Origin: Diplonema japonicum
Taxonomy: Eukaryota; Protista; Euglenozoa: Diplonemea
Reading direction: 5' to 3'
NCBI GenBank assembly: GCA_964019335.1
Contig: OZ025758.1
Span: forward strand, 1-64,000
DNA: 64,000 bases
Position numbers and translations under genes: made by a program. Position 1 is the stretch's first letter. Each line of letters starts with the position of its first letter. Shown here piece by piece: positions 1 to 64,000 of the stretch. The notes beneath the pieces are model-generated. The model ran no database searches and had not been told where the DNA came from. It worked only from the letters and a program-made list of their open reading frames with translations.

Positions 1-705
1 CGGGTTTGCGGGTTTGCGGGTTTGCGGGTTTGCGGGTTTGCGGGTTTGCGGGTTTGCGGGTTTGCGGGTTTGCGGGTTTGCGGGTTTGCGGGTTTGCGGG
101 TTTGCGGGTTTGCGGGTTTGCGGGTTTGCGGGTTTGCGGGTTTGCGGGTTTGCGGGTTTGCGGGTTTGCGGTTTGCGGGTTTGCGGGTTTGCGGGTTTGC
201 GGGTTTGCGGGTTTGCGGGGTTTGCGGGTTTGCGGGTTTGCGGGTTTGCGGGTTTGCGGGTTTGCGGGTTTGCGGGTTTGCGGGTTTGCGGGTTTGCGGG
301 TTTGCGGGTTTGCGGGTTTGCGGGTTTGCGGGTTTGCGGGTTTGCGGGTTTGCGGGTTTGCGGGTTTGCGGGTTTGCGGGTTTGCGGGTTTGCGGGTTTG
401 CGGGTTTGCGGGTTTGCGGGTTTGCGGGTTTGCGGGTTTGCGGGTTTGCGGGTTTGCGGGTTTGCGGGTTTGCGGGTTTGCGGGTTTGCGGGTTTGCGGG
501 TTTGCGGGTTTGCGGGTTTGCGGGTTTGCGGGTTTGCGGGTTTGCGGGTTTGCGGGTTTGCGGGTTTGCGGGTTTGCGGGTTTGCGGGTTTGCGGGTTTG
601 CGGGTTTGCGGGTTTGCGGGTTTGCGGGTTTGCGGGTTTGCGGGTTTGCGGGTTTGCGGGTTTGCGGGTTTGCGGGTTTGCGGGTTTGCGGGTTTGCGGG
701 TTTGC
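1..705 (+). repeat. Telomere-like tandem octamer (GGGTTTGC)n, ~88 copies, extending beyond the window start
   Basis: Near-perfect 8-bp tandem repeat from base 1 to 705 with one 7-bp unit near 170 and one 9-bp unit near 220; G-rich strand is the + strand. Confidence 0.95.
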
Positions 706-2510
706 CCCCCGTTTCCGGGTGCCCGTGTCACTGCAGGCCCCCCCGTTGGTGTCAATGTCGTTGGTGCATGAGAGGGTAATGATGTTGGTGTCCCTGTTAC
801 CGGTGCAAGGGTGGGTTGTGCTGTCGGCGTCCCTGTTATTGGTGGTGGAGAAGGCTGGGCTGTTGGAGTCCCCGTCACAGGTGCTGAAGAGGGCTGTGCC
901 GTTGGCGTGGTTGTCATTGGTGCTAAAGAGGGTAATGCTGTTGGTGTCCCTGTTATCGGTGCAGGTGAAGTCGGTGTCCCTGTAACCGGTGCAGGGGTGG
1001 GCGGTGCGGTCGGCGTCCCCGTGATCGGTGCTGAAGAGGGCAATGCTGTTGGTGCCCCTGTTACCGGTGCAGGGGTGGGTTGTGCCGTCGGCGTCCCCGT
1101 CACCGGTGCCAGGGTGGGCGGCCCGTCGGTCCCGGGTGCCGAGGAAGAGCAGTACGGGTAACAAACAGGAGGGCCACACGGTGCACACATAGAAAACCCA
1201 GCCAGCTCCGTTCGCGCCTCGTGGTCCGTCATGTTCTCATAGATGTAGTGGCCATACCACCACGAGCAGGGTTCAGAGACGGTGAAAGTTTGATACTGTG
1301 GTGGGTTGTCGCTCACAAGGAAGGTGATGTCCCCTTGGTGGGTGTGGTTCCACGACTCCTCACAGGAAGAGGGTACCGGGGGTGCTGGTGTGTCTGGTGA
1401 GTACGTGTGAGGAGCAGGGGTCACAGCTACTTCACCGCACTTCTCATACAACATCTTGTACTTCTTCTTGTACGGTGCGCCCCCCCACTCCACCGTGTTC
1501 AGAGGGTCCACTGCATCCAGCACAACCTGCGTCCCGTTCCCCTCCACAGTGAAGACCCCGTTCGAGTAGCTTGTGTTGTAGGTTTGGTCGCACTGTCTGG
1601 AGGCGTTAAAGGGGCTGTAGCAGGCCTTGAAGCCCTGCTGCTCAAAGTGGATGTGGTACCTCCAATAGTCCGGAGGTCCCCCAGGAACACGGTCGAGTTC
1701 CCACCACCCCTGCATCCTCATGTTGGGTGGGGGGTAGAGAAGGCGTTGCTCCCTCACATGCCTGAGCACCGCCTCCGCATCCGAGGCCGGGACCCCAGCA
1801 GGGACGTGGCCCACAGCCCCCCCCGTCGGGTAGTCTGTGTTCATCGCGAAGAACATGCTGAGGGAGACGAGATACAGCCCCAGCCCCGAGGGGTGCGACC
1901 CGTCTGACGAGTACAACCGGTAGAACCTCGAGGTGCTGTCCCCACCAGGCTCCACCCCAGACCCCTGCAGGTCCTCCTCGTAGATCGACCCGAAGGTCCT
2001 CCCAGCAGGGGCGATCGTTATGTTAATGCACCTGTTCTGAAAGTAGTCGAATAAATGCTCAACATTCTCCTGTCGGTCGTTCCCAGGAAAAGCGTATCGC
2101 CTCCCCCACGTCTCGTAGTTCACCACCGTCGCCCCTGCAACCCTCGCAGCCTCGAAGAGGGGTTCCACCTGGTGGGGGGCCGTTGTCACAATGCTCTGCT
2201 CTTGAAGGACAAGGAAGTCGAAGCCCCCCGCCGCCAGCTTCTGCGTCACTCTGCTGTCGGTCGCATGCGTAGAGAGGAAGGCTCCCCCTACCAAGACGCT
2301 GTCGACGACCACAGTCCTCCCGGGGATCGTTGCCTCTGTCACAGCCTTGTACAGCCCAGGTAGGTTGAACGAGTAGGAGTTCCCGATGAACAGCACACGC
2401 TGCGTGTCACCCTCCACCCCCTCTGCACACAGCAGCAGCAGCAACACCAACACTGCCACCAACGGCGACACCACAACCCCTGCCTCCCCTCTTTTTCCTT
2501 TCATTTTCAT
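706..2510 (-). CDS. Secreted SGNH/GDSL-type hydrolase (esterase-like) with Pro/Thr mucin-like stalk; no stop codon before the octamer array
   Basis: Manually translated from ATG at 2510: hydrophobic leader (VVVSPLVAVLVLLLL), VLFIGNSYSF (block I), LQEQS, YETWGR, IAPAG, LYSSDGSHPSGLGLYL (DxxH), then APVTGTPTA repeats; frame continues into the T-free (CAAACCCG)n, so it is absent from the ORF track. Confidence 0.8.
720..1140 (-). repeat. Degenerate coding repeats for the Pro/Thr-rich stalk (APVTGTPTAxPT/S)
   Basis: Recurring ggtgc...gtccc(t/c)gt(t/c)ac motifs within the SGNH ORF. Confidence 0.8.
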
Positions 2511-3821
2511 CTTTTTGCTTCTTTCAAAGAAGTGGTGTTTTTGAATCTACTGAAGTGTGAGGTGGGTGGGTGCTGGTAAAGAAGTCGAAAAAGTAGGAAA
2601 GGAGAGGAAGGGAAATAAGAAAGCGGGAAACGATCGACGAGAAGGAGATGAAAGAAAGAAAGAAACGAGCCCGCCACCAGAAAAGTGTTTTCAGTGGCCA
2701 GACCCTTTCTCAGCGCTCCCAAGAAAGGTGTGCAACAGGAAGATACTTTATGTAGGCTATTGCATCACGCGCTGTTTTTATTTTTTTTTTCGAAAAAGTT
2801 TTTCTCTCTCTCTCTCTTAAAAGCACTTCGCCTGTCCCGCACAGTTTCCTGGGCGAACCAGAATTCTGTGTCAGGACGGCGAATAATTTACTTGAAAGGG
2901 AAAAGAGAAAACCATCGAGTTATCTTAAAAACTAGCTTTCATCCTTCTGTTAAAAAAAAGGGGGGGAATAGTAGAAATGGCCTGATGGGGTGAAGACCTT
3001 TCAACTAATTCAACGAGGGAAAAGAAATACATGCACAAATAAATAAATAAATAAATAAAAAAGGCGAGTAAGACCAACCGCGAGGGTTCCCTGATTAAAT
3101 ACAAAGAAATAAAGAGAGTGAGAGAAGGGGGCAGGGGGATAGATACGATGACCCCCCCCCCCCTCCTTTCCCCCCTCTTCCTCTCTTCTTTTTGTTTTTC
3201 TTCCTTCACAAACATCGGAATAAGAATCACGATGAAAGGAGTGAACTTCAGGAAACACTCAAAACCTATCAGTCGGAAATCTCAAACGAAAAAAAGTGGG
3301 AGGAAATAAAACTAGATATATGTAAGGTTACACCAGCTAGTCCTACAGAGTGAAAAGAAAGGTAAAGAAAAAAGAAAAAGACAAACTAGACTTTTACATT
3401 AAAAAAGTTCAATTATAGGCCTTCATGCTGCAACAGACACCCTGACCCCCGCCCCCTAGTCTGGTTGAGAATGTACCAGCAACGTTGGCGGGGCCTTTTG
3501 ACTGATCTGGTTAAAGCTTCGGCGGAAAAAAAAAAGGGGGATGTTTATCAGTGGTTCGTTTGAACAACACTGACATGGCGGAGGGAGAAGAGGGGAGGGG
3601 GGAAAGTGCAAAAAGAAAAGGGGGGCGTGTGTGTTAATAAATAGTTTGGTCATAAAATATTCTTTAAAATATGATATAGTATGGTTAACCAAAACCGATC
3701 CGAAGGGGGGGGGGGGGGGGGGGGGAAGAAACAGAAGAAAGAACGAAAGAAAGAGGGTGAGGAAAAGAGAAATACCCGTTTTCATTTTCATCTGTTTTCT
3801 TTTTTCTTTTTAATATTAGTC

Positions 3822-6680
3822 TCAGTCGTAGCACTTGCAAACGTTGGGAAGGCAGGGGCCAGCACTCCCGTCGGAGCCGCAGCCAGCACTCTTCTTCCTG
3901 GCAGGGCACCAGGGGTCGCCGAAGGTTCCGCTCTTCGCAAAGACGGCGAGGTACCTCGCAGGGTCGGTGGTGGTCGGGAGGGTCACAGACTCCCCCCTCT
4001 GCACCTCAACCTTGAAGGAGACCATCGCTTCCTTGTGGGGACCGAATTTAGGAGCACAGGAGCCCGCCTCGTACAGCGGGACGAGGAGGTGCGGGAGGCC
4101 GCCGTTCTTCTTCACAGAGCACGGGGCGCAGTTGAACACGGACACCACGAAGCTGCACACGTCGTCGGCAGCCTTGTTGCAGCACGACAGCTTTATCTCG
4201 CTCCCTGCAGGGAGGGGCAACACCCCTGGCACGGACACGGTCGCCCCGTCCCCCGTGAACTGCTGAGGGATCCCCGTCAGGTCGAAGGGGTTGTTGTTGT
4301 TGTCTTGAGTCGTCGGAGCTGTCGGCATCGCCACCCCGTCAAGCTCCACCACAGCAGCCCCCTCACAGGAGGAAGGCTCCTCGCAAGTTTCGGTGGGAAC
4401 GGTCGACGCCCCGCACAGGCACAGACCCTCTGGGTTGCACAGCCCGTACCCCTTGCAGGTGGTCAGCTCGTCGCAGAACCTGCTGCAAGCTGCAGTCGTT
4501 GAGGGAGGAGAAGCGGGGTCAGACGGTGTGGGGTACCACTGGCGCTTGCAAGCGGTGCAGTCCCCCGTCACCAGGTTGACCGCGAGGTTCCCTTCGCAGT
4601 AGCACGACTTCTTCTCCACCTTGTCCTGCGCCTTCAGAGCGTCGTCCAGGCTCTCCAAACACTCCCCGCTCCCGAGGGTCCCCGCCCCCACCGCGCACTC
4701 GTCGAACAGACACTGTCCCAAAAAGCCCTTGCACCCCGTCTTCGCCTTCGCGCAGCAGCCCTCCGCCCGCTCCCTCTCCGCGTCGTTGGGGCACAGCGCG
4801 AGCGCCTCCGACGGGGTCGGGGTGTCTCCTTGGAAGGTCGGTCCGGGAACAGACAGCGCCGTGGCCTCCCTCTTCATTGGCTCAACAGCGGCGGGACAGG
4901 TCGCGCACGGCCACACCTCCGGCTCGCACTCCAGGCTGTCGACGGGCCAGGTGGTCCTGTCGTTGCGGGTGAATGAGTCGTCGACGAGAAGCCCCGTCGC
5001 CGCCTCGGGGATCTCGTACCCGTCCATGGACATGGTGAGGTGCTGGAACTTCGTGTCCTTCGAGGGGTAGTAGCTGATCCCGAGCTCCGCCTTCTGCACC
5101 CCGGTCCCCTCCTCGTACAGGCCAATCCGGATCTTGTCCTGCGTCGGCGACACGTAGGAGCGAGGGGACATGAAGCGCACTCCTGGAAACACGGTCGCCT
5201 GCGCCCCCACCCCGTCGTCCAGCGTGTCCAGCAAAACCTCCAGCCCCTTGCCCTCGCAGCCCAGCGTCACCACCGGGCGGACCCTCCCCGTCCTCGTCTC
5301 CGTTTCCCCGACAACGGTGAACTCCACCAGGTCCCCCGCCTTCCGCCAGATGCTCACGCGTCGCAGGCACGTCACGTATGCCGCTCCCCTCCAGCAGTAC
5401 CCGGTCCACCCCGTGACGTGCACCTCGCTGTCCCCATACAGCGTGTACGGGGTGTCCGGGTCCCCGTGGAAGTCGAAGCGCCTCCCGTGGATGTTCGTCC
5501 AGTGCGGGTCCCCGTGCACAATCCCGTACTTCGAGCACCTCCGTCCCCCATAAACGAACTTGGTCTTGTCGTTCGGGTGCGACTCTTGGGTGCACTTGCA
5601 GACGTCGTTGTTCTCCGCGAGGTGCGTCCCTGCCGGAACAGGGCACTTCCCGTGCCCGCTGCACTGCTGCGCACCCGGCGGCAGCAAGCTGTCCGTCCCA
5701 AGAGAGGAGGAAGGCGCGGGGACAGGCGTGGGTTCGAAGGTCTCCCCCGGTGGGGCAGAGGGCTCTGCGTACTGACTCGCGAAGGGAACCGCGTACTGGC
5801 ACATCAGGGTGTAAAGCGAGTAGTAGTTCGTAAAGGTGGGCGAAAACACAGTCGACCCCCTATACTCGCACGCAGCACACCCTATCGCCACAGCTGTCGT
5901 GTCCAGCATCGCCGTCATGTGCCCTGTCTTCACATTCGCCGCGCTCACAGGATTCCCATTCGCGTCCACGATCCCCGTCTTCTCCTTCATCGTCGTGTAG
6001 TCGAAGCACCCCGCCTCATCGCAGTACCAGGATCCCACGTTTGCGGTGCCGTCCGTCGCAAAGTTCCAGTTGTCCACCCCGTCGAAATCCCCCGAGCCAT
6101 CCTTGTCCCTGAGGTTCCCATAGCCCCTCAGGAGGTTCTCCTTCCTGCTGTACTTCTTGCCGTCCAAGGTGATCTCGTCCCCGAGGCCGGTCGTGTGGGG
6201 GTTTCCCGTGGTGGTTAGGTCGCAGTACGGGATCAGCTTGGCGCTGTCTCTTGCCATCTTCGCAAGATCCTTGTTCCACACCAAGGGGCACGCCCCGTGC
6301 TTCTTCCGGAAGTCGTTGTGCAGCTTCTCGATCACGTCCTGCTGGTCCTTGTTCATCTCGTCCATCACGCACGTCTTGCCCACCTCAAGGTCCGCCTTGC
6401 ATTTTCGCGTGGTCGTTACCTTCGGCAACGACGTAACCCTATTTTTGTTGCAGTGACAGGGGCACTGCCTCTTGACCGCATCGTTCTCCCCGCAGGAAAA
6501 GGACTTGCAGTTTCGATCGTCACTTTCGGGTTCCGTCGGTAAACAAGGATTACCCTTACACTCCACGCACATTTTAGACTTGCACAAAGGTTCGCTCAAA
6601 GAAGGCTCCGAGGTCAAGCACATTGGGGGATTCCCCAGCACCCCATTTACCACACAGAGAAGCAGCAGCAGAACCCGCAT
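3822..6680 (-). CDS. Secreted multidomain protein: signal peptide, CAP/SCP (PR-1) domain, EGF-like, VWD-like domain, EGF-like and Cys-rich C-terminus
   Basis: 952-aa ORF; MRVLLLLLCVVNGVLG signal; LHNDFRKKHGACPLVWNKDLA...GHMTAM...AIGCA (CAP); CSGHGKC; GDPHWTNIHGRRFDFHG (VWD); TCKGYGLCNPEGLCLC. Confidence 0.85.
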   Translation of the reverse strand: MRVLLLLLCVVNGVLGNPPMCLTSEPSLSEPLCKSKMCVECKGNPCLPTEPESDDRNCKSFSCGENDAVKRQCPCHCNKNRVTSLPKVTTTRKCKADLEVGKTCVMDEMNKDQQDVIEKLHNDFRKKHGACPLVWNKDLAKMARDSAKLIPYCDLTTTGNPHTTGLGDEITLDGKKYSRKENLLRGYGNLRDKDGSGDFDGVDNWNFATDGTANVGSWYCDEAGCFDYTTMKEKTGIVDANGNPVSAANVKTGHMTAMLDTTAVAIGCAACEYRGSTVFSPTFTNYYSLYTLMCQYAVPFASQYAEPSAPPGETFEPTPVPAPSSSLGTDSLLPPGAQQCSGHGKCPVPAGTHLAENNDVCKCTQESHPNDKTKFVYGGRRCSKYGIVHGDPHWTNIHGRRFDFHGDPDTPYTLYGDSEVHVTGWTGYCWRGAAYVTCLRRVSIWRKAGDLVEFTVVGETETRTGRVRPVVTLGCEGKGLEVLLDTLDDGVGAQATVFPGVRFMSPRSYVSPTQDKIRIGLYEEGTGVQKAELGISYYPSKDTKFQHLTMSMDGYEIPEAATGLLVDDSFTRNDRTTWPVDSLECEPEVWPCATCPAAVEPMKREATALSVPGPTFQGDTPTPSEALALCPNDAERERAEGCCAKAKTGCKGFLGQCLFDECAVGAGTLGSGECLESLDDALKAQDKVEKKSCYCEGNLAVNLVTGDCTACKRQWYPTPSDPASPPSTTAACSRFCDELTTCKGYGLCNPEGLCLCGASTVPTETCEEPSSCEGAAVVELDGVAMPTAPTTQDNNNNPFDLTGIPQQFTGDGATVSVPGVLPLPAGSEIKLSCCNKAADDVCSFVVSVFNCAPCSVKKNGGLPHLLVPLYEAGSCAPKFGPHKEAMVSFKVEVQRGESVTLPTTTDPARYLAVFAKSGTFGDPWCPARKKSAGCGSDGSAGPCLPNVCKCYD

Positions 6681-6747
6681 GATGTGATTCTTGTGTGTGT
6701 TTGTTTTATTTTTCTTTTGTTGTTGTTGTTGTCGATACCCCCCTCAG

Positions 6748-6751
6748 AGAA

Positions 6752-6795
<44 letters not shown>

Positions 6796-8200
6796 TACAA
6801 AAAAAAAGTATGCAATATAATGAAGAAGGGAAAAAAAAAGAAAGAGAGGGAAAAGCAGCGATCGCTTAAGTTCTTAGAAAATAGAATGGAAAAACACATT
6901 GGGCTGTTATATATTCTTCTCGAAATTATCGACGAAGAAAATTTTAAAAAGGAAACAAAAATGGGTAGTGTTGAAAGTAATTGCAACAGAGGAGCCACCT
7001 CCCCCCAAACACACACCCTCCTTCATGGATCAGTACCCTCGAAAGAGCCACATGAAGGGGTGTGTGTGTGTTTTTGGGAGAAGAGACAATAATCTGGCAG
7101 AAAGCAACAAATCGAGAGAGGAGAGAAAGAAAAGAAAAAGAATTAATTCATTTTGCGATGGGCGAGTGTTAGCAACAAAGCCGCATCTAAAGAAAAAGAA
7201 AGGAGGGGAAATATATAGGAGAGACTGGGGGTCCCTGATCCGGGAATCCCTCATCCTTCCCCCACCTTTATTTCTTTTTTTTTAAAAAAAAAAAAAGGAG
7301 AAAACTTGAAGATTTTCAAAACAAAAACAAAAACAAACACCAACAAAAAAAAAAAACACCGTCCCTTTTTGAGACACACAGGACAGGAGGTGTTTGCTAT
7401 CATGGTTAAAAAAAATAGAGAGAGAGGGGGGGGGGGGGGTCTCTTTTTTATTCTCTATATTTTTTTGTCTTTTTTCTTATTCATTCACTCTCTTCTCTCC
7501 CTCCTCTCAATTCTCCTGGGGAGCTCTGCGGTTGTTGCGAACATGATCCTCCCGCAGAGGGCGAGGCAGTCCCTCCCGTTGCACTCCGGGTGGCAGCCAT
7601 CGTGCGCGACGTCGAAGCACTCCTCGTCCGCCCCGCAGGTGGTGGGGTGGATCCCGCCACAGGCCTGCCCGGTTGTCTTCGCGCACACCCCGAGGCAGTC
7701 CGCACCCCCGCAGTCAGGGCTGCACTCCTTCCTGTACATGCAGGTCTCCCCGGTCCCGCACTGCAGCCCCGCAAAGCCCCCGCACTCCTTCTCCACCTTC
7801 ACCTCGAAGCAGTTCCCGAGGCAGTCCCTCCCGTTGCACCCTGCGTTGCACCCGTCAGCCACAGTGTCCACACACATCTCCTCTCCCCTGCACTTCAGCC
7901 CAGCGATCCCCCCGCACTCTCCGTACTTCCTCTTTGCACAGATCCCCCCGCAGTCCGCTCCCACCCCGCACTCCTTCACACACCCCGTGTTCCGAGGGTC
8001 CGGGATGCACTCCAACCCAGAGGGGCAGCCAAGGCCTGCGATCCCCCCGCACTGAATCGGCTCCGCTGCTCCAACCACAGCCACCACAGCCATCATCACA
8101 GACAACAAAGCAAGAGGGGAGCTCATTTTTGTGGGGGGGTTTTGTTTCTTTTGTTTTTTGTTGTTAAAAAGTAACCTTTTTGTTGTGTATTGTGTGAGTG
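6748..8200. repeat. Segmental duplication copy 1 (intergenic region plus Cys-rich gene); copy 2 at 16947-18378
   Basis: Near-identical sequence from agaaacctgtg to tgtgtattgtgtgagtg at both loci. Confidence 0.95.
7485..8126 (-). CDS. Small secreted Cys-rich repeat protein (4x CGGxxG-x-x-C...DCxGxC), copy 1
   Basis: ATG after A-tract at 8126 (MSSPLALLSVMMAVVAVVGA signal); four ~40-aa six-Cys repeats. Confidence 0.85.
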   Translation of the reverse strand: MSSPLALLSVMMAVVAVVGAAEPIQCGGIAGLGCPSGLECIPDPRNTGCVKECGVGADCGGICAKRKYGECGGIAGLKCRGEEMCVDTVADGCNAGCNGRDCLGNCFEVKVEKECGGFAGLQCGTGETCMYRKECSPDCGGADCLGVCAKTTGQACGGIHPTTCGADEECFDVAHDGCHPECNGRDCLALCGRIMFATTAELPRRIERRERRE

Positions 8201-9381
8201 AAAAGGGGGTCATCGGAAGCCGTGTGCAAAAATCTGTTTTTATCGGAAATCAGTGTGGACAACAGGCTGATGCGTATGCTGTGTGTGCTTCTCCCCGTCA
8301 GCGGTAAGTTCACTCTGCCGCATGGGAAAGCAGCCAGAATCCAGAATGAGGGTGTAAGCCAGGTGCAAAAAATATAAATATAAAAAGAGAGCCCAAGGCC
8401 CAGTGCCATACTGCGTCGAGGAAAAGGGGGGAAACGGGGAAGGGAGAGGGAGGGGAGGAAAACCAAACAAGGTTTTACGGTTCGTGCTTTCAGTTTCCTA
8501 TACCAAAAGCATTCACCAGCTTGTTGTGCGGTCAGGTTGAGGAACAATTAAAAAAAAAAAAGGATAGGAAGAAAAAAAAGAAAGAAAGAAAAAAAAAAGA
8601 CAAAAGCAGCAAAAGTGGATTATCGAGGCGCGGGTCTTATAGAAAAAGTCAACCGGACCTCATTTCTTTTTTTTTTTTTTTTATTTACAGCTTTTGTTAT
8701 CATCTCTTTTTTTAGCTTTTCTGGTCGTGTCGCCTTGTTTCATTTCTCGAGGAGAAATCGAGACACATAAATGTGAATCAATAAAAACTGAACCACATGC
8801 ACAGCGTACATATGGCTCCTCCTGCAAAGGAAGCATCGCATCGAGAAAACGGGACATTGTGTCAAAAAAGCTTTAAACGAAGAGACAGTTTAATAGGGGG
8901 GTGGAAGGAAGGAAAAAAAAAAAGATGAGATAAAGGAGTGTTCCTGTTATGGAACGTCACCCTCTACTTATCCAAAAAAAAAAAAAAAAAAAATGTTAAG
9001 ATCAAGTGTTTATCGATATGGAAAAGGTAACAGGTCAGTGTCCAATAAATAACTGAAGGGGGCAGAAAAAAATAAGAAATGAGGTTCTTTTTTTTGTGTC
9101 CCTTTTGCTTCTCCTTTTAAATTTTTTGTGTAGAAATATTTCAAGGTACGAATTTTCGTGGGTAGGAAAAAAAAAAAATCTGTGAACAAAGAACAAGAAT
9201 GATGGCCTTTTTTTTTTGCAGTGGTTTGTGGTGTGAGGTCAATGATTTACTCCAAGTCAGAATTTAAGGGGAAAAAAAAAACAGACACCGAGGGGGGGGC
9301 CCATCATCATTAGAATTTCACAAATATTTATGTTCTATTATTCTTTTTTCTTTGTTTTTTCTTTCTTTTTTTTTTTTTTTC

Positions 9382-12300
9382 TCAACTGCTGATCTTCTCG
9401 CACTTTGCAGGGTCGTCACATGTGGGCAGGCACCTGGCCCACCACTGGCTCTCTTTGTAGCACGACAGTCCAGCCTGGCAGCAGTTGGGGGTCGCAAGGC
9501 ATCCTCCCCATTGGGCGATCGCACTGGCACAACCAGGAGGAATCTCAGCAGGCTTGGTTGTGGGAACAGGAGTCGGGACAGGGGTCGGAAGCTTGTTGTC
9601 ACCCACCTCCTTCTTATTATTACCATCCTTGCATCCCCTGGAAGGGCTGATGGCCCCAGAGACAGTCTTCGACCAGGCCCCGTTGTGGTCACGGAGGGCG
9701 ACCCAGAAGAAGGCTCCCCCGTTGCAGGCGTACTCCTTCTTCAGGTCGTTCATCACGCTCACAGCCTGCTGCGCGTTGCTGTTCGACGAGGTCGCCCCGC
9801 AGTCGCCGATGCAGAAGCCGAAGACCACCTTCGTCGGGTCGTTCCCGAAGCAGTCCGTCACGAGGGTCTTGTAGTGTGCCAGGGCGGAGGAGAAGACTCC
9901 CCCGTTGATCCCGTCCGTGTTGGGGCGGGTGATCCCGTTGTAGTACTGAGGCATGATGAAGTCCAGGGACCCCGCCACCTCCTTCACGAGGTTGTGGTAG
10001 GCGGTCCCCTTCGCGAGGTCGATGTCCATCGGAGAGTGCGTCACGAGGCTGCCGCTGGGAAGCTTGTCCTTCAACCCGAGGGTCAACCCCTTCAGGAAGG
10101 CCTGCGCCTGTGTCCCCTTCGCGAAGGAGGACCCCCTCTGCCCGTCCTCGTAGTAGTACTCGTAGTCGATGTTCACCCCGTCGAAGTTTTGGCTCTTCGC
10201 GATGTCTGCCAGCTGCTTCACCACAGCCTCCTCCTTCCCGTAGCAGTTCTCCCAGCAGGTGTCCCGCCCGTCCCAAGAGCCTCCCATCCCGGCCCCGCCG
10301 AAAGACAGCATCACCTTCTTCCCGGCTGCCCTCCACTTCGCCACGAGCTCGGGGTGCGGGGCGTTCCCGCACACGGCGACGGGACCGGAAGCGATCTTGC
10401 ACTGCTCGTTGCACTCGTTCTCCCTGGGGGTCCACGTGTAGGTCACCGCGAAGGACACGAAGATGTGTGTGTAGGCCTCCATCTGCGCGTCAGTGGGGCA
10501 GGCCTGCCAGTTCCCAACGTAGGCGACGAGCCTGCTGTCGTCCGATGCGGTCGCGACAACGGGCGCAGGAACCACGACGACGGGGGGTTTCCAACCGTCC
10601 CCGCTGCTGCATCCTTTCGTGGGGGTGATGGCCCCAGCCGAGACGGCCTTCGACCAGGCCCCGTTGGTGTCGTCGTGCGCGACCCAGAAGAAGGCTCCCC
10701 CGTTGCAGGCGTACTCCTTCTTCAGGTCGTTCATCACGCTCACAGCCTGCTGCGCGTTGCTGTTCGACGAGGTCCCCCCGCAGCTGTTGATGCAGAAGCC
10801 GAAGACCACCCTCGTCGGGTCGTTCCCGAAGCAGTCCGTCACGAGGGTCTTGTAGTGTGCCAGGGCGGAGGAGAAGACCCCGCCGTTGATCCCGTCCGTG
10901 TTGGGGCGGGTGATCCCGTTGTAGTATTGAGGCATGATGAAGTCCAGGGACCCCGCCACCTCCTTCACGAGGTTGTGGTAGGCGGTCCCCTTCGCGAGGT
11001 CGATGTCCATCGGAGAGTGCGTCACGAGGCTGCCGCTGGGAAGCTTCTCCCTCAACCCGAGGGTCAACCCCTTCAGGAAGGCCTGCGCCTGTGCCCCCTT
11101 CGCGAAGGAGGACCCCCTCTGCCCGTCCTCGTAGTAGTACAGGTAGTCCATGTTCACCCCGTCGAAGTTTTGGTTCTTCGCGATGTCTGCCAGCTGCGTC
11201 GCCAGGTGGTCCTCCTTCCCGTAGCAGTTCTCCCAGCAGGTGTTCAACCCGTCCCAAGAGCCTCCCATCCCGGCCCCGCCCACCGACAGGATCACCTTCT
11301 TCCCGGCTGCCCTCCACTTCGCCACGAGGGCAGAGTGCGGGGCGTTCCCGCACACGGAGACGGGGGTCGCGAGGATGTCGCACTGCTGGTTGCACGTGTT
11401 CTTTGTGGGGGCGTACGAGTAGGTCACCGCGAAGGACACGACCACGTGTGTGTAGGCCTCCATCTGCGCGTCCGTGGGGCAGGCCTTCCAGTTCGCGACG
11501 TAGGCGATCATCCTGCTGTCCTCTCTGGTGAGGGTCGCGGGAGGAGGGGTGGGCACAGGGGTCGGGACAGGGGTCGTCTCGTCCACCACCGTGATGGTCT
11601 GCGTCTTGCTGTTGCTCGGCGGGTAGTTTCCGGAAGAGCACTCCGCTTTCTTGAAGAAGGGGGTGATGGTCCAGGTTCGGGTGATGGTCCACTCCTTCCC
11701 GTCCTTCCCCTCCACGGGAACCGGGTCGCTGTCCGCGAAGAAGATGTCGAACTCGTTGTCGCAAGGGGTGATCCCCTCCGCCACCCCGAGCACCGTCGGG
11801 TCCGTCTCCTGCTCCGTGTTCACGCGGGCGTCGGCGGGGAAGGAGGTGGTCGAGAAGGTTGGTGGGGCCGGGGTGATCGTGATGATCTGCTTCACCTCGT
11901 CAGAGACCCCCCCGCACACGGGGCTGTCGAACAGCTGCCAGGTCACCTCCATGAAGGTCGATCCGCAGACCCTGTTCGCGAAGCCCGTCGCAGGAAGCAC
12001 CTTCTCCCTCACCATCCGCACCTCCTGCCCCGAGGTGCACGCGGGGTCGACCGACAAGGGCAGCGGCTTCAGGTTCTCCAGGTTCAGCGGTTGGTCGCAT
12101 CGGAAGGTGTACGAGGTCGCGCTCCCGAGGACGGGGCGCCTCCGCAGCACCACCCCGGCCTCGCTGCTGATGTCGCTGGTCAGAAGCGCCTGCTTCTCCA
12201 GAGCCTTGTCCGCCATCGCCGTCACCATCCTGTTCTGCGTGTTCTCCACGCTCGCCTCGTAGCTTGCCTGGCTGCTGAAGTCGAAGGGCATGTTCTCCAG

Positions 12301-15300
12301 TTTCACCGCCTCCTCCGAGCCCGACAACCCCCCGCCGGATCCCTTCCCTCCGTACTGCTGCACCCCGCCCGAGAAGCCCCCGGACGCCGCCGCTGCGTTC
12401 GACCCGAACGGCACCTTCACAACCGTCGTCTCCAAGGAAGGCATCGGGATCTCCATCCCGGTGTCGATGCTCTGCAGCCCCGGGTTCTCCTCCATCGACC
12501 CGTCGATGATCGCGCGCTTCTGGTCCATCTGCTCCGACTTCTGCTTCACCTCCGCCGCCGCCAGCGCCACCTCCTCCATGCAGCCGGGCTCCGGGTACTT
12601 CGGACCGTACTTCGTGCTGCAGCTCTTCCCGAAGGCGCAGAACACATAGCACCAGCACTCCCGCCACGTGTGCTGCACGTACTTGCACCCGTACTGGTTC
12701 CTGCCCCCCGCGTCCACCACCCTCCTCCCCTCCCTCCGGAAGATTCCGAAGGCGCTCCCGAATGCCTCCGCCGCTCCCTTGAAGTCCCCCTTGAAGAGCT
12801 TCTCCCCCGCGTTGATGAGCCCCCCGAGAACCGGAACCTTCTTCAGCGCGGAGTACACGTTTCGGAAAAACTTCCCCACGTCCTTGAAGAACCCGACCAC
12901 CTTGTCCTTGATGTAGCTCAGCGCCTTGTTGAAGATGTTCTTGATCCCCTCCCACAGCTGCGTCACCTTCTTCTCCACGAAGTTCCAGGCCTTCTTCGCC
13001 ACGTTCGCGATCGCCTTCACCGCCTTGTTCAACCCCTCCACGATCTTCTTCCCGACCCCTCCCAGGGACACCGACACCGAGATGTCGAACTCCGAGTCCT
13101 CGAATTTCGACGCCACCACCGCGTGCCCGCTCACCGTCGTCTCCACCAGCGCCAAATCAAGCGTCACCGCGAAGTCGATCTCGTTCCCTCGGATCTCCAC
13201 CTTCGCCGCGAGGTTGATGAACAGGACCTGGATCTTGCACTGGAAGATGGCGTAGGAGACGGGGGCCCGCGTGTCGTACATGAAGAGCACCTGTTTGATC
13301 TTCACGATCTCCAAAAAGTTCATGTCCCGCAGCTCCATCCTGAAGTAGCTGAGGTCCCAGTTCCAGGTCACGCTCACGTGCGAGGACAGCGCCCCGTCGA
13401 AGAGGTCGATCCCCGCAGAGAAGGAGAAGACGTCCGAGTCCAGCTTCACGCTCATGTACCCGTAGGAGCGCAGCATCGGGATGTCGAAGGCTCCGTTGAT
13501 GTCGACCAGCGCGCTCGGCGACGGCGCCGTCTTCACGTCCACCAGGAACTTCGCCCCGCCCACCGCCACCTTGTTCTCGATCCGGTTCCCGATCCGCATC
13601 CGGAAGGCCCCGATCTTCAGGTCCACCGGGTCCATCCAGGCGTTGATGTAGAAGCGGGTCTTGCTCACCGCGAGGTCGATCGCGATCTCCCAGCCGAGGA
13701 AGTTCAGCCGTCCCTGCAGGGCGACCCCGGCGGGGATCACCACCTCCCCGCTCCGGAACTTCAACCGCTGCTCCTTGATCGGGCTGAAGGAGAAGAAGGC
13801 GAAGCACTCCAGGTCCAGCGTCGTCTCGTTCGCGTAGCCTGCCAGCTTCCCCGCGCACTTCGTCTTGTAGTCCTTGTCGAAGGGGTAGATCCCGGACTCC
13901 GCGAGCTTCCCGGGGATCGGCACCTTCTCCAGAGCGGGAACGTACTCCGACACGACGTCGATGATCCCGCCGATCGTGAGCTCCGACACCATCGCGATGA
14001 AGAAGTTGTCCTCGGGGACCGTCGCGCTCACCCCGACGTAGGTGCGCCCCTCGATGTAGGCCCCCGTCTTCGTCGTGCAGCTCGCCTCCTTTCCAAGACA
14101 CACCGCCCCGCCGAGGGTGAACCCGGACGGGAGCGGCGACTTCAAATCCCACTCCACCCCGAGAACGACGTCTCCGATGTGCAGGAAGGGGAGCTCCAGG
14201 GCGCGGTACCACCACCCGTCCAGGGTGAGCGTCCCCCGCATCAGCTGCGCCGTCGGGCTCACCACCAGAGACAGGTCTCCGATCAGGAACAGGAAGCGCC
14301 GGCTCGCGTAGCTCCCCGAGCACCGCTCCACGCAGAGCTTCAGAGGGAGGTTCACCCCGAGCTTCTGCAGGGGGAGCCCCCCGCTGAACACGTGCTCGAA
14401 CGAGACGTACACGCTCATCCCGAGTGTCCCCGCCACGTTCACCACCGCGAAGTTGCTCTCCGACGTGTCCGGATCCGTCCCGATCCGAAGCTCCAGCACC
14501 GCCGACCCAGAGAACTGCAGCTCCGCGCTAGCCGACACCCGGAAGTTTGACGTCAGGTCCTTCACCACCTCCAAGAACCCTCCCTCCAGCACATCCGGCA
14601 GCTTCGGTGACCCCACCGCGTACAGCTTCGCCCCCGTGCTCGTCATCGCGAGCGCGAGCTTCGTGTCCTTGATCCCGAACGACAGCACCGGCGACATCAC
14701 CGTGTCCAGGGCCTTCGCCACCTTCCGGTCGAAGTTGCTCGTCACCAGGTAGGCCACGTTCGCCACCGTCAGCTCGTCCACCCAAACGCTCGCCTCCACC
14801 CCGTTGCACGTCGGCGCCTGTCCGATCCTCCCCGTCCCGGAGAGGGTCGTTGTCGAGGTCGGGTTCGCGCAGTCTCCGAGGCAGAAGGGCATCGACACCT
14901 CTCCCTTTTGAACGATCGGTTTCACAAGCTTCACGAAGTCCTCGAGGTCTGATGCTGTGTCCAAAAGCTCCCTCGTGCTGTGGTGGGGGTTTGTGTTGTT
15001 CATGGTGTTGATGCTCCTGTTGTTGTTGTAGTTAGATGACGATGATGTGTCCACGCTTGCAGTCGAGGCATCCATGGGGCACGCAGAGCTGTCAAAGGCC
15101 AAGCTGGCACCCTCGTTCGTGTCCTCCAGTGTCGCTGCCATCCCCAAGCTGAACCCCATCCCGTCCCACTTGTTCCCTCGCGCGTCTGTGAAGGCCTTCT
15201 TCTTCTGCTCCAACCAACTCTTCGGGAGTTTCGGAATCTCCCTCTTCAGGGTGGTCACCAACCCGTCCATCGCCAGGTCGATCTCCCTGAGGGCCGCGAC

Positions 15301-16431
15301 GTTCTTCTTCGAAAAGATGTGCTTCCCCCACGACTTCAGGGTCAGCCCGAAGCCTCCGAACAGCACGTTTTCCCACCAAACCTTCGCGGACGCCACCTCG
15401 AAGCACCTCCAGTGAGGGTGCGTGAAGACGATCGTGACCCCGTCAATGAGCGTCGCCGCCCGCACGATTTCGGGGAAGTCGATCCCGACCTCGAAGGCGA
15501 ACCCGCTGAAGGCCCCTGAGCTCGCGAACCACTCCACCGACAGCGACACCTCGAACAGCGTGTTCTGGAAGAAACCCTTCCTCTCCTTCGGGTCCGCCGT
15601 CCCCAGCAAGCTTTCCCTGTCCGCCTCAGCCTGGTCCCTGGTCCTCTTCGGCCTCGTCCTCCCCCTCAACAGCTCCCCCTCCCTCCTCTCAACAACAGAC
15701 AGAACATCTCTCCCGTGCGACAGGACCTCCCCCCCACGGCCAACAGCGGTCTCCTTCACGCACACCCCGTTCTGACACTCCTCGTCCATCCCGCAGTCGT
15801 TGTCGCTGGTGCACCCGTCAACCTCAACCGCTCGGGGGCTCAACACCTTCATCTCTGTACCAGGCTCGGGTGTTGGGACAGGTGTCGGGACGGGAGTGGG
15901 AACAGGAGTAGGAACAGGAGTGGGAATGGGTGTCGGGACAGGAGTTGGAACAGGGGTAGGAACAGGTGTAGGAACAGGGGTGGGGATAGGAGTGGGAACA
16001 GGAGTAGGAATAGGTGTTGGGACAGGAGTGGGAACAGGAGTAGGGATCGGAGTAGGAACAGGGGTGGGGACAGGAGTAGGGACAGGAGTGGGAAGGGGAG
16101 TTGGGACAACAGGAGACGGGGTCGGGGTTTCGTAGTTGATACCCGCACCCCATCCAAGGCCGAGTCCCGTGAACCCCTTCGCCGTCCCACCAGGGACATC
16201 CTCGAACCCGAAGCTCCACCCGAGTCCCACAGACGGGGTAAACTTGAAGTTCCCTACCTTCAAGCCATCGTACGCGACCCCGAAGCCGATCGTCACCGTG
16301 AAGAGCGGGCACCCGAAGTTCGCGTTGCTGCAGAGGTACTTGCTCGAACCGCTATCCGAACAGCAGCCCGCCAAGGGCTTCGCCATCCTCCGCTTCTCCC
16401 GGATCTGCTGTGCCTCGAGGAGCATCGCCGA

Positions 16432-16465
<34 letters not shown>

Positions 16466-16875
16466 GCCGTCGACGAGTTGCACTGCCCGGAGAAGGTACG
16501 GAGGTAGGGCTTCAGACCCTTCACAAGGTCGGGGATGTCGTCCAGGAAGGTGTCTACGTTGCCCCCGCTAAAGAACTCCATCAACCCGTCTGCAGCTTCC
16601 ACCGCCTTGTCCTTCAAACTATTCAGCTGGTCCAGGTTCCCTGTCATGGTCTCGATCGCCTCCTGCACCCCAAGGGCCTCCAGCACTTCGTCCGCCCTGT
16701 CCATGAGTGCGTCCGCCACCACCCCCCTGAAAGCGTCCACCGTGTCTGCCAGAGACGAGGCCAGCGACGTCACCGTCAGCGGCTTAGAGGTCGAAGTCGT
16801 AGCTGGTGCTGTGTCCTGTGCCCCCGCCAGGAGCACAACGACCCCCAACGCCAGAAGCGTCCTCAAGCTTCCCAT
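9382..16875 (-). CDS. Giant secreted protein: signal peptide, PT-repeat, beta-rich region, amphipathic helices, HYR-like segment, two GH18 chitinase domains, C-terminal CBM1-like module
   Basis: 2497-aa ORF; [36 protein letters not shown] and [26 protein letters not shown] (GH18 x2); QWGGC...[18 protein letters not shown] (CBM1-like). Confidence 0.9.
15862..16105 (-). repeat. 12-bp coding repeat encoding (P-V/I-P-T)n linker
   Basis: Repeated acaggagtgggaacagg-type units inside the chitinase ORF. Confidence 0.9.
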
Positions 16876-16946
16876 CTGTAGATAATAATACGGGGCGGTT
16901 GCTTTTTCTTTTCTCTTTTTTTCTCCTCTTTTTTTTTGTGTGTATA

Positions 16947-18378
16947 AGAAACCTGTGTTTGTGTGTGTGTGTGTTGTTCTTGAATCACATAAAAGTATGC
17001 AATATAATGGAAAAAAAAAGAAGGAGAGGGAAAAGCAGCGATCGCTTAAGTTCTTAGAAAACAGGAAAAAAAATATTGGGCTGTTATATTCTTCTCGAAG
17101 TTATCGACGAAGAAAAATTTAAAAGAAATTAAAAAAAAAAGGGGGGAAAGAGGGTAGTGTTGAAAGTAATTGCAACAGAGGAGCCACCTCCCCCCAAACA
17201 CACACCCTCCTTCATGGATCAGTACCCTCGAAAGAGCCACATGAAGGGGTGTGTGTGTGTTTTTGGGAAAAGGGACAATAATCTGGCAGAAAGCAACAAA
17301 TCGAGAGAGGAGAGAAAGAAAAGAAAAAGAATTAATTCATTTTGCGATGGGCGAGTGTTAGCAACAAAGCCGCATCTAAAGAAAAAGAAAGGAGGGGAAA
17401 TATATAGGAGAGACTGGGGGTCCCTGATCCGGGAATCCCTCATCCTTCCCCCACCTTTATTTCTTTTTTTTAAAAAAAAAAAAAAGGAGAAAACTTGAAG
17501 ATTTTCAAAACAAAAACAAAAACAAACACCAACAAAAAAAAAAAACACCGTCCCTTTTTGAGACACACAGGACAGGAGGTGTTTGCTATCATGGTTAAAA
17601 AAATAGAGAGAGAGGGGGGTCTCTTTTTTATTCTCTATATTTTTTGTCTTTTTTCTTATTCATTCACTCTCTTCTCTCCCTCCTCTCAATTCTCCTGGGG
17701 AGCTCCGCGGTTGTTGCGAACATGATCCTCCCGCAGAGGGCGAGGCAGTCCCTCCCGTTGCACTCCGGGTGGCAGCCATCGTGCGCGACGTCGAAGCACT
17801 CCTCGTCCGCCCCGCAGGTGGTGGGGTGGATCCCGCCACAGGCCTGCCCGGTTGTCTTCGCGCACACCCCGAGGCAGTCCGCACCCCCGCAGTCAGGGCT
17901 GCACTCCTTCCTGTACATGCAGGTCTCCCCGGTCCCGCACTGCAGCCCCGCAAAGCCCCCGCACTCCTTCTCCACCTTCACCTCGAAGCAGTTCCCGAGG
18001 CAGTCCCTCCCGTTGCACCCTGCGTTGCACCCGTCAGCCACAGTGTCCACACACATCTCCTCTCCCCTGCACTTCAGCCTAGCGATCCCCCCGCACTCTC
18101 CGTACTTCCTCCTCGCACAGATCCCCCCGCAGTCCGCTCCCACCCCGCACTCCTTCACACACCCCGTGTTCCGAGGGTCCGGGATGCACTCCAACCCAGA
18201 GGGGCAGCCAAGGCCTGCGATCCCCCCGCACTGAATCGGCTCCGCTGCTCCAACCACAGCCACCACAGCCATCATCACAGACAACAAAGCAAGAGGGGAG
18301 CTCATTTTTGTGGGGGTTTTTTGGTCTTTTGTCTTTTTGTTGTTAAAAAGTAACCTTTTGGTGTGTATTGTGTGAGTG
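16947..18378. repeat. Segmental duplication copy 2
   Basis: Matches 6748-8200 with scattered substitutions and homopolymer length differences. Confidence 0.95.
17664..18305 (-). CDS. Small secreted Cys-rich repeat protein, copy 2
   Basis: Same protein as 7485-8126 except K>R (CAKRK/CARRK) and G>R (GIAGLKC/GIARLKC). Confidence 0.85.
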   Translation of the reverse strand: MSSPLALLSVMMAVVAVVGAAEPIQCGGIAGLGCPSGLECIPDPRNTGCVKECGVGADCGGICARRKYGECGGIARLKCRGEEMCVDTVADGCNAGCNGRDCLGNCFEVKVEKECGGFAGLQCGTGETCMYRKECSPDCGGADCLGVCAKTTGQACGGIHPTTCGADEECFDVAHDGCHPECNGRDCLALCGRIMFATTAELPRRIERRERRE

Positions 18379-18486
18379 TGTGTGTGGGGTGCTTCTGCTC
18401 CCATGTTAGTAAAGTGGTAAGTTTGGGAAAGCAGCCAGAATCCAGAATGAGGGTGTAAACCAACACTCCTTTTGTCTTCCTTTCAT

Positions 18487-19127
18487 CTTCACATCTCAGA
18501 GAGGACAAGTCACGGTGCACTCCGCAAAGGGGGTCATCGGAGGCCGTGTGCAAAACTCTGTTGGAAAAGATAACCACCCCATGGGGAGGGAGGGAGGTAG
18601 AGACGGATCAGCGTTGGTGAAGTGATTGTGTGTTTGGAAATCATCAAACAGAAGTCAGAGTGGTGCATGACGTGCTTTGTGCATCATGGAAAGTGTTTCC
18701 CAGTGGTAAGTGTTTATCACAAGAAAAAAGCTTTTCAAACCGAGAAACTCAGAATCTCAGAGTGATTGTGCAAAACCCCATCATCGGAAATCACCCCGCC
18801 TTTTGCCTTCCTTTCATCTTCACATCTCAGAGAGGACAAGTCACGGTGCACTCCGCAAAGGGGGTCATCGGAGGCCGTGTGCAAAACTCTGTTTTTATTC
18901 GGAAAAATAAGTGTGGACAACAGGCTGATGTGTATGCTGTGTGTGCTTCTCCCCGTCAGCGGTAAGTTCACTCTGCCGCATGGGAAAGCAGCCAGAATCC
19001 AGAATGAGGCCAGAATCCAGAATGAGGGTGTAGGCCAGGTGCCTTTTGTTTAAACTTCACATCTCAGAGAGGACAAGTCACGGTGCACTCCGCAAAGGGG
19101 GTCATCGGAGGCCGTGTGCAAAACTCT
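18487..19127. repeat. Three identical 73-bp modules (18487-18559, 18818-18890, 19055-19127) interspersed with a second module also found at ~8254-8366
   Basis: cttcacatctcagagaggacaagtcacggtgcactccgcaaagggggtcatcggaggccgtgtgcaaaactct present three times; partial copy at ~8202-8230. Confidence 0.9.
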
Positions 19128-19343
19128 TTCGTCAGGAAATACAGGCAATTGGTGAAGACACTCAGATTCATGACGCCCTGGGGACAGGGGAAGAAGGAAA
19201 AAAAAAAATAAACAACTGCTCGAAAAAAAAAAAAGAGGGGGTAAAACACGGAATAACAAAACTTTGATAATGTATGATAAAGGGGACGAAGTAGGGAAGG
19301 GAAGGGGTGTGCTAGGTGGTGGGTAATTGTCCTCTTCCCCCCC

Positions 19344-19819
19344 TCATTCCCTTGCGACCTTCGTGAGTCTGATTTTGATTTTTTTCCCTTGGGCGGATTT
19401 TTGCGAGGATTTTTGGATTTTCCCGACGACGCGGGAGGTGGTCGTCTTCGCTGCCTTTCTCAGGGCACTGCCTCCGAGCTTCTGGGGTGCGGCAGGAGTG
19501 CTGCTGGCTGGCTCGTCCATTTCCATATCGGTTGCACGAGGCTCAGCTTCCTTCCTCGTGTGGTCAGGAATGGGGTACTTCTGCACCACGTATTCACCCG
19601 CTACAGCCTTGGGCTTCTCTACCTTCACCGCCCCTGGCATCAGAGAGTTGTGCAGTTCCTCCAATCTTGCGTCGACAGCCGGTTTGATCTGAAGGGGGGG
19701 GGGGGGGGGGGGAGAATACTTTTTTTGTTCGGGGAGGGGGGGAGGGGGATTAATCATACTCGCGCATTGAACTCTCTCTTGTGGAACTGCTTGATTTTTG
19801 ATCTCTTTCCCTTTGCCAT
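19344..19819 (-). CDS. DUF2423/LLP-like small basic nucleolar protein; two exons, intron 19689-19759
   Basis: Spliced product MAKGKRSKIKQFHKREFNAR|IKPAVDARLEELH..., basic C-terminus; resembles the MAKSxRS...PxxDARxxxL pattern of DUF2423. Confidence 0.65.
19689..19759 (-). other. 71-nt GT-AG intron
   Basis: CGA|GTATGA...CCCTTCAG|ATC; removal restores frame. Confidence 0.8.
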
Positions 19820-20178
19820 TTTTTTTTTCTCTTTCTTTCTTTTCCCCTTCTTTTTTTGTGTGTGTGTGTGTGTGTGGACAATACCCCCTTTTTTGTGTGT
19901 GCGTGTGTGTGTGTTTTTTTTTTTTTGTTCCAATAAATAAACCTTAAAAAAAAAAAAACAAAAGAGCGTGACTAACCAAATAGCACAAGCTTCATATTTC
20001 TTTTTTCCCCCATAAAAGGTTTTTTTTTTGTGTGTCATTATAAATTTCCGTTTTCAGTTGTCGTTGTTAATCAATTTACAACAACAATAAAAAACGGGGG
20101 AGGGGGAAGAGAGAAAAAAGAGGGGGGGGGGGAAATAGGGAGGGTGTGTTATCTCCTTCTTTTTCCCCCTCTTGTTCC

Positions 20179-20577
20179 TCACGCTCGTTTCTTTCTGCCC
20201 GGGGAAGATTTCCCAGGGCTGGAAGAAGGATTATCGACTGGGGGGGAGCCAAGTCGGTTGCACCTCCAAGGGGACTGCGGGGGACCATCTTGGTCAGTGT
20301 GATGAAGGCCTGTCATGCCACATATAGCGGCCCAAGGTCTCCTGCAGGAGGCACACTCACTATCGAGGTATTTGTTTGTTTGGTACTCTCCTGCCTCGAC
20401 CCCTTGCACGTGTTCTATCCTCCCAGCCTGCGACAGTATTTCTGACAGCATTCTACTGTGTTCGTTGCCCAAGGCAACCTGGACCCTCTTTGCCTCCTCC
20501 TCCCTCAGAGCCTCTGCCATTTCCATCTCCTCCTGCTTTCTCAATTTCGCAGCCTTACTCATTCTCTGTTTCCCCAT
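20179..20577 (-). CDS. Hypothetical 132-aa protein with CxxC...CxxTGxxH zinc-binding motif
   Basis: MGKQRMSKAAKLRKQEE... after A-tract; CASCRRPWAAICGMTGLHH. Confidence 0.7.
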   Translation of the reverse strand: MGKQRMSKAAKLRKQEEMEMAEALREEEAKRVQVALGNEHSRMLSEILSQAGRIEHVQGVEAGEYQTNKYLDSECASCRRPWAAICGMTGLHHTDQDGPPQSPWRCNRLGSPPVDNPSSSPGKSSPGRKKRA

Positions 20578-20822
20578 TTTTTTTCTCCCCCCCTCTTCCT
20601 TCTTTTTTTTTTTTTTGGAGAGAACAAAAAGAGAGATAAATAAAAGCAATAACATTGTAGAAACTTGAAAGAAAAAAAAAAACAGTGGAACAATGGGGAT
20701 GGGAGAGAGAGAGAGAGAGAGAGAGAAAGGACAAAAAAAAATCTTTTTTTTTTGCACAATAAAAAAATAAAACAAGGATGACAACAAAAAAATATGGGGG
20801 AGGGTTAACACAAAAAAGAAAA

Positions 20823-23800
20823 TCATAAAAGAGCAGCGGGGAGAGCGAGGCCTCTACCTCTTCCTCTGCCCCGCGAAGCTCGGGCGGTGTCTTGGGAGAA
20901 GATTGAGGCCGTCTGTGGGGTTGACCCTGATCTGTGCGACATCTCTGTAAGGGGCAGAGGATCGTCAGGTTTCAAAGATATCCTTCTTGCCAGCTTCCAA
21001 AGCACGGTGCCTGCAGTGAAGGGGCGCTTCTTTGCATGTTGGGTGATGGTCACCATGAGGGCAAGCAGGCCCTTCCTGTCGTTCGTAGTGAAGGTAATGT
21101 CCTTGTCCTTTCTGATCAATGTGAACGAGTACCGGCCGTGCTCCTTGGTTTCATACTTAACGGCGATGACCCCTCGCACGCTGCACTTCTGCCGTGGCTC
21201 TGCATCACCAGGCTTGGCATACCAAGCGACGTACTGCCCATCACGTGTGACCAACACCCATCTCGGAGGTGTTCCTTGTCCACCTTTGGTACTGTGCCGA
21301 ACAGCCCACACTCCCGTGTACCCTGACTCGAGTGCGGTGTCTGTCAGTGCTGACCGTTTGGGTCTTGGCACCCCTGTGAGGAGCGCAACCCCGGAACACT
21401 TTTCCATTAAAAATGTAACCTTTTCCTTCATGTGCGCAGGAAGCTCCACATCCTGTGAAAGCTCTGGGAACGATATGGTGCTTCCCGCCAGCCGTACCGT
21501 TTTGAAGCTGGGCTTCTGCACATTGTTAACCGAGCACCCCATTGCCGTTCCTTCCTTGTAGAGCTCCACAACGGCGCCCTGCGAAGTGGTGTACACAACG
21601 GGTGCGATGAAGGACACGTTGGCCACGGTGCAAAGATTCGAAACTTTCGAAAAGACCTCTGACCTTGCAGACGGCTCTGCCGGGAGGTCGACTTGTTTAT
21701 TGATCTCCGGCATGTGCAGCGCACGGCCGTGCTTCGACGTAGCAAGCCTTGTGAACGGTGGCCTGTTCTCTCCCAGCACTGCGTACTGCATGTGGCGCCC
21801 GTCTGGTGAGATTCTGATTGAGATCTCTGCACCATCAGTGGGGTCAGGATACACCACGGGGGGAGGGTGGCCTGCAGCATCGCTCGGCACCACCAATGGT
21901 GTGTTGTTCGTGTTCGTGTTCGTGTTGGTGTTCATAGTGCCGTTTGCATCGAAAGTCGCATCAAGCTGCGCAACAAGATCCTCCCCATTGGCATCAGACC
22001 TGCTATCATCTGTGTGCGTAGGTGCGCCCTTCTCACTCGCACTGGCGTCACTGTGCACCTCTGAGTACTGGTGGTCTGAACTTTCAGCAGCGCCGCCGTC
22101 CGATGATGGGCGTGCAGGGCCTTCATTGCTCCTCCGTCTTTCAATCACCATCCCGTGGTGTTTCCCCGTCACCGGGCAGTACTTGAACGCTGTCGGGGGG
22201 TTCTTGCACTTCGGGCATTGTTTTTCATGCGGTTTCCCCGTCTCTGTGCAATATCCATGCATGGTGGGATCCTTCCTGCAGTCCTTGCAGACGAAGACAC
22301 CCCCTGCGGCGCGAATCTTAGCCTGCCGCTCTAACGCGTCTCGAAGGCTGCCGCTGGGGTGGTCACCACCTTGTCGCATGGCTTCTGCATGTAATTCACC
22401 TAACTTCCTCAGATCGCTTCCGGTTGGGACCCTCTTGACGCCGGTGTAGGGTTCGGAGACCCTCCCATTGGACAGGTGCCCCTCACCCTGTTTGGACTTG
22501 ATTATGTGATCTATGAAGGCGTCCTCCACATCCTGCCCGTCGTCCTCCCTGCTAACACGATTGAACGACATCCCGAGAAGCGACCCTACGACAGGCTCGG
22601 GGGCAGACTTCAGCGGTGCGTCGGACAGACCAACAGGCATTTTAGCCAGCAGCTCAGTAGCCAAGGTGAGGGTGGCCTTTGGAGGATCCGGTCTTTTCAG
22701 CGTCTTTTTCTTCACGTACTTCTCGACGAACGGGTCCTCGATCTTCCTAGGGTCGGGGAACGGCTGCGGCATTTCCCATGAAGCGGTCTCCGACTGTGCG
22801 TCGCCAGACACCTCAACACCGCTTTCTTCAGAGAAGACCTGCAGCTCGTCAGCATCGATGGCAACGACTACATTGGCACCGTCGTCGGTGATGAAAGTAG
22901 ATCCCAGAGGCTGAACTGGGTCAGGTGCGGTCAAGGGACGGGGGTGCTCTTCGTTGACCTGTACGCCGAAGGATCTCCTGGGGCTTTCGGTAGTCTGAAC
23001 TTCACGTTCCACACTGCTGTGCCTCGGGGGACTCACCTCATGGTCACGATGCCTCGATGGACTCGCCTCGTCACGGTGCCGGTGTTTCCTTGTGGGCGTG
23101 CCCTCCTCGTCGCTGCTTGGTGGTGGCACAAAGGGGTAGGGCGACGTGCTTGACGTTCGCTTGTACGCTGTGACCTTCGCTGTGGTGGGTGGCCCGCTGC
23201 TGGACTGCATGGGCTGTGGCACGTCACCCATTGGGGTGGGGACAGGCGACAGGGAATCCCTTGCGACAGGAGTCGTCGTCGATGACGCAGTAGTACCATG
23301 ACGGCGACGGCGGTTGCCATTGCTGCTGGAATTATTATTCCTCTCGCCGCGAGGCGCCTTCAACGACTGCTCTTCTGGGGAAACCGTCGTCCAGTACAGC
23401 TGCCGGCCGCTAGAGGTAACCTTCAACGGCAACGGTGTGTCTGTTGCGGGTGAGGGGTCTGGTGTCGTCGTTGGCGAGACGCCACCCGTGGCGTTCAGCG
23501 CATCTTGGTTGAAGTTGAAGTTGAGAACCACAGAACCGGAGCGTGTCCTTTCCTGAGAAGGCGTCGAGTGTCTCCGTCTGATATTAGCGTACGAGTCTTC
23601 CTCATCGCTGCTGTCCCCTTGCGAGCCTGCATCGCTGTATATATCCTTGTCCTCCTTATCAGGAGACCTCCCGTCCTTTGTTCTGTCCCGGCTCCCTCGT
23701 CGCACCCGTTTCTTCGGCACGCGTGGGAGGTTCTGGGCATCCATCTGATAGAACTCCGTCCTGTAGCTGTTGGTGCGGTGTCTGTGCGGCGACCGCCATG

Positions 23801-26693
23801 GGTACACCGTGCCGGACCCACTGGGCGCCCAGTCCCCGTGTTTCCCGTCCTTGTCCTGCTTCGCTACACGTTCCATCACCTCTTTGTTGTATTCGTCCAA
23901 CTTTTTACTCTCCTGCAATGCCTTCTCCGCCTTCTCCCTGTCATACCCATCCTCCAGCGCTTCGAAGTTGAACAGTGCACCGCCATTCTTGCCCAATCCT
24001 TTTCGGAACTCTCGAAGCTTCCCTTTTTTCTCCGCTCCTGATAAAGGTGGGGATGAAGCTCTCCCGCTGCTGCTTGGAGGGGGTGACGAGCTTGACGCCC
24101 TTCGCCTGCTGCTCGAGTTAGACGCTCGGTCTCTGGAGATGCTGCCTCTGGAGGCACTGCGTTGCCGTGCTTGCTTCGCTCTTGCGTTGAAGTGATTGAC
24201 GACCCTGCTTGGGGGTGCGGACTGCCTTCTAGGTGATGAGGTGGGTGTGACGCTCCTTGCCTCGCTTTGGATGGTGCCACGTGCGAAGTCGTGCTTGCCC
24301 CTCCGTTGTTCGCGTGGTTTGGGAGTTGCCCCGTCAGGGGTTGCCCTTTGTGTGGTGACATGAGGCTCTTCGGACGGAGGTGCGGGGCGTTGGAAGACAC
24401 GCCGTTGCGAACCGCGTCGCTGCAGCATTTCCTTCTTGAGCTTGACACGCTCTCGTTCCTTCATGACGATCTCTTGCCGTTCGCGATCGGAGTGCTCCCG
24501 CAGGAGACGCTCGTGTTCGGCTTGGGAGTGCTGTTCGCGAGCATGGTCCACCTGGAGGTGAGAGCGGGGGCTTCTTTGAATGGGAACCTCCTCTTCGAGT
24601 CGTGCTGTCTGTATCACTTCAAGCCCCTGTGCATGTGCGTGTGTTGTGCCTGCGTCTTCTGTCTCTTGAGTGTCATCACTTTGAGAATGCGTGGCGCTCA
24701 TCTGCACAACATCTTCGCCTTTGTTGGAGTCTGTTTCGAAATGCTCTCCCCGTTGTGTCCACCCTTCTTCTTCTTCAAGCAAAGCCCTTTCTTGTTCGCG
24801 CTGCGCCCAGCGGCGGTCCCTTTCCCTTCTTTGCTCGCTCTCCCACGCCTGTTCCTCCTCTTGGATCGCCTTTTGCTTTTCCCATTCGATCTCGTTGTGC
24901 TTGTTCGCCCACTCTTCCCGGTATTCCTCCTCTTGTGTGTGATGCGCGTGTGTGGCTTGCACGGGCTGCCCCCAAGCCTCTTCCACCGTTTCTGGTTCAT
25001 CTCTGTTGTGAGCAGGCTGTTCCCATTTGTTTTCTAATGTGTCATCGTCTCTATTAAGTCTAGGTTTGTTGCTTCCGTTCAATTGTGTATCTCTCGCTTC
25101 TGTTTTATTCCACCCCGGTTGTTTCTTTTCTTCTTCTTCTTCTTCTTCTTCTTCGTGTTCGTTCTCGGCGTCTCTATTGGGTTTAGTTTCACTGGTGCTA
25201 TATTGTGTATCTTGGTAGGGTGCAGCCGACGGTTCTTCTACGCTCGTTGTGTGCAGTCGGGTGTTCCTTGTCATTTCTTCTTGTTGTTGTTTTAGTCTTT
25301 GCGCCGCCTCGTGCCTGTCTCGGGCTATCTCTTGTTCCCTCCGTTCGGCTTCCCTTTCGACCTTTTCTTTTTGCTGCTGAGCTAGAGCTGCCTCTTCTTC
25401 CTTGGCTTGCAGTGCTGTTTCCCATCTCCGCTGTCGTTCTTCGATTTCCCGTTCCCTTTCCTGCTCTCGTTTAAGGAGGTCCCTCTCTATTTTTTCTTGT
25501 TGTCGCGCGGCCTCATCTTCCTTATCACGCAAAACCCTTGTCCACTCTTCTTGTTGTCGTTGCGCTTCTTCCTCCTTGCTTCGCAAAGCTTCCCGCCACC
25601 CTTTTTCATCGATTTCCCTCTGCCGCTCTGCTTCCCGTTGTATTCTCGCTGTTTCCTCCTCCTTTTCTTGCAGAGCCCTGTCCCACTCTCGCTGCTGTTG
25701 CTCTGTGGAGTGTTCCCGCACCCTCTCCCGTTCCCGCAGGTCTCGTTCCAGTCTTTCTTTTTGGTCTGCGACCTCCTTCTCTTTTCGCTGCAGGATGTTC
25801 TCCCACTCATGCTGCTGTTGCTCCTTTTCTTGAAGGGATCTCTCCCAGTGTTGTCGGTGCCGGCGTTCAGATTCCTCCTGCTTGGCGTGGAGCTCATTCA
25901 GGTGCTGTTGCTCGCGCTGGTGCTTGAGGCGGTGGGACTCATCTCGTTCGTGGAGCAGCTTCTCGAGAAGCTTTTGTTTTTCAGACAGCTGTGAATGGAG
26001 GTCCCCACGCGACGACTCAGTGACAGCAAGGAGGCCCCGCCTGTGGGCAGCTTCAATGGTGTTGAAGCCTTGGGCTTGGGAGGAAGAGACCTCACCTCGT
26101 GAGTTGGTTTCGCTAGAGAATATATCTGATGTGTCTTTGAGCGACCGCGTGGTGGCACCGCTGCCGCCGCCGCTGTTTCGCATGGAGAACAGGTACGAAA
26201 GACGTTCCTCGTGCTGTTGCTGTTTGGCCTTCAACTCTTTAAGAAGCTCCGTGTTGTAGTTGCCGTTGTTGCCGTTCCTGCCCTTTGCCTTCTCGTTGTG
26301 CAGCTCCTTTCGCAAAGCCTTCACCTCCGCTTCTAAGAATTCCTGCGCTTTGGGTTTGTTGTTTCCAGGCCGATGTCTTCTGGGGGGGCTGCTCTGTATG
26401 CTGTGGCTCCTAAGGGGTTCCTTCTCGAACCGTGACGCAGGGGACATGACGATGGTGGATGAGGCGGCACTGCTGGGCTCTCGCAAGGATGGGGCAGCGG
26501 TAGCAGGCGACCGTCGTTCCATCACCTTGTCCACATTCCCGCTCAATCTCCTCACCTTGTCCTGCAGGTGGTTCAGATGCTGCTGTGCCTGACTCGACGC
26601 GGGGGAGACCGACGACCACCGTCCGTAGAACGAAACAGGCGAAACGGAGCTGGTGTGCCCCACCGACCTCACCTGTAGAGGGGGCACCTCCAT
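20823..26693 (-). CDS. 1956-aa coiled-coil/disordered protein with two CxxC...CxxTGxxH motifs, a duplicated ~75-aa domain and a C-terminal PH-like domain
   Basis: Long uninterrupted ORF; E/Q/R-rich coiled coil; CKDC...YCTETGKPH, CPKC...YCPVTGKHH; RWVLVT...VAWY...YSFTL...ITF (PH-like). Confidence 0.85.
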   Translation of the reverse strand: MEVPPLQVRSVGHTSSVSPVSFYGRWSSVSPASSQAQQHLNHLQDKVRRLSGNVDKVMERRSPATAAPSLREPSSAASSTIVMSPASRFEKEPLRSHSIQSSPPRRHRPGNNKPKAQEFLEAEVKALRKELHNEKAKGRNGNNGNYNTELLKELKAKQQQHEERLSYLFSMRNSGGGSGATTRSLKDTSDIFSSETNSRGEVSSSQAQGFNTIEAAHRRGLLAVTESSRGDLHSQLSEKQKLLEKLLHERDESHRLKHQREQQHLNELHAKQEESERRHRQHWERSLQEKEQQQHEWENILQRKEKEVADQKERLERDLRERERVREHSTEQQQREWDRALQEKEEETARIQREAERQREIDEKGWREALRSKEEEAQRQQEEWTRVLRDKEDEAARQQEKIERDLLKREQEREREIEERQRRWETALQAKEEEAALAQQQKEKVEREAERREQEIARDRHEAAQRLKQQQEEMTRNTRLHTTSVEEPSAAPYQDTQYSTSETKPNRDAENEHEEEEEEEEEKKQPGWNKTEARDTQLNGSNKPRLNRDDDTLENKWEQPAHNRDEPETVEEAWGQPVQATHAHHTQEEEYREEWANKHNEIEWEKQKAIQEEEQAWESEQRRERDRRWAQREQERALLEEEEGWTQRGEHFETDSNKGEDVVQMSATHSQSDDTQETEDAGTTHAHAQGLEVIQTARLEEEVPIQRSPRSHLQVDHAREQHSQAEHERLLREHSDRERQEIVMKERERVKLKKEMLQRRGSQRRVFQRPAPPSEEPHVTTQRATPDGATPKPREQRRGKHDFARGTIQSEARSVTPTSSPRRQSAPPSRVVNHFNARAKQARQRSASRGSISRDRASNSSSRRRASSSSPPPSSSGRASSPPLSGAEKKGKLREFRKGLGKNGGALFNFEALEDGYDREKAEKALQESKKLDEYNKEVMERVAKQDKDGKHGDWAPSGSGTVYPWRSPHRHRTNSYRTEFYQMDAQNLPRVPKKRVRRGSRDRTKDGRSPDKEDKDIYSDAGSQGDSSDEEDSYANIRRRHSTPSQERTRSGSVVLNFNFNQDALNATGGVSPTTTPDPSPATDTPLPLKVTSSGRQLYWTTVSPEEQSLKAPRGERNNNSSSNGNRRRRHGTTASSTTTPVARDSLSPVPTPMGDVPQPMQSSSGPPTTAKVTAYKRTSSTSPYPFVPPPSSDEEGTPTRKHRHRDEASPSRHRDHEVSPPRHSSVEREVQTTESPRRSFGVQVNEEHPRPLTAPDPVQPLGSTFITDDGANVVVAIDADELQVFSEESGVEVSGDAQSETASWEMPQPFPDPRKIEDPFVEKYVKKKTLKRPDPPKATLTLATELLAKMPVGLSDAPLKSAPEPVVGSLLGMSFNRVSREDDGQDVEDAFIDHIIKSKQGEGHLSNGRVSEPYTGVKRVPTGSDLRKLGELHAEAMRQGGDHPSGSLRDALERQAKIRAAGGVFVCKDCRKDPTMHGYCTETGKPHEKQCPKCKNPPTAFKYCPVTGKHHGMVIERRRSNEGPARPSSDGGAAESSDHQYSEVHSDASASEKGAPTHTDDSRSDANGEDLVAQLDATFDANGTMNTNTNTNTNNTPLVVPSDAAGHPPPVVYPDPTDGAEISIRISPDGRHMQYAVLGENRPPFTRLATSKHGRALHMPEINKQVDLPAEPSARSEVFSKVSNLCTVANVSFIAPVVYTTSQGAVVELYKEGTAMGCSVNNVQKPSFKTVRLAGSTISFPELSQDVELPAHMKEKVTFLMEKCSGVALLTGVPRPKRSALTDTALESGYTGVWAVRHSTKGGQGTPPRWVLVTRDGQYVAWYAKPGDAEPRQKCSVRGVIAVKYETKEHGRYSFTLIRKDKDITFTTNDRKGLLALMVTITQHAKKRPFTAGTVLWKLARRISLKPDDPLPLTEMSHRSGSTPQTASIFSQDTARASRGRGRGRGLALPAALL

Positions 26694-26907
26694 CTATGGG
26701 ACACCCTGGGTGGATATGCGGTAGAGCTCAGGGTATTAAAGAAGAAAAAGATAGAAACAGAATAAGAAACGGAAAGAAAGAAATATGTGCGGTATCTAAA
26801 AAAAAAAAAAAAAAAAAAAGAAAAAATAGAAAATGCGAAAGATGCGGGGAACGGGGGGGTAATAAAAAGATTCTATGGGGGAAAACACACTTTTTTTTTT
26901 TTTTTTT

Positions 26908-28470
26908 TTAAATTCTAAAAGTCGGTTTGAAACTTTTTCCAAGCAATTCTTCTTGCCGCAGGTGCTCCTTGAGCACCGCAAGCTTGTCCCTCATATCGTT
27001 AATCGACTGGATGTTCTCGAAGAGGCACTTGTCTATTTGACTCACGAAGCAATCGAGGTCCCGCACCCCTCCTTGGTCAAGCGTTTTTATGGCCTCCGTC
27101 TCCCGTGTCATTATTTCGACACGGGAATCGAGCATCTTCCGGTAATGCACGAGAAGATCCTCCTGTGCTTGGCTGAGCGCCGTGGCAACATGGGTGTAGC
27201 ATTCTTCCACCTGTCTTTCAGTGTTGTCGTCTTCATCATCATCATCGTCGTCCAAAGGCTTTCCGGCTGCTAATTGCGGGCGAAGGCTCTGAGTTTTTTT
27301 TTAAAAAAAATCTTTTTTTATCCAACACACCCGAACTATCTGCAGCACCTCTTCACCTATCGCCTCCGCCTTTTGTTTCTTTTCCCTTGCGAGCCCGCCT
27401 TTTGCTGCGGGTTGTTTTGCGTTGGGTTCCGACCGCCTTCCCGCGATGGGTTTTCTCAATGCATTCCCGGAACCCTTCCTCTCCTGTTTCAACCCTTTCA
27501 CCCTATCCGTATACCGAAGAGTGTTCAGCGAGTGCTCACAGCATGATGAGGAAGGTGATATATGTGCTATCATGGTGGTCCGGGAGCTTCCGAGGAAAGA
27601 GTCACGAAGGACCTCGGTGAGGACGGAGCCTCGAAAGGGGATGTGAGACTTCCCCATGCCAAGGGAACGGATGCATTCCTTCAGCGCGAGGAGGGATTTG
27701 TTGATTTCCGCTCCCTCTACCCGGGTCTGCCTGTCGGCGTCGGCGGTGTCGGAACCCCGTTCGTTACCGGCGAGGTCGATGAAGGAGATGACACCCTTCG
27801 TCCTCCTTGTGGTTTTGTCTTGAAGCTCGATCTTGAGAATGGCATGGGATCTGCTTGAATCGGAATTGGCTGCGGTGATCCCCGTGCATCGTTGTTCACC
27901 CCCACGGTTCATGAGACCCATTAAACTATCGACAGAAGTGACCTCGTGTTCTGTGAGGCCGCATATTCTGATGTTTTTGTCGCCGTCTTCTCTGGCGATG
28001 AGTTTTGCCCTCTCGTTGAGGAGGTCGAAGAGTTTTCTGCCGTAGATTTCGTAGAAGGACACGAAGACGCCTTGGGTTGCCTTTACGCCGCCGTTTACCT
28101 TGTTGAAGATGTCCTCTGCTGCGAGGAGATAGACGCCCTTGTCGCCTTTTTTTCCGAGCATTGTGTGGGTTTTCCCGCTGCCTGTTTGCCCGTATGCGAA
28201 GCATGTAGCGTTGCCGCCGCTCATGAAGGTGTCCAGTAGGGGTCTGCAGACCTCGTGGTAGACCGTTGAGTTGTCGTCTGTTTCCCGGAAGACCCTGTCG
28301 AAGGCGTACCCGTGGCTTTCCGTGTACTTCGTCAAGTCGTAACGCACCTTCGGCTCGGAGAGCACCATGTCCTTTTTGTTCTTGCTCACCTCCACGATGT
28401 CCGTCCCGCCTTTGTCCCGCTCCGTCCTCATAAGCGGTCTTTTTCGAACTGCAACGGTTATGGCGGCTGA

Positions 28471-28473
<3 letters not shown>
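26908..28473 (-). CDS. Kinesin-13 (MCAK/KIF2/KIF24-like) microtubule depolymerase; intron 27289-27330
   Basis: ITVAVRKRPL, KVRYDLTKY finger, FAYGQTGSGKT, SSRSH, DLAGNERG, LKECIR, HIPFRGS; splicing joins ORF 27301..28761 to ORF 26908..27255 in frame. Confidence 0.92.
27289..27330 (-). other. 42-nt GT-AG intron
   Basis: CGG|GTGTGTTGG...AAAAAAAAACTCAG|AGC; restores frame (QIVR|SLRPQ). Confidence 0.85.
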
Positions 28474-28504
<31 letters not shown>

Positions 28505-28571
28505 GTTGTGTACTTTTTTTTTTTTTTTTTTTTTTGGGTGTACAAGTGGAGGAAATGAAACAAAAAAAAGA

Positions 28572-28610
<39 letters not shown>

Positions 28611-29756
28611 TTGTCGGTAATAGTTTTTTTTTTTTTTTTTTTTCTTTTTTGGTTACAGAAAGAATGGTCGAATGGAAAGGAAAAAGAAAGAGAAGAAGAG
28701 AAAAGAAAAAAAAAAAAACAAACAAACTCGGGCAAACCCCACACAACTGCGGTCTGTGCATTTAAAAGATATAATATAAAAAAAAAAAGAATAAAATCCA
28801 CCATGATGAGAGAGGGGTGTTTAATAGTTCTTTATTTCCTCGCTCCCCCCTCCCCCCCCATCATATAGCGAAAATCTTCTTAAAGAAAGCCAAGGGGGTG
28901 GAGGTAGCAAGGAATAGAGGTTGGGGGAAAAAAAAATTTTTTTTGCCTACTGTTCCCCCTAAACTCTTGGTACCTCGGTTAATAAAATGTTGCCGTAAAA
29001 AAAAAAAAAAATGGGAGGGGGGGAATATGGAAAAAAAATTCTTTTTTTTTTTTAACCACAACATAACTTTGATACTCAGGGGAGGGGGTGGGGACCTTTT
29101 CTCGCAAAAAAAAAATCTGCAGCTGACTCGTACTTTTTTTTGGGAGAAAAAAACTGGGGGGGGGAAGTATTACATAAAACGATTGATGCGATATTGGTAT
29201 CCTTGCAAGTAAGCCAAACGCCTCCCTCCCTCCCTCCTATGGTCATAAAGGCCTTCCGTGCTTCTCTTCATCCGTCACTCTTAGAGATCTGCGTTAAAGT
29301 CTAGGGCTGACTCCACCAGGCCATCAGTACAGATTGACCATACCTAGTCGAGTGCCAATATTGTTGAATGGAAGGAAAGGATGGAGGGGAGAAGGAAAAA
29401 AAAAAAAAAAAAAAGAGAGAAAAAAAGAAAAACGAAAAAAAGAAAATCACACACTTTCCCCCCTTTCAATTTGTGTTGTTTGAATAAAAAAGTTTTAAGC
29501 ACATTGGCAACCGGTACTTTTTTTTTTTGTTTAGAAAAATCCAAGACTCGTTCTTTCAAAAAAAAAAAAAGAAATAAAAAAGGTAAGAAGAAAAAAAAGA
29601 AAAAAAAATCACATTAGGTGGATAACGGATATGTTAAAAAAAAAGGGGGAAAGGTCCCCCCCCCCCCATTAAACTCCCGAACATGGTGTTGTGATTAAAG
29701 ACGGGACACTTCATATATTTGCGAACATCCCACCCCCCCCCCCCCCCCCCCGCCCT

Positions 29757-31510
29757 CTAAAAATCAAGCTCTTCTTCCACATCTGTGATTTTCTTTTTTT
29801 TAATTTTTTTTTACCCCCCTGCGAACCTGATTCTTCCCAATCTTCAAGTGTGATGTGGGCTTCACTATGTCTCGGGGACATGATCTCTTCAGTTGGTTCA
29901 TCCCTGGTCTGCCTCCGGGGGTCTCTTGCGAGATCGTACAATGTAACCTTTTTTTTTTGTTTTTCTTCCTTTTTTTTTTCCCCTCCCCGCACACACACAC
30001 CTCATAAGGGTTTCCTTGAATAATCTGGAAGTACTCTTTCGACTGCTCCATGAACTTCTTGAGGATGGTCCCACCCTCCGTGTCCTGCTGTGCATCGGGT
30101 GTGATCTGTATCTTCTGTTCGTTCTTGTCATAACGAAGCCCCAATTCGACCTAACAATTTTTTTTTTTTTTTTGTTTTCCCCTTAAAAAAAAATACCGTT
30201 TCTACAGGGTGACCCTTCACGATTCTAATGTCCCGCAGCAAATCGTGGTGCAGTATGTAGTCGAGAGTGGCACGCTCGGTGGGGCTTTTCTCGAGCATTT
30301 TCGACAGCACTTCGTTCAGCTTGCTGCATTCATGTTTTTGCGGGATGATGGCTTCTTTAATACTGTCCCCAAGGTCTTGTATGTTCGACCCTCTAAAGGG
30401 CGGAAGGTCCCCGTACGCCATGGTGTATAACGTGACACCGAAGGCCCAAATATCGGTAGCGGGTCCTTGCAACGGTGCGTTGCTGGCATCTGAAAACGCT
30501 TCAGGAGGCATGAAGAAAGGTGAACCGGCGAACCCTGTGACCATTAAACCCTCTGAGCACTCCGCGGCGAAGGCGGAGACACCGAAATCTGCCAGTTTCA
30601 CATTGTCGTGCTTGTCTAATAAGATGTTGTCGGGCTTCACATCACGGTGAATTATATTTTTGTCATGGAGGAACTGCAGCCCGTTGGCGATGCCTACGAT
30701 GTAGCGTTTAAGCTTTCGAAGGGGGATGGGCTTGGCAGGGTATGATGAAGGGTATATCTGGCCCCCTTCAAGGTATTCCATTACAATCATTAGTTCTGAG
30801 TCTGATTCGATGGTCCCGTAGATCTGGATAATGTTCGGGTGCTGTAGCTGTTTCATGATTTTGATCTCCTCTCTGATCTTTTTGAGGCCGTCTTCTTTTG
30901 CGGCGTTTGGGTTGCCGCTTGCTATCTTCTTCGTCAGCATTGTTTTGGACAAGAATTTTACCGCGTAATTTTGGTTGGATTTGTGATGCACGCACAAACG
31001 TACTTTTCCGTAGGCACCCTGGCCTATCGAGGCGATGATCCTGTAGTCGTTGAGAGTGAAGCCGCCTTCTTCGTCACGGCCTTTGATGAGCTTGTTGGCT
31101 TCTTCAATTTCTTTGGCGTAAACGGGGTTCGATGGGATTCCAACACATTCGTGGCATTTGAAGCCTTTGCTGCGTTGAAGTCCTGGGCGGTCGTCTCTAC
31201 CGCAGACGCAGCATGCTCGGGCTGATATGATTCTCTTTCGCGATCTGTTTAGACCGTCTTGAGATTTCTTCCCGAGGATTTCCAAGGCTTCGTCCTCTGA
31301 TTTTCCAATTGCTTTGTGCACCTTCTCGTCGGTAATCACCCCGCACGCCAAACCCCTTTTTTCCAACAGCCTCACCGCGATGTAAATTAACGGGTCTTCA
31401 GGTCGGTTTTTCAATGCCTCCTCCACCGTGCTCTCCAAGGCGAAGTGTACCCCGTGCTTCCTCACATATTCCTTCTCGGGTTCCCCATTTGCAGGAGTGG
31501 GATCGCCCAT
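29757..31510 (-). CDS. CAMKK-like Ser/Thr kinase with N-terminal Dpy-30/RIIa-like docking segment and C4 zinc finger; introns 30151-30196, 29948-30000, 29783-29814
   Basis: EYVRKHGV...RPEDPLIYI; CCVC...FKCHEC; IGQGAYGKV, AVK, HRDVKPDN, DFG, GSPFFMPPE, DIWAFG; three spliced joins give ...HPVET|VELGLRY...NPYE|VTLYDL...SQG|DVEEELDF*. Confidence 0.88.
29783..29814 (-). other. 32-nt GT-AG intron
   Basis: GGGG|GTAAAAA...AAAATCACAG|ATG; gives a plausible acidic C-terminus. Confidence 0.7.
29948..30000 (-). other. 53-nt GT-AG intron
   Basis: GAG|GTGTGTG...CAAAAAAAAAAG|GTT; restores frame. Confidence 0.8.
30151..30196 (-). other. 46-nt GT-AG intron
   Basis: ACG|GTATTT...AAAAATTGTTAG|GTC; restores frame. 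Confidence 0.85.
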
Positions 31511-32184
31511 TTTTTTTTTTTTGGTTTTTTTTTTTCCGCCCCACCAGTCACCACCCCTCCCCCCCCCCCCCCCCAGTGGTGTTACCTATATTTTTTTTTT
31601 ATTGAGTTTTGTTGTGAAAAAAAATAAAATAAAATAAAACATGAGAGAGTGTGTGTAAAAAAAAAGGGGGGGAGGAGTGGTGGAAGAAAAAAAAAATGTT
31701 AAAATATTGTTGTGCAAATAAGAAAGAAGAAAAAGAGAAAAAAATAGAGAGAAAAAAAAATGCACACCACCACCTACATCCATGTTGCAGGCGCACACAC
31801 ACACACACCCCTCGCTTTACTTCCTTTTTTCTTCTTTCTCGAAAGAAAGACAATGGGTGGAGGGGGGCACACTTTTTTTCTTCTTAAAGTTGGTTTTTTT
31901 TTTCTCGCGGGGCTAGGAAAGAAAAGGAGGGGAAGGGGATATGTTTGTGTACATACCAGGGGAGGGGGGTAAAAAACCCATCATGGAGGGTTTATAACCC
32001 AAACACATAAACGCCACCCCAGCCCCCGCCCTTTTAAAAAAAATTTTAAAAAAAAAGGAAATTATAAACAAAATGTGTCAGAACCCCAAACGTATTTTTT
32101 TTTTTTTTTTTTTTTTTCATTTTTCTTTTTCACTTTAGCATTAAAATTACCAACCACCGTTGCATACAAAAAAAAAAAAAAAAA

Positions 32185-32507
32185 ATGGGGCTTTGATTGC
32201 AACACTAGGTGGCGTTAAGCGTGCAATGAAGCACGAACTACCTACTTGATTACAGGGGGCGCTCCTCGGCCGAGTTGTAGCTTCTTCTGCGTTCCGCGTC
32301 GTGTCCTTTATGCGTGCGGTGTGCTCAACCCTAGCCGGGGCGTCCCGGGTAACCAAGATTCTGCGCTCGTGCAGTTTGCTGCCTGTTCGTCACCCTGAGC
32401 ATCTGCGTTACGTTCTTCCACTCGGGCGCTACCGGTGATGACCGACGAGGAGGTCAACAGCGAACAACACATCTGATGTACTTCTTATATTTCCATCCCC
32501 ACCACCT
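32185..32507. repeat. ~320-bp interspersed repeat, copy A (copies B 44044-44366 and C 44471-44565)
   Basis: ctacttgattacagggggcgc...cgaacaacacatctgatg nearly identical at 44093-44332. Confidence 0.92.
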
Positions 32508-32564
32508 CAAAAAGAAAAAAAGAAAAAAGAAACCCGCAAACCCGAACCCCAGAAAGATAGTTGG

Positions 32565-32819
32565 CTAACATCCTGTTGAAGCCCCTCTAGCGATGGATGC
32601 TTGGATGATCTTTGACAACTGCTGCAGTTCGAGGAGGTCTGTCTCTACTTCTAGCAGTGCGTTGGGCTTTCTCTCTCTGGCCTGAAAGTAGTCAGGGCTG
32701 ATAGTCCGTCCTGATGCTAGTGCACCCAGTATCTTACCGTAGCAACACTTCTCGGGTGGGACTTCGATATCATCCATCTCTTTTCGTTCTTGTGCTCCCC
32801 ACTGGTCCTCAGGCTCCAT
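32565..32819 (-). CDS. Hypothetical 84-aa protein
   Basis: Complex-sequence ORF (MEPEDQWGAQ...) on the same strand as all other genes; no recognisable domain. Confidence 0.4.
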   Translation of the reverse strand: MEPEDQWGAQERKEMDDIEVPPEKCCYGKILGALASGRTISPDYFQARERKPNALLEVETDLLELQQLSKIIQASIARGASTGC

Positions 32820-33563
32820 ATTTCCCCCCCGTGTAGTTCCTTTTTGTTGTTGTTGTTGTTGTTTTTGTTGTTTAAAAAAAAAAAAAAACAAAAAAAAAAA
32901 AAATAGAAAACGTAGAAGGGAAAAAAAAGAAAAATACCATTAAGGTAGCGAACCAAGTAAACCAAAAAAGAAGAGGTAAAAGGAAATCCCTTGATTTGGG
33001 ACGTCCTGTCAAGGATTTCCTTTACTTCTAAAAGAAAACTTAATCGCAGGAAATATAAAAAAAAGGAGCAAGGAACAAAAAAAAAAGGGAGAGGGGGGGG
33101 GGGGGGGGGGGGGTTCTTTGCTGGTGTACAGGTTAGGCTAAAAAAGGGGAGAGTGACAACAACAGCAAAAAAAGGGGGGGAAAGAGATAAGAGAGGGGGA
33201 GAAAAAACAGAGCTGTGGCTTGCAACGTACAAAAACAGTTGCCTTTAAAAGCTTCAGGTTGGCAAACAGTTTTTTTCTTCTTTCCGGTGAGCGCAAAAAC
33301 GCATACCAAAGAATAGGTTTCTTCTTTTTTTTCTTCTTTTTTTTTTTTCTTTCTTATGAGCTCTTGCCTATCCACTGTTGCTCCCTGTGAATGTACATAC
33401 ACAGAATGGTTGTTCTTTTAAACTTTCTGCCCTAGGTCCCTCTCTAAAGACTCGCTGAAGGGAGGTGTCGTCACACACCTGAGGAACCAAAGGCACGATG
33501 ATTTTGGTCCTTGCTGCCCCTTAAAAATAGTAATTTAAGACAAACCCCCAAGGTGAGGACTGT

Positions 33564-33656
33564 CTCTAAGAAGAAAAGAAAAGAAATATATATGAGTTAA
33601 AGGAGGCCGGTGTTGGCGGCGCCCTGCTTAAAACTCTAAGAAGAAAAGAAAAGAAA
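33564..33656. mobile_element. 47-bp fragment of the repeat family flanked by a 23-bp direct repeat (possible target-site duplication)
   Basis: ctctaagaagaaaagaaaagaaa at 33564-33586 and 33634-33656; insert matches 44044-44081. Confidence 0.65.
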
Positions 33657-33759
33657 AAAAAGGGGGGGGGAAGAAAAAAAAAAAACATAAGGACGGAATA
33701 TAATGGGTGGGAATTTTTTTTTTTTTTTTTTTTACTTGAAAAACAAACAAAGGGGGGGA

Positions 33760-36700
33760 TTATGCCGCTTCGACGTGGCTTCCTGTGGCATATCGCTTGA
33801 CGAATTCAACTTTGTAGGCGTCCTCCAGTTTATCGCCCCCAATGTCACGCAGCACCTGCATGCTCCACAGGTCCGTTAACACATTGGTGCTTTCTGGTGC
33901 GCTAACATCGAGCTCCTCACACCTGCCGCCAGTCAGCTCAGCGATCTGTTCGAAGTTCTCTTTCGCACGCTCAGCGAGGTAGAAGGTGTGGACAGGGATG
34001 TTCTTCTCGGCCAGCAAGCGCGTCTCAGCTTCCCAGTTGGTTGTGACCTCGTAGCCTAGGTTCTTCACCGCCGTCAGTTTGGTCTCTGAGCTGGAAGGCG
34101 CATCTCCCATCAAGATGACCTGTGTCACCTTTTCCTCGTTGTTCACGTGCTGCAAGCCCACCTCCACTGCTTCGTCACCCCAACCGCCACACGCTGTCAC
34201 GTGCTGAAGGAACTCGTACAGAGATCCCGCATCGTCGCACCACTTCGAACATTCAAACAGCTTGTGGTTGTAGTTCCTGTAGACGCATATTTGGATGGAG
34301 AAGGTGCCTTCCTCTGCCTCTCTACTAATGATGGTACAGATACGTTTGAAGGTCTCGCGCAGAACAGCCTTCGCACCGTGGATGAGGTGGCTCATCGACA
34401 ACGTCGCATCTAGAAGGATCACAGTCCTGCTGGTACTGCTGGCCCTCGGGCCTCTGTTCCATTTCACAAGCTTCTGGATAAGCTTCTCCTTCGTCAGCGC
34501 CCCGTACAGCTCCTTCCTGAAGGCCATGGATTCGTCGTGATCATCCTTTGCTCTCTTCAACTCTTCCGTCTGCAGCGAGAGGTTTTTGGCGTAAAATGCT
34601 TCGCTCTCTCTAAGAAGCAGTTGGTACAGAGTGCCGGCTTTCGAGGCCTTGATGGCCTGCTTGCTGCCGATGCCGAACCTTTCGAGGTCTTCGGCGATGA
34701 GGAGCATTGAGAAGGAGCCTAGCTGTCCTTGGCGTGCGGCGCGTCCCATGATCTGGAGGTGTTCAGAGATGGGGCCCATGAAGGTCTGGATGACATCGAG
34801 ACCCCCTGCAATCAGCATTTCCTTTTGGGTCACGATGAAGTCAATGCCACGCCCGTACACACGGGTTGCGAAGGTCAGCACCCCAGGGGTGGTCGCCCTT
34901 CTCGTTCGAGACATCCTCTCCTCGTGGGTGTGCCCTTCCACCATCCTCTGCATCATCCTGACGAAGGCCTCGTCCTCTGTCTCGCTCACAAGCTTCATGT
35001 ACTCGTCCACCTCCTTCTCCGTCTCGAATAGCACAAGCGCACTCCGCTTCTGGGTTATCAGCGTCTTCTTCACCCGATCCATCAGGGCCTTGAAGTGCGG
35101 GTTGCCCTTCTCTTCTGCGCTCACGTCAGCGTTCTCTTTGAAGGAAAGGTTACTCGCCCCGTACATTGAGGGCATCACGAACATCTTCTCGATCCCGAAG
35201 CTGCGGATGACGTCCGCCTCTGCAGAGCCAGCCTTCGGAAGTGTCCCCGAGACACCGACAATGAAGTCGAACTCCTCCATCGCCAGGTGTGTGTAGGAGT
35301 ACTGGCCCAGCTTGAACTGCAGGTACAGCGCATCAGCCAGTTTCCACTCCCTCGCCTCCTTGTCACCGGGGTAGCTTTCCTTCCTGTACTCCTCATACAT
35401 GGCCCACAGAGTCCCGTACTCGTACATCTTCAACCAGTTTACAGCGTCTTGTTCCACGTACCCGATCTTGACGGTCCCGTCTTCCTTCAGCTTTTCCTCG
35501 TCCACCACCCACTCGGGGCCGCTCTTGTAGTACTTCAGGTCTTCGATCATCGAGCGAATGGCCTCCTCAAACAGAGAGAGGTAATCGACAAACTTTGTGG
35601 CCAGCTTCTTGTACTCGTCCAACTCCTTCACCTTCTCCCATTGCAGCTCATCTTCATTGTCTCTCTGTTCCCACAGGCAATCCGTGAGCCCCTTCAGCTC
35701 CTTCGAGGGGAGCTTCATTGACGGGAGGTACTGCTGCCCATAGAAGGACCCGTTGAACACATCCGCCTCGTCGATCAGCAAGCAGCGCTTTGGTGTTCCA
35801 CGCCTCCAGTCAGAAGACGACTTTCCGCGGCTTTTGCCATTTTTGAGAAGTTCCATTGCTTCATCGCGGAGGGACTTCCCCTGCAGCACATCTTCGCAGC
35901 ACTCGTTGAAAGTCCCGTAGAATGGGTTGGCTTCCAAGCGCTCCAGGAGCTTCTCGAAGTCTGCCTGGTCTCTCCTGCTGAGGTAGGAACTGTAGCACAC
36001 GACATAGGGCTTTATACCTATCAGGCCACACACAGCCGCCTGAACAGCAAGCACAACAGACTTCCCTTCGCCTGTTCCCACTTGAACGAACGACCCGTTC
36101 AGTAACTTTCCAGATGTCCATACCCCGAGCCCGCACAAGATGGCTATCACTTGCACAGTGTGCGGCCTCCGCAGGCACTCATCTTCGCTGCTGCTCCCGT
36201 CGCTCCCCATCAACGACCAGATTGCAGTGATGTGCGCAATGAGGTTTGTAAGCTTATCAGAAGTTTTGTCGAAGGACGTTCCTGACGTGACCCATTGTTT
36301 GAACGATTCCAAGAGCCCGCCCTTCAGCCGCAAGTCTTTGCCTAGTCTTTGAGCCTCGATGGTCAGCTTCTCGATGGACCCCTTTCGTGATGTCCAACTT
36401 TCCTTCACGTATTGGTTAAACAGGTAGATCACACGGTCGTGTGCTGCGTGCAACGATCGGAGAGTGTCCATCGTCATAAGGTTCCTCTCTTGGATATCTC
36501 TGAGAACTAAGTTGATGTCACGCTTCCCCACCTTCTCGTTGAAGAGGCGGTCTCTCTGTTCCTTGAACACAGTGTGCTCCCTCACAAGGTGCCCCCCTGC
36601 TCCGCTTGCGTGGTTGCAAAGACTTTCAGCAAGCTCAGCCATCATCTTCGGGCCGTTGCTCTTTGCGTGCTTCAACAAGATGGCTGTGACTCCCTTCGCC

Positions 36701-39700
36701 GCATCTTCTCGCAGTACCTCCACACCATCTGCCACCTGCTGCAGCTTCACAAGGGACTCTACCTTGTCCTTCCCCTCCAGGTCCTTGAACGTCTGCAAAG
36801 TTGACTTCAAAAGCTTCGCAATCTTGGCGTGCTCAATACAGGCGACCTCAGACACACGCTGTGCAGGGCAGCTCTGCAGATCGCCGAGGTTCCCCATAAT
36901 TTGATTCACCAAGACCCAGTCCTGCTCCACCACTGCCTGTTTCGCCGAATTGTAGAGGTCTGAGAAGGCTTCTGTTAGATGCCCTTGGACATCGGGTGCA
37001 CTATAGTTGTCCTGCCCCAGCGCTTTCGCGCCTGCTGCTGTGAAGGATTCCAGAACTTCGATTTCTTTCGCGAGCTGTGAGTAGAACTCCTTGCGCGCCA
37101 CAGAGTCCTGCGTCGCCATCGTTGGCTTTGTCAGCTCCTTCCCCTTCTCCACCAGCGACTTCTGGTGCTTGTCCACACGGGCTGCCACCTTCTTTTGCCA
37201 CTCCTTCCAGTCGGGTATCTTCGTGTCCACATTCTTGAGCGCCGGCAAGAACGAAACGTTTTCCTCCTGCAGTTCGATCAGCAAGGGGCGTATTTCCTTT
37301 ATCCACTTAGCCGCAGGGGTTGCGAGGGACCTCTCCCACTCCATCGCCACATTTTCCACCTTCCCCAGGGCGTCGTCATCGAGCACGGCAGACATCTTCT
37401 TCTCCATTTCGTCGTAGGTGCTCAAGAGCCGTGCAAGTGTTGTTGCCAAGTTGCACTTCTCGAAGAACCGCGCCATGAGGACCTGGTCACGGGGGGCGCG
37501 CGACTCCAGGCACTTAATCCAGAAAACGAAGCAACTGTCCAAGTTTGCGTTCGGTCTGAATGATTGATTAAAGTCCTGCTTGCATCGGGAAGACAGCATA
37601 TCGGCCTCGTGGAGTGAGCGGCCTGCCTTCGTTTCAAAGTCTTCGCAGTAAAGTACGTGAAGCACATGCTTGGCCTCAAGCTCGCCCTCCTTCGACATGA
37701 TCTTCTCCTGGATCTTCTCGTCACGCAGCAGGACCCCCAACTCGATCAGACCGTCCTCGGACAGGGAGACGTAGACCCCGAACTTCACGGCATTTTCTGC
37801 CTGCAAACGAGCAAACGAGCTCTCCCTGTCGCGCCTGTTGCTGGCATAGTCCACCTTCTCGTCCAGGCTGGCAACGAGGGTTTCAAACGCCTTGATCTTT
37901 CGCAGCTTCTCACTCAGCTTCCGTGGTTTCTCGAGTGATGCCCCCTTCTCAAGGTGATTATCGTATGCGACCTTCACGTTATTATTTATCTTCAACAACA
38001 TATCACGCGTCAAGCACTTCTCCTCTGCCGCCTTCATCAGGTCACTGTAGTTCATCTCGTCCCAGGTAAAAGGGTCGCCTTCCTGCAGCTTCTCGAGGGT
38101 GATTCTCGCTTCACCGTCTGCTTTCTGCAGCACTGTGGCGTACACCACCTGCACCTCCTCAGTCATCAGCGGCTCGAAGTCACTGAACGTGTTCAAGTTC
38201 CCCGCGGCCCAGATGCTGCTGTTCTCGCTCGACACGCTCAGCTGCTCCAGCACATCTTTGAACTTGGCAGAGAGCTGCTGCTTCACAACGAAGCATTCCT
38301 CTTCAAGCTGGTTCGCTTCTTTTTTTTCGAGAAGCGCCAGCGCCCTGGTCGCCAATTTCAGCTGCCCTAGACCTGCTTTCCACATGTCATGCGCACTCGT
38401 CACCATGCCGATGCTGCTTTCTTTGTTCAGTGTAGTAGAGACAACGCACCCCCGAAGCTGCTCAAGAAGCTTCCGCAGAACTGTTTTCCTGACATTCCTC
38501 ATCCTGGACTCCTCCTTCAGATTGTCATACAGCTCCAGCATCTCCTCTACGTTTGTGAACACGTTCTCGTCCACTACGCTGGGTACCTCGTAATCTAGAA
38601 TGTTACGAAGATCTGCTTTCCGTGCGGTGTAGAGGTCGCCAAACTGCTTCGTGGCACTGCCAAGCCTCGAGAGCAGAAGTGCCGCATGGAGGTAGCGTGC
38701 GAAGACCGTCTCGTCATTCTTGTCCAGGCTCCACTGCATGAAATTGTACAGCTCGGCGAGGGTCGCGTGAAGCAACGACGGAGGCCCCACATGATCCTCG
38801 TACTCGGGTGGCAACGTGCTGAAGTACTTGAACACGCTGTCTACCTTCTTGAAGGTCTCTTCCAGTGTTTGTGCCCAATCATTCTTCGTCCCGTTCACAA
38901 TAGCGTGGATTTTCTTCACCTCCTCCGCCGCCGCGTCTACTCTCTTGGACGAAGTGTTCACCACCTTCTTCACCATCATGTCTCGCAGCTCCTCAACACG
39001 TTTACACTTAACGCCGGCGTTCACCACAGTCTCCATGTACCGCAGGTGTGGTGCCAGCTGCCTCAGCGTGTCTGTTTCAGTTTCCTCGCTCCCCCTCGCC
39101 TCAGCCTCAGCCTGATTCTTCTTCGCCTCCAGCTCCTCTTCTAAATCCCTCGCTGCTGTCAAGTGCGCGGTTTGCAGGACCTGTAGTGCTGCTTTCACAG
39201 GCGCTGCTGGTTGCAGCAGCAACTCCAGTTTTTTCTTGATCTCTTCTATTTGCTGTTGCAGCCCCATCACCTTGTTATTCAGACTTTCCTTGGCCTTCTC
39301 CAGGCTCTCTGCAGGCTGTGCTCTTTCCGGGATGGCAGTGATCTTCTCAAGCTCGCTGCGCGCTTGTGTACTCTGTTTGAGATTCTCGACGCAGGTCTGC
39401 CAATCTTCGTACTTGTTCTGTACAGCTCTCTGCAGAGCACAGAGGTTTGGGAAGTCAACCTCTTCGAGCTTCTTCTTTCTTTTCTTATCTTTCGCAGCAG
39501 TGCATTGTTGCTGGCACAACATGAGGTTTTTCCACCCCGCCTCCATCACTCCCGCCTTCCTCTCGAGGTCTTCGACGTGCGACTCTGCCTCGTCCTCGCA
39601 GGTCCAGTCGTGCAACCTCAGGAGGCGGTCTCGGTTTTTCAGTTTTGCTTCCACTTCCTTCAATAACCCCCTCAACTCTGCTTCCTCCTCGCCCAGGGTA

Positions 39701-42512
39701 TGGCTCTTCGTGTTCAGCTCGTCACGCAGTGCAGTCTCTGCAGCAGCTGTCTCGTGCACTGCGGTTCCATCAGATATTGTCCCGTGCTTCTGCAGAAGGC
39801 TGAGTTTAGGGTCAGCCGCAATGTACTCTTTTCTCAGCTTTACCAACCGCCTCACCTCCCCGGGTGCTCCTTCAAGCACCGTCTCCACCTTCTGGCAGCA
39901 TTCACCAAGTGCTGCCAAGTGTGCGGCGATACACTGCTCCACCACATTTGCCGTCTTCGGGAGGGGGTGTTTCAGGTGTTGGCTTAGTTCTTGAAGGTTC
40001 GCGAGGTACTTCTCCTTGCTCGTACCCCTGTAACCCTTGTCATCCCACAGGTAGCTCATTGATAGCTGCTCGTCGTACGAAAGAGGCTTCTTATGCTTGT
40101 GCAACAGGCACTTTATTGTGATGTCAGCCTTGTTGAAGAAGTTCATCATGTGAGTCTCGAGCTCTGCACAGCTACTGTCCGTCATCGACTCATACTCTCT
40201 CTTCCACTGCTTCCCAAGTACTGTCCCGATAGCAAGGTACGCATTCACATCGTCATCGGAGGCAGTCCCCATCACCGTCTTGAACTGATTCTCGATGCGC
40301 TTCGCTTCCTCGCTCAGGTCCTTGCCAAGCGAGTCTACGTTCACTTCAAGGTCTTTAAGCTTCCCACCCTTCTTCACCACCTGCACCAGGAATTCAAGGT
40401 TATTCTCCAAGCTGTCGAGTCCGTTCGGAAGCTGATTCGTCCTCTTTTTTGCCTCCTCCAGCCTCTCTTCCAGCATCTCCTCCACTGCTCTTGCCGCTTC
40501 GGTGTAGTCACAAAGGCTTTCACTACCACCACCACCTCTTAGACAGGAGGCTGTGTCCGAACACTTTCTGAGGTGCTCGATCATAATCTTCACGTCCTCC
40601 CCCGTTTTGGCCTCCGCCACCGCAAGTTTACGTGAGGCTTTGAACCTTTCGTCTAGCTCGTTGTATGCCTCCGTCAGGGGCCCAGCCACCTCGAGACACC
40701 CTGCCTCGAGCAGATCTTTGCACTTCTGGAAAACCTTCATGTTGGGCTTCTCGCTTTTGATGGCATCCTCCAAGAATTGCTTCGTCCGCAGCCTCACATT
40801 CACGCTGTCCCATACGAGCTTATGGTAGTACACAAAGAAGTGCTGCCACATCACAGCCACATCCTCCTTCAAGGCGACGATGCTGCAGGGCGGAACTCTG
40901 ATATGCGGGTCGAAGAAGTAGTGGTCCAAGAGTTGTTTCGCATCGTTCAGGCGCGAATCCACCTTAACCCGCACCTGCAGCTCGCACTCCTTCACGCTGT
41001 TATCGAGTGCCCCCGCTTGGGCGAACAGGCCACGTGTTTCCTGCACTTTGTTGAGGATGCTCACCGCACGCTCATAGTTCTTCTTCTCGATAAGCCTCAC
41101 GATCGCATCCTTGTCCACCATATTCTGGAGAACCATGATCTTCATGGTCTCATCAGAGGGGGAAGAGCGGAAGGCAGTACAAGGGGTTCCGATGGCTGGC
41201 CTCGCCAGAACCGCCTCCAGCACCTCCGACGGGGTCCTCCTGTTGCTGCTGCCCCTGGCGACTACTGGCTCGATGCGCTGCGCCATGTTGCTCAGGAAGT
41301 GTCGCTTCGGGTCCTTGGCGATGTTCGCGTCCCTCCCTGGCCTTGTCCTCGATGTCCATCAGCACTTCGTGCAGGTCCTCGTCCTCCACTTGGTTCTCAC
41401 CATTGAAGTAGTCCTTAACAAAGGAACCCCACAACTCCTTCTCAACGGGGCACGACACGTATCTCTCGTCAGGAGTGATGTACCCAATACGCGTCCTGGA
41501 CAAGTAGACGGCACCTGTTTCCACAGCTTCCTCTTGCTCGGTTTGGGTTGCCTCTCCCTCCAGCCGCTTCACCGGTGGCAATGTCAGCTGCTGTTGAAGT
41601 AGCTCGTACAGTTTCACCGTTGAGCTGCCGCGCGACTGCTTCTTCACATCCTCGAGTACATCTGTCGCATCCGCCTTGAGTGAGAAGTAAGTTTGGTCCG
41701 CCTGAGTCTTGGTGAGGCCAAAGGTGGTACCTTTGAGGACTTCTTTCTGTCGTGAGGGCTCCACGAGGTCCGACAGCCCGCGCATCATGTCCCTTAAGGT
41801 GGCTCCGCGGGTTTGGTCGAACCTGGAGTCCGTGAGCACGAGGAGGCGCACGCTAGCACACTCACGAAGGGCACCACCCAGTACAGCATTGCAGCCGGCC
41901 GCGAACTCGGGTCCCCGTGTGTCGCCCCATCCCACAGTGTCGAGCAGCATAACCGACGGGTGCCCAGGGCAGGGAACCGCCCCTAGGAATGTAGTAGTGC
42001 TGCTTTGCTTGTTCCCAATATCGAAGTCCTCCATCCCGCGAGCTGCTTCCACGACGTCGATCTTTCCGCGCATGTTGCGCTTCAGCTGCGAGCCTGCTAA
42101 GTAGTGTAGCGTGGTGCTCTTGCCTGCGCCGCTGAGCGCTACCAGCACCACAACGTGCTTCCCCTTCACGTCAGAGATGCACCCTTTTGAGCGGTTGAAC
42201 GCATCCACCAGCATCGGTGTGTCGTAGGGCCGCACATCGTTTAGAAGGGTCTCCACACTCTTGAGCAGGAGGTCCACGTCGTCCCCCATGCTCGCATGCT
42301 GCTCAACCAATTGTGCTGTCCTGGAGGGCTGTCCTGCTCCCGTACCCGTCCGCTTCCACGAGGGTCTTGATCTCTTGCAGCTCCAACTGAAGGTCCTCCT
42401 GCATTTGATCCTTAAGCCTTAAAGCGTCCGTCAGCACCTCCACAGCAGGACGCCTCACCCCATTGTAGGTGGTGCTGCCAGGCGACCTTTCTGATAAGCT
42501 CGACGTCGACAT
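33760..42512 (-). CDS. Giant P-loop GTPase / long helical region / SecA-like DEAD helicase / vWA protein split into three ORFs by two +1 frame changes (~42330, ~41335)
   Basis: ALSGAGKSTT (G1), LLDTVGWGD (G3); QVGTGEGKS, LLIDEADV, GVSGT, ATRVYGRGIDF, QIMGRAARQGQLG (SecA-like motifs); VILLDATLSMS, GGWGDEAVE, ILMGDAP (vWA). Confidence 0.78.
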
Positions 42513-44012
42513 CTTAAAAAGGTTGTTTGAACAGGTGTAGTTATCTGGGTGAGGTGGGTTTTGTGTTTGGAATTTAAAAAAAAAAAATAAGAGGGGAATA
42601 AAAAAAAAAAGACAAGCTAATAATAGGTTGAGGGGGAGGAAAGGCCAAAAGAAAAGAACAAGTTTTTTTCTCCCCCCCCTTCCTCTCTTTTGGCTGAGAA
42701 TGACGATCTTAGAAAAGAATCAAAAAAAAAAAGAAGAAGAAGGAGAGTGGGAGAGGAGAGGAACTTAACCATCTATTCCGGGGGGGTTTTTTAAATTGTT
42801 TTACAGTTCCCTCGCTTGAAGGGCTGCTCCCTTGCTCGAGGTGTCTGGGCACTTGTACACTTGTACCCCGAGCCGAGGATGTTGACACTGCGATGGACGT
42901 CCCTTGGGCCACTGTGCCCCATCAGCACCATTTCACGGTACCTTCAGCCAGGCAACTATTTTCGATAAGTGGAGTGTACCTTTAATGCAGAGGTGAGTCG
43001 GGAAAAAGAGGGGGGGGGGGGTTAACTGCCTTCTGCAAGTGTCGCCCACGTACCCCACAGCTTAATTTGTTTCATTTTCTTTTCTATTCCCCCCCACCTC
43101 CCCCCTTTTTTTTTGTTTTTTCTCATTTTCTTGCTTTTCAAGAGAAAAGAAAGAAAAAAAAAAGAAATGTGTTCTGTTGTAGGGTGAGGGGTGGGGAAGG
43201 TGTACATGGTTTTCTTTCTATTTGTGTGTTAGCTTTTTTTTTCTTCTTTTTCAGGGAAGAAAAAAAATACGAAAATGTTGCGGGGGGGGGGGGGGGGTGT
43301 TTCTCTTCTTTCTGCTGAACTATTAAATTTACTCAAAACTAGTGTCGGTTTCTAGATAGCAAAAAGTAGGGGGGGGGAAGATGCTATTTTTTTTTCATCG
43401 TTGCATGTGTACTGTTTACGGTATCCCGCAGAAAGGTAAAAGCCAAACAAAAAGGTCCCCCCCCCCCCCTTGACCCCTTTTAAAAGATCTTTCACAGGTC
43501 CCTACTTAGGAAAAAAGTTGAAACTTGATCGATTACTACCCACCACCCACTCCTTCAAAAAATAGAAAAAAAAATCCCCCTCCCCAAAGAAAACTCTTTT
43601 TTTTAGAGTCCCGTGTAACTTCCCGAAATTTAGATATCGGTTACCCTAGTAAAGAGAAGACTTGTAACAAACAGCGCAACCAAACAACAAAAAGAAGGAG
43701 GAAAAAAAAAAAGGAGGATGTCCTTGTGTAAGTGGGTTTTAAAAATAAATTTAAAAAAAAAAAGGAAAAAGCTGATCTGTGATATCGCTGCATCTTTTTT
43801 TTTTTTTTTTTTTTTTTTTTCGTTCTTTCATCTTGCCGTACACGTTATACCGGTGCCATTGGTATTTTTGGACTTTTTAATTAGGGTCATAATTTGGCCT
43901 GAGCGGGACTGTGTGCTATCCAGCGCACCCCTCTTTTTTTTTTGGTGCGAAAATTTGGGGAAATGAGAAAGGCTACATTTGTGGTCTAAATATAACGTGC
44001 ATGCATATGTTC

Positions 44013-44043
<31 letters not shown>

Positions 44044-44044
<1 letters not shown>

Positions 44045-44565
44045 TATGAGTTAAAGGAGGCCGGTGTTGGCGGCGCCCTGCACAAGAACTGTCTACTTGA
44101 TTACAGGGGGCGCACCGCGGCCGAGTTGTAGCTTCTTCTGCGTTCCGCGTCGTGTCCTTAATGCGTGCGGTGTACAGCTCAACCCTAGCCGGGGCGTCCC
44201 GGGTAACCAAGATTCTGCGCTCGTGCAGTTTGCTGCCTGTTCGTCACCCTGAGCATCTGCAATACGTTCTTCCACTCGGGCGCTACCGGTGATGACCGAC
44301 GAGGAGGTCAACAGCGAACAACACATCTGATGTTTTTCTTATATTTTCATGTTATCCCCACCACCTTGAAAAAAAAAAGAAGAACTTAAAACGAACACTT
44401 TAGATGATTTGCATGTGGGAGGCGGGGTGGTGTATGAGAGGAAAAAAGAAGAAAAAAAAAAAAAAAAAGGATGGGGCTTTGATTGCAACACTAGGTGGCG
44501 TTAATCGTCGTGTCCTTAATGCGTGCGGTGTGCTCAACCCTAGCCGGGGCGTCCCGGGTAACCAA
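44044..44565. repeat. Repeat copies B (44044-44366) and internally deleted C (44471-44565)
   Basis: Direct similarity to 32185-32507 and 33590-33627. Confidence 0.9.
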
Positions 44566-44750
44566 CTTCTAAAGGAAACCAGCTATTTTTTCTCCTTTCC
44601 TTTTTGTGTCAAAAAAAGGATTAAATGAAAGGAATACCGGAAGAAGAAAAAAGAGGGGGGGGAAAAAAATAATACAAAAAGAGAGGCTTTTTTTTTCCTT
44701 CTTTTTTTTTTTTTTTTTCCCTTCGTGAACCCAAAAAAAAAAAAAAACCC

Positions 44751-47700
44751 TCACTCATCCCAACTATAGTCCTCGTTCACGATTTTCAGACTGCCGTTCT
44801 TCACCGACCCGTCTGGAATAGCCCAGCAAGGGGTGCGGTGGTACACAGGCTGCGGTATTTTGACGTGACCAGCATGGCCCGGCCACATAACAGGAGCCCC
44901 CTGCTCGAAAAGGCTCCCCAGCAAAGTATCAAGAGACCGCACCTCATTCTTCACCCTACACAGGGTGGGAACCATAGGAACACGGGCACCGTACGGCTGC
45001 AGAACAGGATGCGGAGAAACCTCCAGAACATGGGTGAGCCCCTCCACATCTACCATTTCGGCCAAAGCCTCCCTATATGAAACCGGATTTACCATCTGGT
45101 CGTGCCAATAAGCAACGGATTGAAGTGGATTCTTCACACATCCGATGGACGCTGTGCTATATAAATTCGCGGATACTGCCGTTCCGGGTGTGAAACAAGT
45201 TGCCCCCAACTCTCTCTTCATGGTGGCGGCGCTGTTGTGCATCACGTGCGGGTTGTGGAAAGCATATTGAACAGGCAGGCGTTTTATCTTGACAGTGTCC
45301 TGTCCAAGGTATCTGTCCTCTATCTTTCTGATGGTCTCGCTCAGTTCTACGTTGGGCCCCGACAGAACAAGGTCCGTGTCGGAGTTCCAAGACGCCACAA
45401 CAACCTTCGGCTCCAACAGGCTTTCCACAACCGATTCTTGCCCGTCTTCGATTTTATTCGTGAAGGACAATGCAGCCATGCCGTTCTCCGCGCCTGTTGC
45501 TGTGTGCATCGCCGTGGACCTGTGATGGACCAAGACAACCGCAGATTCAAGATCTAACGAACCAGCAACTACCGCTGCAGCAATTTCTCCCAAAGAATGT
45601 CCTAAAACAGACACAGGGGTTACACCGTGTTGGGACAGAACCTCGACTAGGCCTAGTTGTAATGCGAAGATTGCGGGTTGTGCGTTTACCGTGGCTTGAA
45701 GGGTGTCCTCTGAGAGGGTGTGCGGTGCCTCGAACAGAGTTCTGAGGTTGAACCCGTTGCCTTTGCTGTGCTTCTCGTACAGGTGTGCCACCTCGTTGAC
45801 GACCTTCCTGAAGGGTGCGAAGGTTGTGTACAACCCGGACCCCATGCCGATCCACTGCGGGCCTTGCCCGGAGAACACAAACCCTATCCGGACTGGTTGT
45901 GTCGCACGGCAGGACTCGACATCTTTGTTGACCAACGCTGATGCGATATCTTCCTTGTCGTAGCCCGTCACGCACACCCTCGGCCATTGAAGGTTCGACG
46001 ATGGGATCGTTCTCCTCGCGACGGATCGGCAGTACGAAGCCAGTTCATTGTCCGGCAGCACGCGGATCTGTTTCGAAACAGATGATTTCAATGCGTTAAG
46101 CGCCGCTTCTGTAGGCGCTGTTAAGGGCAGCATACAGTGCGATGTGACGGGTACTTGTTGAGGTTTCTTTTGAGGCTCCGGTGCCGTTCCGAGAACGGCG
46201 TGTGCGTTGGTCCCACCAAAGCCGAAGGATGAGCACCCCGCGTATCTTCTCCCTTCCACGGGTTCTCCAGGCCATTTTCCATACGTTTTTTGCAAGCTTC
46301 TGTCCACAAAACCGCAATGAGGGTTTGGTACTGTGTAGTTCACCGATGGTGTCAAGCTGCCGTGGTGCATGGAGAGCGCGACTTTAACCAAACCGAACAC
46401 GCCGGCAGCTGCCTCGAGATGCCCGATGTTTGGTTTCACACCGCCTAGTCGGCATCGTTTGGAGAGATGTTCTGTCCCGAAAACGGACTCCAACGCTGCC
46501 AGCTCGATCGGGTCGCCGAGGAACGTCCCTGTCCCGTGTGCCTCGATGAAACTGATTTGGGAGGGTTGAACACCAGCATCTTGCAGGGCCTTTGTGATGC
46601 AGTCTTCCTGTGCTTTTCCGTTCGGGGCCGTCAGGCCGTTGGACTTGCCGTCTTGGATGACCGCCGTGCCTTTTATCGTTGCGTAGATTTTATCGTTAGA
46701 AGCGACTGCTGCGGAGAGGGGTTTGAGGATGATGGTGGCGGCGCCTTCCCCGCGGGCGTAGCCGTTCGCTGTTGAGTCGAATGTTTTACAGTGTCCGTCT
46801 GGGGAGAGGAAGCCTCCCTTTGCAAAGGCCTCCGAAACATCGGGGGTTAGAATGAGGTTCGCCCCGCCGACGATCGCGTGGTCGCACGCACCTTCACGGA
46901 TCGCTCTGCACGCGTCGTGCACTGCAACCAGCGAGCTTGAACATGCTGTGTCGATAGCCGACGCTGTGCCTCGCAGACCAAGCTTTTCCAAGATCCTCAT
47001 AGGACATGCTGACTTCTCATTTGGAGACAGCATGCCCGTTGCCTTCGCTGCGTCTGCTACTAGGTCGTGCTCACGTAGCATTCTGCTGTACTCTGTGCTC
47101 GATAGACCCATGAAGCAGCCTGTTGTCCCCATTTCTTCTTTGTTTAAACAGGAGTCTTTCAAAGCGCTCTCTGTGGCCTCTAGTAGAAGTCTGTGCTGCG
47201 GGTCGGTGTGTGCCGCCTCGTCTTCTCCCATCGCGAAGTACTCGAAGTCGAAGCTTTCGATCGCGTCTTTTGTGAAGAACGACCCCAGACGGACACCACC
47301 GCTTCCCTCAGGCCATCTTCCTGCAGGGATTTCCTTTCCTGTCAATGTTCCACCGGACTTGAGAAGATCCCACAGCGCAGTTGGGGTTGACGCCGCAGGT
47401 GTTATACAGCCGATCCCAACAATCGCGATTTCCTCGTCGAGAAGGGTTTGTTCCGGTGGGATTTCAATGGAAGCAGCGGAGGCTGAATGTGGAACGAACG
47501 GTTGTTTCAATGCTGCCGAGCGGGCCTTCGGGGTGTTCATCGGCGACGCGTGAGGCGTGAAGAAAACAGTGTCCTCCTGCAACACGTCCAAGCAGCGAAG
47601 GGTCTTCTCCATGGTGTCCGGTTTCTTGTTCTTCTTCTCCCACTCTTTGAGGATTTCTAGGTTCCCTGATAGGTATTCCTTCTTCGTGGCGGCCCGTTGA

Positions 47701-50700
47701 ATCTTCCCGGAGCTTGTTTTGGAAATGGTTCTCGGCGGGATAAGAACCAGTACCGCAGGTGTGTACCCGTGGTTTGTCTCAAGGGTCTTGTGTACCGTCG
47801 TGCAAAGTTCGTTGAAGTCGACGCCTTTGGACCTCTCGGTGTCCAGTTCGATAACAACAGCGAATGAATCGAGATGCTCGAATGCGGCGCAGCACCCTTT
47901 TCTGACGGCTTTGTGGGCGACCTCGCACGAGCCTTCGAGGTCCTGCGGGTAGATGTTCGATCCATTCATGTTGATGACGTCCTTGATCCTCCCTGTGATG
48001 AAACATTCCCCGTTTGGCAAGATGAACCCCAGATCCCCTGTTCGCAGCCATTCCCCTTCCACGTTGCTGAACGTGAGTTTAAAAGCTGTCTCGGTCGCCG
48101 CTTCGTTGTCCCAGTACCCTTTCGCCACGGTGGGGCCCTTTACGATGACCTCACCAACCTTCATATCCTCTGGTTTAATCTGGTTCCCTTCCGCATCAAC
48201 AGCCGACAGTGTGTTGCCCAGCCATTGTATGCCTTGCGACACCACGGAGCGGTACTCACCCGAAACGATTTGTGCGTCAGTTGCTTCCTTCACCTTTCCT
48301 GCTGAGAGGGCGTTAACGTCTAGAAGGATCGCTGTGGGCTCCATGTGGACAAGCTTGTTCGCGATGATAAGGGTCGCCTCTGCCAACCCGTACCCAGGGT
48401 AGAAGGTCTTGCTGGGGAACGACGGGAACGCCTTGCAGAAGTTCCTCGCCGTCGTCATCTTCACGGGCTCCGCACCGCAGAACGCTATTCTCCACCTCGA
48501 CAGGTCGTACCCCCTCCCTTCGCTCTTCGTGCACTTCTTTGAAGCTAGATCATAAGCAAAGTTCGGCCCCCCTGAGATGGTCCCTTTGAACTTGGACATT
48601 GCCGCCACCCACCTCGTCGGCTTCTGAAGGAACATCTCCGGTGACATCAGGTACAATGGATATCCCACATACGCAGGGCTCAGGATACCCATGATGAGCC
48701 CAAGGTCGTGGAACTCAGGGCACCACGACACACCCACGTCGTTCTCGTGCATCTCACCTGCCGCACGAGAGATTTCCAAATTGTACAGGATGTTGTAGTG
48801 AGTCACCATGACACCCTTCGGTGCAGAGGTGGACCCAGAGGTGTACTGCAGGAAGGCAACGTCATCCTTCTCAACACCAGGAGGCTTCCACTCGTCCGCA
48901 AGGGACAGTGACAGCTCGTCCGTTGCAATGAGAGGGATCGACGCCAGTTGAGGGATCTGGTCGGCCAGCACCTGAGCCATCTCCTTGATCTCCTTTGTGG
49001 TTGCGATGGCGGAGGGTTTGCAGTCCTCGATGATCCCAAGGAGCCTTGGAAGCAGCCTGCTGAGCCTGGCAGGGTGAGGGGGATAGCTTGGAACACTGAT
49101 GGCACCAAGGTAAAGACAACCGAAAAACGCGCTCACAAAGTCAAGCGTCTGAGGGTAGAGAAGGAGCACACGGTCGCCCTTCGAACAGTGACGAGAGAGC
49201 CCTGCTGCGACTGCACGGGAGTGCTTGTCGAGGTCGCTGTATGTGAACTTAACACCTTCCCGTTCGCCATCCTCTAGATGGGTGTAAGCAAGCTTTGTGG
49301 GGCTGATGCGTGCACGCAGCTGGGCAATCTCGTACAGAGAAGAGTATGTCTCAAGCGGCCGCTTCCCTTCGAACTGCCTCAGGTGTTCTGGGGAGTAGGA
49401 GATGGACATTGTCTCCTCCTTCATGGCAGCGACGTCGGCAGGTGTAGGCCGCCATGTGAACTTCCTGGCCTCAGCCACGTTAGTGGTGAGCAGTGTGGTG
49501 GACACGGAACCGGGACAGTGGTCATGCACCATGTGCTGCTCCAGTTCGTTTGACTCGAGAGCGGCCTTGGTTGCGCGACGTTGGATCTTCCCGGAAGTTG
49601 TTTTGCAGATGTTTCCTCTAGTGAGGAGCACCACGCGGTGCACGGCAAGACCGTGCTTCTCCTGGACTGCCTCGATCACTTTGACGCACTTGCTTTCCAG
49701 ATCCTCCGACTCCGCCTTTGGATCGATCTCCTGCACAATGTTGAGCCTCTGCCCGTCACCGTCCGGATCGGGTGTCATAAAAGCTGCCACGCTGCCGAGC
49801 TTGAAGCATGAGTCCGTCGCCTCGCACGTCCATTCCAAGTCATGTGGGTAGTAGTTTGTTCCGTTGATGATGAGGACGTCTTTGCTTCTCCCTGTGATGA
49901 AGCATTCCCCGTCGGAGGTTAGGAACCCAAGGTCGCCTGTGCGCAGCCAGTGGCCGTCCTCTCCTTCAACTGTAGCACGGAAGGCTTCCTCTGTGGCGGT
50001 TTCGTTGCCCCAGTATCCCTGCGCCACGGTGGGGCCCTTCACCCACACCTCACCGACGGACAACGGAGCGCACTTCACACTGTCCTTCACAACTATGAGC
50101 TTGTTGTCCAACCATTGCCAGCCTTGGGACACCACAGACCTGTAGTTCGATGTTTCGACGTCCACCCGTGTGGCAGGCACTGCCACGCCGTCGTCTTGTA
50201 GCTCCTTTGTCTTGCAGATGAAGTGGGAGGGTTCTGTTTGGACCAACGAGTTCGCGATGATAAGGGTCGCCTCTGCCAACCCGTACCCAGGGTAGAAGGT
50301 CTTGCTGGGGAACGACGGGAACGCCTTGCAGAAGTTCCTCGCCGTCGAGATTTTCACGGGCTCTGCACCGCAGAACGCGATCTTCCACCTCGACAGGTCG
50401 TACCCTTCCCCTTCGCTCTTCGTGCACTTCCTCGCAGCCAGATCATAAGCAAAGTTCGGCCCCCCTGAGATGGTCCCTTTGAACTTGGACATTGCCGCCA
50501 CCCACCTCGTCGGCTTCTGAAGGAACATCTCTGGTGACATCAGGTACAATGGATATCCCACATACGCAGGGCTCAGGATACCCATGATGAGCCCAAGGTC
50601 GTGGAACTCAGGGCACCACGACACACCCACGTCGTTCTCGTGCATCTCACCCACCACACGAGAGATTTCCAAATTGTACAGGATGTTGTAGTGAGTCACC

Positions 50701-52364
50701 ATGACACCCTTCGGTGCAGAGGTGGACCCAGAGGTGTACTGCAGGAAGGCAACGTCATCCTTCTCAACACCAGGAGGCTTCCACTCGTCCGCAAGGGACA
50801 GTGACAGCTCGTCCGTTGCAATGAGAGGGATCGACGCCAGTTGAGGGATCTGGTCGGCCAGCACCTGAGCCATCTCCTTGATCTCCTTTGTGGTTGCGAT
50901 GGCGGAGGGTTTGCAGTCCTCGATGATCCCAAGAAGCCTTGGAAGCAGCCTGCTGAGCCTGGCAGGGTGAGGGGGATAGCTTGGAACACTGATGGCACCA
51001 AGGTAAAGACAACCGAAAAACGCGCTCACAAAGTCAAGCGTCTGAGGGTAGAGAAGGAGCACACGGTCGCCCTTCGAACAGTGACGAGAGAGCCCTGCGG
51101 CAACTGCACGGGAGTGCTTGTCGAGGTCGCTGTATGTGAACTTAACACCTTCCCGTTCGCCATCCTCTAGATGGGTGTAAGCAAGCTTTGTGGGGCTGAT
51201 GCGTGCACGCAGCTGGGCAATCTCGTACAGAGAAGAGTATGTCTCAAGCGGCCGCTTCCCTTCGAACTGCCTCAGGTGTTCTGCACCGTAGCCCAGCGAC
51301 TGTGCACGGTCGGCCCTCTCTTTGATGAACTCTTTCGTTGGCCTCTGAGCGTATGCGAGCACGTCGTCAACAGACATTGTTGCAGGGGTGAAGGTTTGGT
51401 CCTCTGAAGAGGTTGCCACCGCAGTGGTTTTGCGAATGGACTCGATGGACGGAGCGCCCAGCTCGTTTACAAGTGCGAGGTAGAAGCCCATGGCGGCCTC
51501 AGGGGTGGTTTTTTCCAGCGCGGACCAAGCAGCCCATTTTCGTTGGCCCACAACGTCGAACATTCCAGGCTTCGGGTCGGTGCAAGGACCCTTCGTGACC
51601 TGTTTGAAAAGCCCGTACAGCTTGAGCTGCTTGTCTTGAGGGGGTTTACTGGGTAGATGTTTCACCCGTTCAACAGCATCGTCAAAGGCTTGTCTGTTGA
51701 CCTCCACAGGGCCTGTAGACTCCTCTGCGGAGAGCGTCTTGACAAGTGCAACATACTTTGACATGGCCGCCACCTCTGACAGGGAGGAGTGTTCCTTCCA
51801 AGACTGCCACTTTCGCTGCCCAACAGGGTCGAAGATGGAAGGCCGGGACTGGGAACAAGCTCCTTTTGTGGCTTGGTTGAACAGCCCGTATAGTTCCATC
51901 TGATGGGTGTCGGACGGGGGTGTGGAAAACGATTTTGCCCGTTTTGCTGCTTGCAAAAATTTTTCCTTGCTGCTTTGTGTATGGTCTGGGGGCGGGGTCA
52001 GGGTGTTGACTAGTTTTACGTATTTTATTTTGGCTTCTTCGGCAGCCATGCCATTGAGGGCCGACCAAGCCTGCCATTTTGCTGCGCCTATGTAATCCAG
52101 TAGTGTGTTTGGTTTCTTCCCGGTGCAGTCCCCCTCGGTGCCCTGCTTGTACAAGCTATATAGGTCGAGTTTTATGTTGTTGCTGAGGCCGGTGACCTCC
52201 TTCACACGACGGGAGGCCGCCTCGAAATCGTGTAAATGATCTGCTTCCTCTTGTGTTGCTTGTCCACCGTCTTCACTGTGGATTTCATATTCCGAACTTT
52301 TCTTGAATCCCGGGGGCGTCGTAGGTCGCCCGCCAAAACTGAATGACCTGAGAAGGCCCAACAT
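44751..52364 (-). CDS. Type I PKS-like protein: 3x acyl-CoA-binding (ACBP) domains, 2x fatty acyl-AMP ligase (FAAL) domains, KS, AT; no ACP or reductive domains seen
   Basis: LYSLYKQGTEG/LYGLFNQATKG/LYGLFKQVTKG + KWxAW (ACBP); AFLQYTSGSTSAPKG, YGLAEATL, WLRTGDLG, KTxSGKIQR twice; DTACSSS, EAHGTGT, NIGHLEAAAG (KS); FSGQGPQW, GHSLG, YAFH (AT). Start taken at ATG 52364. Confidence 0.9.
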   Translation of the reverse strand: MLGLLRSFSFGGRPTTPPGFKKSSEYEIHSEDGGQATQEEADHLHDFEAASRRVKEVTGLSNNIKLDLYSLYKQGTEGDCTGKKPNTLLDYIGAAKWQAWSALNGMAAEEAKIKYVKLVNTLTPPPDHTQSSKEKFLQAAKRAKSFSTPPSDTHQMELYGLFNQATKGACSQSRPSIFDPVGQRKWQSWKEHSSLSEVAAMSKYVALVKTLSAEESTGPVEVNRQAFDDAVERVKHLPSKPPQDKQLKLYGLFKQVTKGPCTDPKPGMFDVVGQRKWAAWSALEKTTPEAAMGFYLALVNELGAPSIESIRKTTAVATSSEDQTFTPATMSVDDVLAYAQRPTKEFIKERADRAQSLGYGAEHLRQFEGKRPLETYSSLYEIAQLRARISPTKLAYTHLEDGEREGVKFTYSDLDKHSRAVAAGLSRHCSKGDRVLLLYPQTLDFVSAFFGCLYLGAISVPSYPPHPARLSRLLPRLLGIIEDCKPSAIATTKEIKEMAQVLADQIPQLASIPLIATDELSLSLADEWKPPGVEKDDVAFLQYTSGSTSAPKGVMVTHYNILYNLEISRVVGEMHENDVGVSWCPEFHDLGLIMGILSPAYVGYPLYLMSPEMFLQKPTRWVAAMSKFKGTISGGPNFAYDLAARKCTKSEGEGYDLSRWKIAFCGAEPVKISTARNFCKAFPSFPSKTFYPGYGLAEATLIIANSLVQTEPSHFICKTKELQDDGVAVPATRVDVETSNYRSVVSQGWQWLDNKLIVVKDSVKCAPLSVGEVWVKGPTVAQGYWGNETATEEAFRATVEGEDGHWLRTGDLGFLTSDGECFITGRSKDVLIINGTNYYPHDLEWTCEATDSCFKLGSVAAFMTPDPDGDGQRLNIVQEIDPKAESEDLESKCVKVIEAVQEKHGLAVHRVVLLTRGNICKTTSGKIQRRATKAALESNELEQHMVHDHCPGSVSTTLLTTNVAEARKFTWRPTPADVAAMKEETMSISYSPEHLRQFEGKRPLETYSSLYEIAQLRARISPTKLAYTHLEDGEREGVKFTYSDLDKHSRAVAAGLSRHCSKGDRVLLLYPQTLDFVSAFFGCLYLGAISVPSYPPHPARLSRLLPRLLGIIEDCKPSAIATTKEIKEMAQVLADQIPQLASIPLIATDELSLSLADEWKPPGVEKDDVAFLQYTSGSTSAPKGVMVTHYNILYNLEISRAAGEMHENDVGVSWCPEFHDLGLIMGILSPAYVGYPLYLMSPEMFLQKPTRWVAAMSKFKGTISGGPNFAYDLASKKCTKSEGRGYDLSRWRIAFCGAEPVKMTTARNFCKAFPSFPSKTFYPGYGLAEATLIIANKLVHMEPTAILLDVNALSAGKVKEATDAQIVSGEYRSVVSQGIQWLGNTLSAVDAEGNQIKPEDMKVGEVIVKGPTVAKGYWDNEAATETAFKLTFSNVEGEWLRTGDLGFILPNGECFITGRIKDVINMNGSNIYPQDLEGSCEVAHKAVRKGCCAAFEHLDSFAVVIELDTERSKGVDFNELCTTVHKTLETNHGYTPAVLVLIPPRTISKTSSGKIQRAATKKEYLSGNLEILKEWEKKNKKPDTMEKTLRCLDVLQEDTVFFTPHASPMNTPKARSAALKQPFVPHSASAASIEIPPEQTLLDEEIAIVGIGCITPAASTPTALWDLLKSGGTLTGKEIPAGRWPEGSGGVRLGSFFTKDAIESFDFEYFAMGEDEAAHTDPQHRLLLEATESALKDSCLNKEEMGTTGCFMGLSSTEYSRMLREHDLVADAAKATGMLSPNEKSACPMRILEKLGLRGTASAIDTACSSSLVAVHDACRAIREGACDHAIVGGANLILTPDVSEAFAKGGFLSPDGHCKTFDSTANGYARGEGAATIILKPLSAAVASNDKIYATIKGTAVIQDGKSNGLTAPNGKAQEDCITKALQDAGVQPSQISFIEAHGTGTFLGDPIELAALESVFGTEHLSKRCRLGGVKPNIGHLEAAAGVFGLVKVALSMHHGSLTPSVNYTVPNPHCGFVDRSLQKTYGKWPGEPVEGRRYAGCSSFGFGGTNAHAVLGTAPEPQKKPQQVPVTSHCMLPLTAPTEAALNALKSSVSKQIRVLPDNELASYCRSVARRTIPSSNLQWPRVCVTGYDKEDIASALVNKDVESCRATQPVRIGFVFSGQGPQWIGMGSGLYTTFAPFRKVVNEVAHLYEKHSKGNGFNLRTLFEAPHTLSEDTLQATVNAQPAIFALQLGLVEVLSQHGVTPVSVLGHSLGEIAAAVVAGSLDLESAVVLVHHRSTAMHTATGAENGMAALSFTNKIEDGQESVVESLLEPKVVVASWNSDTDLVLSGPNVELSETIRKIEDRYLGQDTVKIKRLPVQYAFHNPHVMHNSAATMKRELGATCFTPGTAVSANLYSTASIGCVKNPLQSVAYWHDQMVNPVSYREALAEMVDVEGLTHVLEVSPHPVLQPYGARVPMVPTLCRVKNEVRSLDTLLGSLFEQGAPVMWPGHAGHVKIPQPVYHRTPCWAIPDGSVKNGSLKIVNEDYSWDE
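48357..51283. repeat. Internal ~1.03-kb near-identical duplication (48357-49390 and 50250-51283) covering the N-terminal part of both FAAL domains
   Basis: Sequences align at a 1893-bp offset with only scattered substitutions. Confidence 0.92.
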
Positions 52365-52612
52365 GTGTGTATTGTGTAATAGGGTGGGGGGTGGGGGGGA
52401 CGCTTTTTTTTTTTTTTGGTAGAGTTGAATTTGGAAGGGAAAAAAAAAATCAAAATTAAAAAAAAAAAAAAAAAAAGGAGGACACTGGGGGGTCCCGTTG
52501 TTTTTTGTATGTAAAAACGGGGTTTGAGTGCCGTGTGTGTAAAAAAAAAAACCTGGAGACGTTTTTTTTTTTTTTTTTTTTTTTTTTTTCTTTTTTGTAA
52601 AACCAGGAAAAC

Positions 52613-52695
52613 ACGTTGCCAAACGTTCCCCCTTTTTTTTGTTTAAAGACAGGTTCAAGCAAAAGACTCGTTCTTGCAAACCAAAAAAGAAATGT

Positions 52696-52733
<38 letters not shown>

Positions 52734-52940
52734 CTTTTGCAAGAACGAGTCTTTGACTAGTCTAAACAAAAGGGGAACGTTGGCAACGTTACCCGGCACG
52801 TACAAACAAAAATGACGGCACTAGACTGCCCCTCACCTCGCGGATTGCATCTTCGAGGAGTGCGACACCTCGCACGGTGACACTGCGGTACACTGTGCGA
52901 GGTGTGGCGCTACCGGCCGCCACGTACAAACAACGGCCAG
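52613..52940. mobile_element. Two tail-to-tail copies of a short A-tailed repeat (SINE-like); related truncated copies at ~29500-29560 and ~57870-57910
   Basis: 52613-52680 is an imperfect reverse complement of 52736-52789; shared core gtttagactagtcaaagactcgttcttgcaaa followed by an A-run in each copy. Confidence 0.55.
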
Positions 52941-53331
52941 TTCCTCTTTTTCTTTCTTTCTTTCTTTTCTTTTTTTTTTTTTTTTCCGTGCAGCACGAGC
53001 CGAGAAACCAACAAAAACGAAAACAAGACGAAACCAAATAAAAAAAAGGACTTTTCTTTTTTTTGTTTTTGAAGAAAGATGGCGGGTAAAAAAAAAAAAG
53101 TCTTTTTTTTTGTTTCTTTTTTACTTGTTTTTCTTTTTTTTGCCCGGCTATAGAACCTGCATTTTTTTTTTTTTTTTTTTCCTTTCCTTCTGGGTGTTAA
53201 AAAAAAAAAACTCTTACACGTGAGAGAATAAAAAAATCTCAAATCTCTATAACTTTTTTTTTTTTTTTTTTTTTTTTTATGGCACAAAAATAACTCCTTC
53301 CCCCCTCCCCCTCCCCAAAAAAAAATCTTTT

Positions 53332-55644
53332 TTATTCTTCTTTTTCGGGCCAATCTTTAAACTCCAACGGCACTTCGCAGAAACCATCACTATGAACCTT
53401 CCCCTTTGGACCTGTCACAAGCTTCCCAGAAAAGTACTGCTTGTAAACATGCAAGGCTTGTTCCCCTGTTTGAACGGCGTAGAATATGTTGGACAACCAC
53501 TCCGAGCCCTTTATCACCCCTTCAGCGAGGTTTCTCGTGAATCTCTGGGTAAGCTTATCGCGAAAGTAAGAAGGCGACCCAAAAAGGAGGATGGGGGTGG
53601 GCGGGGAAGCTCCTACTTTCCGACGCACCTCCTCAAGAGAATGTTCGAAGTCCGTCCCGATACCTCCGGTGAGAATGATGGGAAAATCAAGTTGAAAATC
53701 TGATTGCCGCTCGACAAGCTTTTCCAATTTGTATGTCATCCACACATCCACATATGGGTTCCGCTTCTGCTCGTTGACAACCCCGCCACCTTTGGGGGTA
53801 AAATCGCATATGTTGCCGCAAGAAAGAATTCCACAGTTTTTTGCAACACGGTTGCCGACTTCCATTGCACCGGGCCCTCCGCCTGTGATGAGAGCGAGGG
53901 GTTTTTCACGGTTCATTAAAGGATGGTCGATGGTGGTTTTAAGGTCGAGAAGGCCTTTGAACAAAACCTCGAGCTCGCCTTCCAACGAGCCCTGTTTGAG
54001 ATTGCTCCCGTAGATTCCAAAAGCGGTTGCATCGAGATACTCCTGCGTTCGATTGTTGGGGAACACCGGGACGAAACCACCATGGTCCCGACCATGTTTG
54101 TGAATATACTCGAAAATCTTGTTTTGAACAAGATCAACATTCAAAACCTCTACACCGAAAAGTGATAAATCATAGAGAAGAGACCTGTCCTCGTGGGATA
54201 AGAACGGACCTGAAGTTTGCGAGCACGTCACGAAGTAAATTCGTTTCAAGCAAACCGACACAGTATCGCTGAGAAGCAAGTTCTTCAAAACAGGCGATGG
54301 TAGATATCTACACAACAACACACCATGGCTGTTAATATCACCCACAGAGATCGCCTTTAAGATCCCGTAGCTGCACTGCTGGCGGATATAAGACAACACA
54401 TTCGAACGCTGCCTCTCCGGCTGCATAATCCCAGGATAGCATCCTTTAGTGGGACTGGTTGTTATCCAATCGACCGACCTAAGATGGACTAGTTGGTCAG
54501 ATGACACGACATAGCAGCAAGACTGGTCCTTTGTGTCTGGCATGGACTCGAATGCTTTGAATATTTGTTTTGGTTGGGTGTCTAAAGCGGTTTTTAACCC
54601 GTCAGTGAAGTACAGATGTTCCCTCCATGGTTCTGGGGAGTAAAGTTCGAAGGGGATCGCATCCAAGAACTCCGCGGAATCTCCGTAGAACGTGAAGGTG
54701 TGGCCGTCGATTTTACAGTTCACCAGAGAATGCGACGAGATCCCCCCGATAGGATCCACTTCGGGTTCCAAAACCGTTGCAGACGTACAGCTTATACCCT
54801 TCGGAAGCAGGTCTGTCGCAACTCGAGCATAACAATTTCTAAAAAACATTTTTTGCGTCCGTACCATAAGGACCCTTCCTGGAGACGCGATTCTTGACTT
54901 ATCAATGTTGTGGACCTGATGGAGCATAACAAGCTGCCTGCATGACACACCCCTCGTGATCGCTTTTCCGATAGTTGGGACAATGTTGATTACGTCAGAC
55001 CCGTATTCAACCACACCTGGTTGTGTTTTAAAGTAGAAGATTACACGGCCGTCGAGCTGTTTACTTGAGTAGTCGAGGTAGCTCATAATGGGTTTTCCCA
55101 TTTTGTCTATCCGGCCGTCGATTCTCTCCAGGTACTCTGGGTCGTTGATCCTTCGAAAGGGATCTCTGCAGAATAGCTTTCCGATTTTTGATCCGGTTTT
55201 TATCTCGTCGAGGAGGAGAATGCCGATGCTTGAAATAGTTGTGAGCTGCACTACAAGCGAGACGGTTTTCTCTCTTGGTTTGTATCTGAAGCACGAGCCT
55301 TGTCCGTCGATACCCATTTGCGCGCATGTTGCCTTGATGCTGAAGAATACGTCACCGTTCCCGTTCCAGCCTGCCCATCGTTCGCTTATGTTTTCGATTA
55401 CCACGCCGCATTCCATTTTTGATCGGTCTGTGCTTCGGTTTATTGAGATGACCTCACCGTCTGGTGTGACAAGGTCACCTATGGTGTCGATGCACCTCTC
55501 CTCCTTTTCCTTCCTGGCGTGTGTGTAGGAAATGCTGCGCTCCGAGGGTACAGAGACAAGGTCTGGGTGGCACAGGTACGGGTGGTACCTCCCTGGTGTC
55601 TCGAACCCTTTCATCCCTTCGTGTTGCTTCTTTCGCTGCGACAT
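53332..55644 (-). CDS. 770-aa protein with C-terminal LOG/lysine-decarboxylase-like (nucleotide phosphoribohydrolase) domain; resembles a chlamydial family
   Basis: FGIYGS, ALITGGGPGAMEVGNR, LVERQ, GGIGTDFE, PILLFG; intronless. Confidence 0.8.
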   Translation of the reverse strand: MSQRKKQHEGMKGFETPGRYHPYLCHPDLVSVPSERSISYTHARKEKEERCIDTIGDLVTPDGEVISINRSTDRSKMECGVVIENISERWAGWNGNGDVFFSIKATCAQMGIDGQGSCFRYKPREKTVSLVVQLTTISSIGILLLDEIKTGSKIGKLFCRDPFRRINDPEYLERIDGRIDKMGKPIMSYLDYSSKQLDGRVIFYFKTQPGVVEYGSDVINIVPTIGKAITRGVSCRQLVMLHQVHNIDKSRIASPGRVLMVRTQKMFFRNCYARVATDLLPKGISCTSATVLEPEVDPIGGISSHSLVNCKIDGHTFTFYGDSAEFLDAIPFELYSPEPWREHLYFTDGLKTALDTQPKQIFKAFESMPDTKDQSCCYVVSSDQLVHLRSVDWITTSPTKGCYPGIMQPERQRSNVLSYIRQQCSYGILKAISVGDINSHGVLLCRYLPSPVLKNLLLSDTVSVCLKRIYFVTCSQTSGPFLSHEDRSLLYDLSLFGVEVLNVDLVQNKIFEYIHKHGRDHGGFVPVFPNNRTQEYLDATAFGIYGSNLKQGSLEGELEVLFKGLLDLKTTIDHPLMNREKPLALITGGGPGAMEVGNRVAKNCGILSCGNICDFTPKGGGVVNEQKRNPYVDVWMTYKLEKLVERQSDFQLDFPIILTGGIGTDFEHSLEEVRRKVGASPPTPILLFGSPSYFRDKLTQRFTRNLAEGVIKGSEWLSNIFYAVQTGEQALHVYKQYFSGKLVTGPKGKVHSDGFCEVPLEFKDWPEKEE

Positions 55645-56446
55645 TTTTTTTTTTTTTTTTTTTTTTTTTAATACTGCGGGAGCATTTTTTTTTTAACCCA
55701 CGAAGGGGAGGAGAAAAAAAAAAAAAAAAGAGAGAAAATAAAAAAAAGAAGAAGACGAAGAGTGGGGGGGGGGGGGGGGGGGAGGGGTATTGCGGGAATT
55801 TTTTTTTTTTTCCTGGAGAAAAAAAAAACATCAAAAAAAAGTGGATTTTCTTTTTTTCTTTTTTTTTAAAAAACATGGGATGGATGAGATGGGATGGGAT
55901 GGGGGATGAAAGATCAAAAACGAAATAAAAAAATAAAAACGAATAAAGAACCCTTCCCTACACAGGGTTTTTTTTTTTCTGGCACGACTCAAATCTAATA
56001 TTTTCCTCCCTTTCTTCCGCTTTTTTTTTTCCTGATAAAAATTCAACACGCACGTAACAAATAAAAAAAAAAGGGGGAGGAAAAAAAAAAAAGGCCACAG
56101 AAGTTTAGCAACATCAATCCGACGATGGAGGGAAAAAAATACCCACTGGCGAAACAAGCACCAAGCAAATAAATATTTTCCCGTAAAAAAAAAATTAAAA
56201 AAAAAAGCCTCCCCTTCCTCCTCTCTCGTCCCTTCTTTTCTGTTCTGAAAGAAATTCAAAAAATATTTTTTTGGCGCGCTTTTCGGTTATTTTCCTTTCT
56301 TTCACCACCCCTCCCTGTCCCTTTTTTTTTTGACACAACAAAAAAAAAAGAATAAAAGAAAAAAATAACTATGATGGGGGGGGGTGTTAGTAAATGGCGT
56401 GGAAAAAAAAAAAAAACCAAAAACAAACCTCTCCCTCCACAAATGA

Positions 56447-56477
<31 letters not shown>

Positions 56478-56485
56478 CTCCCCCC

Positions 56486-57444
56486 TCAAATTTTATTCTT
56501 ATTAACGAACTGCAAATAATTCGACGGCACAAGTCCTTGTTTTTCCGGGCTGCTTGCATGGGATGCGGTCCACCACTCACCAGATTGTTCGTGGATGATC
56601 AGGTGGTCGGACTTTACGAAAAAAAAAATTTAGACAAAAAAAAAAAAAAAAAAAATACCTGCTGAAACGATAATTCGTCAGCACCCCGTGCCTCGTAGTC
56701 ATACAGTGTCGTGCACAGTACCTCCCCTGTCACACAAGATGAGATAGCTTCTTTGTGGTCTGCAAGAAGGTCCTCATCACGAGGCGTAGAGTGCTCTTGA
56801 GAACCCGCCTTTTCAACAGCCGTTGAAAGGTGCTGCGTTGCACGGTGTACAATGTGGTGTTCAGCGCCACTCTGAGGGGTCAGCGCCTTGTTTAATTTGG
56901 AGAGAAGTTTTGTGACCGCAGCATAGATGGTGACAGAGATGGTGAGGGTGAGAAGCTGACGGCGGGTGGCCTTTGAAAACCACCCTGAGGATTTTTTCGC
57001 AACAGCTGGGGCGGCTACTGTGGCTGCCTTTGCCATTAATGATTCCCCCATGGGGTTTGGCCCGCTGGCTCCAGGGACTTGGTTCACTTGTTGTACTTGT
57101 GAATAGGTACACCATGCGGACATTGCTAGAATTGCGAATTGGATGGAGACTTCTACAAGTGATACAAAGGCTTGTGTTACTTCTTGAGCGCCAGATAGGA
57201 CTATTTGAGCTCTTGTCATTTGTTGGCCTTGGGGGTTTTGTCCTTGTTGGCCTTGTTGCTGTCCTTGGCCGACGATGCCGTTTTGGTTGTTCAGGTTGTT
57301 TAGATTTCCCTGCATTCCGCCGTTTTGCATTCCGTATCGCTGCATGCCGTAGCCTCCTCCCATCCCCATCCCGTAGCCCCCGCCGCCCATCCCGTAGCCC
57401 CCGCTCATCCCACCGTAGCCCATACCCATTCCTCCGCCATACAT
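56486..57444 (-). CDS. PEX13: Peroxin 13-like: YG/GM-rich N-terminus, hydrophobic segments, C-terminal SH3; intron 56612-56658
   Basis: MYGGGMGMGYGG...; TLYDYEARGADELSFQQ|SDHLIIHEQSGEWWTA...GLVPSNYL completes an SH3 after splicing. Confidence 0.75.
56612..56658 (-). other. 47-nt GT-AG intron
   Basis: CAG|GTATTT...TTCGTAAAG|TCC; restores SH3 domain. Confidence 0.9.
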
Positions 57445-57990
57445 GATTTTTTTGTTTTTTTTTGTTTTTTTTGTTTCCCCGTCTTTTTTTTTGGGGGGGG
57501 TTGTTCTTGAAAAAAAACAGGATGGACGTTGGGGGGGTTTTTTTTTTTTTGAAATAAAAAAAAAAATTGGGGGGGAAAAAAAAAGGGGTATGGGGACGTA
57601 AGAACAGGAAAAAGAAAGAGAATGGGGGGGGAGAGAGAAAAAAAAAAAGCTATTTCTTTAGGCAGAAAGAAAGAAAAAAAAAAAGAAGAAAAGTTTTTTT
57701 TTTTTAATTATTTACCCCACCCCTTTTATTATTTTTTTTTTTCAGCACTGAAAAAAATACAAAAAAAGTTTGTGAGGTTCTTTAAATCAAATTGTGTTAA
57801 GGGTGTTGCTACAGCAGGGGAGGGGGGAAAGAAGAACTGGGCGTCGTTCTGACGCCACTCGTTCTTTTCTTTGTTTAGACTAGTCAAAGACTCGGCTTTC
57901 TTGCAAAAGAAAAAAAAAAGAAAAAAAAAATGCTATGTAGGGACTGGGAAGAATGGAAGGAAGATTGCATCCACCAGAACCAACCAGCGG

Positions 57991-58029
<39 letters not shown>

Positions 58030-58965
58030 TACCTTATTCGGGGCCCTTTTCCGAAAGTTTTTTTTTTTTTTTAACTTCCCTTTTATGGGCCGCAAATTGT
58101 ATAAAAAAGTAAAAAGTATAAAATTAAAAAGTTTCTTTTTTTTTTCATTCCCACAAATCTTCTCTGGCCATCAGCTGGTAACCCTTTTTTTTTTTTTTTT
58201 TTACTTTGAAAATTCTAGATAAAGGGAAACGAAAACAGTAAAGAAAAAGAAATTAAAAAAAAATAAGGAAATCGATGTGTGTTGGAGCTCTTAACCTCCC
58301 GACACCCTTATTCAGGAAGAAAATAAGAACCGTCAAGTTGAGAAGAAGAAAAAAGATTTTCAATAAAAGAAAACCGAAGAAACCTTATGTGAAAAATGGC
58401 CTACCACCATCAAGGGCTTATTTAGACACAAATTTCTGTTGGTTTCTTTAGGTCTTCTTTTTTCCTGTAAACCTTTTTAAATCCCCCCTCACTTTTCTGG
58501 GCCTTTTTCCCCCCCCTTTGCAGAAGCATGAATAAGGGTGTAAAGAAGGACGTAAACAAAATAGAGAAAGAAAGAAAAAACAGAGGAAAAAATATGGGAA
58601 AAGAAAACATTTTTAAAAAAGGGGTAATCAAAAATGTCCGTTCTCAATTTTTTTTTCTTCTATTTTTTTTAATTTCACTACCAGTACTTTCAAGCCTCTT
58701 TTACGATTTCCTTTTTTTTTTAAACCTATATATCTCTCATTCATTTCCGTCCCTTTCTCTTCATTTTGTTTTTTTTTTTTAAATAATATTTTTACAAACG
58801 CGTCACACGGTCCAGAGAAGAAACCAAAAAAAAAAAATAGATTTTTTTTGTGTGGAAAAAGGGGGGAATGGGGGGGGTAAAAAAAAGGTTATTTAACGCC
58901 GCGAGGGACGAAAACGTATTTTTTAAAAAAAAAAATACATTTTCAAAAAGCGATCCCAAGCGGCC

Positions 58966-59017
58966 TTAACCTCAGCAACCGGCTTGGTCAGCAGACGCAC
59001 CGCTGGCCTTGGTCTGT

Positions 59018-59049
<32 letters not shown>

Positions 59050-60789
59050 CCCCAATCTACATACCAAGTTCATTGTTGTCATCAGCTCTGCAACGGTGGG
59101 GTGAATACCCACAGTATCGTCGAAATGGTGTTTCTTGGCACCCGCCTTCATGGCCACTGCCACACCTTGCAGGATCTCCCCTGCATTGGGGGTCAGGATG
59201 TGAAACCCAATCACCCTCTCCCCATCCTTCTTCAACGTGATCATCTTCAAGTAACACGCGTTCGTCGGCTTCTGCGCGACGGTCCACTCCAACGGCTTGA
59301 AGTTCGTGTGGTAGACCTCAATGGCCGATTCACCGAATTCCTTAACCGCATCTTCTTCAGCATAACCGCAAACACCGTATTCCAAGGGTGTGAACACAGT
59401 GGTAGGGACTGTGTTTTGGTTCATCAAACCTGCTTGCCCGTCGTAAAGTCTTGCGGTTAACAAACGCCCAGCTTGGATGGCGACGGGAGTTAGTTCAAGT
59501 CCACCTTCAATTACATCGCCGATTGCGTAAATGTGAGAAGCCGATGTACGGTCAGCGGTGTTGGTGATAATTTTACCAGAGGGTGCTGTTTTGACACCAG
59601 CGGCCTCGAGGTTAATCGACGCGTCGGGGACACGACCGACGGCGAACAAAACCGTGTCTGAAATAAATTTTTCCCCGTTTGACAGGGTGGTCGTGATGGT
59701 CCCGTCGTCGTTCTTCTCAAGGCTCGTCGGCGTCGCGCCCTTGATAAACTTCGTCCCTTCTTCAGCCATGAAATCGCATATTTTTTCAGCGATTTGTTGG
59801 TCGAAACCGCGAAGTGGGATAGATCTCATCAACACGGTCGCGTCGTATCCCATTCCTGTCAAAAACCCTGCGCATTCCAATGCGATGTAAGACGCACCAA
59901 CAACAAGCGTTTTGCCCGGCGATTTTTCAAGTGAAAACACATCGTCCGACGTGATACCGAACTCCTTCGCACCCGGGATGTCGGGATACTTTGGGCGGCC
60001 GCCCATTGCTAGCAGAATGCGTCGACCGGTGATGGTCTCCTTGACGCCCTTTTTGTTGGTGCACTCCACGGTGTGGGGGTCGATGAATGCTCCCAATGAG
60101 TTCTTGTACTTAACATTGCCTGTACGCAGCTCGGCCACGGACCCGAAGTTTAAGGATTTGATGTGCATTTGAATGTTTTCCCTCGCACGCTCCCAGTTCA
60201 TTGGTTCTGTTTTAGCGTTTGCCTCGTCAGCTCCGTAGTAGTGAGAGTGTTGAATCGCGTCGCGGTGGATTGCCGCGGTGTGGAAAAGTTTTTTCGGGAT
60301 GCACCCTACGTTTACGCATGTTCCACCGAAACCCCATTTCGTGCCGATCGGGGTGGGTTTTACAAAATCCAAACAACACACTTTGGGATCCTCGCCTTCC
60401 TTCGTGAGGTATTTCGCCGCCGCCTTCGAGGCTGCCATCCCTCCCGAACCCCCGCCAATGACAATCAGATCAAAATCGTATTTTTTATCGCTAGTGTCGT
60501 CATCAACAAGCTGCACAGCGGACGATGACGCCTTCGCGGTTTTGAGGAAGGAGAGGGTGTCGTCACACCCGCCCAGGAATTTCCCGTCTTTGAGAACGAA
60601 CGGGGATGAGGTGTGCTTCACACCAAACTTGGTCTGTTCAGATTGGACCCATTCGCGGAATGCGTCTCTAGGCATGGTGTTTACCTCCACTGTGAGGCCC
60701 GATGCGTCAGCGTCGGCCTTTGCGGCCTGCACGGCCTTTGTGAAAAACCCGCACCCTTCCCATCCGGTAATGTTTAGTTTCGTCGCCAT
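58966..60789 (-). CDS. Selenoprotein thioredoxin-glutathione reductase (glutaredoxin-like domain + high-Mr TrxR, C-terminal G-C-U-G); intron 59014-59064
   Basis: CGFF...PFV...FLGGCDD (Grx); IGGGSGG, GGTCVNVGCIPKK, IHPT; 3' end GGT TGC TGA GGT TAA. Confidence 0.92.
59014..59064 (-). other. 51-nt in-frame GT-AG intron
   Basis: TTG|GTATGTAG...poly-A...CACAG|ACC; removes a spurious poly-Lys stretch giving MNL|TKASG. Confidence 0.88.
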
Positions 60790-61876
60790 CCTCCTTTGGT
60801 CCCACGCTGCTGCCCTCCCTCTGCCGGTTTGATAGATTCTGCGGAAAATCTTTTTCTCCCCCCCTTTTTTGCTCCCCTTTATTTATTTTTTTTTTTTTTT
60901 TTTTTGGAATAATCAGAATTAAAAATGTTGTCGTTAACTCCAAAGTAGAGAGCGGAGGAGGGGGAGTGGGGGATGTCATGACGAATATTCGACATAAATA
61001 TTTGGTTTTTTTTGTTACAGGAGGGGGGGGGGGGGGGGGCATAGGAAAAAAAAAACGGGGAACGTTTTCAGGATTCCCCCGGTTTCACTTTATTTAGGGG
61101 ACGAAGAAAGAAGAAAAAAAAAAAGAAAGAAAGAAAAAAATGCCTGGAAACGCGTTCTTAGCCAACATAGCCCTGGGGGGGGGGGGGGGGGGGAGTTTTG
61201 TTTGATGACAGAAGAAAAGAAAATAAGACTTTTTCCAAACAAGTTTTTTGATGCACCCAAAAAATAATTCTTTATGTCTATACGCCTTTGTTGTCGCACG
61301 AGCAAAAAAGATGTCTTTGAGGGGAGCCTGCAGCCTGCAGTATGTGGCAGGATCGCCTAAGAAAGGTTTTTGAAAAACTGCGAAAGGCACAAGTTGCATG
61401 TAGTTATAAATCATTTTTTGAAAGATAAATATTTGTAACAAAAAAAAAAAAAAAAAACGCCCCGCGGATGTTACATCTGCAGATTTTTGGGGGAGGAGGG
61501 GTTTAAAAAACTTTTTTTTCTAGACAGATTTCCCCCCGCACAACTCATGAAGGAAGTGACACAGGGGGTTAGGTAACTTCAGTAAAAAGAAAGGGGGAAA
61601 AAAAAATCACAATATCGTGAATAGTTGCGAAAAAAAAAAATCACAAAGTGGCCTACAGGAGACGGAGTAAAAAAGAAAATTCACTATGATAGGAACGAAG
61701 TGGTTAGCAACGGCCCGCCAAAAAAAAAAAAAAACAAACATTTAAGGGTACCTGCGGTACATGGCAGGACTCCTTTAAAAAAAAGGGGGGGGGCACGCTC
61801 TTTTTTTTTTTCCTTCTTCTTTTTTTCCCGAGAGTTCTTTTGTAAAAAAGATGCAAAAAAAAAAAAAATAGCTATT

Positions 61877-61954
61877 TATTAAATGAAAATCAGATAGCCT
61901 GATTTCACGCGTGGGGACCCCACAAGTGAAATCATGCTCTGATTTTATTCAATA
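61877..61954. repeat. ~78-bp imperfect palindrome/hairpin
   Basis: aaaatcaga...tgatttcac-gc-gtgggg-a-ccccac-aa-gtgaaatca...tctgatttt. Confidence 0.85.
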
Positions 61955-61960
61955 CTGCAT

Positions 61961-62490
61961 TTTATTTAATGATGAGCTGCTCTCGAAAAGAATTTAGGTG
62001 CTAAGTGCGGCTTCGCTGCTGCCTGCTTGTAGCGGCGCAATGCGCGAGTCTTTCCTGAACACGGTACTGGGTTTGGTATGATCAATTCGGCGAATTAATG
62101 TTGACGTTTATGTCAAACGTGATTCTGTGCACTGAAGAAGAAGTGGGCTGTGTCGAAGGGGGCAGGGCAGGGCTGAAGGGGCGTGGGTTTGATCAAGTGG
62201 TAGGTGCAAAACCTCTCCCACTCCTTCTTGTAGGCTATTTTGCTTGCCGTTGGAAGCGTGTCTTCCATCACAGCTTTGGCCTTGGCTCGCTTCCCGGTCG
62301 CCTTCGGTTTTCTTCCCATTTTGCTAGAAATGACTTTGTGGGAGTGAAATAAAGTACCTGATTTTTTCACGCCCAGCAAAATCACGCAACGTTTTGGCTT
62401 AAAAACATGAGGGAAAAAAAAATCAGATACTTTATTTCACGCCCTTTGCCGGCCTAAATTCTTTGAGAGAGCTGCTCAGAATTAAATAAA
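61961..62490 (-). mobile_element. 530-bp element bounded by 38-bp inverted repeats with a degenerate ORF resembling a tyrosine-recombinase N-terminal segment
   Basis: 61961-61998 vs reverse complement of 62453-62490 match 33/38; internal IR 62344-62368/62413-62440; ORF contains TLPTASKIAYKKEWERFCTY followed by stops. Confidence 0.55.
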
Positions 62491-62517
62491 TAAAAAAAAA
62501 AAAAAAAATCAAGAAAT

Positions 62518-62967
62518 TCAACAGACCTGCCTCGCCAAGGACACCTGCACGGCCGTTGCACCAAGTATGTTGGAGATATTCACCAAAGTGCTATGGCATG
62601 CATTGTTGGGCTCCGAGTTGCATAGTTTTTGAGAATTATCGATATATACTTGGCTGCTCAAGAGAGTGGTTTGTGCTTGCGATAATGTGGAGGTGCAGAG
62701 TAGTGCATGGTGTACGCACAGCACAGTAGTGCGATTTAATGCCCCTGATGCTTCTCGTACGCTAGTGTCCAGCCTCAGCACAGCAGGGAAGCACAAAGAT
62801 CCGTTCCTCTGGCACAAGTCTATCGCCTTTAAATCATCAGCCACCGCCTCCCCTAAGTGCTGTGAGCACGTTCGCAGACCTGACGTGCACGTCACTTCAG
62901 CCCCACCCATGCCCGTTGCAGAACTTGTGGTTACCACTACCAACAATATTAGGTAGTGCCGTGGCAT
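62518..62967 (-). CDS. Hypothetical secreted Cys-containing protein, possibly 3'-incomplete
   Basis: ATG after A-tract; MPRHYLILLVVVTTSSA signal-like; ends at a possible donor CAG|GTCTGT next to the IR element. Confidence 0.55.
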   Translation of the reverse strand: MPRHYLILLVVVTTSSATGMGGAEVTCTSGLRTCSQHLGEAVADDLKAIDLCQRNGSLCFPAVLRLDTSVREASGALNRTTVLCVHHALLCTSTLSQAQTTLLSSQVYIDNSQKLCNSEPNNACHSTLVNISNILGATAVQVSLARQVC

Positions 62968-63132
62968 TTTTTTTTTTTTTTTTTTTTTGCTTTTTTTTTT
63001 TTTTTCGGGAGAAGAATAAGAACAAAAAAATATTGAAACTGCAGGGAAAGAAAAAAAAAAAGCGGTTTTCCTTGATGGGGGGGGGGGGGGGTCAAGCAAG
63101 GGAAGGGACAGGGGGGGAGAGTGGGTCAGCCA

Positions 63133-63189
<57 letters not shown>

Positions 63190-63609
63190 GGTATCAAATA
63201 CAATTTTTTTTTGTCATGTTTCCTTTTTTTTTTTTCCAAACAACCCCGCAACTAACTACAACACTATCTCTCTCTCATCTCTGTTTAAGATTGAAAGAAA
63301 TACAAATAAAATTAAAAAAAAAGGATAATAATAATAATAATAAAACGGTATCAAGTACAATAATCATGAAAGATAACAATACTAAGATAAAATAAAATAA
63401 AAAAAGCAAGTGGGGTAGGAAGAGGGTCGCAGCCCAAGGCAGTGGTTAGGAAATGTGACATGCTGAAAGGTGTAAATATAGTATTTTAGTGTGGGATTTT
63501 TCCTCTCCGAAAAAAAAAAAAAAAAAAAAAAAAAAAACCCTGTGTATTGTGTGTGTGCGCGCCTTCCAAAGAATGATCCCCCCCAACCCGTTCATTACGA
63601 CACCGATAT

Positions 63610-63658
<49 letters not shown>

Positions 63659-64000
63659 TCGGGCACAAGTTAAACATAAGGTAGTATAAAGAAGAAAAAA
63701 AGAAAAGAAAAGAAAACAGGGACAGGGAGAACATAGATACCTTTTTTTTTTTTTTTTTTTTTTTTTTTGTGGATGGGTTTATAGCACAATTTCTTTTTGT
63801 TTATTTTCACCTCCTGGATAGCAAAAGATAGCAAAATCAAGTAGGAGATTGTGGATAATAAGGGGGGGGGGGGGGGGGGAGTTGAGAGGTGTGCCTTTTT
63901 TTTTATCGAGGTCCGAAATGCAGGCACAACTAACATCAACAAAAGCCACTGGTGGAGGGGGGGGGGGGGGGGGGGGTTTGAAGAAACAACAAAAAAAGAG

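What the first reader, a model, noticed from the sequence alone, without database searches (positions are those of the whole stretch)
44751..52364. ACP-less polyketide synthase with three acyl-CoA-binding domains and two FAALs: a possible new acyl-carrier logic
Seen: one ORF with order ACBP-ACBP-ACBP-FAAL-FAAL-KS-AT, intact KS Cys/His/His (DTACSSS, EAHGTGT, NIGHL) and AT GHSLG/YAFH, ending shortly after AT; no GxDS phosphopantetheine site visible in the linkers or C-terminus, and no KR/DH/ER/TE. Established: FAALs (identified here by the insertion after YGLAEATL) transfer acyl-AMP to an ACP rather than CoA, and FAAL-ACP-KS-AT is the usual starter module; ACBP is a eukaryotic acyl-CoA shuttle and is not a standard PKS domain. 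Inference: the ACBP triplet feeds, buffers or senses acyl-CoA, or even substitutes for the ACP (non-covalent CoA-thioester carrier); alternatively a stand-alone ACP works in trans.
Basis: partly seen in the sequence, partly recalled or inferred. Interest (0 to 1): 0.9.

Follow-up and report, generated by a model that had tools for sequence, protein, structure and literature searches.

The report
Carrier-less fatty-acid-primed polyketide synthase with ACBP domains
A marine protist (diplonemid-type) gene encodes a conserved enzyme with all the parts needed to activate a fatty acid and extend it by two carbons. It lacks the carrier domain such enzymes normally need and has three acyl-CoA-binding domains instead, so how it holds its substrates is an open, testable question.

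Summary
Window 44751-52364 (minus strand) is one uninterrupted 2537-residue ORF. Its order is ACBP x3, FAAL x2, KS, AT.

- **Catalytic state:** KS Cys/His/His, AT Ser/Arg/YAFH and both FAAL cores are intact.
- **No carrier domain:** Pfam, a custom ACP model that found four positive controls in the same genome, and two AlphaFold models all find none. No unassigned segment exceeds 68 residues.
- **Where the ACP was:** bacterial relatives carry a canonical ACP between FAAL and KS. Here that place holds a disordered 68-residue linker.
- **Gene ends:** both are real. Relatives, including transcriptome-derived ones, share the N-terminal motif and the acidic-aromatic C-terminus. The 2.2 kb downstream is non-coding.
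- **Family:** seven ACP-less relatives (diplonemid-type and prokinetoplastid) form one clade nested in bacterial FAAL-ACP-KS-AT synthases.
- **Rarity:** the ACBP-FAAL fusion turned up in only about six proteins, across searches of 5.8 and 1.8 billion.
- **Literature:** I found no description of it.

The mechanism is unresolved. A phosphopantetheine carrier supplied in trans is my best guess (about 0.45).

RNA evidence for this species was not available.

The parts
44751..52364 (-). Whole coding sequence (2537 aa plus stop), single exon
   Evidence: No in-frame micro-intron: all five GTATG sites lie in conserved coding blocks. Independent contigs are identical over 44759-48386.
52329..52364 (-). 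Conserved N-terminal motif MLGLLRSFSFGG. It is basic and has no acidic residue before position 25. Possible targeting signal or membrane helix.
   Evidence: Shared with P0001, P0002, P0016 and P0022. AlphaFold gives a short helix at residues 2-8, then disorder to residue 35.
51981..52235 (-). ACBP domain 1 (res 44-128)
   Evidence: Pfam PF00887. Four-helix bundle in AlphaFold. Orthologous to the first ACBP of P0001 and P0002.
51714..51968 (-). ACBP domain 2 (res 133-217). The Lys of the YKQ motif is replaced by Asn.
51435..51695 (-). ACBP domain 3 (res 224-310)
   Evidence: Best solved match is the ACBP domain of peroxisomal enoyl-CoA isomerase, 2cqu, E 2.4e-19.
49530..51239 (-). FAAL domain 1 (res 376-945). 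Adenylation motifs are intact.
   Evidence: The C-terminal half is orthologous to FAAL1 of P0001.
47640..49346 (-). FAAL domain 2 (res 1007-1575). Adenylation motifs are intact.
   Evidence: The C-terminal half groups with FAAL2 of P0001 and with the single FAAL of P0002, P0121 and P0043.
50250..51283 (-). Homogenised repeat, copy 1 (N-terminal half of FAAL1)
   Evidence: 98% nucleotide identity over 1034 bp to 48357-49390
48357..49390 (-). Homogenised repeat, copy 2 (N-terminal half of FAAL2)
   Evidence: Read depth doubles here in three independent runs.
47436..47639 (-). Disordered 68-residue linker occupying the place of the ACP in bacterial relatives
   Evidence: Alignment against bacterial GLDSL-type ACPs. 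pLDDT 24-34. No ACP-model hit.
47541..47579 (-). Conserved short motif QEDTVFFTPHASP in the linker. It resembles a phospho-FFAT motif (acidic tract, aromatic at position 2, Thr at 4, Pro at 5).
   Evidence: Conserved in Q, P0001, P0002 and P0043 within otherwise unalignable linkers. Motif definition from PMC7705450.
46335..47435 (-). Ketosynthase (res 1644-2010), Cys1808/His1943/His1982 intact
45882..46334 (-). KS-AT interdomain linker (res 2011-2161)
   Evidence: PF16197. Canonical didomain fold.
44997..45881 (-). Acyltransferase (res 2162-2456): GQGPQ, GHSLGE, Arg, YAFH (malonyl-type)
44754..44996 (-). Post-AT linker and tail (res 2457-2537), ending in the conserved acidic-aromatic C-terminus NEDYSWDE (44754-44777)
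   Evidence: C-termini of all seven family members align and end here. The last 19 residues are disordered.

Best explanation
This is a genuine, functional, single-exon gene of a euglenozoan. Earlier scan notes call the organism a diplonemid. The gene descends from a bacterial fatty-acid-primed type I polyketide synthase starter module (FAAL-ACP-KS-AT-...). In the common ancestor of the diplonemid and prokinetoplastid copies the module lost its carrier domains and everything after the AT, and gained N-terminal acyl-CoA-binding domains.

Shown: the domain order, the intact catalytic residues, the absence of any ACP, the conserved termini, the single origin and the rarity.

Inferred, most likely mechanism: the two FAAL domains adenylate long-chain fatty acids. 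The acyl group is passed to a 4'-phosphopantetheine thiol carried by a separate protein (an ACP acting in trans). The AT loads malonate from malonyl-CoA onto the same kind of carrier. The KS performs one decarboxylative condensation to give a beta-ketoacyl thioester two carbons longer. In this reading the ACBP domains capture or buffer long-chain acyl-CoA next to the enzyme, as a substrate pool, a product sink or a feedback sensor. The conserved N-terminal motif, the FFAT-like linker motif and the acidic-aromatic C-terminus would place or dock the enzyme.
For: - **Architecture and residues:**
- **FAAL class:** the 15 best solved relatives are FAALs (7r7e/f/g, 3kxw, FadD32, FadD23, FadD28, 3pbk); CoA ligases score about 100 orders of magnitude worse. 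FAALs are reported to reject CoA and to need holo-ACP (PMC8460268). By residue spacing, the Trp, Pro, helix and Phe elements that paper names are present here.
- **AT substrate:** in the diplonemid branch the AT keeps Ser, the carboxylate-binding Arg and YAFH. That is what a transferase loading malonate onto a thiol carrier needs.
- **Fold:** the KS-AT model matches carrier-dependent didomains (CurL 4mz0, Pks13, DEBS; TM 0.78-0.80 normalised to the target).
- **Carrier machinery in the genome:** three phosphopantetheinyl transferase hits (one inside the C10 FAS-like ORF) and many ACPs, including a free-standing 117-aa one.
- **Selection:** the ACP-less clade is monophyletic (support 100) and KS residues are intact in all seven members, so the form has been kept by selection.
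Against: - No partner ACP is identified.
- The neighbouring genes are unrelated.
- The four other PKS-like genes each have their own loader and ACPs.
- The only free-standing ACP looks like the mitochondrial one, and nothing shows this 280-kDa protein is mitochondrial.
- A trans-ACP model gives the ACBP domains no necessary role. Yet every member with a complete N-terminus has at least one, and 11 of the 12 ACBP copies compared across four family members keep the acyl-CoA-binding residues; the exception is ACBP2 of this protein.
- The prokinetoplastid branch has a dead, truncated AT.
- No RNA data exist for this species.
Confidence: 0.45

Rival explanations
1. CoA replaces the carrier protein. 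The ACBP domains hold CoA or acyl-CoA non-covalently by its nucleotide end, so that the pantetheine arm reaches the FAAL, AT and KS sites as an ACP arm would. In a weaker form, the ACBP domains feed acyl-CoA straight to the KS, which also uses malonyl-CoA directly.
For: - ACP loss and ACBP gain coincide on the same branch.
- ACBP is present in every member with a complete N-terminus, and its nucleotide-binding and acyl-binding residues are conserved.
- The number of ACBP domains equals the number of active loading domains (FAAL plus live AT) in Q (3 = 2+1), P0001 (3 = 2+1), P0002 (2 = 1+1) and P0016/P0022 (1 = 1+0).
- The AT is dispensable in prokinetoplastids.
- ACP-independent ketosynthases working on CoA esters have a precedent in the macrotetrolide type II PKS, as cited in PMC8471558.
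Against: - The FAAL class is reported to exclude CoA sterically (PMC8460268), and the excluding elements appear to be kept here.
- A malonyl-type AT has no obvious use if malonyl-CoA enters the KS directly.
- The count rule fails for the prokinetoplastid paralogue P0036/P0030, which has one ACBP but two FAALs plus a divergent adenylation domain. It rests on only three independent architectures.
- There is no precedent for ACBP as a carrier.
Confidence: 0.2
2. The protein is mitochondrial and is a fatty-acid-primed KAS/MCAT fusion. It feeds pre-made fatty acids into the type II mitochondrial fatty acid synthase through the mitochondrial ACP. This is a special case of the trans-carrier model.
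For: - The only free-standing ACP found is a 117-aa ORF with an N-terminal extension.
- A type II KAS and a 335-aa AT also exist in the genome.
- The conserved N-terminus is basic, hydroxylated and free of acidic residues for 12-25 positions in five members.
Against: - The protein is very large for mitochondrial import.
- ACBP domains and an FFAT-like motif point to the cytosolic face of membranes.
- No targeting predictor or localisation data were available.
Confidence: 0.15
3. The protein is not a chain-extending synthase. It is a lipid-homeostasis regulator or acyl-remodelling enzyme in the manner of DIP2 (tandem FAAL-like domains with an unknown acceptor). The KS-AT would be used for acyl transfer or sensing.
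For: - Tandem FAAL domains with the DIP2-like C-domain (PF23024).
- DIP2 also lacks a known ACP partner (PMC8460268).
- The AT is degenerate in one branch.
Against: - The KS catalytic triad is intact in all seven members.
- The FAALs are much closer to bacterial PKS FAALs than DIP2 would require.
- No DMAP1-binding domain is present.
Confidence: 0.1
4. Artefact or relic: either the ACP is encoded by a missed exon or lost through an assembly error, or the gene is decaying.
For: Earlier notes on this genome report micro-introns of 31-71 nt, and an ACP completed by micro-exons in another gene.
Against: - The 2.2 kb after the stop is low-complexity, repeat-rich DNA up to the next gene.
- No PP-binding hit lies anywhere on the contig.
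- Transcript-derived relatives end at the same conserved C-terminus.
- Three independent assemblies agree base for base.
- Catalytic residues are conserved.
Confidence: 0.03

Closest known systems
Bacterial FAAL-ACP-KS-AT starter modules of type I PKS and hybrid PKS/NRPS (nearest in the tree: P0019, P0049; also P0013, P0006; solved parts: FAAL 7r7e-g, CurL KS-AT 4mz0)
   Same: Same FAAL class (about 40-46% identity), the same KS-AT didomain fold with its linkers, and the same domain order. Some bacterial members (P0006) also have two FAALs in tandem.
   Different: The bacterial proteins have a canonical ACP (GLDSL) between FAAL and KS, and further KR/DH/ACP/TE or R domains after the AT. Here both are missing and ACBP domains are added at the N-terminus.
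Mycobacterial FadD32-Pks13 (mycolic acid condensation)
   Same: A FAAL activates a long fatty acid for a KS-AT that does a single Claisen condensation. FadD32 and the Pks13 KS-AT are among the best sequence and structure matches.
   Different: Pks13 carries two ACPs and a thioesterase, and its FAAL is a separate protein. Here there are no ACPs and no release domain.
DIP2 / CPS1 family (DMAP1-binding domain plus two tandem FAAL-like domains)
   Same: A eukaryotic protein with tandem FAAL-type domains, the PF23024 C-domain and no known ACP partner.
   Different: No DMAP1-binding domain. The FAALs here are of bacterial PKS type and are followed by an active KS-AT.
ACBP-domain fusion proteins: ECI2 (ACBP plus enoyl-CoA isomerase) and, from my own knowledge, ACBD4/5 (ACBP plus an FFAT motif that binds VAP)
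   Same: An ACBP domain is fused to, or tethers, an enzyme or organelle that handles acyl-CoA. ACBP3 is closest to the ECI2 ACBP domain. A phospho-FFAT-like motif sits in the linker.
   Different: Those partners are CoA-dependent. Here the fused activating domains belong to the class reported to reject CoA.
ACP-independent condensing enzymes (macrotetrolide type II PKS; from my own knowledge also type III PKS and FabH)
   Same: Ketosynthases that act on CoA thioesters without a carrier protein (cited in PMC8471558).
   Different: These are different KS families. No type I KS-AT didomain is known to work this way.

Membership tests
Type I PKS/FAS KS-AT condensing didomain | KS Cys-His-His triad | tested here: met
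   DTACSSS, EAHGTGT and NIGHL are present, and intact in all seven family members.
Type I PKS/FAS KS-AT condensing didomain | AT with GHSxG Ser, carboxylate-binding Arg and xAFH motif | tested here: met
   GHSLGE, Arg and YAFH are present in Q, P0001, P0002 and P0043. They are lost in P0016, P0022 and P0030.
Type I PKS/FAS KS-AT condensing didomain | Didomain fold with KS-AT linker and post-AT linker | tested here: met
   AlphaFold pLDDT is mostly 80-95 over KS-AT. Foldseek gives 4mz0 at TM 0.80 (normalised to the target), plus Pks13 and DEBS.
Type I PKS module (complete) | Phosphopantetheine carrier (ACP, PF00550) in cis | tested here: not met
   No Pfam hit at E 0.1. No hit on the contig. 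The custom ACP HMM with filters off finds four controls but nothing here. There is no GxDS. Linkers are disordered and at most 68 aa.
Fatty acyl-AMP ligase (FAAL) | Sequence closer to solved FAALs than to acyl-CoA ligases; adenylation motifs intact | tested here: met
   FAALs score 1e-126 to 1e-62 against about 1e-28 for CoA ligases. Motifs A3, A5, A7, A8 and A10 are present in both copies.
Fatty acyl-AMP ligase (FAAL) | FAAL-specific insertion and CoA-rejecting elements (EcFAAL W224, P226, M231, helix 252-258, F279) | tested here: inconclusive
   The insertion region aligns without a large gap to FAAL 7r7g. Trp, Pro, Pro and Phe fall at offsets +0, +2, +35 and +55, matching the published numbering. 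Leu replaces Met at +7. This was inferred by spacing only, not by an alignment to 3pbk.
Fatty acyl-AMP ligase (FAAL) | Forms acyl-AMP, rejects CoA and transfers to holo-ACP | not testable with these tools
   Needs enzyme assays.
ACBP (PF00887) | Pfam match over the cut-off, four-helix bundle and conserved Tyr/Lys/Lys/Tyr ligand residues | tested here: met
   Three matches totalling 238 bits. Bundles in AlphaFold. The residues are kept in ACBP1 and ACBP3; ACBP2 has Lys to Asn in the YKQ motif.
DIP2 | [quoted passage not shown] | tested here: not met
   No DMAP1-binding hit. KS-AT follows the FAALs.
Phospho-FFAT motif (VAP/MSP ligand) | Acidic tract, aromatic at core position 2, Ser/Thr at position 4 (definition in PMC7705450) | tested here: met
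   V-F-F-T-P-H-A follows QED, and the motif is conserved in four members. MSP-domain genes exist in the genome. Binding itself was not testable.

The most novel reading that the evidence does not exclude
The ACBP domains act as non-covalent carrier proteins. Each holds a CoA by its 3'-phospho-ADP end, so that the pantetheine arm serves the FAAL, AT and KS sites. That would be a polyketide or fatty-acid condensing machine that runs on tethered CoA instead of a phosphopantetheinylated ACP. The match between the number of ACBP domains and the number of active loading domains in three of the four architectures would then be meaningful.
Probability: 0.17. Interest if true: 0.95.

Novelty: new variant of a known kind. 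Interest (0 to 1): 0.68.

Why it matters
Every characterised type I synthase of this kind moves its substrates on a covalently attached phosphopantetheine arm. FAALs are thought to exist precisely to bypass CoA.

Here is a family that has kept active FAAL and KS domains since before the diplonemid-type and prokinetoplastid lineages separated. Its diplonemid-type branch has also kept an active AT. It has no carrier of its own and is fused to the classic CoA-ester binding domain. Two outcomes are possible, and either is informative:

- It works with an unknown partner carrier. That would be a rare split, type-II-like use of a type I module in a eukaryote.
- It uses CoA in a new way.

It also holds the only FAAL-type domains in this genome, so it probably defines a distinct lipid or polyketide product in diplonemids, which are among the most abundant marine heterotrophs. 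The question is directly testable with recombinant domains and with knock-outs, if a genetically tractable diplonemid that carries the gene is available.

Tried and rejected
- **Hidden or divergent ACP:** rejected.
- **Extra exons after the stop:** rejected. The stop is followed directly by homopolymer runs and a roughly 1600-copy dispersed repeat, and the next gene starts near 42512.
- **In-frame micro-introns:** none found.
- **Assembly artefact of the FAAL repeat:** rejected by doubled depth, the repeat-boundary joint and a second variant contig in three studies.
- **Complementary partner among the other synthases** (C23, C72, C96, C113): each has its own loader and ACPs, so none looks incomplete.
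- **RNA evidence:** no run on record as RNA holds the gene. One possible RNA run of a relative gave only short contigs at 90-95% identity, and the substitutions in them were uninformative.
- **Search with KS-AT alone for shorter ACP-less kin:** gave only bacterial PKS fragments that carry ACPs, plus P0043.
- **Literature:** eight searches found no description of an ACBP-FAAL-KS-AT protein.
Full report
**What is there.** The minus strand of the window carries an open frame from 52805 to 44751. Translation shows homopolymer-derived junk upstream of a Met at 52364. That Met starts a motif (MLGLLRSFSFG) also found at the N-terminus of the closest relative P0001 (MIGLLRKLSFG), and in looser form in P0002, P0016 and P0022.

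Pfam gives these domains:
- three ACBP domains;
- two AMP-binding domains, each followed by the DIP2-like FAAL C-terminal domain;
- ketosynthase N and C;
- the KS C-terminal extension;
- an acyltransferase.

Down to E 0.1 nothing else matches meaningfully (two sub-threshold chance hits only), and there is no PP-binding, KR, DH, ER or TE.

**Is the sequence sound?**
- Contigs of three independent studies of the same organism lie on 44759-48386 with no differences.
- The 1034-bp stretch repeated between the two FAALs shows doubled depth, a second variant contig and the expected joint at the repeat boundary, so the tandem FAALs are real.
- All large ORFs of the window lie on one strand.
- Earlier notes on this genome describe a diplonemid-type organism with one-strand gene arrays and micro-introns of 31-71 nt. 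I therefore checked for introns. The five GTATG sites in the gene all lie in conserved coding blocks.
- The stop codon is followed at once by homopolymer runs and a dispersed repeat present at about 1600 times single-copy depth. Non-coding sequence continues to the next gene, near 42512.
- No PP-binding match lies anywhere on this contig.

**Is there really no carrier domain?** Five tests agree.
- Pfam finds none.
- I built an ACP model from 264 PKS ACPs and ran it with all filters off. It recovered four positive controls from the same genome (37, 27, 20 and 8.6 bits) and gave no hit at all in this protein or in P0001.
- Bacterial relatives have a canonical ACP with GLDSL exactly between FAAL and KS. 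The euglenozoan proteins have Pro/Ser/Ala-rich linkers of 36-138 residues there.
- AlphaFold models of residues 1-1040 and 1441-2537 account for every folded segment: three four-helix ACBP bundles, FAAL1, the FAAL2 C-domain and KS-AT. The segments 941-1006, 1579-1641 and 2519-2537 are disordered, with pLDDT 21-34.
- No unassigned segment exceeds 68 residues, which is too short for an ACP with its linkers.

**The family.** A word-indexed search of 5.8 billion proteins and a full HMMER scan of 1.84 billion representatives find very few proteins that join ACBP to this FAAL. They are:
- P0001 (2595 aa, 48% identical end to end, same seven domains);
- P0002 and P0121 (label Hpha; ACBP x2, FAAL, KS, AT);
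- P0016, P0022 and P0036 (labels PhF_6 and PhM_4; ACBP, FAAL, KS, degenerate AT).

P0043 and P0030 are N-terminally incomplete members. I read the labels as the diplonemid Hemistasia and the free-living prokinetoplastids; that reading is my inference.

In a KS-AT tree the seven ACP-less proteins form one clade (support 100). It is nested among bacterial FAAL-ACP-KS-AT synthases, nearest P0019 and P0049. This points to one acquisition from bacteria and one loss of the carriers, before diplonemid-type and prokinetoplastid lineages separated.

- All seven keep the KS triad.
- The diplonemid branch keeps a malonyl-type AT (Ser, Arg, YAFH).
- The prokinetoplastid branch has lost the AT serine, histidine and about 100 residues of the domain.
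- All seven end in the same acidic-aromatic C-terminus (WDE, WDD, DFE). For the transcript-derived members this shows that the protein really stops after the post-AT linker.

**The parts.**
- *FAAL domains.* These are the only two FAAL-type C-domains in the 62.5-Mb genome. The best solved relatives of FAAL1 are all FAALs, and CoA ligases are far weaker. The published CoA-rejecting elements (PMC8460268) appear to be kept, judged by residue spacing only.
- *FAAL duplication.* It is old. In the C-terminal half, FAAL1 groups with FAAL1 of P0001 (support 97), and FAAL2 groups with FAAL2 of P0001 and the single FAAL of the other members. The first 345 residues have been homogenised separately in each species: 95% and 89% identity, against 47% and 45% in the C-terminal halves. 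So the acid-binding cores are kept alike while the acceptor-facing halves differ.
- *ACBP domains.* They are canonical. ACBP3 is closest to the ACBP domain of enoyl-CoA isomerase ECI2. The ligand-binding Tyr/Lys/Lys/Tyr set is kept in 11 of the 12 ACBP copies compared across four family members; the exception is ACBP2 of this protein.
- *KS-AT.* The model superposes on CurL, Pks13 and DEBS didomains.

**How it may work.** What the data show is an enzyme with every catalytic part of a fatty-acid-primed single extension and no carrier.

The conservative reading is a carrier supplied in trans:
- FAALs need a phosphopantetheine thiol.
- A conserved malonyl-type AT needs a thiol acceptor.
- The genome has transferases and ACPs.

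Its weaknesses:
- No partner is visible.
- The four other PKS-like genes are self-sufficient.
- The only free-standing ACP looks mitochondrial.
- The ACBP domains have no necessary role.

- ACP loss and ACBP gain coincide.
- ACBP number equals the number of live loading domains in Q, P0001, P0002 and P0016/P0022.
- The AT could be lost in one branch.

Against it:
- FAALs are reported to reject CoA.
- A malonyl-specific AT would be unexplained.
- The paralogue P0036/P0030 breaks the count rule.

I put the trans-carrier model at about 0.45. The mitochondrial version is listed separately at 0.15. The CoA-based model is at about 0.2, a DIP2-like non-synthase role at 0.1, and artefact at 0.03.

**Comparison and novelty.** It works most like the starter module of bacterial lipopeptide and polyketide lines, or like FadD32-Pks13. 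It fails the defining test of a complete type I module, which is a carrier in cis. It is not DIP2, because it has no DMAP1-binding domain. Literature searches found no description of this architecture. The survey of euglenozoan metabolism does not mention it. I class it as a new variant of a known kind, with a modest chance of being something new in principle.

**Limits.**
- No RNA run was available for this species, and only contigs could be laid.
- Organism names rest on earlier notes and on database labels.
- The FFAT-like, N-terminal and C-terminal motifs are sequence observations only.

Noticed in passing
window 48357-49390 and 50250-51283: The N-terminal halves of the two FAAL domains are 98% identical in DNA, while the C-terminal halves are only about 47% identical in protein and are orthologous between species. 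This indicates ongoing gene conversion confined to the adenylation core, and it is seen independently in P0001.
   Followed up: yes
window 47541-47579: A conserved acidic-tract F-F/Y-T-P motif sits in the linker that replaced the ACP. It fits the published phospho-FFAT definition for ligands of VAP/MSP proteins. Three MSP-domain loci exist in the genome (C103, C14, C4).
   Followed up: partly
window 44754-44777 and 52329-52364: The protein ends are conserved across the whole family: a basic N-terminal motif and an acidic-aromatic C-terminus (W/F followed by D/E at the very end). They may be targeting or docking signals.
   Followed up: partly
window 44130-44700: A dispersed repeat just after the stop codon is present at roughly 1600 times single-copy depth in three independent runs. 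Part of it occurs twice within 400 bp.
   Followed up: partly
window 1-1109: The contig starts with 88 perfect copies of the 8-bp unit CGGGTTTG, G-rich on the plus strand. Degenerate 39/78-bp repeats follow. The orientation is opposite to that expected for a left-end telomere.
   Followed up: no
G000 contig C96, about 228000-292400: A single open frame of 21,455 codons has an adenylation-ACP-KS-AT start and more than 20 further carrier domains spaced about 3.2 kb apart. It is a giant hybrid PKS/NRPS.
   Followed up: partly
P0036 and P0030 (prokinetoplastid transcripts): Overlapping fragments suggest a second paralogue with order ACBP, FAAL, a very divergent adenylation domain, FAAL, KS, dead AT.
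   Followed up: partly
window 20823-26693 (minus strand): A 1956-residue ORF has no Pfam match and lies in a stretch with strongly skewed A/T composition (AT skew -0.56 at 24001-26000).
   Followed up: no
G000 C84:217070-220027 and C20:718184-720508: Two proteins join a weak carrier-domain match to ankyrin repeats. One also has part of an adenylation domain. They are possible free carriers with a protein-docking module.
   Followed up: partly
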